In this document: positions 1-64,000 of the stretch, in pieces
Numbering within the stretch: position 1 is the first letter of the stretch
How the letters are laid out: each line of letters opens with the position of its first letter
From: an uncultured Acidobacteriota bacterium
Lineage (GTDB): Bacteria; Acidobacteriota; Blastocatellia; RBC074
NCBI GenBank assembly: GCA_903862855.1
Contig: CAIOZW010000017.1
Location: 315 to 64,314, forward strand
Direction of reading: 5' to 3'
DNA: 64,000 nt
Made by a program: the position numbers and the translations under genes
Notes under the pieces: generated by a model
Told to the model about the DNA's origin: nothing
The model's database searches: none
What the model saw: the letters and a program-made list of their open reading frames with translations, nothing else

Positions 1-2187
1 GAGATGAGGACGACGATCAGGCAGATCGAGAGTCAGAATAAACTCCTCGCGAAGTGAATCGGCGAGCCCATCCGTAGGAAATACCGGGAGCCATGCTCCG
101 CCATCGAGCTGATATTCGGCCCGGCGGATAACCGTCGTCCGATCGGTGGCTGTCGCGCGGATAGTGGCCCGGTTTGAGGCGACACTCTCAACCTTGAGCG
201 ACAAATCCGGAGAGCTGTTGTCGATGGCAACCACCTCGGTCTCGCGGGATCCGGTGAGCGCGAGGGAGACGGGATTGGCAAGGCGATCGCTGACGACGAG
301 TCGAAACTGGTAGCTCTCATCTGGGAGTTCGCGGGAATCGATGGTCAGGTAGTTGTCACGCAACCCGCTGCGAAGGGTGTACCATTCGGACCCGGCCGCC
401 GGGCGGTAGAGGACATTGTACTCGAGCAGGTCGCCATTGCGATCCTCCGCCTGCCATTGCAGGGAGAGGGCTCCCTGCTGAAAGACCCGCCGCGGGGGCA
501 TGGACATGGCATTGGTGACGACCAGAGCCTCATTCTGAAGCGCTGCCGGGATTCCCTCGGTCGATTGCGGAGGGGGAGGCTGGAGGGCGACACCAACCGG
601 CAGTGTCGACAACGAGGTCAGCCGCGGCGCCAGATTGCGCGGCAGGTAGTGGATGGTCACCTCCCGAAGGAACGGCGCGGGGCCATCGGCCTGCCGGCGG
701 AGAGTGGCTCTCCACTGCAGGTAACGGGCGGGTGGACTCTCGAGCCGAACGCTGCGCGGGGTGGTAAGGGGACGGGACCATTCACTCCAGGTCTGGTCGG
801 GATTGGAGGTATTGCCGCTGCGGGTCTGAAACTCGACCCGGCCATCTCCAGTCCAGGACAACTCTCCCCAATTGGCGTGATGGATCGAGTCGAGGACATT
901 GCCGGTGACGACGCCTTCGTCGAGGTTTGCCGGACCAACGGCGAAGAGTTTGCCGAGATTTGACGAGGCGGCATATGTTCTGATCTGGCTCTGGCCGGAG
1001 GTCTGGACGATTCGCGCAACCTGGCCCTCAGGCAGAGTGAGCAGGGTTCCCGCCTCGGGCTGACCGTCGAGACCAAGGGTGAGAATCCTTCCCCTCTCAC
1101 TGCCGGCGTCTCTACGCCCGAGTCCAAGCAGCAGCCGGCCGTCACTCGGTGGCAAAATCGAAAACCCGGCCGCATCGCGAGACTCCCAGATGGTCTGCCA
1201 GGAACCATCTGGAGCGATCCGGTAGAGAAGACTCTTTGCCTGGCCCGTGGAGCTTCCCGATGAGCTACCAGATGAGTTGCCTCCTCCTGGGGCCGTCGCA
1301 TCGACGACCTGCACATCGCTGAGGGTCACGGTAACGCTCCCCTCGAGTGCAGCTGATGAGGAGCCTGACGGTGGCGGGGCGGCCGCCGAGGTGGCAGCTC
1401 CGCTCCCGGCCGAATCGGCCAGGGCGAGGGCAAGAATCATCTCCTCACCACCCGCTCCGGTCACCAGCGCAAGATCGTGAATCTCTCGCTGTTCTGAATC
1501 GAAGAGCGTAAAGACCTTCCCCTCCGGTGAGACTCGAACCACCATTCCCCCCGGATCGGTGCCGAGCAGAATGTTTCCTGCACGGTCGATCCGCATCGAG
1601 GTCAGGTTGGACTGCCCGAGAGTGGCGAGGATCGTCGATCGACCATCCGGATCGACGCGGTAGAGGATCCCCTTCTCCCCCGTCGCGACGAGCAACCGCC
1701 CCTGTGGATCGAAGGCAAGGGCCCAGATATATTTCGATTTTGGTTCAAAGAAGACCCGTGCCTCACCGTTCCGGGTGATCTGATAGACTTTTCCATCAGG
1801 TGAGCTCCCGGCATAGATGAGCCCGCGGGCATCGACGGCCAATGCCATTACGCTCAGTTCCGGCGTCTGGTAGAGCAGTTCACCGCGACCTGCCGGATCG
1901 ACTCGGAAGACTCGCCCTTCGTTCCCTGTTCCGAGATAGATGTTCCCGGTCTGATCGGCAATGGCCGACCAGATGTAGGCCTGCCGGGTATCGAAGACCT
2001 CGCGCACTGCTGGCGCAAGTGTTGCCGCGCCGCGTCCATCGATCGTGATTCCCCGCAGTTCTCCCCGACCGGATTCGCTGAACCGGTCGATCCGCCAGAA
2101 GAGTGGCCCCCCGGCTGTCACTTCGATAATGCCGGTGAGGATGAGGAGGATAACGAGGAGAACGGCAATTGATTTCGATAAGGTCAT
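1..2187 (-). CDS. Secreted beta-propeller repeat protein, 5'-partial in the window. The start codon is at 2187 and the ORF runs off the left edge.
   Basis: Hand translation of the minus strand gives MTLSKSIAVLLVILLILTGIIEVTAGGPLFWRIDRF... A signal peptide is followed by repeated blades (GNIYLGTGNEGRVFRVDPAG, GLIYAGSSPDGKVYQITRNG, GRLLVATGEKGILYRVDPDG, GNILLGTDPGGMVVRVSPEG) typical of NHL/YVTN-type propellers. The frame stays open to position 1, which is why it is absent from the ORF track. Confidence 0.6.
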   Translation of the reverse strand, partial: MTLSKSIAVLLVILLILTGIIEVTAGGPLFWRIDRFSESGRGELRGITIDGRGAATLAPAVREVFDTRQAYIWSAIADQTGNIYLGTGNEGRVFRVDPAGRGELLYQTPELSVMALAVDARGLIYAGSSPDGKVYQITRNGEARVFFEPKSKYIWALAFDPQGRLLVATGEKGILYRVDPDGRSTILATLGQSNLTSMRIDRAGNILLGTDPGGMVVRVSPEGKVFTLFDSEQREIHDLALVTGAGGEEMILALALADSAGSGAATSAAAPPPSGSSSAALEGSVTVTLSDVQVVDATAPGGGNSSGSSSGSSTGQAKSLLYRIAPDGSWQTIWESRDAAGFSILPPSDGRLLLGLGRRDAGSERGRILTLGLDGQPEAGTLLTLPEGQVARIVQTSGQSQIRTYAASSNLGKLFAVGPANLDEGVVTGNVLDSIHHANWGELSWTGDGRVEFQTRSGNTSNPDQTWSEWSRPLTTPRSVRLESPPARYLQWRATLRRQADGPAPFLREVTIHYLPRNLAPRLTSLSTLPVGVALQPPPPQSTEGIPAALQNEALVVTNAMSMPPRRVFQQGALSLQWQAEDRNGDLLEYNVLYRPAAGSEWYTLRSGLRDNYLTIDSRELPDESYQFRLVVSDRLANPVSLALTGSRETEVVAIDNSSPDLSLKVESVASNRATIRATATDRTTVIRRAEYQLDGGAWLPVFPTDGLADSLREEFILTLDLPDRRPHL

Positions 2188-2320
2188 GATTTTCAGTCCG
2201 TAAGAGCCCGGTGGGGTCAAGACGCGCACCCGGCGCCGGTCAATGTTGTGCCGGGGATTAGCCGGGGAGTTGTGCGACAAAGGTTAAATTTGCGTCCGGT
2301 GCCAAAAGTCCCCGTCGGTC

Positions 2321-4144
2321 TCATTCAACGATGTTGATATTGAGCGAGCGCTGCCCGCTGATGACGAGGTCGGCCGGTGGAAGCTCCTTCTCGACGAGAA
2401 TGCGGCTCGAGGTGAGCGTGAACCCTCCCGTGATGCGGTCGGAGCCAAGAGTCGCAAGCACCGATGGTGGCAGACCCGGCATCTCTTCATTGCGAATCAT
2501 CGCCCCGGTTACGCCTTGACTGAGCCGGACATAGAGCCGACCGGCGCGACGGAGCTGGTTGATTCCGCGAACGAGCTGGTCGAGAGACTTGGGTGTAAAG
2601 CCGGTCCGGGGATCGCTCGACTGCATGACCGATCCATCTCCGACAAGAAGCGTCAGCGCCCCGAGTGGAGCGTCAGTCGGAATGGTGACCTGAAACCGCT
2701 CCAGATGCTCACGCCCCCCCTCGCTGCGCGCAAAGGCCTGGATCTCGACCGTCTCGCCCCGCCGGAGCTCGGTTCGACCAATCCAGAGTCGGTCAAGCTG
2801 TCCGGTCTGCCGCAGATCCCGGGAGACGATATCGTAACTGATCTTTTCCACGTCGAGCCCGGTAAATCCGCTTCCCATGATCGTACTGACCGGCTGGGTT
2901 GCGGCAATCGCCGCCGAGATTGGTGCGTTGAGTGATACGGAGATCCGATTCTCAGTCCGGATCGGCTCCTGATTGCGGAGTCGGATCGTGCCATTGATCA
3001 GGAGGGTCGAGTCACCGATGATTCGCTCCGTCGATGAGATGGTCGAAATGAGTGTCATCTGCATGAGTACCGGAGTGAGGAACCGGTCGGCGATGACATC
3101 GAAAGTGAAACGGCGTCGTTCACCGCGACTGGTCACGAGGTTGATCTCGATCGGGATCATCCGTGGGGCCGCCCCAAGTTCACCATATATCCCGGTCGAG
3201 CGGTCTCCGCGGACGACACCGACCATCCCGGTCGGGTAACTGAGCTTGAATGAGCTGGCCGTCGAGGAGAGGACCGTCACGACCTCACCTTCGTGCATTG
3301 GAAAATCGGAGAGACCGAGTGAGAGGAACGGATGGCCAAAGGCATAGATCCGCTGCCCGTCCCGCCAGGTTACCGTCCCGGCTGCCGAGACCGAGTAGTC
3401 GCCACGAATCAGTGGAACGACCACGGTCGAACCAGGCTTGAGCGTCTCGTTATCGATCCTCTTCAGTTCACTCACCGGAGCCGCCCCGGCGATGCCGGCC
3501 ACCGGGTTGAGACCATTGGCCCGGAAGAATGGCGCAAACCGCTCGAGGATCTCCGGGGCAATTCCCGAGACGGCCAGCGGCGTCGAGATCGGCACCAGAT
3601 TCGGACCGGCATTGACCGACGGCGTGCCCGCAAATCCCTGCAGATCGAGCTTATCGCTGACGGCGAGAAGTTTCGCGAATTCGATTCGAGAGGGGTGTGA
3701 ATCATCGAGTGAGGTCGAGCGCTCGGACGACTTGCGTCCCGTCTCGAAGAGGTCGATCATCTGCTGGATCGGCGTAATCCCGGCAATCGGGTCCTTCGCA
3801 AACTGGTATCCGAAGGCAACCGCCCCGACAAGGCGATTGTTGACAAAGACCGGACTTCCGCTCATCCCCTGAAAGACACCGACATGGTTCATCCGCTCAC
3901 CGACCAGCCGACTCAGTACCGCCGACTGCCCCGGGTTCGGGAAGCCCTTCAGAACACCGAGAATCTCCAGCTCGAAGGGCTCCGGTTCATGGCCGACAAA
4001 GACCGTGTAACCGATCGCCTTCATCCCCGGCCGGAGGTCTTCAATCGGAAAGAACTTTTCCGACTGTCGCCCCTGGGTAGTCTGCCCGAGGACTCCGGCA
4101 GCAAGCAGCCCGGCCACGAAGAGCAGGAATGTCAGACGTTTCAT
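2321..4144 (-). CDS. Secreted trypsin-like serine peptidase, S55/SpoIVB-like
   Basis: 612-aa ORF. The likely true start is MKRLTFLLFVAGLLAAG (signal peptide). The GMSGSPVFVNNRLVGAVAFG motif matches the catalytic serine region of S55 peptidases. Confidence 0.5.
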   Translation of the reverse strand: MKRLTFLLFVAGLLAAGVLGQTTQGRQSEKFFPIEDLRPGMKAIGYTVFVGHEPEPFELEILGVLKGFPNPGQSAVLSRLVGERMNHVGVFQGMSGSPVFVNNRLVGAVAFGYQFAKDPIAGITPIQQMIDLFETGRKSSERSTSLDDSHPSRIEFAKLLAVSDKLDLQGFAGTPSVNAGPNLVPISTPLAVSGIAPEILERFAPFFRANGLNPVAGIAGAAPVSELKRIDNETLKPGSTVVVPLIRGDYSVSAAGTVTWRDGQRIYAFGHPFLSLGLSDFPMHEGEVVTVLSSTASSFKLSYPTGMVGVVRGDRSTGIYGELGAAPRMIPIEINLVTSRGERRRFTFDVIADRFLTPVLMQMTLISTISSTERIIGDSTLLINGTIRLRNQEPIRTENRISVSLNAPISAAIAATQPVSTIMGSGFTGLDVEKISYDIVSRDLRQTGQLDRLWIGRTELRRGETVEIQAFARSEGGREHLERFQVTIPTDAPLGALTLLVGDGSVMQSSDPRTGFTPKSLDQLVRGINQLRRAGRLYVRLSQGVTGAMIRNEEMPGLPPSVLATLGSDRITGGFTLTSSRILVEKELPPADLVISGQRSLNINIVE

Positions 4145-4172
4145 TGTTGAGCACCTCACGCTGAATTATGAT

Positions 4173-4883
4173 TTGAAGAAGGAATATAGCATGAAAAAGG
4201 AAGAAAGGGGTGGCGAGGGGATGGATCGAGTAATCGGCCGTGAGGTGACTCCGGTCACCATTCTTGCCGGTGGCCGAAGCCGGCGAATGGGTGTCGACAA
4301 GGCTTTCGTCGAGTTCCAGGGGCAGCCGCTCATCCGGCGGATGATCGATCTCTCCAGATCCTTCTCTGCAGAGGTCTCACTGATTCTCCACCCCGATCAG
4401 ATCACCAGTCAGCCTTACCGGAGTCTGGCGGTGCAGTTCGGGCTCGACCTGATTGCCGATGATTACGATCATCACGGGCCCCTTGGCGGCCTGGCGACCG
4501 CCCTCCGTTATCATTACAAATTGACGGACAAATTGACGGCCAATCCGGCTGCCACTCCTCCGGCGATCCTGCTCCTCCCTTGCGATATGCCCTTTTTGAC
4601 TCTCAGGCTGCTCGAACAGCTTCTCCGTGACCACACCGAGACTGGCGCAGAGGCGACGATTGTCAACCATCAGAACAGATTTCGTCAGCCACTGCCGGGA
4701 GCCTACTCGACATCGATCCTCCCGGTAGTAACCCGACAGATCGAGTCGGGTCAGCTCAAATTCGATCATATTTTCTCGCAGATCCGGACAACTCTGATCA
4801 CCTTTGAGGATCCTGACAACCCGCATCTCTTTGCCAATCTCAATAATCCGGCGGAACTCGAAGCCGCGCAACTGCTGAGTTGA
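4173..4883 (+). CDS. mobA: Molybdenum cofactor guanylyltransferase MobA. The true start is probably the internal ATG near 4221.
   Basis: VTILAGGRSRRMGVDKAFVEF...GPLGGLATAL...LLLPCDMPFL are canonical MobA-like NTP-transferase motifs. Confidence 0.65.
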   Translation: MKKEYSMKKEERGGEGMDRVIGREVTPVTILAGGRSRRMGVDKAFVEFQGQPLIRRMIDLSRSFSAEVSLILHPDQITSQPYRSLAVQFGLDLIADDYDHHGPLGGLATALRYHYKLTDKLTANPAATPPAILLLPCDMPFLTLRLLEQLLRDHTETGAEATIVNHQNRFRQPLPGAYSTSILPVVTRQIESGQLKFDHIFSQIRTTLITFEDPDNPHLFANLNNPAELEAAQLLS

Positions 4884-4972
4884 ACGGCCGTTTGCGTGCC
4901 TCAAGTCTCTCGGCTATGATAACTGTTTATTCAGATCCGCATGACTACAGCATGATCTTTCTGACAGAATCT

Positions 4973-5000
4973 GATCTCATTGAATCGTTGATCTTATTGA
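4973..5000 (+). promoter_or_regulatory. 12-bp direct repeat TGATCT(C/T)ATTGA x2, 19-30 bp upstream of the uvrA start
   Basis: tgatctcattga (4973-4984) and tgatcttattga (4989-5000) are separated by atcgt. The region is AT-rich and intergenic. Confidence 0.35.
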
Positions 5001-5018
5001 TTTTGTGACACTGAAGAT

Positions 5019-7858
<2,840 letters not shown>

Positions 7859-7862
<4 letters not shown>

Positions 7863-8635
7863 AGATCTCGGCCTCGATCATCGTCCGCAATGAAGAGGAG
7901 AATATCGCCGCCCTCTGCGAAACGCTCGACTGGGCGGATGAGATCGTCATCGTCGACTCCGACTCGACCGATCGAACCGTCGAGATCGCCCGCCGCTACA
8001 CCGACCGGATCTTCAACCGCCCCTTCCAGGGCTACCGTGACAAGCACGAATATGCAGATTCGATGACGACCGGCGACTGGATCTTCTGGATCGATGCCGA
8101 TGAACGTGTCACACCGGAGCTGCGCGGGGCGATTGCCGAACTGCGACTGCGGCCATCCGGTACCCTCCCGGATGGCTTTCGGATCGCCCGTCGCACCCTC
8201 TACCAGGGGCGCTGGATCGCCCACTCCGGCTGGTACCCCGATTATCAGATGCGCCTCTACCGCAAGGAGGCCAGCTACTGGGATGGCGTCGCACCACACG
8301 AGACGGCACGGGTCAATGGGCGACTCGGGAGACTGGATGGAGAGCTGCTCCATTACACCAAACGCGATCTGAGTGAACATCACCTGGTGCTCGACTCCTA
8401 CACCACTCTCGCCGCTGGCTACCTCTTCAATAACGGCCGTCGCACCAGAACTCTCGATCTTCTCGTCCTGCCCATTGCCGCCTTCATCCGCACCTGGATC
8501 ATCAAACAAGGATTCAGGGATGGCATTCCCGGATTGATCATAGCCATGTTCACCGCTTACAGTGTCTTCCTCAAATATGCCAAGGTCTGGGAGCTCGGGC
8601 GGAAAAGAGCAGAAACGGAGGGATTCAAGCAATGA
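7859..8635 (+). CDS. Family 2 glycosyltransferase (LPS-core-type GT2)
   Basis: [35 protein letters not shown]...[11 protein letters not shown] is a GT-A fold with a DxD motif. The start overlaps the uvrA stop (ATGA). Confidence 0.8.
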
Positions 8636-9411
8636 AGACGGTCATCCTCTGCGGCGGACGCGGAACAAGACTTGGTGAACATGGAGTCTCAGTCCCGAAA
8701 GGACTAATCGAGATCGGAGGACGACCGATCCTCTGGCATCTTCTCAAACTCTATGCTCATCACGACCTGCGCGACTTTGTCCTCTGTCTCGGCTATCTCG
8801 GTGACAGCATCCGGCGCTACTTTCTTGAACACCGCTGGCTCTCGAGCGATTTTACGCTCGAGACAACTTCGGAGGGCCAGCCTCGACTCACTGAACACCA
8901 GCGTCCATCCGACTGCTGGTCGATCACCTTTGCCGGAACCGGGCTCGACACCAACACCGGCGGTCGCATCCTCAAGGTTGCTCCCTATCTCGATGGTGAA
9001 GAGACCTTCTGCGCCACCTACGGCGATGGACTCGCCGACATCGATCTGCGTCGCCTGCTCCAATTCCACCACGCCCATGGCCGGGTTGCCACTCTCTGTG
9101 CTGTCCGGCCTCACTCCAACTTCGGTATCATCCGGCTCGACTCAGACGGTCTGGTCCGTGAGTTTGAGGAGAAACCGGTCATGAACGACTGGATCAACGG
9201 TGGTTTCTTTGTCTTCAACCGGCGGGTCCTCGAGTACCTTACCCCCGACGCGATCCTCGAACGTGAACCACTCCGCCGACTCGCAGCCGAGGGCCAGCTC
9301 GTCGCCTACCGCCACGACGGGTTCTGGAAATGCATGGACACTTATAAGGACAATCTTGAATTCAACCAGCTCTGGGAGTCCCAGCGCGCCCCCTGGAAAC
9401 TCTGGGAATAG
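8632..9411 (+). CDS. rfbF: Glucose-1-phosphate cytidylyltransferase
   Basis: [45 protein letters not shown] is the canonical RfbF N-terminus. The start overlaps the preceding stop. Confidence 0.8.
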
Positions 9412-9434
9412 CCCCGAAGGAGATCTCATCCGCC

Positions 9435-10418
9435 ATGACCAGCTTTTGGAAGAATCGCACCGCTTTCGTCACCGGAGCTGCCGGTTTTGTCGGGGCCCAC
9501 GTCACCCGGATGCTGGTCGAGCAGGGGGCAACGGTCGTCTGTCTCCAGCGTGACGCCATCCGTATCAACCCTCTCGACCTCTTCGACCTCCGCTCCCGGA
9601 TCACGACCGTCACTGGCTCGATCGAGGACCTCCCGCTCATGCAGCGTATTCTCAACGAGTACGAGATCGAAGCGGTCTTCCATCTGGCGGCACAGGCGAT
9701 CGTCGGGGTAGCCAACCGCTCCCCCATCTCGACTTTTGAGACAAACATCCGCGGAACCTACATGCTGCTCGAGGCATGCCGGCTCGTTCCGACGGTCAAA
9801 CGCGTCGTCGTCGCCTCCAGCGACAAGGCCTATGGCAGCCACCAGGAACTTCCCTACACCGAAGAGCACCCGCTTCACGGACTTTATCCTTACGACGCCT
9901 CCAAGGCCTGCACCGATATCATCGCCCGCTCTTTCGCCCTCTCCTACCAACTTCCGGTCGCAGTCTCGCGCTTTGCCAATATCTATGGCCCCGGTGACCT
10001 CAACCTCTCGCGCATCGTTCCAGGGACCCTTCTCTCCCTCCTGCGCGGTGAGGCTCCAATTATCCGCAGTGACGGGACTCCGATTCGCGAATTTGTCCAC
10101 GTCGAGGACGTCGCCCGTGGTTACCTTCTCCTTGCCGAACAGATCGACCAGACCCGCGGCGAGGCCTTCAACTTCGGGGCCGACTCTCCCATCTCCATCC
10201 TCGACTTTGTCAATCTCATGATCCGTGTCGCCGGTCTCGAGGGTCGCATCTCCCCTCAGATCCTTCTCAAAGAGAAGATCGATCGTGAAATCGATGCCCA
10301 GTACCTCTCTGCTCACAAGGCCTCCGCGCGACTCGGGTGGAACGAAGCGATCTCTCTCGAAGCCGGTCTCCGCCTTACGCTCGACTGGTATCGTGACAAT
10401 CTTGACAGACTTGGTTGA
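9435..10418 (+). CDS. rfbG: CDP-glucose 4,6-dehydratase (short-chain dehydratase/epimerase family)
   Basis: [21 protein letters not shown] and [36 protein letters not shown] align with the Yersinia DdhB/RfbG N-terminal and core motifs. The gene sits directly after rfbF. Confidence 0.75.
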
Positions 10419-10901
10419 GCAACTTTGTCAACTTTAATCTGGTGGAATGCTACTATCTCTAATGTTTGCAATGACTTCAGATGAGTAGCCAAAATGTATG
10501 ACACGGAAACGTAACATAATTGCAACCGATACGACACATATCTGAACTAGCTTGATTTTGACTCTGGAATGATTATACCCCGCCAGATTTGCCGGTTGTC
10601 CTGGGAGTCTGCAACATAATTACTGGCAAGTCTCTGGATTAATTCAGATATCAAAGGACAGAACTGTCTAAATTTCCGTCATTCAGCGTAGCCTTCACAC
10701 AGGCGTCAGCTCACAGGTATTATCCCACTGTAATCATGTTGATGACGGAACAGTCCGGTCGTAAAAGTAACTGTCCGGACTTCATCGCCCCGCAGATGCT
10801 CCCGGCAGGCCCTGATAGTGGGTGGGGGTCTGGTGCTTGTCAGCAGGATGAGAGATCGAAGGGGCCACGGACGATGCGACCTATCGTAATGATTGGTCGA
10901 T

Positions 10902-10925
10902 CGGCCAATGGCCGACCATTGGCCG
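10902..10925. promoter_or_regulatory. Perfect 10-bp inverted repeat CGGCCAATGG-ccga-CCATTGGCCG
   Basis: Read directly from the sequence, inside an AT-richer 710-bp non-coding stretch between rfbG and the orphan secreted gene. Confidence 0.4.
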
Positions 10926-11128
10926 TCTGGTTGACAAGTTAATCAAGCAATGGTGAGACTGTCCGCCAGATCGCAGCCTGACAAGCTGAAGAGAGAGTCA
11001 GGTCTGATCCTGAAGAGTCATCTTCAAGCAGGCGAACCGGCAAGAGAGGATTCTCGCCAAACTCTGTGAAGTACGAGGAATTCCAGTAGAGTGGAGTTCC
11101 AATAAAATGGATCAAGGAGAACATATCA

Positions 11129-11827
11129 ATGAGAAGAACCAAGAGCCAAGTCCTCATCCTGATGCTATTTGCCCTGATGGTCGGCTTTAACCAATCAGCC
11201 CACGCCCAGGGAACATATGACCCGGCTGACAAGACATACATCATTGGTGATGGTCAGATGAAGATTGAGATGAGCCAGGCTTTCTGGAAGCAGGTCTTCA
11301 TCAATAACAGCATCAATCTGGGCAGTATTGGATCGGCGAGCCTGAGGAGCCAGTCCTGGCGGTTCCCGATTGTCGCAGGGGCCATTGACCGGGTCCAGGT
11401 AATTGGAGAGATCAACACCGCGGGAGGGCTCTTTCTGCAGAAGGAGATTCCCGGAGTGGGGACGATCCGCGTCACCGTCGTCAGCTTGTCGATCGACCTG
11501 ACCGAGTCACCGGCGGTTCTGACCGGACTGATGATCTTCAGCGACAACTACCAGACAACAAACACGGGCAGCAGTTTCAGCCGACTCAAAATTGCCAACC
11601 TGACCCTGCCCCCATCCATGGCGCCGCCGATCAAGGAAGAGGCATTCAAGACGATCTACAAACAGGATATCGTCGCCTCCATGCACCCTGATATGGCGGG
11701 GTTCCTCAATCTCGTCTTCAACACGACCAATTTCTCCGAAGGGAACAGCATCGGATCGATCTCCTTCTTCCTCGTCGGAGTTCCGTCGCGTGAGCACGTC
11801 GTGGAAGACTTCATCTTCCGATACTGA
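11129..11827 (+). CDS. Hypothetical secreted protein (signal peptide), lower GC than its neighbours
   Basis: MRRTKSQVLILMLFALMVGFNQSAHAQ is a signal peptide. I recognise no family motif. Codon composition is visibly AT-richer than the flanking genes. A terminator follows the gene. Confidence 0.5.
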   Translation: MRRTKSQVLILMLFALMVGFNQSAHAQGTYDPADKTYIIGDGQMKIEMSQAFWKQVFINNSINLGSIGSASLRSQSWRFPIVAGAIDRVQVIGEINTAGGLFLQKEIPGVGTIRVTVVSLSIDLTESPAVLTGLMIFSDNYQTTNTGSSFSRLKIANLTLPPSMAPPIKEEAFKTIYKQDIVASMHPDMAGFLNLVFNTTNFSEGNSIGSISFFLVGVPSREHVVEDFIFRY

Positions 11828-11926
11828 GTCGGATGAGGAACGACGGAGTCGATGACGGATGGGAGTAGCATCTCCCCCCTGTCGCGGCGCACCGTTACCG
11901 ATGGTTGACAGGATATGTTCGGACTG

Positions 11927-11968
11927 ACCACCGGATCAAAAGATCCGGTGGTTGGGGTGTTTATTGTC
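11927..11968 (+). terminator. Rho-independent terminator
   Basis: gaccaccggatc-aaaa-gatccggtggt forms an 11-bp stem and is followed by tggggtgtttattgt. Confidence 0.5.
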
Positions 11969-12186
11969 TCATTCCCTGCTCAAGAGCAGAGCGGGATGCA
12001 AGTTCTCTCTTTCACGTTCCATTTTCGATTGACGAACAGGCGGAATGGCTCCATCATCTGGACGCAATGGTCCAGTAGGGATCATCCCGCCTGTTTTTCG
12101 TTGTTTTGATTATTTGCAGGTATACCCTAATTTCTGAAAAATGTGATTCTGGCTCACCCTAGGGAGAGCAAACTGGAGGTGCAGCC

Positions 12187-13158
12187 GTGAAGAGGAGGCA
12201 TATGAAGCAGACAAGACGAGAGATGCTGCAGCAGGCGCTCGGGGCCGGAATGATGAGTGCCCTTCCCCTGGAGGGAGTGATGAGAGGGGCGGAGTTGTCC
12301 AGTCCCCCGGCAGCAGGTTCAGGCTCAAAGCCACCGATCAGGATCGGTGTGTCGACCTACTCATACTGGCATTTTGACAAGGTCAAGTATCCGATCGAGA
12401 AGGTGATCGAGAATGCCGCCAGGCTTGGGTTTGACGGTGTCGAGATCCTGCACCGCCAGATGGAGAATGAAGATCGAAAGTATGTCAACAATCTGAAACG
12501 CCTCGCCTTCTCGCTGGGCCTCGATCTCTTCTTTCTCTCAATTCATCAGAACTTTGTCTGGCCCGATGCGGCAAAGCGGAAGGAGCATATCGATCATACG
12601 AAGCGCTGTATCGACCTTGCGGTACAACTTGGCTGTCCGGCGATCCGCCTCAATTCCGGTCGGTGGGGAACGATTCCCGATTTCCAGAAGATGCTCGATG
12701 CGGGAGGCAAGGAGGAGCCGCTTCCCGGCTACAAGGATGATGATGCCTTCAACTGGTGCATCGATTCGATCAACCAGTGCCTGCCGCACGCCGAGCAGGC
12801 TGGGGTAGTCCTGGCACTGGAGAACCACTGGGGGCTGACGACCCAGGTTGATGGACTGCTCAGAATCTACAAGGGAGTCAACTCGCCGTGGCTCTCGATC
12901 AATCTCGATACCGGCAACTTTGTCGGTGATCCATATTCACAACTCGAGCAGCTCGCGCCACACGCGATGGTGGTTCAGGCAAAGACCTATTATGGTGGAG
13001 GCCACTACTACACGCGCGATCTCGACTACAAGAAGATCGCGGGAATCCTGCGTAATGCCAACTTCAAGGGATATGTCTCCCTGGAGATGGAGGGCAAAGA
13101 GGCCGCCGATCTGGCCGTGCCGAAGAGCCTTGAGGTCCTGCGAAAGGCCTTCGCCTAG
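12187..13158 (+). CDS. Sugar phosphate isomerase/epimerase, xylose-isomerase-like TIM barrel, with a Tat signal
   Basis: [12 protein letters not shown] is a twin-arginine motif. [11 protein letters not shown]...LGFDGVEIL...LALENHWG are the TIM-barrel AP-endonuclease/XylA-like signatures. Confidence 0.75.
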
Positions 13159-13170
13159 CGATCTGGCCGG

Positions 13171-14307
13171 TCAGGAACCGGGAGTGGGGGAACAGATGAG
13201 CAGCTGCTCGATCTGGTCGATGACGTTCTTCCGCGAGAAACGTCGCTGCACCTCCTCCCGGGCCCTGACGGCGAGCTGGCGTCGCAGGTTGGGATCGCGG
13301 GCGAGCTTGCCGATAGCTGCGGTGAGAGCGGTCGGGGAGCGTTCGATGAAGACGCCGGTCTGCTGGTCCAGGAGAATCTCGGCCATGCCACCAACTCGAG
13401 TGGCGATGACAGGCAGTCCGGCGGCCATTGCTTCGACGAGGACAAGGGAGAAGGCTTCGTTTTCGGAGAGGATCACCACCAGGTCGAGACCTGCCAGTTG
13501 ACCTTGAAGATTGTCGATAAAGCCGGGAAAGCGGATCGACGCAGAGAGGCCGGCGGTCCTTACCCGCTCGAGAAGAGCGTCGGCAAATGGCCGATCAGCA
13601 GGATCGGGCGATCCGATGACCAGAAATTCGATCTCCTCTGGCGCCAATTCGTCCGTCTTCCCCGCAGAGGCAGTCCCGGCGAGCAGTCGCTGTGCGGCCT
13701 CGACAAAGATGTCCTGACCCTTGAGTGGTGAGATCTGCCCAATGATCCCAACGGCAAGTGGGCGCGTAATACCAAGGTTTCGGCGCGACTCACTGCGGTT
13801 GGGGGAGAGATAGAGCTGCGGATCGACCCAGTTGGGAATGATCTTGACACTTGCGGTCAGCTCTGGGACTACTGCTTCGAAACGCTGGTAGACAGTGGTG
13901 GAGACGGCAATCAGATGATCGGCCCGAGCGAGAGCCCAGCGGAGAAGCGGATTGGCGCGGAATGAATTGAAGTGGTGGCGGGTGATGAGGTACCGAACCC
14001 GCGGGTTGAGATGGGCCGCCAGTCCACTGACTATGTAGTCGCGACCGACGTGAGCGTGGAGAACGTCGATCTTCTCGCGGCTGATCAGCCTGGCCAGCCT
14101 CAAGGCCGATGGCAGATCGATGGAGTTGCGGAGCGGGAGTTCGTGGAATCTTACCGGCCAGCCGGCAAGCGCACCCAGCAACGGACTGGCGGGTCGAATC
14201 GCAAGATGTAGCTGATGGCCCCGCTCGATGAGTGCACGGGTCAGGTCGATGACGTGTCGTTCGCCACCGCCAAGACTCGCGGCTGAGCAGACCTGTAGAA
14301 TATTCAC
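13171..14307 (-). CDS. Family 4 glycosyltransferase (GT4/group 1). The start is reassigned to the GTG at 14307, which has a GGGAGG RBS.
   Basis: VNILQVCSAASLGGGERHVIDLTRAL is the N-terminal GT-B domain, and GLPVIATRVGGMAEIL is the C-terminal glycos_transf_1 motif. The RBS gggagg lies 5 nt upstream of the GTG. The ORF track extends to 14385 and lacks an RBS there. Confidence 0.8.
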   Translation of the reverse strand: MNILQVCSAASLGGGERHVIDLTRALIERGHQLHLAIRPASPLLGALAGWPVRFHELPLRNSIDLPSALRLARLISREKIDVLHAHVGRDYIVSGLAAHLNPRVRYLITRHHFNSFRANPLLRWALARADHLIAVSTTVYQRFEAVVPELTASVKIIPNWVDPQLYLSPNRSESRRNLGITRPLAVGIIGQISPLKGQDIFVEAAQRLLAGTASAGKTDELAPEEIEFLVIGSPDPADRPFADALLERVRTAGLSASIRFPGFIDNLQGQLAGLDLVVILSENEAFSLVLVEAMAAGLPVIATRVGGMAEILLDQQTGVFIERSPTALTAAIGKLARDPNLRRQLAVRAREEVQRRFSRKNVIDQIEQLLICSPTPGS

Positions 14308-14463
14308 TCTCTCCTCCCACGCCGAAACAGGCTTGAACGTCGGCCATTGTGAGGTTGATCGGCCGGATTTGCAAATGTTCAACAACCCTTGCCGTCAAGA
14401 CCGACACCGATCGGTACGAGCGGCGCAGAAGGTTGACGGAAGCGGATTTACCAGACTGTTCCC

Positions 14464-15561
14464 ATGATGATAACTCCCCTCTTAATGCTGACGATCATGG
14501 CATCCATTTTTGGAATGGTTATCGGCAGCTTCCTCAATGTCGTCATTCACCGGATTCCCCGTGGCGAGTCGGTCATCTGGCCGGGATCCCATTGTCCGAC
14601 CTGTGGAGCAGGAATCAGACCGCTCGACAACGTTCCTCTGCTCAGCTTCATCCTGCTCCGCGGCAGATGCCGAAGTTGTCAGTCCGCGATCTCCAGCCGT
14701 TATCCGATGATCGAGCTTCTCACGGCCGTCGTCTTTGGAGCCCTGGTCTGGAAGAATGGACCGACACCCGAGGTGCTTCCAGAGATGCTTTTTGCTGCCG
14801 CGATCATCGCCCTGATCGGCATCGATGTCGAGACTCGGACGCTGCCAAACATCATCACCTATCCACTGCTGCTCTTTGGACTGCTGGCGAATCTCTGGCG
14901 CAGTGGCTGGGGTGAGCCGATCATCTACAGTTTCGACTTTTCGCTCCTCCTCGACGCCGGTGAGGTCGAGGTCGATCTGGTCAGACTCGCCATCCAGGGA
15001 GGTCTGCTGCTTGCCCTCGCAACACCCGCCCTCTGGCTGCTCGACCGGCTCGACCTGCTTCTCTTCGGAAAGTACTTTGGTTGGGATGATATCGGTAGCA
15101 GCCCTGATGATGAGAGATGGGAACGGGAGGAGCGAATCCACAACCGGGTGATTTTCGCGACAATACTGATCGGCCTGCTGATTGGAGCGGCCTGGATTAT
15201 CGGAGTCAGGCAATATGGGGAGTCGGATCGAATGGCAATCGAGAACGCCAGCGAGGGGCTCCAGACCGCCCTGGCCGGGGCGTTGACCGGAGTGCTACCC
15301 GTCTGGCTGCTCCGGACCCTCCACTTCCTGATTCGTGGTCGCGAGGGAATGGGCCTCGGAGACATCAAGCTGCTGGCTGGAATCGGGGCATTTCTAGGCT
15401 GGCAGGGAGTACTTGGATCGATTCTGCTCGGATCCATCGGCGGGTCGGTCATTGGACTGCTCCTGCTGCGCCGAAGCGATGAGGGGCTTCAGACAACCAT
15501 CCCCTTCGGCTGCTTTCTCGGACTGGCCTCGCTGCTGGTGCTTTTCAAAAGCGGCCTCTGA
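14464..15561 (+). CDS. pilD: Type IV prepilin leader peptidase (A24 family), unusually long at 365 aa
   Basis: An N-terminal Cys box (HCPTCGAGIRPL...RGRCRSCQSAIS), the downstream motif GMGLGDIKLLAGIGAFLGW, and a roughly 100-aa insertion between the catalytic regions. Confidence 0.8.
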   Translation: MMITPLLMLTIMASIFGMVIGSFLNVVIHRIPRGESVIWPGSHCPTCGAGIRPLDNVPLLSFILLRGRCRSCQSAISSRYPMIELLTAVVFGALVWKNGPTPEVLPEMLFAAAIIALIGIDVETRTLPNIITYPLLLFGLLANLWRSGWGEPIIYSFDFSLLLDAGEVEVDLVRLAIQGGLLLALATPALWLLDRLDLLLFGKYFGWDDIGSSPDDERWEREERIHNRVIFATILIGLLIGAAWIIGVRQYGESDRMAIENASEGLQTALAGALTGVLPVWLLRTLHFLIRGREGMGLGDIKLLAGIGAFLGWQGVLGSILLGSIGGSVIGLLLLRRSDEGLQTTIPFGCFLGLASLLVLFKSGL

Positions 15562-15636
15562 CAGATCCGGGGAGAAAGCCGAGCTGATGCCATTTGAGAC
15601 TTGCGCCTGTAAACTGTCCCAGTTATCCTTCACGAC

Positions 15637-16254
15637 ATGAATAAAGATAACCTGACCAATCGCACATCTTTCTGGACGCCGACGCGGCTCGGGATCACTG
15701 CAGGAGTTCTCATCCTGACGGTAGCGATCGTCACGGCTGTCTACCGACCCAACCGCTCCGGTGGAGTGCTGACCATCAAAAATGGCGGGGCGATGACCGC
15801 TCCCCGTGCGCTCTCAGAAGAGGTTCGTGAAGAGAACCTCCGCCTGATCAGTGGCCCAACAAAGAAATTCGACGACTACAAGGGCAAGGTTCTGATTCTC
15901 GACATCTGGGCGACCTGGTGTGGTCCCTGCCGGCAGGAGATCCCGCATCTGATCGAGATTGCCAACAATTACCGTGGCCAGGGAGTCGAGGTCCTTGGGT
16001 TGACGACCGAGGATCCCGAGTCCGACCTCGACCTCGTGCGCGGATTTGCCCAACAGTTCCGCATCAACTACGATATCGGCTTCGCGAGCCGGATCGTCTC
16101 GAGTGAGATCATGCAGGGACGTAACGGTATTCCGCAGACACTGATCCTGGATCGCGCCGGGACGGTTCGTAAACACTTTGTTGGATTCCACCCCCAACTG
16201 AGCATACCGCAGATGAAATCGGCCCTGGAAGAGGTCCTGGCGATGAACCAGTAG
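15637..16254 (+). CDS. TlpA/ResA-family thiol-disulfide oxidoreductase (membrane-anchored thioredoxin)
   Basis: An N-terminal TM helix, then LILDIWATWCGPCRQEIPHL (CxxC thioredoxin fold). Confidence 0.8.
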   Translation: MNKDNLTNRTSFWTPTRLGITAGVLILTVAIVTAVYRPNRSGGVLTIKNGGAMTAPRALSEEVREENLRLISGPTKKFDDYKGKVLILDIWATWCGPCRQEIPHLIEIANNYRGQGVEVLGLTTEDPESDLDLVRGFAQQFRINYDIGFASRIVSSEIMQGRNGIPQTLILDRAGTVRKHFVGFHPQLSIPQMKSALEEVLAMNQ

Positions 16255-16288
16255 CGGGAGGGGCGCGTCTCCCTGCCCGCCTGATTGA

Positions 16289-16843
16289 TCAATCACTGGA
16301 ACGATGAGCCATCAGCTGCTGGTAGAGCAGGATGGCCATGATGCTGATGGCATCGGTAATCTCACCCGTCATGACCATCTGCAGAGCCTCTTCGAAGGGG
16401 AGATGGCGGAGGCTGATCTGCTCCGTTCCTTCCGGTGCGGCCAGCCCGGGTTGCAGCCCGGTTGCGAGATAGATGGTGGCCGTCTCATCGGTCACCGAAT
16501 TGGATAGATCGGCGCATCCGATCTGCTCCCAGTTTGAGGCCGTCAGCCCTGTCTCTTCACGAAGCTCGCGTCGCGCCGCTTCGAGAGTCGACTCTCCACC
16601 CGGACAACCACCTTCAGGAATCTCCCAGGAGTACTTTTCGTGCGGCAGTCTGTACTGTCCGACCAGCCACGTCCAGCCGTTCTCATCAATCGGCAGGACT
16701 CCGACGGCACGATGATGAAAATGGACTATTCCATAAATTCCCGGTAGCCCATCAGGCCGGATGACCTCGTGATGCGTCAGGCGGATCCACTGATTGTCAT
16801 ATACGACATTCCTGGCGGTCACCTGCCACGGACTCTTCTCCAT
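16289..16843 (-). CDS. NUDIX hydrolase, ADP-ribose pyrophosphatase-like
   Basis: The Nudix box GGCPGGESTLEAARRELREETGL is present. The start is chosen at MEKSPWQV, which has an AAAGGAG RBS 11 nt upstream. The track's longer ORF begins at 16927. Confidence 0.75.
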   Translation of the reverse strand: MEKSPWQVTARNVVYDNQWIRLTHHEVIRPDGLPGIYGIVHFHHRAVGVLPIDENGWTWLVGQYRLPHEKYSWEIPEGGCPGGESTLEAARRELREETGLTASNWEQIGCADLSNSVTDETATIYLATGLQPGLAAPEGTEQISLRHLPFEEALQMVMTGEITDAISIMAILLYQQLMAHRSSD

Positions 16844-16974
16844 ATTTTTCAGACTCCTTTCCGGTCGTTCAACTGAACCACCTGATTTCATCATAAAACA
16901 GACTGGCGGGCCACCTGAGCAGACCACTTGGCCACCGTCGGAAATCAGATCGGAGAGTCAAGGAAATTTCAACG

Positions 16975-17382
16975 ATGATGCTGTTCGGTTGGTTGCGCAC
17001 AATCCTCCTCCCCAAATCATCCGCCCAGGTTGATGAACCCGAGCCTTCGCCACTGGGAGCTGACGAAGATCCATTTGATGAGCCGGTCATGATTGGAACC
17101 GGCGACACGATCGATCTTCACACCATCCCACCTTCGCAGTCACGACAAGTTGTTGAAGAGTTCCTGCTCGAGGCACATCACCGTGGATACCGCTACCTGC
17201 GGATCGTTCACGGCAAGGGTATCGGGGTTCAGAGAAGAATGGTTCGTGAAGTGCTTGCCCGAACTCCCTTCGTCATCAGCTTCGAAGATGCCCCACCTGC
17301 CGCCGGTGGCCTTGGAGCCACGCTGGTCGTGATCGCCGGACAGGAGTCGATTGGAGATTCAAATTGTTGTCAGGTAGAATGA
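16975..17382 (+). CDS. Smr domain protein
   Basis: DLHTIPPSQSRQVVEEFLLEAHHRGYRYLRIVHGKGIGVQRRMVREVL matches the Smr (MutS2 C-terminal-like) domain. Confidence 0.6.
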   Translation: MMLFGWLRTILLPKSSAQVDEPEPSPLGADEDPFDEPVMIGTGDTIDLHTIPPSQSRQVVEEFLLEAHHRGYRYLRIVHGKGIGVQRRMVREVLARTPFVISFEDAPPAAGGLGATLVVIAGQESIGDSNCCQVE

Positions 17383-17383
17383 G

Positions 17384-17453
17384 GAATTAAGAATGGAGAA
17401 TGGAGAATTGAGAATGGAGAATGGAGAATGGAGAATGGAGAATGGATAATTGT
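17384..17453. repeat. Heptanucleotide microsatellite (GAATGGA)n, about 9 units with one GAATTGA variant
   Basis: gaatgga gaatgga gaattga gaatgga gaatgga gaatgga gaatgga gaatgga taattg, read directly. It is intergenic, between the Smr gene stop (17382) and the rocA start (17499). Confidence 0.9.
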
Positions 17454-17498
17454 GGAGAGAGGCGAAGGGCGAGTTGAGAGGGAGTGTGAGGAGCTGAA

Positions 17499-19064
17499 AT
17501 GATCAATCTGGCGGAGTTCAGAAACGAGAGTTATCGCGATTTTACCGACGAGTCTAACGCCAGGGCCATGTTGAACGGGTTGGCGCGTGTCGAGAGCGAG
17601 TGTGGGCGCGACTACGCGGTCATCATTGGCGGAAGACGTTACGAGACGGGAGATCTTCTCGATTCGGTCAATCCGGGGTGTTCGACCGAAGTGGTCGGAC
17701 GAGTCCACCGGGCGACCCGCGAGTTGGCCGACGAGGCCATACGCAATGCCGCCGCCACCTTTGAGACCTGGAAACGCGTCCCGGCGACAGAACGGGCCGG
17801 ATACCTCTTCAAGGCCGCGACGGAGATGCGGCGACGCAAGGATGAGTTCAACGCCTGGATGGTTCTTGAGGTTGGCAAGTCGTGGGCCGAGGCAGAGGCC
17901 GACACCGCCGAGGCGATCGACTTCATGGACTTTTACGCGCGCCAGGCCCTCCGCTATGCGGGGCATCAGCCACTCACCCCCTCGCCTCTGGCCGATGAGG
18001 TCAACGAACTGGTCTGGATTCCTCTCGGAGTAGGGATCGTCATACCACCCTGGAATTTTCCCCTCGCGATCATGGTCGGGATGACAACGGCGGCGCTGGT
18101 TACCGGCAACACCGTCGTCCTCAAACCCTCGAGTGACAGCCCGGTGATTGCAGCAAAGTTTGTCGAGCTGCTGGAAGGGATCGGTCTGCCGGCGGGTGTG
18201 GTCAACTACCTGCCGGCCAGTGGGGGGAGTGTAGGTGACTTTCTGGTAGAGCATCCACTGACCCGCTTCATCTCCTTCACCGGCTCGATGGAGGTGGGGC
18301 TACGAATAAACCAACTGGCAGCCAAGCCATCTCCCGGTCAGATCTGGATCAAACGGGTCGTCGCCGAGATGGGTGGCAAGGATACGATCGTCATCGATGA
18401 GACTGCCAATCTGGACGAGGCGGCGGCAGGCGTGGTCGCTTCGGCCTTCGGATTTTCAGGTCAGAAATGCTCAGCCTGCTCGAGAGTGGTGGTCGTCGAT
18501 GAGGTCTACGATAAACTGATCGTCCGGGTCGCTGAACGAACGGCGGCGCTGCGGGTCGATGATGTCCGCAATTTTGGCCCCTTCACCGGACCGGTCGTCA
18601 GCCGCAAGGCCTTTGAATCGATCAACGGATACCTGACGATCGGCAAGGATGAGGGTGAGCTGCTGATTGGAGGAACGGCTCATCCACTGGCAGATCAGGG
18701 CTACTTCATTCCCCTCACGATCTTCAGTGGAGTCGATCCGCAAGCACGCCTCGCCCAGGAAGAGATCTTTGGTCCGGTTCTGGCAGGCATCCGGGCGCGA
18801 AACTTCGATGAGGCGCTGCGCATTGCCAACAATACCATTTACGGTCTGACCGGCGCCCTCTACTCTGCCGATCGGACGCGCATTGAACAGGCCCGCCAGG
18901 ACTTCCACGTTGGAAACCTCTATATCAACCGCAAGTGTACCGGTGCGCTGGTGGATGTTCATCCGTTTGGCGGATTCAATATGTCCGGTACCGATTCCAA
19001 GGCTGGTGGACGTGACTATCTGGCCCTCTTCCTGCAGGCGAAGTCGATCGCTGAGAAACTCTGA
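17499..19064 (+). CDS. rocA: L-glutamate gamma-semialdehyde (1-pyrroline-5-carboxylate) dehydrogenase, ALDH superfamily
   Basis: 521 aa. The N-terminus (FRNESYRDFTDESNARAMLNGL...IIGGRRYETGDLLDSVNPG) and the ALDH catalytic region (FGFSGQKCSACSRVVV; EMGGKD) follow the Bacillus-type RocA/PruA pattern. Confidence 0.8.
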   Translation: MINLAEFRNESYRDFTDESNARAMLNGLARVESECGRDYAVIIGGRRYETGDLLDSVNPGCSTEVVGRVHRATRELADEAIRNAAATFETWKRVPATERAGYLFKAATEMRRRKDEFNAWMVLEVGKSWAEAEADTAEAIDFMDFYARQALRYAGHQPLTPSPLADEVNELVWIPLGVGIVIPPWNFPLAIMVGMTTAALVTGNTVVLKPSSDSPVIAAKFVELLEGIGLPAGVVNYLPASGGSVGDFLVEHPLTRFISFTGSMEVGLRINQLAAKPSPGQIWIKRVVAEMGGKDTIVIDETANLDEAAAGVVASAFGFSGQKCSACSRVVVVDEVYDKLIVRVAERTAALRVDDVRNFGPFTGPVVSRKAFESINGYLTIGKDEGELLIGGTAHPLADQGYFIPLTIFSGVDPQARLAQEEIFGPVLAGIRARNFDEALRIANNTIYGLTGALYSADRTRIEQARQDFHVGNLYINRKCTGALVDVHPFGGFNMSGTDSKAGGRDYLALFLQAKSIAEKL

Positions 19065-19091
19065 CCAGAGGCGAAGAGGAGACTGAGGAGC

Positions 19092-20177
19092 GTGAAGATG
19101 AGAGTTGATCGAACCATAATGGCGATTTGGACAGTCTTATTCCTTCTGGCAGCCGGAGCCGGTCTGCCGGTGGCAGCGTGGAGTTTGCCGATCGGCTCAT
19201 CTGCACCAAACTTCACGCTGAAGGACCTCAACGGTCGAAGCCACTCGCGTGAGGATTACCGGGGAAAAACCCTCATCCTGACCTTCATTTCAGGGCGTTG
19301 CCCGATCACCAAGGCCTATCATGAGCGACTGCGGACCCTCGCCAAAGATTATGGTTCGCGAAGTGACACGGTTCTGCTTGGTATAAATGCGAGTGCTGAC
19401 GAATCGATCGATGAGATCCGGTACAATGCAGAACAGAATGGCCTTACTTTCCCGATCCTCCGCGACCAACTCGGTGAGCTCGCCGATGCCTTTGGAGCGC
19501 AGCGGACACCGGACGTCTACGTGATCGATGGGGAGGGCAGGCTTCGCTACCGGGGACGAATCGACAGTGCTCACCGGCCACGCCGTGACATGCGGCATGA
19601 TCTTCGCGAAGCTCTCAGCGAGCTGCTGGCCGGGCGTTCAATCACGACTCCAGAGACCGTGGCCATGGGCTGTCCGATCGTCAGAACGGATGAGAAGTCC
19701 TTCTCCCACTCTGAACAGCGGCCAAAGCCTGTATCATCGCCAGGCCCTCCTGGTCAGGTCAGACTGCTCAAGCCCCAGGAATACTGGAAGATGATTGGAA
19801 GCTCACCAGGAAAGGTCGTTGTCGTCAACTTCTGGGCGACCTGGTGCGGCCCGTGTGTCGCCGAGCTGCCCGAGCTGATCAAAATCAGTGAGACCATGAA
19901 GAGTCGTGGCGTCCGCTTTGTCGGGGTGAGCGCCGATGAACAGGTCGATCTTGAATCGACCGTCGTTCCCTTCCTGACCGCACGCAAAGTACCATATGAA
20001 CAGTATCTGCAACAGACCGATGATCCGCAGGAGATGATCGACGTCGTCGACAAGGACTGGCCGGGAACCCTTCCCGCCACCTTTGTCTATAACAGGAAAG
20101 GCAGACTGGTCTTTCATCGTTTGGGGATCATCGATCGTGAGATGCTGATCGCCGAGATCGAGAAAGCTCTCAAGTAG
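19092..20177 (+). CDS. Secreted di-domain thioredoxin-like protein: an N-terminal redoxin domain with a single Cys (SGRCP), then a TlpA-type CGPC domain
   Basis: A signal peptide. Domain 1 is TLILTFISGRCPITKAY...RTPDVYVIDGEGRLRYRGRID. Domain 2 is VVVNFWATWCGPCVAELPEL. Confidence 0.7.
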   Translation: MKMRVDRTIMAIWTVLFLLAAGAGLPVAAWSLPIGSSAPNFTLKDLNGRSHSREDYRGKTLILTFISGRCPITKAYHERLRTLAKDYGSRSDTVLLGINASADESIDEIRYNAEQNGLTFPILRDQLGELADAFGAQRTPDVYVIDGEGRLRYRGRIDSAHRPRRDMRHDLREALSELLAGRSITTPETVAMGCPIVRTDEKSFSHSEQRPKPVSSPGPPGQVRLLKPQEYWKMIGSSPGKVVVVNFWATWCGPCVAELPELIKISETMKSRGVRFVGVSADEQVDLESTVVPFLTARKVPYEQYLQQTDDPQEMIDVVDKDWPGTLPATFVYNRKGRLVFHRLGIIDREMLIAEIEKALK

Positions 20178-20221
20178 CCTCAACCACGAACAGATAACAG
20201 AAAGTCGAAGGAGAGAGATCA

Positions 20222-21454
20222 GTGGCCATTGTCAAGCCTTTTCGTGCACTCAGACCGCAGCCAGAGCAGGTTTCAGCGGTTGCCAGCGTCCCTTATGATG
20301 TCGTCAACACGAGTGAAGCCCGGGCCCTGGCTGGAGAGAATCCGCTAAGTTTCCTCCGCGTCTCCCGCCCTGAGCTGGAGATGCCAGATGAGATCGATCA
20401 CTACTCTGACGAGGTCTATCAGCGGGCGGCATCGAACTTCCAGCGGCTGATCGACTCGGCCCCGCTGGTTACGGAGAACCAACCGAGCCTCTACCTCTAT
20501 CGCCTCCGAATGGGTGAGCACGAACAGACAGGACTGGTCGGCTGCTGCTCGGTCGATGAGTATGACCGGGACATCATCCGCAAACATGAACGAACGCGCC
20601 GTGACAAAGAGGATGATCGGACCCGGCACATCACGACCCTGCGGGCACAGACCGGACCGGTCTTTCTGACATATCGCGCCAGCCTTGTCATTGACGAACT
20701 GACCAGGGCCGTGACCGGTTTCAGCCCCCTCTTCGATTTTGTCGCTCCAGATGGTATCGCTCACACGATCTGGCGTATTCCAGTCAACCTCAACGAAGCT
20801 TTCGAGGAGGCCTTCGATCAGGTATCGCTCCTCTACATTGCCGACGGCCACCACCGCGCCAAGAGCGCCAGTCGGACCTGCGAGACACTCCGCGCCGCCA
20901 ATCCCGGCCACGACGGCAACGAAGAGTACAACTTCTTCCAGGCGGTCATCTTTCCACACAACCAGCTCCGTATCCTCCCCTATCACCGGGTTGTGAAGGA
21001 TCTGGCAGGTCTCGATCAGCTCGAGTTCATCAATCGGATCCGTGAACACTTCGATATCGAAAAGGGATCGACCCCATCGCCTTCCGGGCGCGGCCGATTT
21101 TCAATGTATTTTGAGGGATCATGGTATGGACTGGAGCCTCACCAGGCCATCAACAATCGTCCGCGGGTGATCGACCGGCTCGATGTGAGTCTGCTCCAGG
21201 ATCTGCTGCTCGCTCCGATTCTGGGAATCGAGGATCCGCGAACAGACAAGCGGATCGACTTTGTCGGGGGCATACGCGGGACGCGCGAACTTGAGAGGCT
21301 AGTCGACAATGGTTCCGCTGCGGTCGCCTTCTCACTCTACCCGGTCACACTTGATGAGCTGATGGAGATCTCGGATGCCAATGAGATCATGCCTCCCAAA
21401 TCGACCTGGTTTGAACCCAAGCTTCGCGATGGAATACTGAGTCATCTGATTTGA
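20222..21454 (+). CDS. DUF1015 family protein
   Basis: MAIVKPFRALRPQPEQVSAVASVPYDVVNTSEAR matches the N-terminal hallmark of DUF1015. It lies 36 bp upstream of serC. Confidence 0.65.
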   Translation: MAIVKPFRALRPQPEQVSAVASVPYDVVNTSEARALAGENPLSFLRVSRPELEMPDEIDHYSDEVYQRAASNFQRLIDSAPLVTENQPSLYLYRLRMGEHEQTGLVGCCSVDEYDRDIIRKHERTRRDKEDDRTRHITTLRAQTGPVFLTYRASLVIDELTRAVTGFSPLFDFVAPDGIAHTIWRIPVNLNEAFEEAFDQVSLLYIADGHHRAKSASRTCETLRAANPGHDGNEEYNFFQAVIFPHNQLRILPYHRVVKDLAGLDQLEFINRIREHFDIEKGSTPSPSGRGRFSMYFEGSWYGLEPHQAINNRPRVIDRLDVSLLQDLLLAPILGIEDPRTDKRIDFVGGIRGTRELERLVDNGSAAVAFSLYPVTLDELMEISDANEIMPPKSTWFEPKLRDGILSHLI

Positions 21455-21490
21455 GCAATCATTACTGAAACTTTCCAGGAGAACTTATAA

Positions 21491-22576
21491 ATGACCGAAC
21501 GTATCTTCAATTTCAGCGCTGGTCCGGCAACCCTGCCCGAATCGGTGCTTCTGCAGGCCCAGCGAGATCTCTTTTCATTACCAGGAGTCGGAATGTCGAT
21601 CCTTGAGGTAAGTCATCGCTCGGCGGCCTTTGAGACAGTTATCCAGGAGGCGGAGGCCGATCTCCGGGCGCTGCTTGCCATCCCTGACAACTACAAGGTG
21701 CTCTTCCTCCAGGGTGGGGCAAGTCTCCAGTTCAGCATGGTCCCGATGAATATCCTGCCGAGCGGACAGAGCGCCGACTACATTCTGACGGGAAGCTGGG
21801 GCCAGGGGGCAGTCAAGGAGGCCCGGAAACTTGGCGCCGTGCGCGAAGCCGCCACAACAGCGGCGACCAACTTCAATCGCCTTCCATCAAGTAACGAGAT
21901 CCATCTCGACCCGCAGGCTGCCTACCTTCACTTCACCTCGAACGAGACGATCTTTGGTGTCGAGTTCCAGAATGAGCCGGTTGCCGGTGAGGTTCCTCTG
22001 GTCTGCGATATGTCGTCAAACTTTCTCAGCCGGCCGGTCGATGTCGCAAAGTATGGGCTGATCTACGCCGGTGCTCAGAAGAATGCCGGACCGGCCGGGG
22101 CAACGATCGTCATCATCCGTGAAGACCTGCTTGCCCGAATTCCTGGTGGACTGCCGTCGATGCTCGACTACGGAGTGCTGGCCAAGAATGGGTCGATGTA
22201 CAACACTCCGCCCTGCTTTTCGATCTACATCTGTGGCCTGGTCTTCAAATGGCTGCGGAATGAGATCGGCGGACTGGAGAAGATCTTCCAGCTCAACCAG
22301 GAGAAGGCTGGCGTCCTCTATGAGGCGATCGACGCTTCGGAAGGCTACTATCGCGGGCATGCCGAGAAGGATTGCCGGAGCCTCATGAATGTGACCTTCC
22401 GGCTGCCCAGCGAGGATCTGGAGAAGCAGTTCATCAAAGAGGCGACGGCGGCCGGTCTGGACGGGCTGAAGGGCCATCGCTCGGTCGGAGGCCTGCGGGC
22501 ATCGATCTACAATGCCTTCCCGAAGGCTGGAGTGGAGAGGCTCGCCCGGTTCATGGCCGAGTTCAAATCACGATAG
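21491..22576 (+). CDS. serC: Phosphoserine aminotransferase
   Basis: MTERIFNFSAGPATLPESVL...EVSHRSAAFE is the class V aminotransferase SerC signature. Confidence 0.9.
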   Translation: MTERIFNFSAGPATLPESVLLQAQRDLFSLPGVGMSILEVSHRSAAFETVIQEAEADLRALLAIPDNYKVLFLQGGASLQFSMVPMNILPSGQSADYILTGSWGQGAVKEARKLGAVREAATTAATNFNRLPSSNEIHLDPQAAYLHFTSNETIFGVEFQNEPVAGEVPLVCDMSSNFLSRPVDVAKYGLIYAGAQKNAGPAGATIVIIREDLLARIPGGLPSMLDYGVLAKNGSMYNTPPCFSIYICGLVFKWLRNEIGGLEKIFQLNQEKAGVLYEAIDASEGYYRGHAEKDCRSLMNVTFRLPSEDLEKQFIKEATAAGLDGLKGHRSVGGLRASIYNAFPKAGVERLARFMAEFKSR

Positions 22577-22586
22577 ATTGAATGCC

Positions 22587-22613
22587 GGGAAGGGGTGCCT
22601 TCGCCCCCTTCCC
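22587..22613. terminator. GC-rich stem-loop (GGGAAGGGG/CCCCTTCCC) between the convergent genes serC and miaA. It may be a bidirectional terminator, but there is no T-tract.
   Basis: A 9-bp perfect stem with an 8-9 nt loop, read from the sequence. Confidence 0.35.
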
Positions 22614-22620
22614 ACACCTC

Positions 22621-23583
22621 TCACGCCAACCGTGCCTGATCCTCCGCCGCGATGATGGCGCCGGCCTCGGCAATGATCCGTGGCTCAAATCCGAATCCCT
22701 CCAGCCAGAATGTCTTTTGCTGTGCACGCCACCAGGTCCACTGACGTTTTGCGTAGTGGCGGGTATCGAGTTTCATCTGTTCGATCGCACTGGCGAGAGT
22801 CCTCTTTCCAAGCAGATACTCGACAAATCGCTTGTAGCCGTGGGCCTGGAAAGCCTTGGCGGTCACCGGGACCCCCGCCGTGATCAGATCCTCGATCTCA
22901 TCGAGCAGCCCCCGTTCGACCATCAGATCGACGCGGCGGTTGATGCGATCATAGAGCTCCTCACGGGGAGGATGGAGGACAAGGTAGCGCAAGCGGGCAG
23001 CCTCTGGTGTCGGTTGCTCAGGTGAGGCCTGCTGCCATGCCGAGAGCGGCCGTCCAGTCGAGAACCGAACCTCGAGTGCCCTGGTCACCCGCGACCAGTC
23101 CCGCGGCGCATAGACGGCGGCGAGAACCGGATCGACACGGCTCAGTATCCGGTGAAGATACTCCGGCCCGCGACTCTCTAGCAGATGCTGGAGACGTGGC
23201 CGCCAGCTTTCGTCGATAGTTGGTGACTCGAAGAATCGCGTCGTCAGAGCGCGCAGATAGAATCCGGTGCCACCAACAAGCAACGGACGCCCTTCCCGCC
23301 CCTCGATCTCGGCAATCCGGAGTCTGGCCAGTTCAGCCCACTCGACGGCGGTCATCATTTCCGTCGGCTCGATAAAATCGATCAGATGGTGTGGAATCCC
23401 GTCCTGCTCCGCCACAGGAACCTTCGCCGTCGCGATCTCGATTCCACGATAGACCTGTACCGAATCACAATTGATGATCTCTCCGCCATGGCATTTGGCC
23501 AGAGCGATTCCAAGATCGCTCTTCCCCGAGGCCGTCGGGCCGACAACGGCAAAGATCGGCAGTTCAGGCGTCTCTATCTTCAT
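22621..23583 (-). CDS. miaA: tRNA dimethylallyltransferase. The start is placed at MKIETPELPIFAVVGPTASGKS.
   Basis: The P-loop GPTASGKS, then DSVQVYRGIEIATAKV...HHLIDFIEP...LLVGGTGFYLRAL. The track ORF extends to 23742, which adds about 53 N-terminal residues that are probably not translated. Confidence 0.9.
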   Translation of the reverse strand: MKIETPELPIFAVVGPTASGKSDLGIALAKCHGGEIINCDSVQVYRGIEIATAKVPVAEQDGIPHHLIDFIEPTEMMTAVEWAELARLRIAEIEGREGRPLLVGGTGFYLRALTTRFFESPTIDESWRPRLQHLLESRGPEYLHRILSRVDPVLAAVYAPRDWSRVTRALEVRFSTGRPLSAWQQASPEQPTPEAARLRYLVLHPPREELYDRINRRVDLMVERGLLDEIEDLITAGVPVTAKAFQAHGYKRFVEYLLGKRTLASAIEQMKLDTRHYAKRQWTWWRAQQKTFWLEGFGFEPRIIAEAGAIIAAEDQARLA

Positions 23584-23668
23584 TTCCAGTCGATCCTGAT
23601 CCATCTGTAGAGCAACAGCAGGGTCAGTGATCCAAGCAGCAGCCACAATCCAACTCTCTGTGATCTGA

Positions 23669-24463
23669 TCACCTTTCACCTCCGCGTCTCCACCGTTGAG
23701 GCCAGGGAAGAAATGGACTTGTCCGGGCCACATAGTCAGCATAATCTGGTCGACTTACAAGAAGCCCCTTCTCCAGCAGCGGGACACCAGAGAAACGGCG
23801 CAAGAGCCAGGTCATGAGCAAAGGGCCGAGCACGAGCCAGAGATTGGCTGGCCAGTCAGCAAGGATGGATGGAAGTGAGAGCCCCCACCAGACCAGTGCA
23901 TCTCCAAAGTAGTTGGGGTGGCGCGTCCACGCCCAGAGACCACGGTCGAGAACCCTCCCCTTGTTGTCCGGATTTGCTTTGAATCTGGCCAGTTGCCAGT
24001 CCCCCACCGACTCAAAGATAAACCCGGTCGCCCAGAGAACGATCCCCAGTCCGTCGATGATCGAGATTGATCGACCTGATGCAGGGGCAAGCTGCACCGG
24101 CAGGGAGATAATCCAGATCAATCCCCCTTGAAACAGAAAGACGAGCGGCAGACTGAGAAGAGGAAAATTTCGGCCATAACGGGCTCTGATTGCCTGATAA
24201 CGTGGATCCTCGCCCCGGCCCAAGTTGCGCCATCCCAGATAGACCGCGAGGCGCAGCCCCCAGATGATTGTCAGTGGCAGACTGATGGCAAGCCGACCTT
24301 CCGGTTCTGCCGTGAAATGCCACCAGTGATATCCGGCAATGCCGGCGAATCCGGCTCCCCAGAAGATGTCGACAATGCTCGCATCACGTCTCCAGAGGCT
24401 GACCAGCCACAGTATAGTCGTTGCCCCAAGGATGATCGGGATGGTTTCAAGTGCCTGATTCAT
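23669..24463 (-). CDS. DUF1295 / steroid-5-alpha-reductase-like membrane protein
   Basis: A polytopic membrane protein carrying the RHPNYFGDALVWWGL motif characteristic of the DUF1295/ICMT-like family. Confidence 0.65.
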   Translation of the reverse strand: MNQALETIPIILGATTILWLVSLWRRDASIVDIFWGAGFAGIAGYHWWHFTAEPEGRLAISLPLTIIWGLRLAVYLGWRNLGRGEDPRYQAIRARYGRNFPLLSLPLVFLFQGGLIWIISLPVQLAPASGRSISIIDGLGIVLWATGFIFESVGDWQLARFKANPDNKGRVLDRGLWAWTRHPNYFGDALVWWGLSLPSILADWPANLWLVLGPLLMTWLLRRFSGVPLLEKGLLVSRPDYADYVARTSPFLPWPQRWRRGGER

Positions 24464-24485
24464 CTCTCTCCGCTCCTTCGACCTC

Positions 24486-25739
24486 TCAATTCAACTCCCA
24501 GACCCGCAAATATCCGGCATCCTTGATGAGCAGTCGGTCTCCTGTCAGCACTGGATGGGCCCAGGTCGGGCTGTCGGCAACCTGGTACTTTCGAACCAGC
24601 GTTGCTCCTTTTGAGGCAATGGTGGTCACGAAAAGCTCAGACTGTTCGGTCAAAGCCAGCAGGTATTCATTGGCAATCAGCATCGCGGCATTCTCTCCCT
24701 GGCGCGGATCGCCTGTCCAGAGCGTACGGCCACTCTCCAGATCGAGACAGAAGAACTGCCCCTTCTGTCGATGCGAGAAACCAAAGAGCCAGTTGCCAGA
24801 GATGACCGGTGAGTTCATGTACATCGAGACTTCGCGATTTTGCCAGACCTGATCGGTTACCCACCGGTTGTCGCGCCAGCCGATACGCCAGGCACTCACC
24901 CCTTTGTTGAGCCCCGAGAAGATGAGCAGATCCCTCCAGGCGATCGGCGTCACTGCATTCTGAATGTAGTCGGTCTCGAATGGAATCTTCCAGAGCAGGG
25001 TGCCATTATCGACCCAGATGCCAATCAGATATTTTTGTGACTGTGTAACAACCTGACGCTTGCCGGCAATCTCGATGACGATTGGAGAGGCATACCCGGG
25101 CCCATCACCATTCCAGATCCAGCGCTCTTGCCCGGTCTGCAGATCGAGCGCCACCAATCCTCCCTGATCCTGCCCACCGGCATGCAGAATAACCAGCCCG
25201 CGCTCGACCAGTGGTGACATTGCCGTACCGTAGAGCGGGGCTCGCGCTCCCAGCCGATCCCCAAACGGTCGGCGCCAGAGCAGTCGGCCGCGTGTCAGAT
25301 CATAGACCGAGAGGATCCCGGTAATTCCCAAGGTAATGAGGCGTCCCTCCGCAATGACCGGTGTCGACTTCGGCCCCTTGCCATGCGACCGTGCTGCCGG
25401 GTTCATCGCATACTCCACCGGATAGGAGTCCTGCCAGACTCTCCGGCCCGTCTTGAGGTCGATCGCCTGAATAACCTCGTTCTCGCCCAGGCGGGAATGA
25501 AGGTAGACTCGCCCACCCATTACCAGCGGACTAGAATGGCCTGCCCCAACCTCGATCTTCCATCCAGCACGGAGCTGCGGCGGCCAATTCTTCAGAACGG
25601 GCAGTCCCTCGATCCGCCCATCTCGGTTGACTCCTCTCCACTGCGGAAAGTCCTGCGCCTGAACATTGGTCTTTATCACCACAGCGCCAAACAGACTGCA
25701 GCAGAGTAGTATCTGAATGACCAGCTTGCTCTTACTCAT
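24486..25739 (-). CDS. Secreted PQQ-like beta-propeller repeat protein (BamB-like fold)
   Basis: A signal peptide and repeated blade motifs (QWRGVNRDGR..., GGRVYLHSRLG, LKTGRRVWQ, DLQTGQERWIW, GTLLWK). Confidence 0.7.
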   Translation of the reverse strand: MSKSKLVIQILLCCSLFGAVVIKTNVQAQDFPQWRGVNRDGRIEGLPVLKNWPPQLRAGWKIEVGAGHSSPLVMGGRVYLHSRLGENEVIQAIDLKTGRRVWQDSYPVEYAMNPAARSHGKGPKSTPVIAEGRLITLGITGILSVYDLTRGRLLWRRPFGDRLGARAPLYGTAMSPLVERGLVILHAGGQDQGGLVALDLQTGQERWIWNGDGPGYASPIVIEIAGKRQVVTQSQKYLIGIWVDNGTLLWKIPFETDYIQNAVTPIAWRDLLIFSGLNKGVSAWRIGWRDNRWVTDQVWQNREVSMYMNSPVISGNWLFGFSHRQKGQFFCLDLESGRTLWTGDPRQGENAAMLIANEYLLALTEQSELFVTTIASKGATLVRKYQVADSPTWAHPVLTGDRLLIKDAGYLRVWELN

Positions 25740-26000
25740 CTTCGTCCTCTTTATGATTTGTCCGACCAGACACGGCGGTTCTTCGTTGCCATAGTCTTAT
25801 GATTATCCTTGTCAAATCTCAAGCCTTGAGATCGATCATAGCATGTTCAGCAACCTGACTCGCGGCACGAGGCGAACAATCCGATCCCCCCCATCGTGGC
25901 AATATGTCAGAGCAGACCAATTATTGACCAGGTTACCTGGTATCCTGGAACCTGCCCCTGTCATTTTGAGCTCCGCCGATAGAACCTCCCCCTTTTTCAA

Positions 26001-26029
26001 TTGACATATGTTTATATTTTAATTAGATT
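26001..26029 (+). promoter_or_regulatory. Candidate sigma70-like promoter (TTGACA-17 nt-TAGATT), about 390 bp upstream of the orphan gene at 26421
   Basis: ttgacatatgtttatattttaattagatt, read from the sequence. Assigning it to this gene is speculative. Confidence 0.25.
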
Positions 26030-26232
26030 GCAGTTGTGTCTGAAGCAGTTATGGACTCCAAGCACCTCCGCCGCGAGACCTTTCGGACACCCCACACAGG
26101 ACATAGTAATTGTCAGTTGAATCTGCCCTTGCGAGGCATCAGATTACTTTTTGTATCTTTTGAAACACTATCTTGAGCTGGACTCATCACCTGCCAATGC
26201 TACCTGGTTTAACCGGCAGAAATAGGGACGCT

Positions 26233-26298
26233 GTTATTCATCTGCGATTACCGACCAGTGATTATTCATCAACATTCATTCACCGGCAATTATTCGAC
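26233..26298 (+). promoter_or_regulatory. Phased AT-rich repeats TTATTC(A/G) at about 27-28 bp spacing, plus related ATTCATTCACC / GATTTATCACC motifs
   Basis: ttattcat occurs at 26234 and 26262, and ttattcga at 26289. The repeats lie 120-190 bp upstream of the 26421 start. Confidence 0.4.
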
Positions 26299-26420
26299 TG
26301 CAGTTTTTCACCTGATTTATCACCGGGTTAAGGTGGACTAGCCCGTTTTCGCGCCGCTGGATATGGTCAAGTCACCAATCAATTCATCAGCCATTTAAAG
26401 CGCACCAGAGGAGGTAGAAG

Positions 26421-26891
26421 ATGTCCGATATGGAACTGAACATAAACTATCTGATTGCCTGTATCGATTCAATTAATCAACTCAAGGACGTCCCTGCGGC
26501 TGACGAGCTGAAGACGATGGTCAACGATTGGGTCGATAGCAAGATCACCACGGCGGTCAACGATCCTGACTCGGCTGTCAAAATCTACTATAACTGGAAG
26601 AAGATTTCAGGTGACTCCGAGGCGCAGAAACTCATCTCGTGGATCGAGGAAATGCCCATCTCAGACTCGTCGAATGAGCTCAAGGTCATCCTCAACAGGT
26701 TTGTCAGTGCAAAGCTGACTGAGGCTCTGGCCAATCCCGAGAACCGGATCAACTTCTTCCGAAGCTGGTTGAGCCTCTCAACCGAGAACGTGGACACTAC
26801 CTTCACAATCGTCATTGATAAGCCGGCTGGTGATGATGAGACGCCACTGAACCCTGGTGATACCGGAAGGCTCAACTGGCCTCGCTGGTAG
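26421..26891 (+). CDS. Orphan acidic protein (156 aa), low GC, with an internal tandem duplication of about 35 aa
   Basis: Repeat 1 is DELKTMVNDWVDSKITTAVNDPDSAVKIYYNW and repeat 2 is NELKVILNRFVSAKLTEALANPENRINFFRSW. A GAGGAGG RBS lies 7 nt upstream of the ATG. There is no signal peptide, and I do not recognise the family. Confidence 0.5.
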   Translation: MSDMELNINYLIACIDSINQLKDVPAADELKTMVNDWVDSKITTAVNDPDSAVKIYYNWKKISGDSEAQKLISWIEEMPISDSSNELKVILNRFVSAKLTEALANPENRINFFRSWLSLSTENVDTTFTIVIDKPAGDDETPLNPGDTGRLNWPRW

Positions 26892-27023
26892 CGGGGCCAA
26901 TTTCAGAAGATTTACAAGAGCGTGATTGAGTAAGTCCCTGATCCGCCGAACCGTCGAGCTGAATACTGAGCCCAACGGTTCGGCGACTTCTGTTTTGGAT
27001 GTGATTTCAGGATGGCAGTCGAT

Positions 27024-30000
27024 TCAGCTCTCACTGCGGAGTGATTCGAGAACGGGCATGCGGAGCAGGACTCGCAGTGCGAAGAGTGAGGCAAGCAGTC
27101 CGGTCGCAAGTACCAGCAGCAGAAGCAGTCCAAGGGAACCGAGTGAGCTGAGCGACCCTCTCTCGAGCAGTGCGGGGATGATCGCAATGAAGGCCGAGAG
27201 AGTACCAGTAAGTAATCCACCGGTCAGAAGCAGCAGGTTTTCGGCAATGATCATCACGGTGAGGTGAATGGAGCCAAATCCGATCGCAGTGAGGAGCGCA
27301 AGCTCGTGGCGGCGCTCGAGGACATTGCGCAGCAGCACTGCTCCGAGGCCAATCGTCCCGAGCAGTAGCCCGAGACTGCCAATCGACTGGAATGTCGAAA
27401 GGTAGGTATTCTCGACTACATGAAAGGCTGCCAGTTTTCGTGATGCGCTGGTCGCATCGAATCCAAAATCACTCAGCCGGTCTTCAAGAATAGCCGCGAT
27501 CTTGTCAGGATCGGTCCCCGCCGAGATTGGTAATTCCAGGCCAAACCAGCGATAACCATCCTCACGCGGGAAGAGACGAATAAAATGTGACTCGGCCATG
27601 AGCAGTTCGCTCTGCAGCAGACTATCGGCAAGGGTCGCAACGATCTGGACCGGCACCGCCTGGCCACTCGCTGCCGTTATCTGAAAGACCTCGCCGAGCT
27701 GGCGGTGGAGAACGTAATTCATCGAGTTGGCATCGACGATGATTGGAACAACTGTGCTATTTCTGTTGAGGAGTTCCCACGGATTGGTCACCGGTTCGAT
27801 CATTGAATGAAAATTGAACCTGTTGGCCGCAATGAATTCCGCCGGGAGCCCGAGAATCCTCGGCTGGACTGGCTGGTAGAGATTGAGACAGCTCGCATCA
27901 TCACCATTGCGCACCCGGAAACGAGTCACACGAAGACTGTTGAGCTCAGGGAGCTCTGATTCCTGAAGATTGAGTGCCTCGCGCCCTTCAGGAAGGTTGA
28001 GATTGTCGGCAAGAGGCAGCAGCGATTCAGCAACGAGCAGAAAGCCGCCAGTTCCTGATCGGGGGTTGCTGGTCGGGACCACCTCGGTGCGCCGGAAAGA
28101 CTCGACCGAGACGATGATGAAGGTCGCAGCGGCGATGAGAGCCATCGAGAGAATCGACCGGCCTGGCTGGGTAGTTGCCTGGCGAATCCCGAGTGCAAAG
28201 AGACCTGACCACCCCTTTCTGACCACACTCTGCCGGTCGACTCGCAGCCACCAGCTCCAGAGAATGAGAAGTGAGACGAGGAGCAGTGTCCCCGCTCCAA
28301 AGAATGCCGCGACCGGCATAAGGGTCTGACGTATGGCAAGTGTCACCAGAACCAGTGCGAGCAGGAGCAGCGTAAGTGCAACGAGGAGCCGAATCTGACG
28401 ACGATTGCCAAATGTGACGCCACTTCCCCGCCGGGGCTGTGAAGAGAACTGGCCTGCCAGTTGGCGGCGTGGTGAGGCCATCGAGGTTGAACGAACCGTC
28501 CACCAGATACAGACCAATGCGGCAAGTACGCCTGACAAGCCTCCGATCACCAGTGTGAGTGGCTCGATATGGAGTCGAAGCAGGCGTGTCCCGACTGCTC
28601 CAATCCACCATGTACGAAGCCCAAGCATCATCAGGCCGGCAAAGAGGATTGCCCCTCCCAGTCCAAGCCCTGCTCCAGCAAGCGCCAGAAGAGCCCCTTC
28701 ATAGAGAAAAATTGCGCGAATCGTGGCGATCTGAAAACCAAGGGCAAGGTAGAGGCCGATCTCACGGATCCGCTGTTCGATGCCCAACCGGAAGAAGAGA
28801 ACGACCAGAAGCAATGCCGAGACGACCAGAAAGAAGCTGAAGTAGCTGAAATAGGCCCCAAAATCTGTCGCCCCCTTCGCGGCGGCCGCGCCCTCCATTC
28901 GCACGGGCGTCGCAGTGAAACCACTCTGCGCCGGGCCGATCTGCTGACGGAGTTCCGTGGCAAGTCCCAACCGGTCGAGGCTGCGCGAGGCAAGCCTGAT
29001 CGAGGTGAGGGCTCCGTAACGGGTCGACCAGAGCGGCTGGGCATCGGCAAGAAGCAGAAATGCCTTTGGTGTAGCACGATAACGATCCCAGTAATCCTCG
29101 TCGACCTTGCGAACTCGGCGCAGGTCGATGGGAAAGGGCGGATCCCAGTCGGAGAGACTCTCCGCACCGGTGATCCCGGGATATTCAGGCGCGAGTTGAC
29201 GATCGGCAGCCAGACCGGTGATCGGTATCACACCAGCCAGTCGAAAGGTCGCCGACGCAGTCGACAGCCGCCCCTCATCCGCCCAGACATAGTATTCGAG
29301 GGTGACGTCCTGTCCCAACCGGGCGCCCAGATCACGAGCCGCCCATTCATTGAGAACCAGCGGGGGACGCTGGTCACCCTGGATGGAGACCAGTTGCGGG
29401 AGCTGCCCAGGTTCGACTGCCGTCACCAGCGAATATGGGACTTCTCGATCATCAACACGAATCGAGTTCGCAAGGTAGCTCAGGATCCGGTCCGACTGCA
29501 GGCCAGCACGGTTCGCGGTCAACTCGATGGAGTCTGCCAGAGCGCCACCGATAATCGCACTCTCTGTCTCGACGGCGACGACCTCCTCTCCGACCCGACT
29601 GTTGGATTCCACCTCCCGAATCCGTATTCCCTGATCATCGAGCGTCACTGTCTCACGAAGCAGCTCATTGGCAACCTCACGAGCCGCGGTCACCCCGGGC
29701 TGCGTGGCAAGCAGAATTATATTGACCCGTCCATCCCGGGGAAGATCGAGATCAATATTGCGTTGTAACTTCTCCAGCGGAATGAAGACCGCCCGAACTA
29801 TTCCCTGCCGCGGTTGAAGGGAGAACTCACCCAGTAGACTGGGCGGCAGAATCTCACGCACGGTGAGCCGAATCGTTCTGCCTGCCTCATCCCGACGTCC
29901 GTGAAGTGACTCGATCGGTATCGCGGTCGGAAGCTCGATCCGCACCGCGAGCATCTCACCCGCCGCGGCCCCAAGCTCCTCCGCAAGACCCGGACTGATC

Positions 30001-30407
30001 AGGGCCTCACTCCCCGACGGGCCTTCGATGTCCAGACCATGAAACTTCCAGAATCGCCCATCGACACCATAGACCTGAACATCGCCGGCCCGCGCTCCCG
30101 TCTCGTCACGACTCGCCACACCCTGCAATGCCAGCATTGGCACGCCATCGACAAAAGTCGCGGCGAAACCAGGTCTCCTTCGCAGATCGTCCATCAACTG
30201 GTCACGAAAGAGGGTGTTGGCAGTTATCACCAGGTCGGTTCGGCCAATTCTTCCGAGAACCAGCTCGCTCAAACTGCGCCGCACCGAGTCACCAACCATC
30301 AATGCTCCGCAGAGGACCGCCACGGCAGCCGCGACTCCGAGAATCACCGCGAGGTTGGTACGGCGAAACCAGATCAGATTGCGGCGAATCAGGATTCTTG
30401 TCTTCAT
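27024..30407 (-). CDS. Giant FtsX/MacB-type ABC transporter permease (1127 aa) with duplicated FtsX modules and large extracytoplasmic domains
   Basis: An N-terminal TM helix followed by a large periplasmic domain, and FtsX 4-TM bundles in the middle and at the C-terminus (...LALGFQIATIRAIFLYEGALLALAGAGLGL...; ...AIGFGSIHLTVMIIAENLLLLTGGLLTG...). It is immediately downstream of the ABC ATPase. Confidence 0.85.
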   Translation of the reverse strand: MKTRILIRRNLIWFRRTNLAVILGVAAAVAVLCGALMVGDSVRRSLSELVLGRIGRTDLVITANTLFRDQLMDDLRRRPGFAATFVDGVPMLALQGVASRDETGARAGDVQVYGVDGRFWKFHGLDIEGPSGSEALISPGLAEELGAAAGEMLAVRIELPTAIPIESLHGRRDEAGRTIRLTVREILPPSLLGEFSLQPRQGIVRAVFIPLEKLQRNIDLDLPRDGRVNIILLATQPGVTAAREVANELLRETVTLDDQGIRIREVESNSRVGEEVVAVETESAIIGGALADSIELTANRAGLQSDRILSYLANSIRVDDREVPYSLVTAVEPGQLPQLVSIQGDQRPPLVLNEWAARDLGARLGQDVTLEYYVWADEGRLSTASATFRLAGVIPITGLAADRQLAPEYPGITGAESLSDWDPPFPIDLRRVRKVDEDYWDRYRATPKAFLLLADAQPLWSTRYGALTSIRLASRSLDRLGLATELRQQIGPAQSGFTATPVRMEGAAAAKGATDFGAYFSYFSFFLVVSALLLVVLFFRLGIEQRIREIGLYLALGFQIATIRAIFLYEGALLALAGAGLGLGGAILFAGLMMLGLRTWWIGAVGTRLLRLHIEPLTLVIGGLSGVLAALVCIWWTVRSTSMASPRRQLAGQFSSQPRRGSGVTFGNRRQIRLLVALTLLLLALVLVTLAIRQTLMPVAAFFGAGTLLLVSLLILWSWWLRVDRQSVVRKGWSGLFALGIRQATTQPGRSILSMALIAAATFIIVSVESFRRTEVVPTSNPRSGTGGFLLVAESLLPLADNLNLPEGREALNLQESELPELNSLRVTRFRVRNGDDASCLNLYQPVQPRILGLPAEFIAANRFNFHSMIEPVTNPWELLNRNSTVVPIIVDANSMNYVLHRQLGEVFQITAASGQAVPVQIVATLADSLLQSELLMAESHFIRLFPREDGYRWFGLELPISAGTDPDKIAAILEDRLSDFGFDATSASRKLAAFHVVENTYLSTFQSIGSLGLLLGTIGLGAVLLRNVLERRHELALLTAIGFGSIHLTVMIIAENLLLLTGGLLTGTLSAFIAIIPALLERGSLSSLGSLGLLLLLVLATGLLASLFALRVLLRMPVLESLRSES

Positions 30408-30441
30408 TGAAGATTCCCTCGACTACCCACTTGATCTCTTC

Positions 30442-31110
30442 TCAGAGTTCCCGAAGCTGGCGATTCAGCATTCGGTAACGAAGCGGGAATCGCGCCGCCA
30501 GCTCATCACTGTGTGTCACCACGACAAGTATGGTCTGATGCTGCTCATGAAGTTCGAGCAGGAGTTCGGCGACCAGGCCGGCTGAATCCTGATCGAGATT
30601 ACCAGTCGGCTCGTCACAGAGCAGGAGTTGCGGCTCGGTGACCAGTGCCCGCGCAAGAGCGACCCGCTGCTTCTCACCACCGGAGAGCTCGGACGGTCGA
30701 TGGTCGATCCTCGCACCAAGTCCAACCCGTTCGAGCAGAGACTTGGCACGGGCGGCAAAGTCTGTCTTTGACGGTGGAGCAACAATGGTCGGAATGAGGA
30801 CGTTCTCAAGAACCGTACACTGGGGAAGCAGGTGATGATCCTGGAAGACAAAACCGATCTGGCGATTACGAAAACTGGCCAGATCGGCAGCGGTCATCGC
30901 ATACGGGTTCTCACTCCCAAGCATAATCGTCCCGGAGGTCGGCGGTTCGAGACCACCAAGAAGATAGAGAAGCGTACTCTTACCACTACCTGATGGACCC
31001 ATGATCGCAACGGCCGCGCCTCGATCGAGAGTCAGGTTGATGTCATCGAGAATCGGCAGGACTCCACGAGCCGTCGAATACTCCTTGCTGACGTGCAGTA
31101 TTTGAAGCAA
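30442..31110 (-). CDS. ABC transporter ATP-binding protein (MacB/LolD-type)
   Basis: Walker A GPSGSGKST, Q-loop, signature LSGGEKQRVALARAL, and Walker B LLLCDEPTGNLD. Confidence 0.9.
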   Translation of the reverse strand: MLQILHVSKEYSTARGVLPILDDINLTLDRGAAVAIMGPSGSGKSTLLYLLGGLEPPTSGTIMLGSENPYAMTAADLASFRNRQIGFVFQDHHLLPQCTVLENVLIPTIVAPPSKTDFAARAKSLLERVGLGARIDHRPSELSGGEKQRVALARALVTEPQLLLCDEPTGNLDQDSAGLVAELLLELHEQHQTILVVVTHSDELAARFPLRYRMLNRQLREL

Positions 31111-31113
31111 TGA

Positions 31114-32469
31114 TCAGCCCTCCAGCATCACCGGATCCATCTCCGGAAAGTTCAAGGCAGCGACCCGGGCATAGATGTCGAGTGCGCTGGTCGCCATGGT
31201 CTCGACCCGGTAATGCTCACGAACACCACGCTGCCCCTCAGACCCAAGATCGCGTGCATACTCCGGGTTGCGACACAATTCTGCCACCCGCTCCGCAAGG
31301 TCGAGACTGTCTCCCGGCTGGAAGAGCACCCCTCCTCCGGTACGGGCGAGTATCTCCGGGAACGATCCCCACTGCGGCTGGACCACCGGGACTCCACTGG
31401 CAAGCGCTTCGAGAACTGGCAATCCTTTCGGTTCGGCATAGGTCGTTGGCATTGAGAGCAGATCGACCCTCCGCAGAAATTCCAGCTTCTCCTGCCGCTC
31501 CAGCTTGCCGTGATAGTGAAAATCGGCGGTCAGACCGGCCGTCGCTATCCGCTGCTCGATCTCCCGTAGATACCCGGCATGCTCCGGCGCCAGGTAGCCA
31601 GCCACGTCGAGCCGCAAAGAGTCGATCTTCATCACTCTCCGCAAATGGACAAAGGCCTCGACCAGCAGGTGCAGTCCCTTCTCCGGTGCGATCCGCGCAA
31701 AATAGCCAATCGTGAATGGCCGCTCACCCTCGGCACGCAGCTCCGCTCGCGACTCATATTCATCGTAATCGCGAAGGTTGATTCCAAGTGGCAGAACGTG
31801 AATCTTCTGGCGTGGTATGGAGAGGTAGTCAGACATCCGGTCAGCATAGAAATCACTGACCGCGATAAAGGCATCGACGTGCTGCGAGTGCTGTCTAATC
31901 AGCTCGAGGGCCTGCGAGTGGTAAGGTTCGCGCAACCCGTCAAGAAAGAGATCCTCGCCCTGGAGGGTGCAACAGACGGGACGCCCGGTTGCCGCGCGAA
32001 TCGGACCAGCCAGGCCAAGGAGCATCGAGTTCTGCATATCGACAATGTCATACTCGTATCCGCTCCGCCTCTCCGCAACCAGCCAGTCAACCAGCTTGCC
32101 AACCTCCTTGCGCTGGTGACCCTGCTCACCACGCAGCATGGAGATCGTCAGCTCGCCGAGTGAATCGGGATCGACAGCAATCGAGCGCTTTGAGGCTGCC
32201 TGCAAGGCCCGGCGTGAATCCCAGAGCCGGTCGAGCCAGCGTGGCGTATGTCTGAAGATTGCACTGTGCTGCTCGAGATAGACGCTGATCCCGCCAAAGA
32301 AGACCTTCCGGTTGCTCACCCCGGGCTCATCAGTCAATGGTGGAGTATAGAGCGGGAGCAGGTTGACCTCGTGCCCTTGGCGAAGCAGCTCTGAGGCCAG
32401 GGCATTGTCACGCAGACAGCTCCCACAGTACATACCGGCAGCGCCCGCTGTCAGGTAGAGGATTCTCAT
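31114..32469 (-). CDS. Family 4 glycosyltransferase (GT-B), 451 aa
   Basis: The C-terminal glycos_transf_1 motifs EPKGLPVLEALASGVPVV and GGGVLFQPGD. Its stop lies 3 nt from the ATPase start, so it is in the same operon. Confidence 0.75.
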   Translation of the reverse strand: MRILYLTAGAAGMYCGSCLRDNALASELLRQGHEVNLLPLYTPPLTDEPGVSNRKVFFGGISVYLEQHSAIFRHTPRWLDRLWDSRRALQAASKRSIAVDPDSLGELTISMLRGEQGHQRKEVGKLVDWLVAERRSGYEYDIVDMQNSMLLGLAGPIRAATGRPVCCTLQGEDLFLDGLREPYHSQALELIRQHSQHVDAFIAVSDFYADRMSDYLSIPRQKIHVLPLGINLRDYDEYESRAELRAEGERPFTIGYFARIAPEKGLHLLVEAFVHLRRVMKIDSLRLDVAGYLAPEHAGYLREIEQRIATAGLTADFHYHGKLERQEKLEFLRRVDLLSMPTTYAEPKGLPVLEALASGVPVVQPQWGSFPEILARTGGGVLFQPGDSLDLAERVAELCRNPEYARDLGSEGQRGVREHYRVETMATSALDIYARVAALNFPEMDPVMLEG

Positions 32470-32502
32470 AGCCGTCTGCGCCCCCTGCTCCCGGCAACCT
32501 TC

Positions 32503-33933
32503 TCAAGCTCCCGCCTGGGCCACCCGCTGAAAGGCCCGCCGCGCATAGAGATGCTCAAAGAGGTTCCCCTCGTGCGGCTGATCCCAGGCAATCTTCATCG
32601 TCGGGATCGGCCCGATATTGAGGCGATCGACGAGCGGCGAAGCAATCAGCTTCTCGATCAGCCGCGGATCCTCGGTCAACGCCGTCACGACCAGCGTTGG
32701 GCCAAGACGCTCCGGCAGCTCACGCTGATCGACCTCGACGACACTGGCAAATGGAAAGAGAAACTCACGATTGGCGAGCGGATGATCCGGTGACTCACAA
32801 TGGACTACTGTCGGCAAGAGATATGTCGCATCATTGAGGGTCACGACCCGTGAGCCACGAAGTTCACCGCTGACATCGGTCGCTCCACCCTCGCGGAGCC
32901 CTGAGTCGACAATCGCCGAGATCCGCTTGGCAATCTCGGGATTGGCAAACGGAGCAAGCAACGCCTGCTCATCCGTCACATCGCGTGGCACGATCTCCGT
33001 AAATCGCTTCGCCAGTGCTGCTGCTATCTCCCGGCCATGCCGCGGTACCCAGACACCCGAGGCATTGATACAAGATCTGCCTCCATTCTCGGTGATCGAG
33101 GCAACTAAGACGTCGAGGTACTTCTCCCAGTCGTCGATCAGATCTTCTCCAATGACCACCTTCGAATAACCCGTCCCGTGCAACTCGATCCTTGAGTCAT
33201 TGGCATACTTCCCAACCGAAGCAGAATCCCCAAAGAACATCCCCCGGCCACAGTTCTGGAGAATCGCTCCCGATCCACCGTGGTCAGTCGGATAGTAACT
33301 GAAGGCCTCGGCCGGCACACCAGCCTTGATCAGTGCCTGCGCGATCCGGTACGGAGACCAGGGTTCGGCACTGCCCGGCTTGAGCACGAGCGGAATCTTC
33401 ATCGCGATCGAGGGAATCCAGAGCGAATGAACTCCCGGCGAGTTACTCGGCAGAATCACCCCCAGCGAGCTGGTACGCGGATAGAAGCTCACCGCGTGTC
33501 CATCGTGCGTCCCATAGCCACGATCGAGAATCGCCGTGTCAAGACCCCTCGTCAGACCGGCGAGGACACTTGCCATCTCGGCCATGACTCCGCTGATCTT
33601 GTTCATGTTCTTCCGCACCAGAACGTGCGGCATACCCGTCGTCGCCGAAAGCTGCGCGACATAATCTTCCGGAGACTGCATCTCATCCCCGACTGGCAGC
33701 GTCGCTGTCATGAAATACCCGGCAGCCTCCCGCGACATGGCGATGAGCTGATCGGTCGTGAAGGCCTCCAGCGCTCTTCGCCCTGTCTCCTGATCGAGCA
33801 GATCGCGTCGGATCAGCCCGGCATTGGCCTGGCTGATCTCGACAAATGTCTCGCGGGTCCGAAAGTGGGGAACCCTCGCCACATCAACACTGCGGTATGA
33901 CTCTCCCTTACGAACTATCGGTATGTGCAGCAT
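32503..33933 (-). CDS. ALDH-fold acyl-CoA reductase, LuxC-like (long-chain fatty acyl reductase family). The start is at the internal MLHIPIV, which has a GGAGGG RBS.
   Basis: Roughly 475 aa with an aldehyde-dehydrogenase-like fold. The catalytic-Cys region is GGRSCINASGVWVP. It is tightly coupled to the upstream LuxE-like gene (13-nt gap), and this pairing is the hallmark of LuxC/LuxE modules. Confidence 0.5.
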   Translation of the reverse strand: MLHIPIVRKGESYRSVDVARVPHFRTRETFVEISQANAGLIRRDLLDQETGRRALEAFTTDQLIAMSREAAGYFMTATLPVGDEMQSPEDYVAQLSATTGMPHVLVRKNMNKISGVMAEMASVLAGLTRGLDTAILDRGYGTHDGHAVSFYPRTSSLGVILPSNSPGVHSLWIPSIAMKIPLVLKPGSAEPWSPYRIAQALIKAGVPAEAFSYYPTDHGGSGAILQNCGRGMFFGDSASVGKYANDSRIELHGTGYSKVVIGEDLIDDWEKYLDVLVASITENGGRSCINASGVWVPRHGREIAAALAKRFTEIVPRDVTDEQALLAPFANPEIAKRISAIVDSGLREGGATDVSGELRGSRVVTLNDATYLLPTVVHCESPDHPLANREFLFPFASVVEVDQRELPERLGPTLVVTALTEDPRLIEKLIASPLVDRLNIGPIPTMKIAWDQPHEGNLFEHLYARRAFQRVAQAGA

Positions 33934-33946
33934 CGCTCTCTCCCTC

Positions 33947-35026
33947 CTAGTAGACTCCCTCAACCACCGAGGTCGCAAACCGCGAGAAGGGACGCACATT
34001 ACGTACCCCGTCCCACGGATAGGTCTCGCACGGCCGTTCCCGTTCCGCCTCGTCTCGCTCGAGGAACCTGGGCATGAAGAACTCCCTCGTCAGTGTCGTC
34101 AGACGCACCCGCCCCGTCTCACCGTAATCGACGATTCGTGTCGGGTTGTCAGGATCGACCACCTCGAGGATCGCCCGCGGCATCGGCGGATAGTAGATGA
34201 TCGCGTAATTGTCGGCTGGATCGAAGGGTTTATGTGTCGCCAGACCCATCAGCGTATTGCCATAGGTCGGAGCAAAATAGGCACCTTCCATCAGCTCTTC
34301 CCTCGCAAAGCGATGAAACTGCGGCGTCATCTCCGTGCCTCCACAGAAGACTCCGGTGATCCCGGCCTTCTTCAGCGAGATCTTCTCACAGAGCGCCTCG
34401 AGCAACTTCGGTGTGGCAAAGATGCACTTGACCGAATCGTGGGCACGAAGAATCGTCAGCGCCTGGTCAATGACGTGCGCCTTGTACTTCTCCATCATCT
34501 GCATCTCACCCATCTTGATCAGCTTGATCACCCAGCGGGGATCGAGGTCGACACAGAACGAGATCCCGCCGCGGTGCTGAGCGAGGTGCTCGACAGCCAG
34601 ACGCAACCGGCGTGGCCCACTCGGTCCGAGCATCAGCCAGTCCGCCCCCTTCGGAAAGTACTCATCCGGCAGTGTCCCGCTGAAGTGCTCATAATCGATC
34701 CGGAAATCTTCGATACTGATGCGCGACTTCGGAATTCCCGTACTGCCACCCGTCTCGAAGACATAGACCGGCTGATCGGCCATCCCCTTCGGAACCCACC
34801 GCCTCACCGGGCCTCCGCGCAACCACTCGTCCTCGAAGGAGCCGAATCGATCGAGATCCTCATAGGTCTTGACCTCCCGGCGCGGATCCCAGTCGAGCTT
34901 CGACGCAAAGTCGAGCCAGAAGGGCGAGCCGGTCTCCGGCGAGAAGTGCCAGGCAACCATCTCACGAACATGCGCATCGAGCGCCTCTTTCCAGTTCTTT
35001 CTGTCAGCTTGCGGTATGGCAGTCAT
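33947..35026 (-). CDS. Adenylate-forming acyl-protein synthetase, LuxE/PaaK-like (359 aa)
   Basis: An adenylation core motif VFETGGSTGIPKS (the T-G-G-S-T-G-x-P-K pattern). The short length of about 360 aa is typical of the LuxE/PaaK subfamily rather than full ANL ligases. Confidence 0.55.
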   Translation of the reverse strand: MTAIPQADRKNWKEALDAHVREMVAWHFSPETGSPFWLDFASKLDWDPRREVKTYEDLDRFGSFEDEWLRGGPVRRWVPKGMADQPVYVFETGGSTGIPKSRISIEDFRIDYEHFSGTLPDEYFPKGADWLMLGPSGPRRLRLAVEHLAQHRGGISFCVDLDPRWVIKLIKMGEMQMMEKYKAHVIDQALTILRAHDSVKCIFATPKLLEALCEKISLKKAGITGVFCGGTEMTPQFHRFAREELMEGAYFAPTYGNTLMGLATHKPFDPADNYAIIYYPPMPRAILEVVDPDNPTRIVDYGETGRVRLTTLTREFFMPRFLERDEAERERPCETYPWDGVRNVRPFSRFATSVVEGVY

Positions 35027-35108
35027 ACTTGCTCCAATTTGGTTCTTTGATCCCCGGGGATTTCCCCGAGCAGACTTTTCACCAGTTCAATGACGGCACT
35101 GGCCGTGA

Positions 35109-35819
35109 TCAGGTTTCAAGCCGGAATGGATTAAAGTTGGTTTCGCGGTCGTAGTAGTCTTCGTTCTCTCTCTTCTTCAGAAAATTGACGATCCGGTAGG
35201 TGAGTGGAGTCGCAAGAATCTCCCACGAGACCTTGAGGGTGTAGTTGGTGATCAGTACCTTGACCAGCAGCGAGGTCGACCAGCCATCGGCCGCATAGAA
35301 TGCCAGCGGGTAGAAGATCAACGAGTCGACACCCTCACCACAGATCGTCGAGCCAATCGTTCGCATCCAGAGCCACCGACCTCCAGTCAGCACCTTCATC
35401 CGCGCCAGCACAAAAGAGTTTGTAAACTCCCCGGCGCAGAAGGCGATCAACGAGGCAATGACCACTCGTGGCGTATTGCCAAAGATCAGATCATAGGCCG
35501 CCTGGTGTGGCCAGTCAGGGGCGGGCGGCAGCGCGACGACAACGTAGCTCATGAAGGCCGCAAAGATCAGCCCACTGAACCCGGCCCAGATAACCCGCCG
35601 TGAACGTGCATATCCGTAAACTTCGGTCAGGATGTCTCCAAACAGATAGCTTAGTGGAAAAAAGAGGATCGCTGTGCCGAAAGGTATCCCGGCAACCATG
35701 CTGACCTTCTGCACGCCGATTACACCTGAACAGAGCAGGACGATCACGAACCCGGCCATGATCAGGTCATAATACCTGTAGTTGCGGCGCTCACTGACGT
35801 TATAGTCTATCTCTTCCAA
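35109..35819 (-). CDS. yhhQ: Queuosine-precursor transporter family (YhhQ/DUF165, VUT family), with a TTG start
   Basis: VSMVAGIPFGTAILFFPLSYLFGDILTEVYGYARSRRVIWAGF aligns with the E. coli YhhQ core. It has 6 TM helices. A GGAGA RBS lies 7 nt upstream of the TTG. Confidence 0.75.
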   Translation of the reverse strand: MEEIDYNVSERRNYRYYDLIMAGFVIVLLCSGVIGVQKVSMVAGIPFGTAILFFPLSYLFGDILTEVYGYARSRRVIWAGFSGLIFAAFMSYVVVALPPAPDWPHQAAYDLIFGNTPRVVIASLIAFCAGEFTNSFVLARMKVLTGGRWLWMRTIGSTICGEGVDSLIFYPLAFYAADGWSTSLLVKVLITNYTLKVSWEILATPLTYRIVNFLKKRENEDYYDRETNFNPFRLET

Positions 35820-36135
35820 GTGGGTCTCCGGGTATTCTGCAGAAATTTTTATTGTCCGCTCAGTTGACCATACCGCAGGTTTATCCGTCCAGCAGAATCA
35901 GCTCAATTCAGTCGGGTTCTGGATGTATTGCCATGTTCTGGATTTTGTTTATGACAAAATCCCCAAAATCCCCAAGATATTGAACCGTCTCTGGGCCAGT
36001 CTGTCTGGGCCTGAAAAGATCAAGCTCAAGACTTGACCATCAATTTCACTTTTGCCAGAAAATTGTTCGGATTTTGTGTCCCGAATCAATGCTGCTCAAA
36101 AGAGATTACGTCGTCGGCAAGGTGTGCCACAAATT

Positions 36136-36822
36136 TCAGTTGATTACCGATGGATTGCGGAGATCGAGCAGAGATGTCAGCCAGGAGTTGACATCCTGGA
36201 GACAATCGTAGGAGATCTCATGACCAACCGGGTATTCACGGTAGGTCAGCTCGACCGGCAGCTCCGCGAGAAGCCTTCTCGATTCGCGGCCGTGGTGAAT
36301 CGGCAGCACGACATCGCCAGTTCCGTGAGTGACAAGAACAGGCAACCCGGCAAGGGCACCCGGGTCGGGGATCTTCGCGATGGTCTCGGTAATGACCCGG
36401 CCACTCAGGGCGACAACCCCGGCGGCAAGTCCCGGATTGAGAAGCGCCAGCGAGAGGCTGATCATCGCCCCCTGACTGAAACCAAGCAGGTAGACGTCAG
36501 TCCGATCGATCTGGTACTGAGCAATCACACCGGCGATGAACTGGCAGAGAGTCTCACGTGCGGCCTCGACCTCACGCGGATCGATCATTATGCCCTCGGT
36601 CGAAAACCCCAGATTGAACCAGGCGTGCGACATCGGTCCAAGCGAAATCGGCGCCCGTGGACTGATCACCAGAAATCGGCCATCAACATAGGGGGCGAGT
36701 GAGAAGAGATCATCCTCGTTGGCGCCATAACCGTGAAGAAGCAGCAGCAGTGGCGCCCCGCGCCCCTCTCCAGTTCTTGGCAGAGCGGCATGATGGATGA
36801 GATTCAATCCTTGTGCAGACAT
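36136..36822 (-). CDS. Alpha/beta hydrolase, phospholipase/carboxylesterase family
   Basis: LLLLLHGYGANEDDL...VYLLGFSQGAMISL (the GFSQG nucleophile elbow)...HGTGDVVLP. Confidence 0.8.
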   Translation of the reverse strand: MSAQGLNLIHHAALPRTGEGRGAPLLLLLHGYGANEDDLFSLAPYVDGRFLVISPRAPISLGPMSHAWFNLGFSTEGIMIDPREVEAARETLCQFIAGVIAQYQIDRTDVYLLGFSQGAMISLSLALLNPGLAAGVVALSGRVITETIAKIPDPGALAGLPVLVTHGTGDVVLPIHHGRESRRLLAELPVELTYREYPVGHEISYDCLQDVNSWLTSLLDLRNPSVIN

Positions 36823-37114
36823 CGGTAATCCTTCCGTTTCCGTGACAATCTACCGGCAATCTGACGACTCGCCGGGCCAGCTTTCGTTTACTTGAGAGAA
36901 GGTTATTCTATTTGGCGATCGCCCAATTGGCAAAAACAGTCGGGGTACCATATTCTTATATTTTTCCTGCTGTACCCTCTCGCCTGGTGTCAAAAATGGA
37001 TCGTCCGGCGCTCGCCCTGCCCGTCCAAAATATCGGGTTCGGAGAACGCCACTCCAGGCATTCGGCGATGGCGTCATTAAGAAGCGAACCTTGCTTGGCT
37101 GAGAGATAAAAAAG

Positions 37115-39625
37115 ATGAGTCTGCGCGATGCCCTGCTCCACCCTGCCCTGATCGATCCCCGCCAGTGGGGAGAGATCAATCTCTTCGAGTATGCCTTCAC
37201 CCCGGATCGTTCACCAGTTGAGGGTGACGAGCACCAGACTCCTGAGCTGCGGTTCCGTGTCGAACATATGGATCTCGATTTGCGATTCGATCTGCCGACA
37301 CAGAGCATCAGCGGGGCGGCCATCTGTCGGATCTCCCCCATCAACTCTGGACTCGACGAGCTCAGTCTCGATTCCTCTGAGCTGGAGATCTCGTCGATCA
37401 CCCTGACCGGGGAGCGGCCGATTCCGCTCACCTGGGAGACTTTTCGTGACTCGATCACCATCCGCCTCGACCGTTCCTACAATCGTGGTGAGCTGATCTC
37501 GCTCCGAATCGTCTACGCAGCCCGTCCCCGCAAGGGGCTCTTCTTTATCAGCCCTGATCAGTCCTATCCCTCCAAACCGACCCAGGTCTGGTCTCAGGGT
37601 GAGAACGAGGATGCCCACTGGTGGTTTCCCTGTCACGATGTGACCAACCAGAAGATGACGACAACGCTGAGGGCCACGGTCGACCGCGACTTCGTTGTCG
37701 TCTCCAATGGCAGATTGGTCGAAGAGAAGGATAATCCTGATGGGACCCGCACCTTCCACTGGCAACTGGACCAGCCGCACCCGGCCTATCTTGTCTCGGT
37801 GGTCATTGGCAGGTATGAGGTGATCCATGACACGAGCGGTCGAGTTCCGCTTGCCTACTACCTCTACCCGGAACGGACCGCTGAGGGAGAGCGGCTCTTT
37901 GCCCACACTCCGGAGATGATCGAGTTCTTCTCACGCAAGTTCGGCGTCGACTATCCCTATCCCAAATACTCTCAGGCCCTCGTCGACGACTTTCTCTTCG
38001 GCGCAATGGAGAACACCTCGGCGACGACCATGACCGACCGCTGCCTGCTCGACGAGCGAGCCGCCCTCGACATCAATTATGACGACATCGTCGCCCACGA
38101 ACTTGCCCACCAGTGGTGGGGTGATCTGGTCACCTGCAAGGACTGGACCCAGATCTGGCTCAACGAGAGCTTTGCGACTTACTCTGAATACCTCTGGCGC
38201 GAAGAGACCGAGGGGCCTGACAACGCCCGCTGGGCCCTCTTCCAGGACTACCTGGTCTATCTGCGGGAGGATCTGACGAGCCATCGCCGTCCGATGGTCT
38301 GCCGCAAATACCGCTTCTCGGAAGAGCTGATGGATCGCCACGCCTACGAAAAGGGTGCCTGCATCCTTCACATGCTGCGCGGAATCCTTGGAGATGATCA
38401 GTTCTTCCGCTCCCTCGGCCACTACCTGCGTCAGCATGCCCACCAGGCGGCGGAGACACACGATTTTAAGGTGGCCATCGAGGAGGCGACCGGACGCAAC
38501 CTCCACTGGTTCTTTGAGCAGTGGATCTGGAATGCCGGCTACCCGGAACTGGAGGTCCGTCGAGACTGGGAGAATGGACAACTCCATCTGACGATCCGCC
38601 AGATTCAAGCGCTCGAGGGTGACGGACCGGTCTTTCGTCTCCCGGTCGAGATCGAGGCAACTCTTGCCGATGGATCGACCCTCTCCTGGCAGATCGAGAT
38701 CGGACGCGCCGAACAGGAGATCTTTCTCGCCTGCCCGACCCGGCCCTCGCTGGTCCTCTTCGACAAGGGCGAGCGAATCTTCAAACTGCTCCGCTTTGAA
38801 AAATCGCTCGACGAGCTGATTCTCCAGCTCAGATCGGCATCCGAGCTGATGGACCGCGTCCGCGCCGCCCGCGAACTTGCCTCCTGGAGATGCCCAGGAT
38901 CGATCGACACCTTGCGCGATATACTCAACAGTAATGATCATCAAGGGGTACGCATGGCGGCCGCCACCGCTCTCGGTGAGATTGGTGGAGAAACGTCGCG
39001 TCAGATCCTCATTACCGCCTGCCAGACGATCACCACCCTCCCGGTACTGCGCAGCGCAATCCTTGCCCTCGGACAGATCGCCGACCAGCGCGATATCCAT
39101 ATTTTCCGCGACCTGATCACAACCGCCCCGGGATACTTTGCCTCGGTCGCCGCCGTGCGCAGCCTTGCCAGCCTTGGTGTTGCCGACCTAACCGGTGAGG
39201 CCCGCGAGGTTCTCCTGCGGACCATCGAGGTCCGTTCCTGGCAGGAGGTGATCGCCGCCGCGGTCTTTCACGGCTTCAACCACGCCCGCGATCGACGCGC
39301 TGTCGATCCGGCTCTCAGTCACGTCGCTTACGGTCAACCTCTCCCGATCCGCCTCGCCGCCATCGGCTGCCTTGCCACGCTCGGCCTGGAGTTCCGGAAG
39401 GAGGAGAACTCTCCCCTGGCCGAAAAGATCCATCAGCGCCTGCTCGATCTGCTCTCCGATCCAAATCATCGTGTTCGCACTGCTGCCATTCGGGCTCTTG
39501 GCAAGATCGGCAATCCCGCTGCCCTCCCCAGACTCCGTCTTCTTCAAAATCAGGAATGTCTCGATATGATCCGCGGAGCGCTGCTCGATGCCATTACCAA
39601 ACTCGAGCATTCGACAAGATCCTGA
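37115..39625 (+). CDS. M1-family zinc aminopeptidase (aminopeptidase N-like) with C-terminal HEAT repeats
   Basis: GAMEN exopeptidase motif, HELAHQWWGDLVT (HExxH), and the downstream glutamate in LNESFATYSEY. The C-terminal repeats (AATALGEIGGETSRQILI...AIRALGKIGNPAAL) are HEAT/PBS-lyase-like. Confidence 0.85.
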   Translation: MSLRDALLHPALIDPRQWGEINLFEYAFTPDRSPVEGDEHQTPELRFRVEHMDLDLRFDLPTQSISGAAICRISPINSGLDELSLDSSELEISSITLTGERPIPLTWETFRDSITIRLDRSYNRGELISLRIVYAARPRKGLFFISPDQSYPSKPTQVWSQGENEDAHWWFPCHDVTNQKMTTTLRATVDRDFVVVSNGRLVEEKDNPDGTRTFHWQLDQPHPAYLVSVVIGRYEVIHDTSGRVPLAYYLYPERTAEGERLFAHTPEMIEFFSRKFGVDYPYPKYSQALVDDFLFGAMENTSATTMTDRCLLDERAALDINYDDIVAHELAHQWWGDLVTCKDWTQIWLNESFATYSEYLWREETEGPDNARWALFQDYLVYLREDLTSHRRPMVCRKYRFSEELMDRHAYEKGACILHMLRGILGDDQFFRSLGHYLRQHAHQAAETHDFKVAIEEATGRNLHWFFEQWIWNAGYPELEVRRDWENGQLHLTIRQIQALEGDGPVFRLPVEIEATLADGSTLSWQIEIGRAEQEIFLACPTRPSLVLFDKGERIFKLLRFEKSLDELILQLRSASELMDRVRAARELASWRCPGSIDTLRDILNSNDHQGVRMAAATALGEIGGETSRQILITACQTITTLPVLRSAILALGQIADQRDIHIFRDLITTAPGYFASVAAVRSLASLGVADLTGEAREVLLRTIEVRSWQEVIAAAVFHGFNHARDRRAVDPALSHVAYGQPLPIRLAAIGCLATLGLEFRKEENSPLAEKIHQRLLDLLSDPNHRVRTAAIRALGKIGNPAALPRLRLLQNQECLDMIRGALLDAITKLEHSTRS

Positions 39626-39820
39626 TCTTTTTCGATACTTCAAGCCTCCAACCGGATTGCTCCGCAACGGGTGGATGCAGTATAAATCAGTTACTGAATG
39701 AGCATTCATTCAGCAATCAGTCCGTCAGAAGAGTGCCTGGTTTTCTTGAAGCTGGCAGAACAAGAGACCGGATTAAGTTGGCAGAGTGCTCGCCGAACAA
39801 TGAGAAGTGAAGGAGTCTCG

Positions 39821-40600
39821 ATGAAGATCATAGTCTGTCTGAAGCAGGTACCGAAGAACGACTCGGTCTTGAGGGTCAATGATGAAGGGACTTGGATCCA
39901 GGACCGGGATTTGAGCTACGAGATAAATGAATCGGATCAGTATGCGCTGGAGGCGGCGCTGCAATTGAAAGAGAAGGTAGGTGGAGAGGTACTTGCTCTT
40001 TCACTTGGTCCGGCGCGGGTCCAGACGGTGATCAAGGAGGCGCTGGCGCGGGGTGCCGACCGGGGAGTGCATCTCGATGACGAGGCATTCAAGGGGCTTG
40101 ACGCGTATGGCGTGGCAACGGTAATCGCCGCCGCCGCCAAGAAAGAAGAGGCCGCCCTTGTGCTGACCGGGCTCCAGTCGGATGATCATGGCTATGCGCA
40201 GACCGGAGTGATCATTGCCGAGCAGCTCGGGGTAGCCCATGCAACGATCGTCATGGACGTCGAGGTGCAGGAGGCGAGGCTGCGGGTGAAGCGGGAGCTC
40301 GAGAGTGGCTATTTTCAGTGGGTAAGCCTGCCACTCCCGGCTGTGCTGACGATCCAGTCAGGAATCAATACGCTGCGGTATGCCACCCTCAAGGGAATCA
40401 TGGCCGCCAAGAAGAAAGAGATCAGCCATTATGATGCGGCGACGCTTGGACTGGCGGCGGATCAACTCGCGCCCCGCCAGAAGATCCTGCGGATCTATGT
40501 CCCGCAGAAGTCGAAGCAGACGCAGTTCATCGAGGGCACACCGGCCGAGGTTGCCGCAAGACTGCTGGAGAAGCTGAAGAACGAGGCACGGGTATTTTAA
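39821..40600 (+). CDS. etfB: Electron transfer flavoprotein beta subunit
   Basis: MKIIVCLKQVPKNDSVLRVNDEG... is the canonical EtfB/FixA N-terminus, with a GAAGGAG RBS. The track ORF starts 123 nt earlier. Confidence 0.85.
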   Translation: MKIIVCLKQVPKNDSVLRVNDEGTWIQDRDLSYEINESDQYALEAALQLKEKVGGEVLALSLGPARVQTVIKEALARGADRGVHLDDEAFKGLDAYGVATVIAAAAKKEEAALVLTGLQSDDHGYAQTGVIIAEQLGVAHATIVMDVEVQEARLRVKRELESGYFQWVSLPLPAVLTIQSGINTLRYATLKGIMAAKKKEISHYDAATLGLAADQLAPRQKILRIYVPQKSKQTQFIEGTPAEVAARLLEKLKNEARVF

Positions 40601-40613
40601 AGGAGAGTGTGAG

Positions 40614-41603
40614 ATGGCCAATGGTGAAGGCGGAATACTTGTCTATATCGAAGTAACGGAAGGTAGAGTCAATCGTGCCTCGTATGAGGCTCTGCGGGCT
40701 GGCCAGCTGATTGGAGCGGAGACGGGGCAGGAGGTTGCGGCAGTCCTCTTCGGCCAGGGAATCGAGGCGGCGGCAGCGGAGATCGCCGCGCGACAACTGC
40801 AGACGGTTCATCTGGTCAATGATGCAGCACTCGCCAGCTACACTGCTGATGGTATGGTCCGCGCATTTCAGCAGGTGATTGGACAGACCAAACCGGCACT
40901 GGTTCTGCTGAGCCACACCTATGAAGTGCGAGATTTTGCGCCAAAACTGGCGGCCTCACTCGGTCGGGTACTGACGGGAGACTGCATCGGCTACCGCGTC
41001 GATGGTCAGGATCTGGTACTGACACGCCAGATCTTTCAGGGAAAGATGGTCGCCGATGTCGTTCCGACGGGTGAGAAGCCCTGGTTTGTCAGCTTTCAGA
41101 TCGGCACATTCCGTGGAGATGAGTGTGAGGCGGGGACAGCAGCCGTCGCGCTGACCTCCGTCACGATCGATGCAGGAGAGATCAGGCAGAAGCCGGAGCA
41201 GCGCTTCAAGGAGGCCAAGGCAGCCGTCGATCTGACCCAGGCGCCGCTGATCGTCTCGGTCGGGCGTGGCATCAAGGAGCAGAAGAATATCGAGCTGGTG
41301 CGGAAGCTGAGTGAGGCGCTGGGAGCAGAGCTGTCGGCATCACGGCCGATCTGTGACAATGACTGGCTGCCAATGGATCGGCAGATCGGCTCGTCCGGAC
41401 AGACTGTCTCGCCAAAACTCTACCTTGCGGTTGGCATATCCGGGGCCATCCAGCACCTTGTTGGAATGAAGGGCGCACGAACCATCGTTGCCATCAACCG
41501 TGACAAGGACGCGCCGATCTTTGAGATTGCCGACTATGGAATCGTTGGTGATCTCTTCGAGATCGTCCCGGCCCTGACCGCTGAGGCGGAGAAGAACCGG
41601 TAG
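40614..41603 (+). CDS. etfA: Electron transfer flavoprotein alpha subunit
   Basis: [10 protein letters not shown]... and the FAD-binding C-terminus ([43 protein letters not shown]). Confidence 0.85.
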
Positions 41604-41614
41604 TAAACGAGGTA

Positions 41615-43087
41615 ATGTCGATGCAAACGAGACGATTTCGATACAATTTGCTGGGATTCTCCTTATTACTGCTGATCCTGACTGCGCTCTTTGTCGATCC
41701 CGGTGATGTCCGGGCACGGATCTCAAAACGGGCGAAGAGACCGACGGCGCTCGACCGTTACGTCGCAAGTCCCGATCCGGCATACTCCTACCGGCTCGTC
41801 TCGACCATAAGGACAGATGGCAAGACAGGTGGGAAGGGAGATGGTTTCACGACCTATGTTCTGCGGCTCACCTCTCAGCAGTGGCGAACACCCGCCGAGG
41901 TCGACCATCATATCTGGGAGCATTGGCTGACGATCGTTCAGCCCGACCTGGTTACCAATCCGACCGGTTTTCTCTTCATTTCCGGCGGATCGATCAACAG
42001 CAAGGCGCCCGGTAACCAGGTACCTGTCTTTACCGATATGGCCGTTCGCACCGGTTCGGTAGTGGCTGAGCTGCGAACCATCCCCAACGAACCGCTCCAG
42101 TTTGCTGATGAGAAGTTCAAGCGAAACGAGGACGCGATCATCGCCTACTCGTGGGAGAAGTTCATGAAGACCGGTGATGAGACCTGGCCGCTCCGCCTGC
42201 CCATGACCAAGGCAGCCGTCCGGGCCCTGGACACCATCACCGCCTTTGCCGGTTCGACAGATAATGGCAAGGCCGGAGCGAAGGTCGACCGATTCGTCGT
42301 CTCCGGAGGATCGAAACGTGGCTGGACCACCTGGACAACCGCAGCGGTCGATGACCGCGTCGTGGCGATCGTTCCCTATGTCATCGATTGCCTCAATCTT
42401 CAGGTTTCGATGGATCATCACTACCGGGCATATGGATTCTGGGCTCCAGCGGTCAGTGACTATCTGAAGATCTGGCCTTGGATCGGCACGCCCCAGTACC
42501 AAGCCCTGCTGAAGATCGAAGATCCATACGAGTATCGTGATCGTTTGACCATGCCCAAGCTGATCGTCAACTCGACCGGGGATCAGTTCTTCCTGCCCGA
42601 TTCATCGAAGTTCTATTTTGATGACCTCGAGGGCGAGAAGCACCTTCGATATATTCCAAATACCAGACATGACCTCAACAATTCCGATGCTACCCAGACC
42701 CTCGATGCCTTTTATGAAGCGGTCCTGACGGGCAGACCACGCCCGAGCTACAAGTGGAGATTCGAGAAGGATGGTTCGATCAGGGTCGAGACGAAGACAA
42801 AGCCGACCGAGGTTCGACTCTGGCAGGCGACCAACCCGAAGGCGCGCGACTTCCGCCTCGACATCATCGGCAAAGCATACCAGAGCGAGGTTCTTCAACC
42901 AGTTCGTGACGGACTCTACGTTGGTAGGATCAACAAACCAACCACCGGTTTCACGGCCTGGTTCATCGAGATGACCTATCCAATGGGTGGCAAGTATCCA
43001 CTCAAACTGACTACCGGAGTACGGGTCACTCCCGACATTCTTCCCCACCCGGCGTGGAAGAGTCCCGGGCAGCCATCCGGAGACTGA
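41615..43087 (+). CDS. Secreted PhoPQ-activated-pathogenicity-related (PqaA-like, COG4287-type) protein. The family assignment is tentative.
   Basis: 490 aa with a signal-anchor N-terminus. The overall length and motifs (FISGGSIN, VVSGGSKRGWTTW) resemble my recollection of the PhoPQ_related family. This needs HMM confirmation. Confidence 0.4.
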   Translation: MSMQTRRFRYNLLGFSLLLLILTALFVDPGDVRARISKRAKRPTALDRYVASPDPAYSYRLVSTIRTDGKTGGKGDGFTTYVLRLTSQQWRTPAEVDHHIWEHWLTIVQPDLVTNPTGFLFISGGSINSKAPGNQVPVFTDMAVRTGSVVAELRTIPNEPLQFADEKFKRNEDAIIAYSWEKFMKTGDETWPLRLPMTKAAVRALDTITAFAGSTDNGKAGAKVDRFVVSGGSKRGWTTWTTAAVDDRVVAIVPYVIDCLNLQVSMDHHYRAYGFWAPAVSDYLKIWPWIGTPQYQALLKIEDPYEYRDRLTMPKLIVNSTGDQFFLPDSSKFYFDDLEGEKHLRYIPNTRHDLNNSDATQTLDAFYEAVLTGRPRPSYKWRFEKDGSIRVETKTKPTEVRLWQATNPKARDFRLDIIGKAYQSEVLQPVRDGLYVGRINKPTTGFTAWFIEMTYPMGGKYPLKLTTGVRVTPDILPHPAWKSPGQPSGD

Positions 43088-43110
43088 TGACGTGAAGGCC
43101 GACCAGCCCC

Positions 43111-44835
43111 GTGGTTCAGTGGTTGCAGGAGGTTAATGAAATGGAACAGATTGAACGCGACACACTTGAAGTTGACGTCCTCTTTGTCGGCGCCGGGCCT
43201 GCGTCACTTGCCGGTGCCTACCATCTGCGAAAGCTGATCGATCGATACAACGCAGACCATTCCGACGGGCTCGGTGAGATATCGATCGCCGTGATCGAAA
43301 AGGGACGAGAGGTCGGCTCCCATACCATCTCTGGTGCGGTAATGGATATGGGGCCATTCAGCGAGCTGCTGCCCGACTGGAAAGAACGTGGTGCGCCGGT
43401 CGAAGCCGAAGTGGCGGACGAGGAGGTTGCCTACCTGACCCGCCGTAGCAAGTTCAGACTTCCGATAGTTCCACCGCCACTTCGCAATCACGGCAAATAT
43501 GTCGTTTCGCTCAACCGTCTGATTCGCTGGTTTGCTCCAATTGTCGAGGCGGCAGATGTCATGCTTCTCCCCGAATTTCCGGGGGCTGAGCTGCTCTACG
43601 ATGAGTCTGACCGGGTGATTGGCGTGCGGACGGGTGACAAGGGGGTCGGTCGTGATGGTGAACGGCGGGAGACATTCCAGCCCGGGGCCGACATCTTTGC
43701 CAAGGTGACGGTACTGGGTGAAGGTTCACGCGGCTCCCTGGCCAAGAAACATATCAGTCGTCTCAAGCTCGACGAGGGGCGTAATCCCCAGGTCTATGCC
43801 ATAGGGGTAAAAGAGATCTGGGAGCTCCCCAAAGGAAGAGTCAAACCGGGCTTTGTCATGCACACGCTTGGGTACCCTCTTCCCAACAATATCTTCGGCG
43901 GGAGCTTCGTCTATGGGATGCAGAACGACCTGCTCGACATCGGTCTGGTGGTCGGTCTCGACTATGCCGATCCCTTCACCGATCCACATCAGCTCTTCAA
44001 TCGGTTCAAACAACACCCGGCAATCGCGGCACTTCTCGAGGGTGGGCGAATGCTCCACTACGGTGCCAAGAGCCTGCCGGAAGGCGGGCTCCTCTCACAA
44101 CCCAAATACCATGGTGACGGATTTCTGATGATTGGCGACAGTGCGAGTTTTCTAAACTCGCAGAAACTGAAGGGAATCCACACCGCCATGCAGTCGGGAA
44201 TGCTTGCCGGCGAGACGATCTTCGAAGCGCTTCTGGCCGGAAGGTTCGATGACTCACAGCTCTCGCGGTTTGCCGCGAAGGTGAAGGCAAGCCCTCTCCA
44301 CCGTGAACTCTACGAGGTACGAAACTCACACCAGGGTTTTCGCCACGGTCGTCTCTGGGGACTCTTCGAGAATGGCATTCAGTTTGCCACACGGGGAATG
44401 GGCCTCCTTGGTGATCTGGAGACCGAACCGGGCCACGAGAAGATGCGCAAACTCCACGTCTTCAATCGCCTGCCCCGTCGTCAGGGTGAGTATATCCAGG
44501 CTGATCAACCGCGCCCCGACAATCGACTCACCTTTGACAAGGTCTCGGATGTCTACCGCTCGGGAACCGAACATGGCGAGGACCAGCCACCACATCTGAA
44601 GATCATCGATCCGGATATCTGCATCGATCGCTGCACGACCGAGTATGGCAATCCCTGCCAGTACTTCTGTCCAGCTGCCGTCTATGAGATTGAGGAGGTC
44701 GAGGGCGGGCGACGACCCAAGATCAACTTCTCAAACTGCGTCCACTGCAAGACCTGCGACATCATCGACCCTTACCAGATCATCGACTGGGTGACTCCGG
44801 AGGGGGGAGGTGGTCCGGACTACATCAATCTGTAG
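43111..44835 (+). CDS. Electron-transfer-flavoprotein:ubiquinone oxidoreductase (a FixC-FixX-like fusion)
   Basis: The FAD Rossmann motif VDVLFVGAGPASLAGA, and a C-terminal 4Fe-4S ferredoxin motif (CIDRCTTEYGNPCQYFCPAAVYE...CVHCKTCDIIDP). Confidence 0.85.
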   Translation: MVQWLQEVNEMEQIERDTLEVDVLFVGAGPASLAGAYHLRKLIDRYNADHSDGLGEISIAVIEKGREVGSHTISGAVMDMGPFSELLPDWKERGAPVEAEVADEEVAYLTRRSKFRLPIVPPPLRNHGKYVVSLNRLIRWFAPIVEAADVMLLPEFPGAELLYDESDRVIGVRTGDKGVGRDGERRETFQPGADIFAKVTVLGEGSRGSLAKKHISRLKLDEGRNPQVYAIGVKEIWELPKGRVKPGFVMHTLGYPLPNNIFGGSFVYGMQNDLLDIGLVVGLDYADPFTDPHQLFNRFKQHPAIAALLEGGRMLHYGAKSLPEGGLLSQPKYHGDGFLMIGDSASFLNSQKLKGIHTAMQSGMLAGETIFEALLAGRFDDSQLSRFAAKVKASPLHRELYEVRNSHQGFRHGRLWGLFENGIQFATRGMGLLGDLETEPGHEKMRKLHVFNRLPRRQGEYIQADQPRPDNRLTFDKVSDVYRSGTEHGEDQPPHLKIIDPDICIDRCTTEYGNPCQYFCPAAVYEIEEVEGGRRPKINFSNCVHCKTCDIIDPYQIIDWVTPEGGGGPDYINL

Positions 44836-45288
44836 CCACCCCTCTCTCAACGATGGTCTTTCGACACCACCGGAATTCAATTCCTGACCAGAGCTCACCC
44901 GGGCCATTGGAGAGTTGTTGAAATGAGTGAGTACAGACTGGTGGTGCGGGATGAGGACCACAATTTTCGACGCCCCCTGCCAAATTGCAGAGACCATCGG
45001 TACTGCATAGCCAGAGGCGATGTGAAAAGAGCCTGAAACAATCGAGCGATAACAGGCCAGACCGGCAGAACGCCCGGCGAGAAATTTCTGACTGCTCATA
45101 CCTCAAAGTCCCCTCAGGGCCAGTATCCACTGAAGAGTTATCTCAGTGGAGATTCACCATACCTGTGCTCAACTTTGACTCAAACTGACTGATCTGTCGA
45201 TCGACTCGTTTTGCCATTCACGACGCTTCGCGTTACTCTTAATTTCTTATCTTAAAAGTGATCGATCAATTTGAGGAGTCGCCAGCTT

Positions 45289-47334
45289 ATGAAAGTCAGA
45301 CATGGTCAACCGGGTCTTATTGCCCTCCTGATCCTGGGAATCCTTGCCACCACCAGCGGTGGACAGGGACTCAATCCGGTCAGATTCGATGCGCGAACTG
45401 AACCGGCGGAAATAGCACCTGGAATGAGGGCGCGGATTATCCTGACCGCAACGATCGACCAATCCTGGCACCTCTACTCGCTGACCCAGCCAGCCGGAGG
45501 GCCACGCCCGACACGAATCGTCATCGACGAGAGCAGCCCGGTCACGCTGGTTGGGACTCCGCAGCAGCCACGCCCCCGCATCGCCCCAGATCCAAACTTC
45601 TCGACTCCCGGACAGCCCCCTTTCATGACTGAAACCTTTGAGAAGAGAGTGGACTTCACGCTCGATGTCGAGGTCAAACCGACGGCACCGGCCGGACCTG
45701 GAAAGGTTCTGCTCAAGGTAAGCTTCCAGGCCTGTGACGACCACCAGTGCCTCCCCCCGCGCACTCGACCGATCGAGGTCGACCTGACTGTCACCAGCAG
45801 CACCCGGTCGCGTGGCGGTGATCCCCTGCTCTCAATTCTCGGTTCAACCAGCCAGAAAATGGGCCCAGCGGTGGCGTCACCAGGTGCTGAAAGACCAGGA
45901 CTCACAGCACCGACACCATCGACCTCACCCGCAACCATCGAGATGCCCGCTGCTTCCGGTTCTGCAGATTCAGTCCCTGCCGGCTCCCGCGATGAGCGCC
46001 GCCGTGGTCTTCTTGGCTATATCATCTTTGCCATGAGCGTTGGATTCCTCTCGCTCCTCACACCCTGTGTCTTCCCGATGATCCCCATCACCGTCTCATT
46101 CTTTACCAAGAAGGAGGAGCGCTCGACGGGTGAGGCAATCCGGCAGGCGACCATCTACTGCCTTGGCATCATCCTCACCTTCACCGGTCTCGGCCTCGCC
46201 CTGACCTTTGTGGCTGGACCGGCCGGGATCAACCGCGTCGCGGCAAGCCCGTGGATGAACATCTTTCTGACCACACTCTTTGTTGTCTTTGCCCTCAATC
46301 TCTTCGGTCTTTTTGAAATACAGATTCCAACCCGCCTGCTCAACCAGCTCGATCAGAAGACCCGCTCCGGCACCACGGCGGCCACTCTGCTCATGGGTCT
46401 GACCTTCACTCTGACCTCCTTCACCTGCACGGCGGCTTTTGTCGGGACGGTTCTGGTAGCCGTTACCCAGGGGGAATGGTTCTGGCCCACCGTTGGCATG
46501 CTCTCCTTCTCGACCGCCTTTGCACTGCCTTTCTTTCTGCTGGCCCTCTTTCCCAGATATCTCCAGTCACTTCCACAGTCAGGTGGCTGGCTCAACAGTG
46601 TCAAAGTGGTCATGGGCTTCCTTGAGCTGGGCGCCGCCTTCAAATTTCTGAGTAATGTCGACCTCGTCTGGGGATGGAATACCATCTCGCGCAACCTCGT
46701 CCTTGCGGCCTGGATTGCCATCTGTCTCATCACCGCGCTCTACCTGCTCGGCAAGTTTCTGCTTCCCCTCGACTCACCTGTCTCTCGACTGAGCGTCGGG
46801 CGAATGCTCGCCGCAACCTTCTTTCTTGGACTGGCCTTCTATTTTCTGACCGGTCTGTTTGGCGGAAATCTTGGAGAGTGGGAGGCGATGCTCCCACCAG
46901 CTCCCCACTCGGCATCCTCTGTCCGTTCCGGCTCTGAGGATTCTGCATCAGCCGAGTGGATCGAGGATTACGACGAAGCCCTCACCATCGCCGCCCGCGA
47001 GAATCGTCCGGTCTTCATCAACTTCACCGGAGTCACCTGCACCAACTGCCGGTGGATGGAGAGCAATATGTTCACCCTCTCCGAGGTCGAACAGGAACTC
47101 TCAGGTTTCGTTCGCACCGAGCTCTATACCGATCGCGAAACACCGGGCGATGAGAGGAATGGGCAGCTCCAGGCCGAAAAGTTTCAGACTGTCGCCCTCC
47201 CACTCTATGCGATTGTCGACCCGAGAGGTAAGCCGCTTGCCAGCTTTGCCGGTCTGACTCGCGACAAGTCCGAGTTTCTCAGCTTTATCAGGCAGGGTGC
47301 GGCACTTTATGCCGGCTCAAAATCCTTGAATTGA
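45289..47334 (+). CDS. dsbD: Thiol:disulfide interchange protein DsbD (N-terminal DsbD-alpha domain, CcdA-like TM core, C-terminal thioredoxin)
   Basis: LTPCVFPMIPITVSFF is the DsbD/CcdA TM Cys motif, and INFTGVTCTNCRWME is the thioredoxin CxxC. The ATG at 45289 has a GAGGAG RBS. The track used an upstream TTG. Confidence 0.8.
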   Translation: MKVRHGQPGLIALLILGILATTSGGQGLNPVRFDARTEPAEIAPGMRARIILTATIDQSWHLYSLTQPAGGPRPTRIVIDESSPVTLVGTPQQPRPRIAPDPNFSTPGQPPFMTETFEKRVDFTLDVEVKPTAPAGPGKVLLKVSFQACDDHQCLPPRTRPIEVDLTVTSSTRSRGGDPLLSILGSTSQKMGPAVASPGAERPGLTAPTPSTSPATIEMPAASGSADSVPAGSRDERRRGLLGYIIFAMSVGFLSLLTPCVFPMIPITVSFFTKKEERSTGEAIRQATIYCLGIILTFTGLGLALTFVAGPAGINRVAASPWMNIFLTTLFVVFALNLFGLFEIQIPTRLLNQLDQKTRSGTTAATLLMGLTFTLTSFTCTAAFVGTVLVAVTQGEWFWPTVGMLSFSTAFALPFFLLALFPRYLQSLPQSGGWLNSVKVVMGFLELGAAFKFLSNVDLVWGWNTISRNLVLAAWIAICLITALYLLGKFLLPLDSPVSRLSVGRMLAATFFLGLAFYFLTGLFGGNLGEWEAMLPPAPHSASSVRSGSEDSASAEWIEDYDEALTIAARENRPVFINFTGVTCTNCRWMESNMFTLSEVEQELSGFVRTELYTDRETPGDERNGQLQAEKFQTVALPLYAIVDPRGKPLASFAGLTRDKSEFLSFIRQGAALYAGSKSLN

Positions 47335-47429
47335 AGGGTTATCCGGGCTAGAATGCTTTTTTGCGTCTGACTGGTGCTGCCCATTCGTATGGGCAGCCAC
47401 ACTAAAATCTGCATTGGAGTTACTCGGCT

Positions 47430-49454
47430 ATGCTACGGTTCTTCTCTAAATTCCAACGTTCACGCAACATCGTGCTGCTTTCATTCAGCCTCCTCCTTCT
47501 GGTGGGTCTGGTTATCTTCTACATTCCTAATACTCCCCTCAATCCGGATGGACAATCCGTAACGAACACGGCAGACGGGGATGATGAGGTCGTGGCTGAG
47601 GTTGGATCAAAAGAGATTCTGATGCGCGAGTACCGCACCCAATTGCAGGCGATGGCACTCCAGTATGGCCGGGGAAACAGCCTGCCACTTCCGGCGATGA
47701 AGAGCCTTGGTCTCGACAAACAGGTTCTCGACAGCCTGATCAATAACCGCCTTCTGCTCGATCAGGCAGAGTCGCTCAATCTCACTGGAACGGATCGCGA
47801 GATCGCCCAGACAATCAGAACCACCTTTGTCGACAATGATGGCAAGTTCATCGGTGCGGAAGAGTACAAGCGCCGACTGCGGCTCCAGGGGACCGAGATC
47901 GAGCGCTTCGAAGAGCAGGAGCGGAACCGCATCAGCGAGACCAAGGTCCGCGACTACATTACAACCGGCATCTTCGTCTCCGATCGTGAGATCGAGCAGC
48001 GTTTCATATCGAATAACACCAAAATCGACCTCGTCTATGCTGTCTTCGACATCGAGAAGATCCGCAAGACCTACCAGCCGACCGAGCAGGATCTGCGCGC
48101 CTACTATGATTCACACCAGGCCGATTTCAAGGCCAATGATCCGACCCGTCAGGTCAACTATCTCTTCATCTCGACCGACGATGCAGCAAAGATCGTCCCG
48201 GTCTCCGACGATGAGCTGCGCGCCGAGTATGAAACGAACAAGCAGGTTGAACTGCGGGCTAGCGTTATCAGACTCGACGTGCTGACCCCGGCTGATGAAG
48301 ATCCGGTTCGGGCAAAGATCGAGGCTTTGAACCAGCGGGTTCGCGGATCGAAGGATGCCCCTGGCGAGGACTTCGCGACTGTCGCGCGTGGCAATTCCCA
48401 GGATCCGACCAGTAGTAAGGGTGGTGACCTCGGCTGGATCAAGAAGGATGCCAACAAATCATCAGACTGGAGACAGCGTCCTTATTCGAATGCAATCAAG
48501 GTCGGTTCGATCGATGGACCGTTCCGCGATGGCCGCAGCTGGTACATCATGAAGGTGACAGAGGAGCGCGATGTTCCATTCGAGCAGATGCGCCAGACCC
48601 TTCGGGCAACGGTCAGCAACAACAAGGCCTTCCAGAAGGCCTCGCAGCTCGCCGATCTCGCCTATGAAAAAGCGACCGAATTCAACGACCTCGCCAAAGC
48701 GGCAGATGTTCTGGCCAAAGAGCTGAAGGTTGCACCGGGAACCATGCTCAGATCGACTCCGTACTTCAAGGCGGGGGATCCTCTTCCAACACTGGGCAAG
48801 GGAGCCGGCTTTGCCAGTAACCCGGCCTTTGAGGAGGCGGTCTCGACCCTCAAAAAGGGAGAGATTGGCGACAAGGTAAGCATCCCGGGTGGGCAGGCGA
48901 TACCACTTCTGGTCGATCAGGTTGGTAATGGTCAGCAGCTCACCTTTGAGCAGGCTCGGAACCAGGTCGAGGACAAGCTGCGTCGTGAGCAGGAGCCGCT
49001 TCTTGTCAAGAGCCGGGCAGAGGCTCTGTTGGCAAAGGCCACAACACCTGCTGAGCTCGAGCAGCTTGCCAAGGCACAGGGACTCGAGATCAGCAATGAT
49101 ACGAACTTCGACAATTATCGCTTCCCAGGGGCGACCGGCAGCCGTAACAGCAGCTCCTACCAGGCCAAGCAGCTTGCCCAGCAGCTGAAGGAGGGTGAGG
49201 TTGCCAAGGCTCCTCTTCGTGCCGGGACTGCATACATTGTCTATGCAGCAAAGAAGCGTGTTGAAGCAGATCTCTCCCAGATGCCCGGACAGAAGTCGAT
49301 GATCCGTTCGACCGTCCTTGGTGAGTTGCGCAATGCCTCAATCGATGCCTTCATCAAGGGTATGCGCATGCGTTACGAGAAAGAGGGTCGATTGAAGATC
49401 AAGCAGGAGCTGATCGACAAGATGTTCGCCGAGACTCCGAATCCTGCTCCATAG
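47430..49454 (+). CDS. ppiD: Periplasmic chaperone/peptidyl-prolyl isomerase, PpiD/SurA-like
   Basis: An N-terminal TM anchor, a SurA-like N-domain, and a PpiC-type rotamase region (GGDLGWIKKDANKSSDW). Confidence 0.7.
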   Translation: MLRFFSKFQRSRNIVLLSFSLLLLVGLVIFYIPNTPLNPDGQSVTNTADGDDEVVAEVGSKEILMREYRTQLQAMALQYGRGNSLPLPAMKSLGLDKQVLDSLINNRLLLDQAESLNLTGTDREIAQTIRTTFVDNDGKFIGAEEYKRRLRLQGTEIERFEEQERNRISETKVRDYITTGIFVSDREIEQRFISNNTKIDLVYAVFDIEKIRKTYQPTEQDLRAYYDSHQADFKANDPTRQVNYLFISTDDAAKIVPVSDDELRAEYETNKQVELRASVIRLDVLTPADEDPVRAKIEALNQRVRGSKDAPGEDFATVARGNSQDPTSSKGGDLGWIKKDANKSSDWRQRPYSNAIKVGSIDGPFRDGRSWYIMKVTEERDVPFEQMRQTLRATVSNNKAFQKASQLADLAYEKATEFNDLAKAADVLAKELKVAPGTMLRSTPYFKAGDPLPTLGKGAGFASNPAFEEAVSTLKKGEIGDKVSIPGGQAIPLLVDQVGNGQQLTFEQARNQVEDKLRREQEPLLVKSRAEALLAKATTPAELEQLAKAQGLEISNDTNFDNYRFPGATGSRNSSSYQAKQLAQQLKEGEVAKAPLRAGTAYIVYAAKKRVEADLSQMPGQKSMIRSTVLGELRNASIDAFIKGMRMRYEKEGRLKIKQELIDKMFAETPNPAP

Positions 49455-49480
49455 TGTCGAGAGCAGTCAGCACAGAAAGA

Positions 49481-49528
49481 GAGAGGCGGAAGAGTGGTCA
49501 ATTAGACTCTTCCGCCTCTCTCTTTTTA
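49481..49528 (+). terminator. Rho-independent terminator with a partially duplicated 3' arm
   Basis: gagaggcggaaga...tcttccgcctctc forms a 13-bp stem and is followed by tcttttt. A second copy, ttccgcctctctttttaaaa, sits at 49531-49550. Confidence 0.6.
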
Positions 49529-49649
49529 TCTTCCGCCTCTCTTTTTAAAAGTTACACCTGTCGAACTGTGAAAAAGCAGGCGTCTCTACTCTGTCGTCGA
49601 AGATGATTGCAGATCCGAGCTAACGTGATCGACATCAAACATGATCTTC

Positions 49650-50669
49650 TCAGGACTTCTTTGATGACATCTGCTCGATAAAACTCGAAGGCAGAGCGAT
49701 CTTCAGTGCGACATCGCGATCCTTAACCGAGATCCTGACCTGATTGATGATGGCGGTCAGATTTGGATCACCGCTGGCGAGCAGGACACGGCCAAGATTG
49801 ACCAGGCCCTTGAGCCCCTGCTCGAGTTCCTGAGCATCCCTTGTGGTTGGGGTGCGCATGACAGCGTTGAGTGAGAGGGCAAGATCCGCTCCGACGCCCA
49901 GATCACCAACGAGCACACTGACGGCGGCGATCGATTTGAAAAGATCGCCCTGTGAGCTTGCCGCCTCACGCATCTCGGGTGAGAGGATAAAGGCAAAACG
50001 GATCATGCTGGCTGGGTTTGCCTCGCGAAGTGCAGTGGCCTGAACACCTGCTGGGGGAGCCGGCTTGAGTCGACGCTCAATGGCCTGTCGAACTCTGGAG
50101 AGTTCACCGATTACAATGCGCCCTTCGCCAAGTGAGGCATATGAGATATCGGAAGTGTTGATCGATAGTGGCCCGAGTGCAGGAGCTTGAGGCGGACTGG
50201 CAAGCGTCAGAATGGTCACCCCTTCGTGGACAAGTGACCTGTACTCGACCTGGTACCCTTTGAGCAGGCCCTCGACCTTCTTCTGATCCGGATCAGCCCC
50301 TTCGATCAGAACCAGGCCTGAGGCAGCAAAGGATTCGAGGGTGATGGAGAAGACTGCCCGACGCAGTTGTTTTGGCTCGATACCAAGAGCCGTGGCGATT
50401 CTGTTAAGCTCGGCGGCAAGAGACGATGCCCCCTTGACCCCAAGTTTGTCGAGACGCGGCAGGAGGTCGACCAGGAGTGATGGCAGATCGACCACTCCCA
50501 CCAGATCTGCCGGGGGAAGAAGAGCCAGCAGCCGTTCATCCTGAGCGGCCAACGCCGGCTGGCCATCCGAATTTTGAGAAGCGGCAGGAGCACCCTGCCA
50601 CTCAACGCCTCCCCGCACCGGGGTAAGCATCGACAAGACGATTAACATAAATGTTGAAACTCTTCTCAT
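49650..50669 (-). CDS. Hypothetical secreted protein
   Basis: The start is chosen at MRRVSTFMLIVLSMLTPVRG (signal peptide). I recognise no family. The track ORF extends to 50744. Confidence 0.45.
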   Translation of the reverse strand: MRRVSTFMLIVLSMLTPVRGGVEWQGAPAASQNSDGQPALAAQDERLLALLPPADLVGVVDLPSLLVDLLPRLDKLGVKGASSLAAELNRIATALGIEPKQLRRAVFSITLESFAASGLVLIEGADPDQKKVEGLLKGYQVEYRSLVHEGVTILTLASPPQAPALGPLSINTSDISYASLGEGRIVIGELSRVRQAIERRLKPAPPAGVQATALREANPASMIRFAFILSPEMREAASSQGDLFKSIAAVSVLVGDLGVGADLALSLNAVMRTPTTRDAQELEQGLKGLVNLGRVLLASGDPNLTAIINQVRISVKDRDVALKIALPSSFIEQMSSKKS

Positions 50670-50756
50670 TACATCCCTCTCTTGTAAAGGCGGCCACCTT
50701 GTCCGATAGTTGACTCGGGGGCCAGGTTCGCTCAGCATGGGCAAAGCTGCTTACAG

Positions 50757-51359
50757 TTGGTGATTATAGCAGACGATCGAGAAAGAGGTTCGTCACTGAT
50801 GGATCTGATACAGGGTAAATCTGAGTGGGTGATTCTCTCCTGTGAAACTGAATCGATGTTGGAGAGCCTTCTGCAACGGCTCGAGGGGGTAGGAGTCCGA
50901 CCGGAGAGGCTGACGCTGATCAGGGTCGAGCGAGAACCTACCGACCGCACCTGGAATCTGACAACACCGATTTTGCCACATCGGGGTCAGGATCGGTCCG
51001 CTCATTTGCCCTCGATCGTTATTGAGACCTGGAGGTGGCACTCAATCCTCTGGGGGCTGATCAGCGCCTTAACCGGCCTTCCGATCATCATGATGATCAG
51101 ACTGGCTCTCGGTCTTGGCCGACTTCCGACCGTCAGCCTTCTCCTCCTGATCATGCTGCTTTTTGTGGGTGGATCGCTCGGCCCAATTATTCTGACCGCC
51201 TCCCGCCGGAAGGGTCAACCTGACCAGAAGACCTCAGGCTTGATTGAAGAGCGAACGAAAGAGAGAGTCGAACCACTCCTGATCGGGATGAAAATTGCTT
51301 TGAATGAGATTGACCAGGTCAATAAAATTGCCGGTGAGGTCATCTCCAGACGGATCTGA
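50757..51359 (+). CDS. Hypothetical small membrane protein (2 predicted TM helices)
   Basis: The ORF has typical GC. The hydrophobic stretches are ILWGLISALTGLPIIMMIRLAL and VSLLLLIMLLFVGGSLGPIIL. There are no recognisable motifs. Confidence 0.35.
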   Translation: MVIIADDRERGSSLMDLIQGKSEWVILSCETESMLESLLQRLEGVGVRPERLTLIRVEREPTDRTWNLTTPILPHRGQDRSAHLPSIVIETWRWHSILWGLISALTGLPIIMMIRLALGLGRLPTVSLLLLIMLLFVGGSLGPIILTASRRKGQPDQKTSGLIEERTKERVEPLLIGMKIALNEIDQVNKIAGEVISRRI

Positions 51360-51381
51360 TCGACACAATTGGATTTAAACC

Positions 51382-52536
51382 ATGCGATACGATGCAATTG
51401 TCATAGGCGCCGGACCGGCCGGAACAGCGGCAGCGATAACTCTAGGGATTGCCGGACACCGGGTTCTGCTGGTTGAAAAGAGCCGCTTCCCCCGCGAAAA
51501 GCTCTGTGGTGAGTTTCTGACTCCCGAGTGTCGACCCCTTCTGGCTCGGCTTGGCGTAGAGGAGAGAATGATCGGTGCCGGGGCGGCCCTCATCGAGCAA
51601 TTCAACCTCTATGCACCTGACGGGAGTTGCCTCGAGATCCCGATGCGGTGGATAGCCGATGGAGCCGCTCTGGGGATCACACGAGGCCGGATGGATCGAA
51701 TTCTTCTCGACCGGGCGATCAAGGTCGGAGTCGAGGTGCGTGAGGACTTCACAATAGGCCCCAGCTTTCAGATGGTTGATGGCGTACAGATGATCGAGGG
51801 CCGATATTCTGAGGGCCCACTGGAGAGATTCTCGACGACGATGACGATCGACGCCTCAGGACGCCACGGCGTCTTCAGCAGACAGATCCGTCAGGAGGCA
51901 TCGCGACTCAACGGGGCGCGACTCTTTGGATGCAAGGTGCATCTCGAAAGAATAGAAGGAATGGAGGGCCTGGGGGAGCTCTTCTTCTTCAAAGATGGAT
52001 ATGGCGGGTTATCAGACGTCGAGGATGGACGGTCAAACCTCTGCTTTCTGACGACGGAGCGGACCCTCGTCGAGGCGCGTGGCGATCGGATGAAGCTGAT
52101 CGATCTGACGGTAAGAACCAATCCCGCTGGCCGGAAAAGGCTGATCGATGCGGCGATGGCGGGTGAATGGCATGGAACCGGCCCGATCACCTATGGTAGA
52201 CAGCAGACCATGAGCGGAGTACTCACTGTTGGTGACGCGAGCGCATTTATCGATCCATTTACTGGAAGTGGAATGCTTCTCGCTCTCTCGAGTGGCGAAC
52301 TTGCGGCGAGGGTCATCGACGAGCATCTCTCGACCAACCGCCGCGACTCACCAGCAATGATCGCCGATTACCAGGAACGCCACCGGAACCTGTTCAGTCG
52401 CCGCTACCGGGCGGTCTCATTATTGCGACGCTCCGCTTTCCAACCGGCGATCCGTCAGTTGATGGTCTCGCTACTCTCACGACAGCAGGGGCTGGCACGC
52501 TTAATCACCCGCAGTACCAGGGCGGCCAGTTACTGA
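51382..52536 (+). CDS. FAD-dependent oxidoreductase, geranylgeranyl-reductase/halogenase-like family
   Basis: MRYDAIVIGAGPAGTAAAITLGIAGHRVLLVEK is the FAD Rossmann motif, followed by KLCGEFLTPE. Confidence 0.65.
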   Translation: MRYDAIVIGAGPAGTAAAITLGIAGHRVLLVEKSRFPREKLCGEFLTPECRPLLARLGVEERMIGAGAALIEQFNLYAPDGSCLEIPMRWIADGAALGITRGRMDRILLDRAIKVGVEVREDFTIGPSFQMVDGVQMIEGRYSEGPLERFSTTMTIDASGRHGVFSRQIRQEASRLNGARLFGCKVHLERIEGMEGLGELFFFKDGYGGLSDVEDGRSNLCFLTTERTLVEARGDRMKLIDLTVRTNPAGRKRLIDAAMAGEWHGTGPITYGRQQTMSGVLTVGDASAFIDPFTGSGMLLALSSGELAARVIDEHLSTNRRDSPAMIADYQERHRNLFSRRYRAVSLLRRSAFQPAIRQLMVSLLSRQQGLARLITRSTRAASY

Positions 52537-54920
52537 TCTCTCAAACGACCACTGGTCATGAGGGCATTGAAGACGAACGGGTAGTTGGTAAGACTTCGCC
52601 CACGGTAGAGGGGACGAAATCCAAACAGGATGATCCGTCCACTTCCTAGCTTGACCTCGACCAGTGCCGCCTGCCCGCGCAGCCGGTACTGGGGTTCAAG
52701 CGGCAGGGTCTTCCCGTTCTCGGCCGGATACCGCGCGATGACCCGGGCTATCCGCGGGTCGAGAATCTCAAAGGCCGGCCCGTTCTCAAAGCAGGCAATC
52801 GACTCACGGCCAATACCCAGGCTGAGCGGATCGGCTGGATCGACCTCAAGCCGCAGAACAGAGATATGGTCACGGCCATTGCCACTGCCTTTCGACTTGC
52901 CGATGGGGACATGGCGAACCGGCAGACTGAACTTGCGCACGGCAAAGAGAGAGGCGCGGTTGAAGGTGATGAGTGTCCCGCCAGACTCGACGAACGCACG
53001 CAGCGCGCGCGCACCTGCTCCTCCAATTGTGGCTGCCTCCTTACGACTCTTCCCTCTCTCGTTCGACTGTCCTCCATCTCCAGAAAAGATCCAATCCTGG
53101 TCAGGAAGGACGATCGAATCAAAGCGCGACGACAATCCCGGATCTCCCGTCTCCTGTGGAGTGATTACCGTATATCCAAAGCGGTACTGATCGAACAGCA
53201 ACCGTATCCATCGCTCGTCAGATGATCTCTGCCCACTGCTGTAGAGAGCCACCCGAACGCCTCCGTTTTCACGAACCCGTTCCTGAATTACCAGAGCCAT
53301 CGGCTCCGGCCTCGATTTGATCTGAAAGGGATTACCGACTCGGACAACCTCAACATTGAGCAGCAGCGGGAGATTCGCTTGCCCACCGCTCATCGCACCT
53401 TTACCGGCTGACAGTGGATCGAGCAGATCACGCGCAAATTGGGCATCTGGTTGATTCATCATCACCAGATGAGTGCCAGCCGGCCAGCTTCTCCCTTCAA
53501 TCTTGAAAGGCTCATCTGCACGGCGAACTTCAACCCGGCCACGCTTGAGAATGGCCAGCATCCGGTCGAGCCCTTCGGTCTGATAGAAGTATCTGATCTC
53601 CCTGCCGGTCGAGGGTTCTCCCAGCGCTTCGTTATAGAGAGCCTCGGTTCGATCGTGCCGCTCACCCTCATCTCCCGTCACCTCGCGCAATCCCTCGGTC
53701 AGTTGCTGATAGGCGCGACTAATCGACTCTGGAACTGCAGGTTCGGGAATGATGTAGGCAAATGGCCGTCGCTCCTTCAAATTCTCATCTTGAATCCGCC
53801 GGCGCTCTGCGGAGATCCGATCCCGTTTTCGACCGATATTATCCAGAATAGAGATTACCGCCGCGGCCTGCCGCTCGTGTTCGGTCGACCATTTGAATAA
53901 TCCAGATCGACCAGGATCCGGCTGCTTGCCATTTGCAGTCAGTGTCGAAGCCCTTTTTCTATCTCTACTGCTGACTTCAAAATAGAGTGTTGCGTGTTGA
54001 CAAGACCATCTCTCCGGACTTCCTATCCGCGCCACCGAGGCACCGTGCGGCCCCGCCCCAAGGCATCTGGCAACCCGGGGGGAGATCAGATCGCGCGGGT
54101 TGAAGACCGATCGACCAGACTCGCGCAGGTTGACCCAGACTTCCGGTCGCCATTGATTAAGTACCTTGTCGACAAATATCTGCGTCTCAACCAGCGAGAA
54201 GGTATCAAAGTCGAGGTCCATCTCTCCACCAATGTTGATTGGGTAACCATCATCCTGAAGGCGAACTCCCACGCTCTCAGTAAAATGGCTGGCCACCCTG
54301 TCGGCACCATCCGGATCGAGCGATGGGATGATGATGATCACGACCCGGTCAAGAATGTCTCTCACTGCGGCTGTCTGCTCAGTCAGAAGTCGTTTGAGGA
54401 TCCTTCCTGCCACCAGTGTCCCATCAGCCTCACGCGGATCGATACCAGCCGTGAGGGCGATCATGACCGGGGCATCGATGGTCTCGCTTCTGCTTCCCTC
54501 CTTGATCTTTCGCTGCCTCTCCGCGAGTCGGTTCAGGCCGCGCAGATTTGGCGGGGCAGAGATGAAGAGCGCAACCTGAGATCGCCCCTCCCTCGTCCTC
54601 CCGATCTCTCGAATCTCAAGACGCTCACTCTGCCGATCCAACTCGCGCAGTTCACTCAGCAAATCGACCCACCGGACCAGTCGAGGCTCCTCGCCAGTTC
54701 CACCTCCAGCCATCGGCGATGGCATCGTAAACATTCGGGCCGAACTGACCCTCTCTTGCGAGGCCTGAACAACAGTGATCACACCACTCAGTAAGACCGC
54801 GATACCGGCCAACAGGGCTGCTCGACTCCAACTATCCTGCTTCACCTCAACCATCTTACTTCTCCTCTGCTCAGGTTTACTCCGGCCCCCCATCCTCTTC
54901 AGAAAACCGTACCGGCTCAC
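52530..54920 (-). CDS. Membrane-anchored M14-like (carboxypeptidase-fold) protein. The first zinc-ligand motif appears to be altered.
   Basis: 796 aa with a signal-anchor. The region IDAPVMIALTAGIDPREADG...VVIIIIPSLDPDGA resembles the M14 HxxE...NPDG architecture, but with Asp where the first His is expected. This needs an alignment to verify. The start could alternatively be MVEVKQD. Confidence 0.4.
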   Translation of the reverse strand: MSRYGFLKRMGGRSKPEQRRSKMVEVKQDSWSRAALLAGIAVLLSGVITVVQASQERVSSARMFTMPSPMAGGGTGEEPRLVRWVDLLSELRELDRQSERLEIREIGRTREGRSQVALFISAPPNLRGLNRLAERQRKIKEGSRSETIDAPVMIALTAGIDPREADGTLVAGRILKRLLTEQTAAVRDILDRVVIIIIPSLDPDGADRVASHFTESVGVRLQDDGYPINIGGEMDLDFDTFSLVETQIFVDKVLNQWRPEVWVNLRESGRSVFNPRDLISPRVARCLGAGPHGASVARIGSPERWSCQHATLYFEVSSRDRKRASTLTANGKQPDPGRSGLFKWSTEHERQAAAVISILDNIGRKRDRISAERRRIQDENLKERRPFAYIIPEPAVPESISRAYQQLTEGLREVTGDEGERHDRTEALYNEALGEPSTGREIRYFYQTEGLDRMLAILKRGRVEVRRADEPFKIEGRSWPAGTHLVMMNQPDAQFARDLLDPLSAGKGAMSGGQANLPLLLNVEVVRVGNPFQIKSRPEPMALVIQERVRENGGVRVALYSSGQRSSDERWIRLLFDQYRFGYTVITPQETGDPGLSSRFDSIVLPDQDWIFSGDGGQSNERGKSRKEAATIGGAGARALRAFVESGGTLITFNRASLFAVRKFSLPVRHVPIGKSKGSGNGRDHISVLRLEVDPADPLSLGIGRESIACFENGPAFEILDPRIARVIARYPAENGKTLPLEPQYRLRGQAALVEVKLGSGRIILFGFRPLYRGRSLTNYPFVFNALMTSGRLRDQ

Positions 54921-55216
54921 CAGAGGGCAATCGGCTTTTCACTCCAGCTCTCTCCCTTGCTCTCTATCTTCGTGTGAGATCTCTCTGACTGGAGAGTTCC
55001 GGGTGGCCCGACGCGAATGCGCGAAGAGAGATAATTGGTTTGCCCTCAGGCCCATCCGGTTCCGCTTGATACTGCCGCTCAGCCTGCTCACTCAGCCTTG
55101 AAATCGACTCCATCTCCCGTTACCTTATCTGGGTTCAAAGACCCGACAATCCCCCGGTCTATTTCTCAACTGCTGATCGAGGGGAAGCGGGACAGAATCG
55201 CCAACCAGAGGATCGT

Positions 55217-56479
55217 ATGAGATCTCTTTTTCTTATCAAGTTCGGTATCTTCTCTCTTCTCCTCTTCCATCTCGCAGGGTGCTCGACCATTGCCGATGAG
55301 GGCCGCCGTGCCAGAAAAGATACCGCCGAGATAGACATGAGCCGCTATCAGCAGCCTCGTGCTCTTGATGAGTATGTCGATCGACTCATCGCCGATGGAC
55401 GCGACTGGCAGCAGCACGGAGTTTACATTGAATCCCTTCAGGATCCGCGCCCGATTGCCCTGCTCAACGAGAGTCAGGAGTTCAATCCTGCCTCGGTCAT
55501 CAAACTGGCGACCTCTCTCGCCGCTCTCCACAAGCTGGGCTCAGAATTCCGTTTCCGTACCGAATTCCGTGCTGAGGGGGATGTCCGCTCAGGCAAACTG
55601 GACGGCGACCTGATTCTCGTCAGTGGCGGTGATCCCGCCTTCTCGATCTCCGATGCGCGGCGGGTCGGGCAAGCCATTCGCCAGTTTGGTGTCCGCCAGG
55701 TCTCCGGTCAACTTATTGTCGTTGGCCATTTTACTTGCAATGAGAACTCCACCACGGACGTCTCCGCGCGGGTCTTTGCCAAACATACCGGAATCACTTT
55801 CAAGAGACCACCCCGCTTTATCCAACCGAATGAATACCATCCTCGCGGCACTCAGATCGCAACCGTCGAGTCCGATTCCCTCCTGAAGATAGTTCAATAT
55901 CTCAACTCCTTCAGCGTCAATTCCATGGCGGAGACTCTTGCCATTCACATTGGCGGTCCTTCCGGTGTCGAAAGATTCCTCATCGAGGAGATCGGTATGC
56001 CACGCCAGTCCGTCTTTGTGTCCCACGCCTCCGGACTCGATGTCAACCGGCTTACACCTCGTGAAACAGTTCGACTTCTCCGGGAGATGATGAAGTGGCT
56101 CGATCGACACAATCTCCATCCATCGACCATCATGCCCATTGCTGGTCGCGATCCCGGCACTCTCCGAGAACGATTCACAGAGGAGAATTTTGCCGGAAGT
56201 ATCATTGCCAAGACCGGTACACTCCATTCAACCGACTCTGGCGTTGCCGCGCTCGCCGGGATCATCTACACCAGAGGCTATGGCCCGCTCCTCTTCGCCG
56301 TCTATGACATGGCGGAGGGTCGACGTGTCGACCAGCTGCGTCGTCTTCAGGATCAGTTTCTGAAGGAGCTCATCGATGAATGTGGCGGCCCCAACCCGCT
56401 CTCCTCTCCGCCCGGCAGACAGTTAGGCCTCCAGATCGAGAGTCTGATCAGGCTCTCGACTGGCGACTTCTCCGGTTGA
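55217..56479 (+). CDS. dacB: D-alanyl-D-alanine carboxypeptidase/endopeptidase (PBP4, peptidase S13)
   Basis: A signal peptide. ASVIKLATSLAALHKLGSEFRFRT carries the SxxK active site in an S13 context. GTLHSTDSGVAALAG is a KTG-like region. Confidence 0.75.
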   Translation: MRSLFLIKFGIFSLLLFHLAGCSTIADEGRRARKDTAEIDMSRYQQPRALDEYVDRLIADGRDWQQHGVYIESLQDPRPIALLNESQEFNPASVIKLATSLAALHKLGSEFRFRTEFRAEGDVRSGKLDGDLILVSGGDPAFSISDARRVGQAIRQFGVRQVSGQLIVVGHFTCNENSTTDVSARVFAKHTGITFKRPPRFIQPNEYHPRGTQIATVESDSLLKIVQYLNSFSVNSMAETLAIHIGGPSGVERFLIEEIGMPRQSVFVSHASGLDVNRLTPRETVRLLREMMKWLDRHNLHPSTIMPIAGRDPGTLRERFTEENFAGSIIAKTGTLHSTDSGVAALAGIIYTRGYGPLLFAVYDMAEGRRVDQLRRLQDQFLKELIDECGGPNPLSSPPGRQLGLQIESLIRLSTGDFSG

Positions 56480-56513
56480 GTAACCAGTTATCCAAAGAAG
56501 AGATTGCCGTCCT

Positions 56514-57218
56514 TCAGACCAGGTTTAGCTTGATGGCCTTTGCCACCGCTTCGGTTTTGGAGTGGACCTGCAGTTTTTCGTAGATGTTGCGAACATGGAA
56601 GGAGACGGCGTGGACAGTCACCTTGAGTTCAACTGCCGCCGTCTTGTAGATGTGCCCATCAACGAGCAGCTTGAGGACTCTCTGCTCGTGTGGGGTCAGA
56701 TTGTACTCATCCTGTTGGGGAGGTCTCCAATGTTTGAAGATGTCGACCACCCGGCGTGCGACCTCCGGCGACATTGGCGCTCCCCCCTCGACCACCTCGC
56801 GAATACTGGTCAGTATCTCCGTCGGCGGTGTCTTTTTGAGAAGATAACCGGTCGCCCCCGCACAGAGCGCATCGAAGATGCGCTTGTCATCCATGAAGAC
56901 GGAAAGAACAATGAAGAGAAGTTCGGGATAATCACCCTTGAGACGCCTGATGCCTTCAGTGCCTGACATTCCCGGCAGACCAAGGTCGATCAGAATTACC
57001 GATGGAATCTCACCCGTGGAATCCATCATTGAACCGATTCCCCGGATGGCAAGTTCCATCGTCTCGTATGTGGCAAGACACGAATAACCTGGTGATTCAT
57101 CGAGGATCCTTCGAAGCCCTTCACGGATCTCCTTTTGATCCTCGATGATCACCACCCTGATGGCTGAGGGAAAACTAGGTTTGTCCTGATTCTGGTTGAG
57201 CATGTCGCTCTTATTCAT
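56514..57218 (-). CDS. NarL/LuxR-family response regulator (REC plus HTH_LuxR)
   Basis: The receiver domain is VVIIEDQKEIREGLRRIL...ILIDLGLPGMSG. The C-terminal LuxR HTH is LTPHEQRVLKLLVDGHIYKTAAVELKVTVHAVSFHVRNIYEKL. Confidence 0.9.
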   Translation of the reverse strand: MNKSDMLNQNQDKPSFPSAIRVVIIEDQKEIREGLRRILDESPGYSCLATYETMELAIRGIGSMMDSTGEIPSVILIDLGLPGMSGTEGIRRLKGDYPELLFIVLSVFMDDKRIFDALCAGATGYLLKKTPPTEILTSIREVVEGGAPMSPEVARRVVDIFKHWRPPQQDEYNLTPHEQRVLKLLVDGHIYKTAAVELKVTVHAVSFHVRNIYEKLQVHSKTEAVAKAIKLNLV

Positions 57219-57460
57219 AACCTGTTAGCAAGACATTTTTGAGCTGGGACGCAAATTCATTAAATTTCTGACAGTCAATTCTCGCCAGTAGAGCAGCCAC
57301 TAACCCGGGCAGATCCGACTCCAACCTGGCAATATCGGCCCTATGACACTTTTTAATGCTGAATTGGTAAAACGTCATTGACTGACAACCTCCATTAACA
57401 ATTGATGACCGATATCAACGACCTATCAATTGCTTAATCAATGACTGAATCAATACCATT

Positions 57461-57490
57461 AGTAAATTAATGCCAAGCAGTAAATTAATG
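57461..57490. promoter_or_regulatory. Perfect 12-bp direct repeat AGTAAATTAATG x2, offset by 18 bp, with flanking CAATTG palindromes, in a 709-bp AT-rich spacer upstream of the response-regulator gene
   Basis: agtaaattaatg at 57461-57472 and again at 57479-57490. caattg occurs at about 57404, 57427 and 57492. Confidence 0.45.
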
Positions 57491-57927
57491 TCAATTGGCC
57501 TATTCATGCTGGCAGATACATATCATTCCATTTTAAAGATCAAGACCGCATTTTTATAGAACAACAACCCAAAACTCTACCTTGTACAATAGATAGCGAA
57601 AATTTCAGAAAAAAGAGTTCACAAAATCCATCTAAAAATCGGTCGAGATATATAAAATTTGTATAACATTCTGTAACCGAGCAGATTGCTGCTCTTTTAA
57701 AGCGTCGCCGGCCAGACAGATGTGAAACCTTACTCCTCGACTGGGTCCGGACTCTCCAGAATAATGTTTACCAGCATTGTCCGCCGGTGAGGTCTCACAG
57801 GAGCCCCGGGTAAGGCAATCCGGAAATCTGTCGGGATCAATGTTGTCGTGGACATTAAACCAACCGAGGGCAAAATAAAACTACATATTCGTGTAGCTTT
57901 AGCACTCTCCCACCCCTCTTTTACCCT

Positions 57928-60900
57928 TCAATTGAGCGGAATGATCAGAGAGATGTGCGTTCCGTTCCCGGGACTCGACTCGATGCTGATTGTTCCGCAC
58001 AACTCCGCTGCACGATTTCGCAGTCCATTGAGACCGTTACCACCATACCCTTGGTGACGCAGTTGAGCCATTTGAAAACCAACGCCATTGTCACTGATCC
58101 GCAGCAACAGTTCACTCCCCGTGACGGTGATCTCGATCTTGACCCGGGTAGCCTGGCTGTGGCGGACGATATTGTTGATTGCCTCTTTGAAGAAGAGGTA
58201 GATATGGCGCCGTTTTGGGACATCGAGTGGAAAGTCGCCTTCACTGGCCGCAAAATTGAGTTCGATATCACCGCGGGCAGCGAGAGATTCACCGGCAAAG
58301 TGTCGAATTCGTTTGGCGAGATCGGTCAATGAGTCACGATGTGGATTGACCAACCAGACGATCTCCTCCATCGAGTCGATCGCGGCACGAGAGATCTCGG
58401 CAACCCGGCGCAGATAGAGATCGCGTGTCTGATCGGCCGTCGGGCTTCCACTCTCCGTCTGGCGAAGGGCCACTTCAGTGAGAATGGCGATCTGTGAGAG
58501 GCTCGACCCAACCTCATCGTGCAGATCGGAGGAGATCTGGGTGCGAAGACGCTCCAGACGAAGCTGCTGACGAAATCGTGTCCAGTGGATCAGATAGCCG
58601 ATAAAGAAGGTGACCAGGAGCAGCAGCAGCACAAACCACCAGCTGAGCCAGAAGGGAGGTGCGATGCTGAAGTTGACTACGGCAGGACTGCTGCTGGGAG
58701 TTCCCTCGGCATTGATGGCGCGGATCAGAAGACGGTAACGACCTGGACCGAGATTGGCATAGTTGAGAGTCCGAACATCACCACGATCAACCCAGTCCTG
58801 ATCGACTCCATCGAGGCGAATCTGGTAGCGGAGGTTATCGCCGATCGCAAAGGTAAGACCAAGATACTGAATCTCGATCTGATTGTTTCCCTGCTCGATC
58901 TCCGGGATGGTGACCTCGCTCTCACCAAAGGCTGAGACGTGAAATTCGCGACCGCCGATACGGAGCCGATCGACAAATACTGCCGGCGGAACCGAGGCGG
59001 TTGTACCACCGGGAGTGAAGGTCGAGATTCCCTGGGTCGTCGCCGCCCAGATGGCGCCATTCCCGTCCCGAAAGAGGTCATCGACGCTGCCGAGAGCAAG
59101 CCCCTCAAACTGCGAGAAATGCCTGATTCGATCCGATTGGAGATCAAGTTGATCGAGACCACGGGCCGTCCCGGCATAGATCCGTCCGAGATTATCAGCC
59201 GTGATACTCGTAACCCGGTTTGAGATGAGCCCCTGCTCCTTGCCATAGTATCGGAAGACCAGTCGATCAGCCTGAGGGTCGTTGATCCTGATCAATCCCT
59301 GGATGGTCGAACCTGCCCACAACCTTCCGGCCTGGTCGAAGAAGAGGCAGTGGAGATTGCCGCGCGGAGCATCGGGCTCCTCATCGACGAGTATCAGTCT
59401 GCCATTGAGCAGGCGGGCCAGGCCACCCATACCCGTATCGTGACTGAGTCCCAGCCAGACTACGCCATACCGATCCTCGGCGAGGGCCGTCACCTGACGA
59501 TTCTGGAAGATCGACTGATTGTCTCCCTTTGAGACGTTGACAATGCGGTTGGTCGCCCGCTCCCATCGATCGAGGTGATGAATATTCTTCTGACTGGTGG
59601 CGATCCAGATATCACCACGTGAGTCCTCGAAGAGGCGGGTTACCCAGTCGAGCGAGAGTCCGTGGCGTCTATTGTAGACCCCGATCGGGCGGGCAGTCTG
59701 GAGATGACGGATCGAGTTGCCGCGCGGAAAACGGTAGATCCCATTGGTGGTTGGAATCCACCACTCACCCTGCCGATCCTGGAAGCCGACCTGGTTCCAG
59801 CCGGATGAGAATGAGCCCCCGGCCGGAATGTTGGGGCGAACCCAAAAGAATCTACCATTTTCGAGCTGACCAAGCCGTAACTGCAGGTTGAGGGCACCTG
59901 GAACCCCGGGAGGAATTTCATTGACGTAGGCAGCAACTGTTGTCTGACCGTTGAGGGTCGAAAAGATGGAGACGGCGGAGGCAATACGGTCGGCCATTCC
60001 ATAGCTGGTGAAACCATCGGTGACCCATTTCATGATGCCCGCATTGGCCGTACCGATCCAGATACTGCCCTGGGGACCGGTTGTAATCGTGGTCAGATAA
60101 TAGTCACTCAACCCGTTCTCGATCAGGTATTTCCTGACGTCAGTCGCCTGTCCGTCGCTTTTGAGACGAAAGGTGGTCAGACCACGATCGGTAGCTACCC
60201 AGTAGGTGCCATCCTCAGCCTGATAGAGATCACGGACCCAGTCTCCCGGCAATCCTTCGATGAAGTGGAAACGGTCTTTGATGTTGAGCTTACTGACTGC
60301 GGGATTGACGGTCTGGGCAAAAAGTCCACGGCCTGTCCCAATCCATATCCGCCTGGACCGGTCCAGAGTGAGGCGGGAGATCTCCATATCGGGAAGTCCC
60401 TCACGCTCTCCAAAGCTCTCGAAGGCCTGCCCTGGTTCACGTTCAGGATGATAGACAACAATGCCATTCGAAAGGCCGATCCAGAGTGACCCATCCTCGT
60501 GAGCGAGCATTGACCTGATGTATCGCTGATCGCCACCCGTTGTCACAAAACTGGTCGGCTCAAGTGCATAGCCCCCATTTCGATTGGTCAGTTTGAAGAG
60601 ACCACTCCCGGTTCCACACCAGACGAGACCATCAGCTCCTTTGACGAGGGAGGTCACCGGGCTCTCCTGCGCCTCGCCCGGAAGGCGATAGTAGGTGAAC
60701 ATTGGCGGAAGACCGGAGAAACGACCTTTCGGTGCGCCCTGTGGATTGAAGTGGACCAAACCACCGTTGGTAGCCAGCCAGAATCGCCCGTCACCAGACT
60801 CGATTATGTCCCTGATTTGACGATGCGGGAGCCCCAGCTCGACCCCATAGCTCACAAATCGATAACCGTCGAATCGGGAGAACCCCTCGTTTGTCCCAAT

Positions 60901-61125
60901 CCAGGCAAACCCACGCCGATCGAAGAGAATCCGATTGATGAAATTCTGGGCAAGCCCGTCCGAGGTATTGTACTTTCGTATGGGGTAGAGTTCTGCACGG
61001 GCAGGCGGAAGGATGACGGTCGGCAGGGTGATCAGGAGCAGGAACCGTACGATCACATGGCCGACCACCTGGCCGAGCATCCTGGAAACAGTGAACTTCT
61101 TGCTGCGAGAGTTGGCCAACATCAT
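57928..61125 (-). CDS. Sensor histidine kinase with periplasmic two-component-regulator propeller (Reg_prop) repeats and a Y_Y_Y domain, then TM, HisKA_3 and HATPase_c
   Basis: 1065 aa. Reg_prop-type blades recur throughout (GFAWIGTNEGFSRFDG, RFWLATNGGLVHFN, LVWCGTGSGLFKL, SIWIGTANAGIMKW, RLWAGSTIQGLIRI...). A single TM helix (FWLSWWFVLLLLLVTFFIGYLI) follows. The H-box is SSDLHDEVGSSLSQI and the ATPase is GYGGNGLNGLRNRAAELCGTISIESSPGNGTHISL. There is no receiver domain. Confidence 0.85.
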   Translation of the reverse strand: MMLANSRSKKFTVSRMLGQVVGHVIVRFLLLITLPTVILPPARAELYPIRKYNTSDGLAQNFINRILFDRRGFAWIGTNEGFSRFDGYRFVSYGVELGLPHRQIRDIIESGDGRFWLATNGGLVHFNPQGAPKGRFSGLPPMFTYYRLPGEAQESPVTSLVKGADGLVWCGTGSGLFKLTNRNGGYALEPTSFVTTGGDQRYIRSMLAHEDGSLWIGLSNGIVVYHPEREPGQAFESFGEREGLPDMEISRLTLDRSRRIWIGTGRGLFAQTVNPAVSKLNIKDRFHFIEGLPGDWVRDLYQAEDGTYWVATDRGLTTFRLKSDGQATDVRKYLIENGLSDYYLTTITTGPQGSIWIGTANAGIMKWVTDGFTSYGMADRIASAVSIFSTLNGQTTVAAYVNEIPPGVPGALNLQLRLGQLENGRFFWVRPNIPAGGSFSSGWNQVGFQDRQGEWWIPTTNGIYRFPRGNSIRHLQTARPIGVYNRRHGLSLDWVTRLFEDSRGDIWIATSQKNIHHLDRWERATNRIVNVSKGDNQSIFQNRQVTALAEDRYGVVWLGLSHDTGMGGLARLLNGRLILVDEEPDAPRGNLHCLFFDQAGRLWAGSTIQGLIRINDPQADRLVFRYYGKEQGLISNRVTSITADNLGRIYAGTARGLDQLDLQSDRIRHFSQFEGLALGSVDDLFRDGNGAIWAATTQGISTFTPGGTTASVPPAVFVDRLRIGGREFHVSAFGESEVTIPEIEQGNNQIEIQYLGLTFAIGDNLRYQIRLDGVDQDWVDRGDVRTLNYANLGPGRYRLLIRAINAEGTPSSSPAVVNFSIAPPFWLSWWFVLLLLLVTFFIGYLIHWTRFRQQLRLERLRTQISSDLHDEVGSSLSQIAILTEVALRQTESGSPTADQTRDLYLRRVAEISRAAIDSMEEIVWLVNPHRDSLTDLAKRIRHFAGESLAARGDIELNFAASEGDFPLDVPKRRHIYLFFKEAINNIVRHSQATRVKIEITVTGSELLLRISDNGVGFQMAQLRHQGYGGNGLNGLRNRAAELCGTISIESSPGNGTHISLIIPLN

Positions 61126-61165
61126 CGCCGTATTGACTTCCTCGACCGGGCAGGGTGGAGTCGGT

Positions 61166-62671
61166 TCAGATCAGTGAGGCAGCGTGGTTGAGTCGTTCAA
61201 TCGTCCGCCGCTGGCCGATCGCCACGAGCACCTCGAACATTCCTGGCCCAACCGCCTGCCCGGTCAGGGCCGTCCGCGCACCGTTGATCAGAAGACCTGC
61301 CTTGACCCCCTTCTCTTCGGCAAATGAGCGGAGTGCCGACTCGGTGGACTCGTGATCGAATTGCTCAAGTAGTGCAAAGCGTGTGGCCAGTTCCGGGAGA
61401 AGAGTCTTCAGCACCGGATCCTTGCGCAGATTCTTCGCCACGGCCGACTCCTCCCATTCAAAATCGAGACCATCGACGAGATAGGGGCGACCAAGAGTTG
61501 CAAAGTCGGTCAGCGAACGGTAGCGGTCACGCAGCAGGCCGATCGTCTGGCGAACCTCATCGCTCCGCTCGGTCTCGAAAGCTGGTTGCCAGATGCCCGC
61601 CCTCTCGAGTTCAGTCTTCACCAGCGGCATGAGCTCATCGATCGGCATCGCCTTGATATACTCGCCATTCATCCAGAGGGCCTTCTGATCGGTCCAGTTG
61701 CGCAGGTCCCCCTCGTTGAAGTTGAAGACGGCATTTGACTTGTGAATGCGATCGAGGGAGAAGAGCTCGATCAGTTCGGCGCGGGAGAAGATCTCGCGAT
61801 CCCGGTAGACTCCACTGTCCGGGGCCCACCCTAAAAGCGCCAGAAAATTGAGGAAGGCCTCAGGGATGAAGCCGCGATCACGATAGGCAGTGACACTGAC
61901 GATCTCACCATGCTTGCGCTTGGAGAGCTTCTCCTTGCTTGGTGCCAGAATCAGCGGCAGATGGGCAAACTGTGGAACCGGTTTCCCGAGCGCCTGGTAG
62001 ATCAGAATCTGCTTGTGCGTGTTCATGAGGTGATCCTGACCACGAACAACGTGGGTAATCCCCATATTGATATCATCGACAACTACGCAGAGATTATAGA
62101 GCGGATGACCATCACTTCGCAGCAGGACTAGATCCTCCAGTTCACGACACTCGCGATCCTGCTGTCCAAAAACGCTGTCAATGAAAGAGGTTCGCCCCTC
62201 CTGGGGCACCTTGAACCTGATGACGTGAGGTTCACCGTTTGCCGCCCTGGCATCCGATTCGGCCCGCGGCAGATCACGGAAGGGCCAGTAGGCCGGCGGT
62301 ACACCCTGCTGACGCGCCGCCTCGGCGACCTGCTGCTTGACTGCCGCGTCCGACCGCTCCTCTTTTGGCGTGAAGTCACGATAGGCCCATCCCGACTCGA
62401 GAAGCTGTCGAGCCGCCTGACGGTGCTGCTCGACGTAATCCGACTGATAGAATGGGCCCTCATCATAGTCGAGTCCGAGCCATTCCATTCCCTGGAGGAT
62501 CCCTTCGACCATCTCGTCGCTCGATCGCTGCAGATCGGTGTCTTCGATGCGGAGAATGAAGCGTCCACCCTGCTGACGGGCGAAGAGCCAGTTGAAGAGC
62601 GCGGTCCGGGCACCTCCGACGTGGAGGTAACCGGTTGGTGATGGGGCAAAACGTACTCTGATTTGTGTCAT
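61166..62671 (-). CDS. gltX: Glutamate--tRNA ligase
   Basis: MTQIRVRFAPSPTGYLHVGGARTALFNWLFAR (the HIGH region) and KLSKRK (KMSKS-type). Confidence 0.95.
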   Translation of the reverse strand: MTQIRVRFAPSPTGYLHVGGARTALFNWLFARQQGGRFILRIEDTDLQRSSDEMVEGILQGMEWLGLDYDEGPFYQSDYVEQHRQAARQLLESGWAYRDFTPKEERSDAAVKQQVAEAARQQGVPPAYWPFRDLPRAESDARAANGEPHVIRFKVPQEGRTSFIDSVFGQQDRECRELEDLVLLRSDGHPLYNLCVVVDDINMGITHVVRGQDHLMNTHKQILIYQALGKPVPQFAHLPLILAPSKEKLSKRKHGEIVSVTAYRDRGFIPEAFLNFLALLGWAPDSGVYRDREIFSRAELIELFSLDRIHKSNAVFNFNEGDLRNWTDQKALWMNGEYIKAMPIDELMPLVKTELERAGIWQPAFETERSDEVRQTIGLLRDRYRSLTDFATLGRPYLVDGLDFEWEESAVAKNLRKDPVLKTLLPELATRFALLEQFDHESTESALRSFAEEKGVKAGLLINGARTALTGQAVGPGMFEVLVAIGQRRTIERLNHAASLI

Positions 62672-62762
62672 GTCGATGGTCTATCCGTCCGGGTTAAATT
62701 TGGCCTGTATGAACAGGTAACCAGTCAATGCTTGAACTGGTCGATCAGAACGGGTCAATGAG

Positions 62763-63311
62763 TCAACTGGCAACCGGAACCGACCCCGCCAGGTTGCCAT
62801 TTAAGCCGCTGCGCATAACGGAGCGGATGGCAAATGACCGCTGGTCGATCGCCCGATCGGTAGCAAGAATCCCGTCAAGGTGGTCGATCTCGTGCTGCAG
62901 AAGCTCCGCCAGATCATCGCGCGCCGTCACCCGGCAGGTCTGCGCTCGGTCATCCTGATATTCAACCTCGATCTCGCGGTGGCGGACGACTCGTACGAGA
63001 AGATCCGGAAATGAGAAGCAGTCATCCCAGAGCTCGATCATCTCCTCACTGGCGCGAACAATGCGCGGATTGATGAGTGGGGCGGGACCAAAACTTCCGT
63101 CATTCATGTTGACAAAGAGGATCCGCGCTCCTACCCCGATCTGCGTGGCAGCGATCGCCCGCCCAAAACCCTGGCGCAGTCGAAAGTCGGCGAGCGTCTC
63201 ACCAAGGTCCTGCACAGTCTGCCGGATCTCGGCACGGGCCGGATCTTCGACCGGGACCGCCGGACGCCACAGGAACGGATCACCAAGCAGCAGGATTTCT
63301 CGAATCGCCAT
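62763..63311 (-). CDS. def: Peptide deformylase
   Basis: GRAIAATQIG (motif I), DDCFSFPD (an EGCLS variant), and HEIDHLDG (motif III). Confidence 0.9.
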   Translation of the reverse strand: MAIREILLLGDPFLWRPAVPVEDPARAEIRQTVQDLGETLADFRLRQGFGRAIAATQIGVGARILFVNMNDGSFGPAPLINPRIVRASEEMIELWDDCFSFPDLLVRVVRHREIEVEYQDDRAQTCRVTARDDLAELLQHEIDHLDGILATDRAIDQRSFAIRSVMRSGLNGNLAGSVPVAS

Positions 63312-63370
63312 GTGTTATTCTCACCCCCTGGTCAACTTCAAGCTTCAGGGAAGGAATACTATCAAACTTC

Positions 63371-64000
63371 GTGACAAGAGAAAATTCGATCCAACGACCG
63401 GAAACCATCCTCTTCGATTTTGACGGAACCCTCGTCAACACGACGCCACTGATCCTCAGATCTTTTCACGAGACCTGGCAGACCCATCTGGGTTTCAGCT
63501 TTGCCGACGAGATCTATATTGCGACCTTTGGGACCCATTTGCTGAACGCACTCGGTGATCTGCTCGACCTCGGGGTGAAGACGGGTCGACACCCGGCAGT
63601 CTCGGATCGCGAACAGCTCATTGTAGAGATGCTCAACACCTACCGAAGAATCAACCTCTACTGGCACGATTCGATGGTTGAGCCATTTCCTGGCATCGAC
63701 CAGATGCTCGAGCTTCTCCGAGCGAGAGGGCTGCGGATGGGTATCGTCTCATCAAAGATGCGAGCCGGGGTAGAGAGGGGTCTGCGTCTCTTCAGCCTTG
63801 GCGGATATTTTGAAGATATCATCGCGGCCGAGGATGTCTCCCGCCACAAACCCGATCCGGAGCCGATCTGCCTGGCCATGGAACGTCTCGGGGTCACGAC
63901 CGCAAAGACACTCTATCTTGGTGACAGCGTCCACGATATCCACGCTGGACGTGCCGCCCTGGTCCAGACCGCCGCGGCTGCCTGGGGACCTTTTCCACGG
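63371..64000 (+). CDS. HAD-superfamily hydrolase (phosphoglycolate-phosphatase-like), 3'-partial with a GTG start. It runs off the right edge.
   Basis: Hand translation gives ...ILFDFDGTLVNT (HAD motif I), GIVSSK (motif II), HKPDPEPI and LGDSVHDIHAGRAA (motifs III/IV). An AGGGAAGGA RBS is upstream. Confidence 0.7.
   Translation, partial: MTRENSIQRPETILFDFDGTLVNTTPLILRSFHETWQTHLGFSFADEIYIATFGTHLLNALGDLLDLGVKTGRHPAVSDREQLIVEMLNTYRRINLYWHDSMVEPFPGIDQMLELLRARGLRMGIVSSKMRAGVERGLRLFSLGGYFEDIIAAEDVSRHKPDPEPICLAMERLGVTTAKTLYLGDSVHDIHAGRAALVQTAAAAWGPFPR

Follow-up and report, generated by a model that had tools for sequence, protein, structure and literature searches.

The main finding of this study is that a five-gene operon kept across hundreds of Acidobacteriota genomes joins what is very probably a carboxylate reductase of the GriC/GriD (EhpF/EhpG) type to a GT4 glycosyltransferase and a YbbAP-like ABC machine, with a β-propeller protein as a likely partner. 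We propose that these proteins would together reduce a carboxylic acid, glycosylate the product and mobilize it at the inner membrane, and we give this complete chain a probability of about 0.4. The operon lies in a window of 64,000 nucleotides (the whole stretch of DNA that was analyzed) from an uncultured Acidobacteriota bacterium, which contains the following features.

Adenylase A: 33947..35026, minus strand, 359 aa; predicted stand-alone ANL adenylation enzyme, EhpF/GriC type
ALDH-superfamily partner B: 32503..33933, minus strand, 476 aa; EhpG/GriD type
GT4 glycosyltransferase C (GT-B, retaining): 31114..32469, minus strand, 451 aa
ABC ATPase D: 30442..31110, minus strand, 222 aa; LolD/YbbA/FtsE/MacB-NBD group
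Type VII ABC permease E, single chain: 27024..30407, minus strand, 1127 aa
PQQ_2/BamB-like β-propeller P: 24486..25739, minus strand, 417 aa; N-terminal signal peptide
Perfect 10-bp inverted repeat: 26945..26984, no strand; GCCGAACCGT, 20 nt, ACGGTTCGGC; read off the sequence

An ORF check of the window recovered the five minus-strand ORFs at the coordinates given by the initial annotation, with computed intergenic gaps of 13 (A-B), 33 (B-C), 3 (C-D) and 34 nt (D-E), reproducing the operon that it had described. The Pfam domains at fold level are AMP-binding in A, Aldedh in B, Glycos_transf_1 and Glyco_transf_4 in C, ABC_tran in D, and two FtsX plus MacB_PCD in E, and the view that a carboxylate activation/reduction pair is co-transcribed with a GT4 and with an ABC system of the MacB superfamily (type VII) is supported. 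The coordinates of B likewise hold, but the length of 498 aa formerly assigned to it does not, because that figure uses as a start an in-frame ATG located upstream at 33999, which would make B overlap the preceding gene A by 53 nt. Homologues of B are 472-477 aa long and start at the methionine of MLHIPI..., and B therefore corresponds to 32503-33933 (476 aa). The inverted repeat, which sits in the interval separating E from a convergent ORF, 40 nt past the E stop codon, may mark a transcript end; no T-run comes after it, and a terminator scan made no call there.

Linkage of these genes, on which the initial annotation had made its hypothesis depend, is conserved. Among 50 related loci with complete 10-kb flanks on either side, 41 contain all five genes, in 34 cases with the order and orientation seen in the window, and A-B-C occur together in 46, with C adjoining A/B. 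In five loci A-B-C are present with no E within 10 kb, and in three A is alone, so the ABC module is not obligatorily linked. The five genes remain together in co-linear as well as divergent arrangements; unrelated genes separate C from D in several loci, and in locus L001 the ORFs of C and D are directly adjacent or overlapping. This gene arrangement is not due to chance. The adenylase is present in at least 580 species-level genomes and is ~79% identical across classes, with neighbor proteins at 48-62% and synonymous sites near saturation. Its clade is tight, with one full-length 50%-cluster representative at 71% and the next at no more than 46%, and our search found no characterized member or cultured host of the operon clade. 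Beside the cluster, a TonB-dependent-receptor-like gene is found in 14 loci and a gene for an EamA-like 4-TM protein of 150 aa in 13 loci. No gene for aromatic-acid synthesis or further tailoring is conserved in the operon neighborhoods examined.

A and B were identified as relatives of EhpF and EhpG. In a phmmer search of the PDB, A matched EhpF (3l2k/3hgu) with E 3e-46, its residues 19-359 aligning to 23-366 of 366, and the C terminus of A coincides with the end of EhpF. A contains the P-loop motif ETGGSTGIPK and a weak Pfam AMP-binding match (30.7 bits); AMP-binding_C, LuxE (PF04443) and PF14535 gave no match even at E≤10. Judging from its sequence, A is an ANL adenylation domain standing alone, without the C-terminal ANL subdomain, which is missing from EhpF as well. 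Relatives of A at 32-40% identity are labeled "arylcarboxylate reductase" or located in phenazine clusters, while distant relatives carry a fused class-III aminotransferase (P0326) or Zn-alcohol dehydrogenase (P0370), two enzymes that consume aldehydes and therefore favor aldehyde production by A/B. For B, which has a Pfam Aldedh match of 70 bits, the nearest named relative is EhpG (119 bits, E 2e-33), versus at most 54 bits for any ALDH in the PDB. Named ALDH equivalogs were not reached, all NCBIfam matches being far under cut-off, and LuxC (PF05893) gave no Pfam match even at E≤10. B is thus not placed in a generic ALDH family, and A shows no PaaK signal that would place it in an aromatic catabolic context, the two assignments that the initial annotation had itself set against its hypothesis; its LuxE and LuxC labels must nevertheless be abandoned in favor of EhpF, matched end to end, and EhpG. 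Residues N164, C288, G235, G253/G255, E390 and H454 of B are invariant in 57 orthologues and common to EhpG. The general-base position is a Glu in 54 of these orthologues, with E250Q occurring naturally in the other three, versus a Leu in EhpG. An AlphaFold model of moderate confidence (pLDDT 67) shows an ALDH fold.

GriC/GriD, from the grixazone pathway of Streptomyces griseus, and EhpF/EhpG, from the D-alanylgriseoluteic acid pathway of Pantoea agglomerans, are two-component ATP- and NAD(P)H-dependent carboxylate reductases converting an acid to an acyl-AMP and then to an aldehyde. Bera and colleagues reportedly proposed in 2010 (Acta Cryst D66:664, a reference listed in PMC3175449) that EhpF/EhpG reduce phenazine-1,6-dicarboxylate. 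GriC is described as making the acyl-AMP and GriD as carrying out its reduction to an aldehyde (PMC10179220, with reference to Suzuki et al. 2007 J Antibiot 60:380). B has the same catalytic Cys and Asn as EhpG, and its C-terminal PHEG/PHDG motif, and the A and B genes are adjacent with the adenylase leading, as in ehpFG; adenylase and ALDH genes are also paired in Pantoea (ehpF-ehpG), Proteus and one haloarchaeon. Identity is just 32% between A and EhpF and 26% between B and EhpG. We consider it very probable that A/B is a pair of this type. B is predicted to be an NAD(P)H-dependent reductase of the acyl-adenylate, and homology to GriCD and EhpFG suggests that the reaction would run from acid to aldehyde.

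C (Glycos_transf_1, 93.6 bits; Glyco_transf_4, 61 bits; no NCBIfam equivalog reached) is cytoplasmic, with no predicted TM segment and no detected membrane-association feature, and has an N-terminal CGSC motif whose C15 and C18 are kept in 57 orthologues. D (ABC_tran, 129 bits) scores in NCBIfam 253 bits against LolD TIGR02211 (cut-off 307.75), 199 bits against YbbA and 165 bits against the DevA family. Hydropathy orders E as TM1, a first extracytoplasmic domain (~residues 55-510), TM2-4, TM5-7, a second extracytoplasmic domain (~780-987) and TM8-10. When its AlphaFold model (pLDDT 76) was submitted to Foldseek, YbbAP (9ge7/9ge6) came out on top (E 1e-14), followed by BceAB, LolCDE, MacB and HrtBA. 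The MacB-type exporter proposed earlier therefore survives as a member of the MacB superfamily but not as the 4-TM half-transporter of a tripartite pump, since the model is that of a single-chain 10-TM, YbbP/BceB-like permease; DevC TIGR01185 reaches 25.6 bits for a cut-off of 290, and no adaptor, TolC or outer-membrane-factor gene was found in the window flanks of the operon. D/E is very likely a YbbAP/BceAB-like type VII ABC system. As in Escherichia coli YbbAP, the permease is a single chain with two FtsX modules, the ATPase is separate, a membrane-fusion/TolC partner is absent and a gene for a periplasmic protein is nearby. However, E is longer than YbbP (1127 versus 804 aa) with a far larger first extracytoplasmic domain and 13% identity, D/E is tied to cytoplasmic biosynthetic enzymes, and the candidate partner is a β-propeller instead of a thioesterase. 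This protein, P (PQQ_2, 114 bits; N terminus signal-peptide-like), was rejected as a BamB orthologue (TIGR03300, 56 bits versus a cut-off of 285). In 25 of 82 loci a homologue is encoded no more than 600 nt from a core gene, and three loci (L013, L014 and L059) have it between A and B; P is probably a periplasmic accessory of the system.

In the pathway that we propose, A would use ATP to convert a carboxylic acid into an acyl-adenylate; as the C-terminal ANL subdomain is missing, the usual thiol transfer is not possible for A. The acyl group would pass to C288 of B as a thioester and be reduced by NAD(P)H to an aldehyde, in a reversal of the ALDH reaction. C would then add a sugar from a nucleotide-sugar to the reduced product or a derivative, or it may glycosylate the acid first, with A and B reducing the glycosylated acid. 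As with type VII ABC systems in general, a D2E complex would not pump across the bilayer. ATP hydrolysis would instead cause the extracytoplasmic domains to pull an amphiphilic, perhaps lipidic, product from the outer leaflet of the inner membrane, which would go to the β-propeller (probably) or be released. Against this pathway, the five core genes include no flippase gene, although type VII ABC systems would not themselves move a substrate over the bilayer; C has no detected membrane-association feature; and the ABC module can be missing beside A-B-C. Characterized GriC/EhpF substrates are all aromatic acids and none is a lipid, which counts against a lipid product.

This last point is the starting point of a different reading, which we consider unlikely, in which the operon would make a secreted small molecule, in the manner of the grixazone and D-alanylgriseoluteic acid pathways. 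Reduction of a small carboxylate, aromatic or otherwise, would give a reactive aldehyde; once glycosylated, this would be released to serve as a signal, metallophore or antibiotic, and may be taken up again via the nearby TonB-dependent receptor and EamA-like permease. The characterized relatives (GriCD, EhpFG and the Streptomyces "arylcarboxylate reductases") all belong to secondary metabolism and have aromatic acids as substrates, pyoverdine is exported by PvdRT, a pump of the MacB family, and both uptake genes do occur beside the cluster. However, TonB-dependent receptors are so abundant in Acidobacteriota that adjacency could be due to chance, the neighborhood has no conserved aromatic-acid synthesis or other tailoring gene, transport of cytoplasmic solutes over the membrane is not a function of type VII ABC systems, and an enzyme 79% identical in hundreds of species across classes is unusual for a secondary-metabolite cluster. 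It is distinctly unlikely, in our view, that two modules merely travel together, A-B-C being a cytoplasmic pathway whose product might be, for instance, a small glycosylated metabolite or cofactor, and D-E, with or without the β-propeller, having a separate envelope job, which would be remodeling, detoxification or partner activation as for FtsEX or BceAB. The loci with A-B-C and no nearby E, those with A alone, the interruptions between C and D, and the lack of export of cytoplasmic products by the type VII systems FtsEX and BceAB (PMC12646458) would fit, but the five genes are together in 41 of 50 loci and keep their linkage in both co-linear and divergent arrangements, and C and D are 3 nt apart in the window and abut or overlap in L001.

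The direction of the A/B reaction could also be opposite, since a Glu at the general-base position, where EhpG has a Leu, is what an aldehyde-oxidising ALDH needs. B would then oxidize an aldehyde, and A would adenylate the acid and ligate it directly, with no thiol carrier, to an amine or hydroxyl on the sugar or glycoconjugate that C produces, giving an acylated glycoconjugate for D/E to handle. ANL enzymes can be amide or ester ligases using the adenylate alone, and the product would suit the "acylated envelope glycolipid" that the initial annotation had offered as an alternative. We find this improbable because of the homology to EhpF/EhpG and GriC/GriD, for which genetics and co-expression favor reduction, because the distant fusions are to aldehyde consumers and not producers, and because B is far from every oxidising ALDH equivalog. 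Taken literally, the initial annotation would have LuxE- and LuxC-type enzymes turn a fatty acid into a fatty aldehyde or alcohol, which would receive a sugar and be exported through a pump of the MacB type; this model is now highly improbable, though a fatty aldehyde or alcohol glycoside, or an acylated glycolipid, is a possible product of the operon. The parallel is real in that LuxC/LuxE of luminous bacteria are also two proteins, an ATP-dependent acyl activator and an ALDH-clan reductase using NAD(P)H, which form the aldehyde via an enzyme thioester, and E does belong to the MacB/FtsX superfamily. LuxE self-acylates and hands the acyl group to LuxC, and LuxD transferase and luciferase, which accompany them, are absent here. 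Family membership is refuted by the silence of PF04443 and PF05893; the real relatives have aromatic acids as their known substrates; and E, a single-chain YbbP/BceB-like permease with no adaptor or TolC gene in the window flanks, is remote from DevC. A precedent for a fatty-alcohol glycoside with MacB-type export does exist in heterocyst glycolipids (PMC6161253).

Returning to the reductase, GT4 and YbbAP-like machine that we favor, the earlier claim that no characterized system has this exact architecture holds for the architecture itself, but a functional analogue exists in heterocyst fatty-alcohol glycolipids (HglT, DevBCA-HgdD). There the alcohol derives from a polyketide synthase and not from a GriCD-type reductase, and DevC is a 4-TM half-permease partnered by DevB as adaptor and by a homologue of TolC, genes for which are absent here. 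The two systems nevertheless share a reduced acyl chain, glycosylation and handling by an ABC system of the MacB superfamily, D matching DevA, and in Nostocales the glycolipids are exported by DevBCA-HgdD (PMC6161253). Unlike GriCD and EhpFG, which are found in sporadic antibiotic clusters, the A/B pair lies outside any phenazine or 3,4-AHBA pathway, has a GT4 and an ABC system as its linked genes instead, and belongs to a clade that spans the whole phylum.

The operon under study is a run of five minus-strand genes, which a six-frame ORF list recovers exactly where the initial annotation had placed them, with intergenic gaps of 13, 33, 3 and 34 nt. These genes and the other features considered here, in window coordinates, are as follows.

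17499-19064, plus strand: canonical aldehyde dehydrogenase (ALDH; Aldedh 467 bits)
24486-25739, minus strand: P, a PQQ_2/BamB-like beta-propeller bearing a signal peptide
26421-26891, plus strand: 156-aa acidic ORF without family match, between E and the beta-propeller gene
27024-30407, minus strand: E, ABC permease, 1127 aa
30442-31110, minus strand: D, ABC ATPase, 222 aa
31114-32469, minus strand: C, GT4 glycosyltransferase, 451 aa
32503-33933, minus strand: B, ALDH-superfamily protein, 476 aa (ORF list and homologue starts)
33947-35026, minus strand: A, stand-alone ANL adenylase, 359 aa
33824-35050, plus strand: 408-aa ORF antisense to the whole of A, in a codon-aligned frame
35109-35819, minus strand: Vut_1/YhhQ-type queuosine-precursor transporter gene, 82 nt upstream of A and on the same strand

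The length of 498 aa first given for B stems from an upstream ATG at 33999 and would make the gene overlap A; we take B as 476 aa because its called homologues measure 472-477 aa and share the same MLHIPI start methionine. A sigma-70 promoter scan of the interval from the upstream Vut_1 gene to A called no promoter-like site, and a terminator scan called nothing after E; the stretch between E and the convergent ORF holds a perfect 10-bp inverted repeat, 40 nt past the end of E. Searching window positions 23000-38000 against Rfam at E ≤ 1 for a riboswitch or other cis-regulatory RNA that could point to the ligand returned only three sub-threshold chance matches.

The first finding is that this gene set is widespread and that its linkage is conserved. 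Close database relatives of A number more than 8000, the best 120 of which are all at least 79% identical, and A is present in at least 580 genomes (one genome per GTDB species). The best 80 of these are nearly all Acidobacteriota MAGs, with groups in Blastocatellia/Pyrinomonadaceae, Vicinamibacteria and Bryobacteraceae/Solibacteraceae, while a few A-bearing records carry the labels Acidimicrobiia, Clostridia or Bifidobacteriaceae. No cultured host was found among the 80 genome loci and the named cluster members, all of which are MAGs, and the contigs matching the window belong to an uncultured Acidobacteriota lineage from fresh water. Of 50 loci flanked by 10 kb on each side, 41 contain all five genes (34 in the window order, 5 with A divergent from B-C-D-E, and 2 as A-C-B-D-E), five more have A-B-C, one of them also with D, and three have A without B-E within 10 kb. 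By these counts, the linkage on which the initial annotation had staked its proposal is kept in related genomes.

Several layouts depart from that of the window. Six loci labelled Acidimicrobiia (L001-L005, L018) have A divergent from B-C-D-E, as do the Vicinamibacterales loci L026 and L030 to which they are nearest (A 85-88%, B ~70%), and their operon runs on into a 194-aa ORF, a SpoU methylase, a PD40 beta-propeller and a DegT aminotransferase; they may reflect cross-phylum transfer or a taxonomic mislabel. An aminotransferase as a shared partner was rejected, since the Aminotran_5 gene near the window cluster is unrelated to the one adjoining A in L001. A variant cluster in L033 (3722-4828), also found in L057 and L084, reads A - C - A' - B' - propeller - D - E, where A', at 68% identity to the window's A, is an additional adenylase paralogue and B' a divergent ALDH partner (47%); in effect, the reductase module is duplicated. 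In the Vicinamibacterales locus L042 (11287-14972), a sodium:solute-symporter-like protein and a ~600-aa peptidase-like ORF, both assigned on sequence, are inserted between A and B, and the EhpF-like/ALDH pair of Halalkalicoccus (L088) likewise has a sodium:solute symporter ahead of it.

The genes flanking the cluster vary as well. The Vut_1/YhhQ-type gene adjoins it only in the closest, Blastocatellia-type relatives (12 loci), and the 156-aa acidic ORF, convergent with E, has gene calls in close relatives and was not found in more distant loci. Upstream of A, five Vicinamibacterales-type loci (L029, L034, L052, L054, L073) have a predicted pair of LytS-like sensor kinase and LytTR-type response regulator. 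A 150-aa, 4-TM EamA-like protein is encoded downstream of E in 13 loci, and a ~1050-1090-aa TonB-dependent-receptor-like outer-membrane protein (OMP_b-brl_4) beside the cluster in 14, both usually convergent with E; loci with these neighbours are L026, L032, L034, L038, L043, L050, L053, L061, L064, L067, L071, L073 and L079.

The second finding concerns the identity of the enzyme pair encoded by A and B, which had been read as LuxE/PaaK-like and LuxC-like. For A, hmmscan against Pfam at E ≤ 10 yields nothing beyond a marginal AMP-binding match (30.7 bits) and no LuxE (PF04443). A PaaK identity fares no better: A has no match to the AMP-binding_C_2 (PF14535) C-terminal domain, ending where the domain-less EhpF ends, and no paa genes were found in the flanks of the window cluster. 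EhpF is an atypical ANL enzyme lacking the C-terminal subdomain. Among solved structures, phmmer aligns A end to end with EhpF of Pantoea agglomerans (E 3.3e-46, 161 bits), residues 19-359 against 23-366 of 366, so that the alignment reaches the last residue of both proteins; like EhpF, A has no C-terminal ANL subdomain, and its P-loop motif ETGGSTG(I/V)PK is invariant. Plasmid relatives at 32-40% identity comprise Pantoea ehpF and Streptomyces and haloarchaeal genes. NCBI names those of Streptomyces "arylcarboxylate reductase", a term used in no paper found by our literature search, and databases annotate A itself as "hypothetical" or as a PaaK-like ligase. None of A, B, C or E reaches an NCBIfam equivalog.

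B likewise does not match the LuxC family (PF05893): hmmscan against Pfam at E ≤ 10 finds only a weak Aldedh match (70.3 bits) and a spurious one to RecX. It is an atypical ALDH, as is apparent against the canonical ALDH encoded in the window, and it is placed in no named ALDH family, all NCBIfam equivalogs lying far below their cut-offs; a generic ALDH assignment of this kind would have undermined the initial proposal. B is closer to EhpG (119 bits) than to solved ALDHs in the PDB (54 bits at most), with 26-27% identity to EhpG and the Halalkalicoccus ALDH partner (119 and 112 bits). The gene after the EhpF-like gene in Pantoea and Halalkalicoccus encodes an ALDH-family protein, and the adjacency of B to A, 13 nt downstream, resembles pairings in Pantoea, Proteus and Halalkalicoccus. 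The oxyanion Asn164 (N164), the nucleophile Cys288 (C288), G235 and E390 are present in 57/57 orthologues, which also keep the glycine motif and a C-terminal PHEG motif, and this catalytic set is common to EhpG. At the general-base position, 54 of the 57 have glutamate and EhpG has Leu, so B may run in the oxidative direction. An AlphaFold model of B (pLDDT 67) has a generic ALDH fold, and a structural search with it returned generic ALDHs only, without sub-class information.

What such a pair might do is indicated by GriC and GriD. According to PMC10179220, which cites Suzuki et al. 2007, GriC forms the acyl-AMP of 3-amino-4-hydroxybenzoate and GriD reduces this acyl-AMP to the aldehyde; a further literature search on GriC/GriD added nothing. 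On the combined grounds of homology, the missing C-terminal domain, the adjacent partner, the catalytic residues and this published function, A and B are a predicted two-component carboxylate reductase of the GriCD/EhpFG type. They thus resemble LuxE/LuxC as a functional analogue and do not belong to those families. EhpF and EhpG were reportedly proposed (by Bera et al. in 2010) to carry out a GriCD-like reduction with phenazine-1,6-dicarboxylate. Two distant relatives of A are fusions, of an EhpF-like domain to a class-III aminotransferase in P0326 (824 aa) and to a Zn-alcohol dehydrogenase in P0370 (725 aa), which suggests that putative routes from acid via aldehyde to amine and from acid via aldehyde to alcohol exist elsewhere in the family.

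C is a soluble GT4: it has a Glyco_transf_4 N-domain (61.3 bits) and a Glycos_transf_1 C-domain (93.6 bits), both above cut-offs, reaches no specific NCBIfam equivalog (best EpsE, 93.5 bits versus a cut-off of 400) and retrieves only generic GT4 matches from the PDB, such as MshA and GlgM. Its N-terminal loop contains a conserved CxxC (CGSC within GMYCGSCLRDN, residues 15-18, window 32413-32427) at the site where GT4 enzymes usually carry a Gly-rich motif, and a TLQGEDLF block is conserved too; metal, redox or acceptor binding are candidate roles for these motifs. A marginal Pfam match to GT4-conflict (26.5 bits versus a cut-off of 26) raised the idea of anti-phage defence, which we rejected because the PADLOC defence models gave nothing for A, B, C, E or P and generic ABC-ATPase similarity only for D.

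The ABC system likewise differs from the exporter first proposed. E has two FtsX domains and MacB_PCD in Pfam, and it is a single chain with ten predicted TM helices and two extracytoplasmic domains. The best match of its model (pLDDT 76) is E. coli YbbP, followed by BceB, LolC/E, MacB and HrtB; together these features identify E as a single-chain type VII ABC permease. D is a LolD/YbbA/FtsE-like ATPase by NCBIfam scores. The marks of the type VII (MacB/FtsX) superfamily are FtsX four-helix modules, an extracytoplasmic domain that separates TM1 from TM2, and a LolD/MacB-type ATPase. The proposal of a MacB-type exporter therefore stands as far as this superfamily goes and falls as regards a tripartite pump. 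MacAB-TolC and DevBCA-HgdD combine a 4-TM half-permease with a membrane-fusion adaptor and an outer-membrane factor, whereas E is one 10-TM chain, and no adaptor or TolC family was present among the window's neighbours and the recurrent neighbour clusters inspected. E scores 25.6 bits against the DevC profile (cut-off 290), and LolCDE is rejected on 253 bits for LolD (cut-off 307.75) and 16 bits for lolCE (cut-off 362). The closest known system to D and E is YbbAP, rather than MacAB-TolC, DevBCA or LolCDE. The extracytoplasmic domains of E contain strongly conserved motifs within window 27800-29300, namely APEYPGI...DWDPPFP...R.VR..DEDYW in domain 1 (~residues 400-470) and GDDASCLNLYQP in domain 2 (residues ~835-853), which could mark a ligand or partner site. 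A sixth component is probably the beta-propeller P: in 25/82 loci a homologue is found no more than 600 nt from a core gene, in L013, L014 and L059 it sits between A and B, and the Acidimicrobiia-labelled loci have a PD40 beta-propeller in the operon instead.

The best-supported reading of the operon is a chain of four steps. A would adenylate a carboxylate; the acyl group would be captured on Cys288 of B and reduced to the aldehyde; C would glycosylate the reduced product, or else make a glycosylated acid that A and B reduce; and ATP-driven motion of the extracytoplasmic domains of the D2E machine (D plus E) would lift an amphiphilic product out of the inner membrane's outer leaflet and possibly pass it to the beta-propeller. 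The first two steps draw on homology and on the fusions of P0326 and P0370 to aldehyde-consuming enzymes, and the last two on the linkage of the genes together with the parallels offered by YbbAP-TesA (PMC12646458) and DevBCA-HgdD (PMC6161253).

This chain competes with other explanations. The operon product might instead be a secreted small molecule, and two observations run against the four-step chain: known relatives of A and B act on aromatic acids, and the core encodes no flippase. A third, the loci with A-B-C but without D-E, favours two independent modules, a view to be set beside the linkage that underlies the third and fourth steps. A and B might also run in reverse, from aldehyde oxidation to ligation, as the glutamate of most B orthologues would permit; homology to EhpFG and GriCD and the fusions in P0326 and P0370 are what support the reductive direction. 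A literal Lux pathway is disfavoured by the lack of any LuxE or LuxC profile signal. Taken to its full extent, the four-step chain would amount to an envelope-lipid pathway found throughout the Acidobacteriota and so far unrecognised, in which a membrane fatty or dicarboxylic acid would be converted to an aldehyde or alcohol by the GriCD-type reductase and glycosylated by the GT4, the glycolipid then being extracted from the inner membrane by the YbbAP-like machine and handed via the periplasmic beta-propeller to the outer envelope. This wider reading seems unlikely, at roughly one chance in five. Acidobacteriota are known for ether-lipid (brGDGT-type) chemistry, and a more speculative extension would have the reduced acyl product feed it.

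The slow evolution of A is another striking property. Mean identity to the window over the same loci is 78.8% for A versus 62.2% for B, 55.6% for C, 62.0% for D and 47.7% for E, that is, ~79% across acidobacterial classes against 48-62% for its partners. In a search of 1.84 billion 50%-identity cluster representatives, essentially one full-length sequence (71%) falls in the A clade, and the full-length relatives that come next reach 46% at most. Four-fold degenerate sites are identical at 41% in A versus 32-37% in B-E, near saturation, and we reject nucleotide-level constraint and recent transfer as causes. An overlapping gene is also rejected: the 408-aa antisense ORF exists because TTA, CTA and TCA codons are absent from A, whose GC3 exceeds that of the other four genes, comparable antisense ORFs lie over B, C and E, and we judge it to be a codon-bias artefact. 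With synonymous sites near saturation and the antisense ORF an artefact, the conservation is old and works at the level of the protein. One possibility is that A docks tightly in a complex and that most of its surface is functional, and, were the envelope-lipid pathway true, the near-invariance of A would reflect an essential, tightly docked multi-enzyme complex.

Our literature search found no paper combining these gene types in Acidobacteria, nor any paper or annotation describing the combination, in line with the initial view that no characterised system has this architecture. The operon is nevertheless made of known kinds of parts, and the data do not indicate a categorically new mechanism. 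In soils and freshwaters, Acidobacteriota count among the most abundant bacteria, and direct tests of their envelope biochemistry are few. Species-level genomes with the operon number at least 580, and A is among the slowest-evolving proteins in these loci; this breadth and extreme conservation make the operon a worthwhile target. The GriCD/EhpFG assignment, joined to a GT4 and a YbbAP-like extractor, provides a concrete and testable biochemical hypothesis. By analogy with YbbAP, it would give a second natural case in which a single-chain type VII ABC system has a periplasmic partner dedicated to it, and two-component carboxylate reductases independent of a thiol carrier are of interest for biocatalysis. 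For Acidobacteriota, it points to a possible role in primary metabolism or the envelope for an enzyme pair whose known examples all come from antibiotic pathways.
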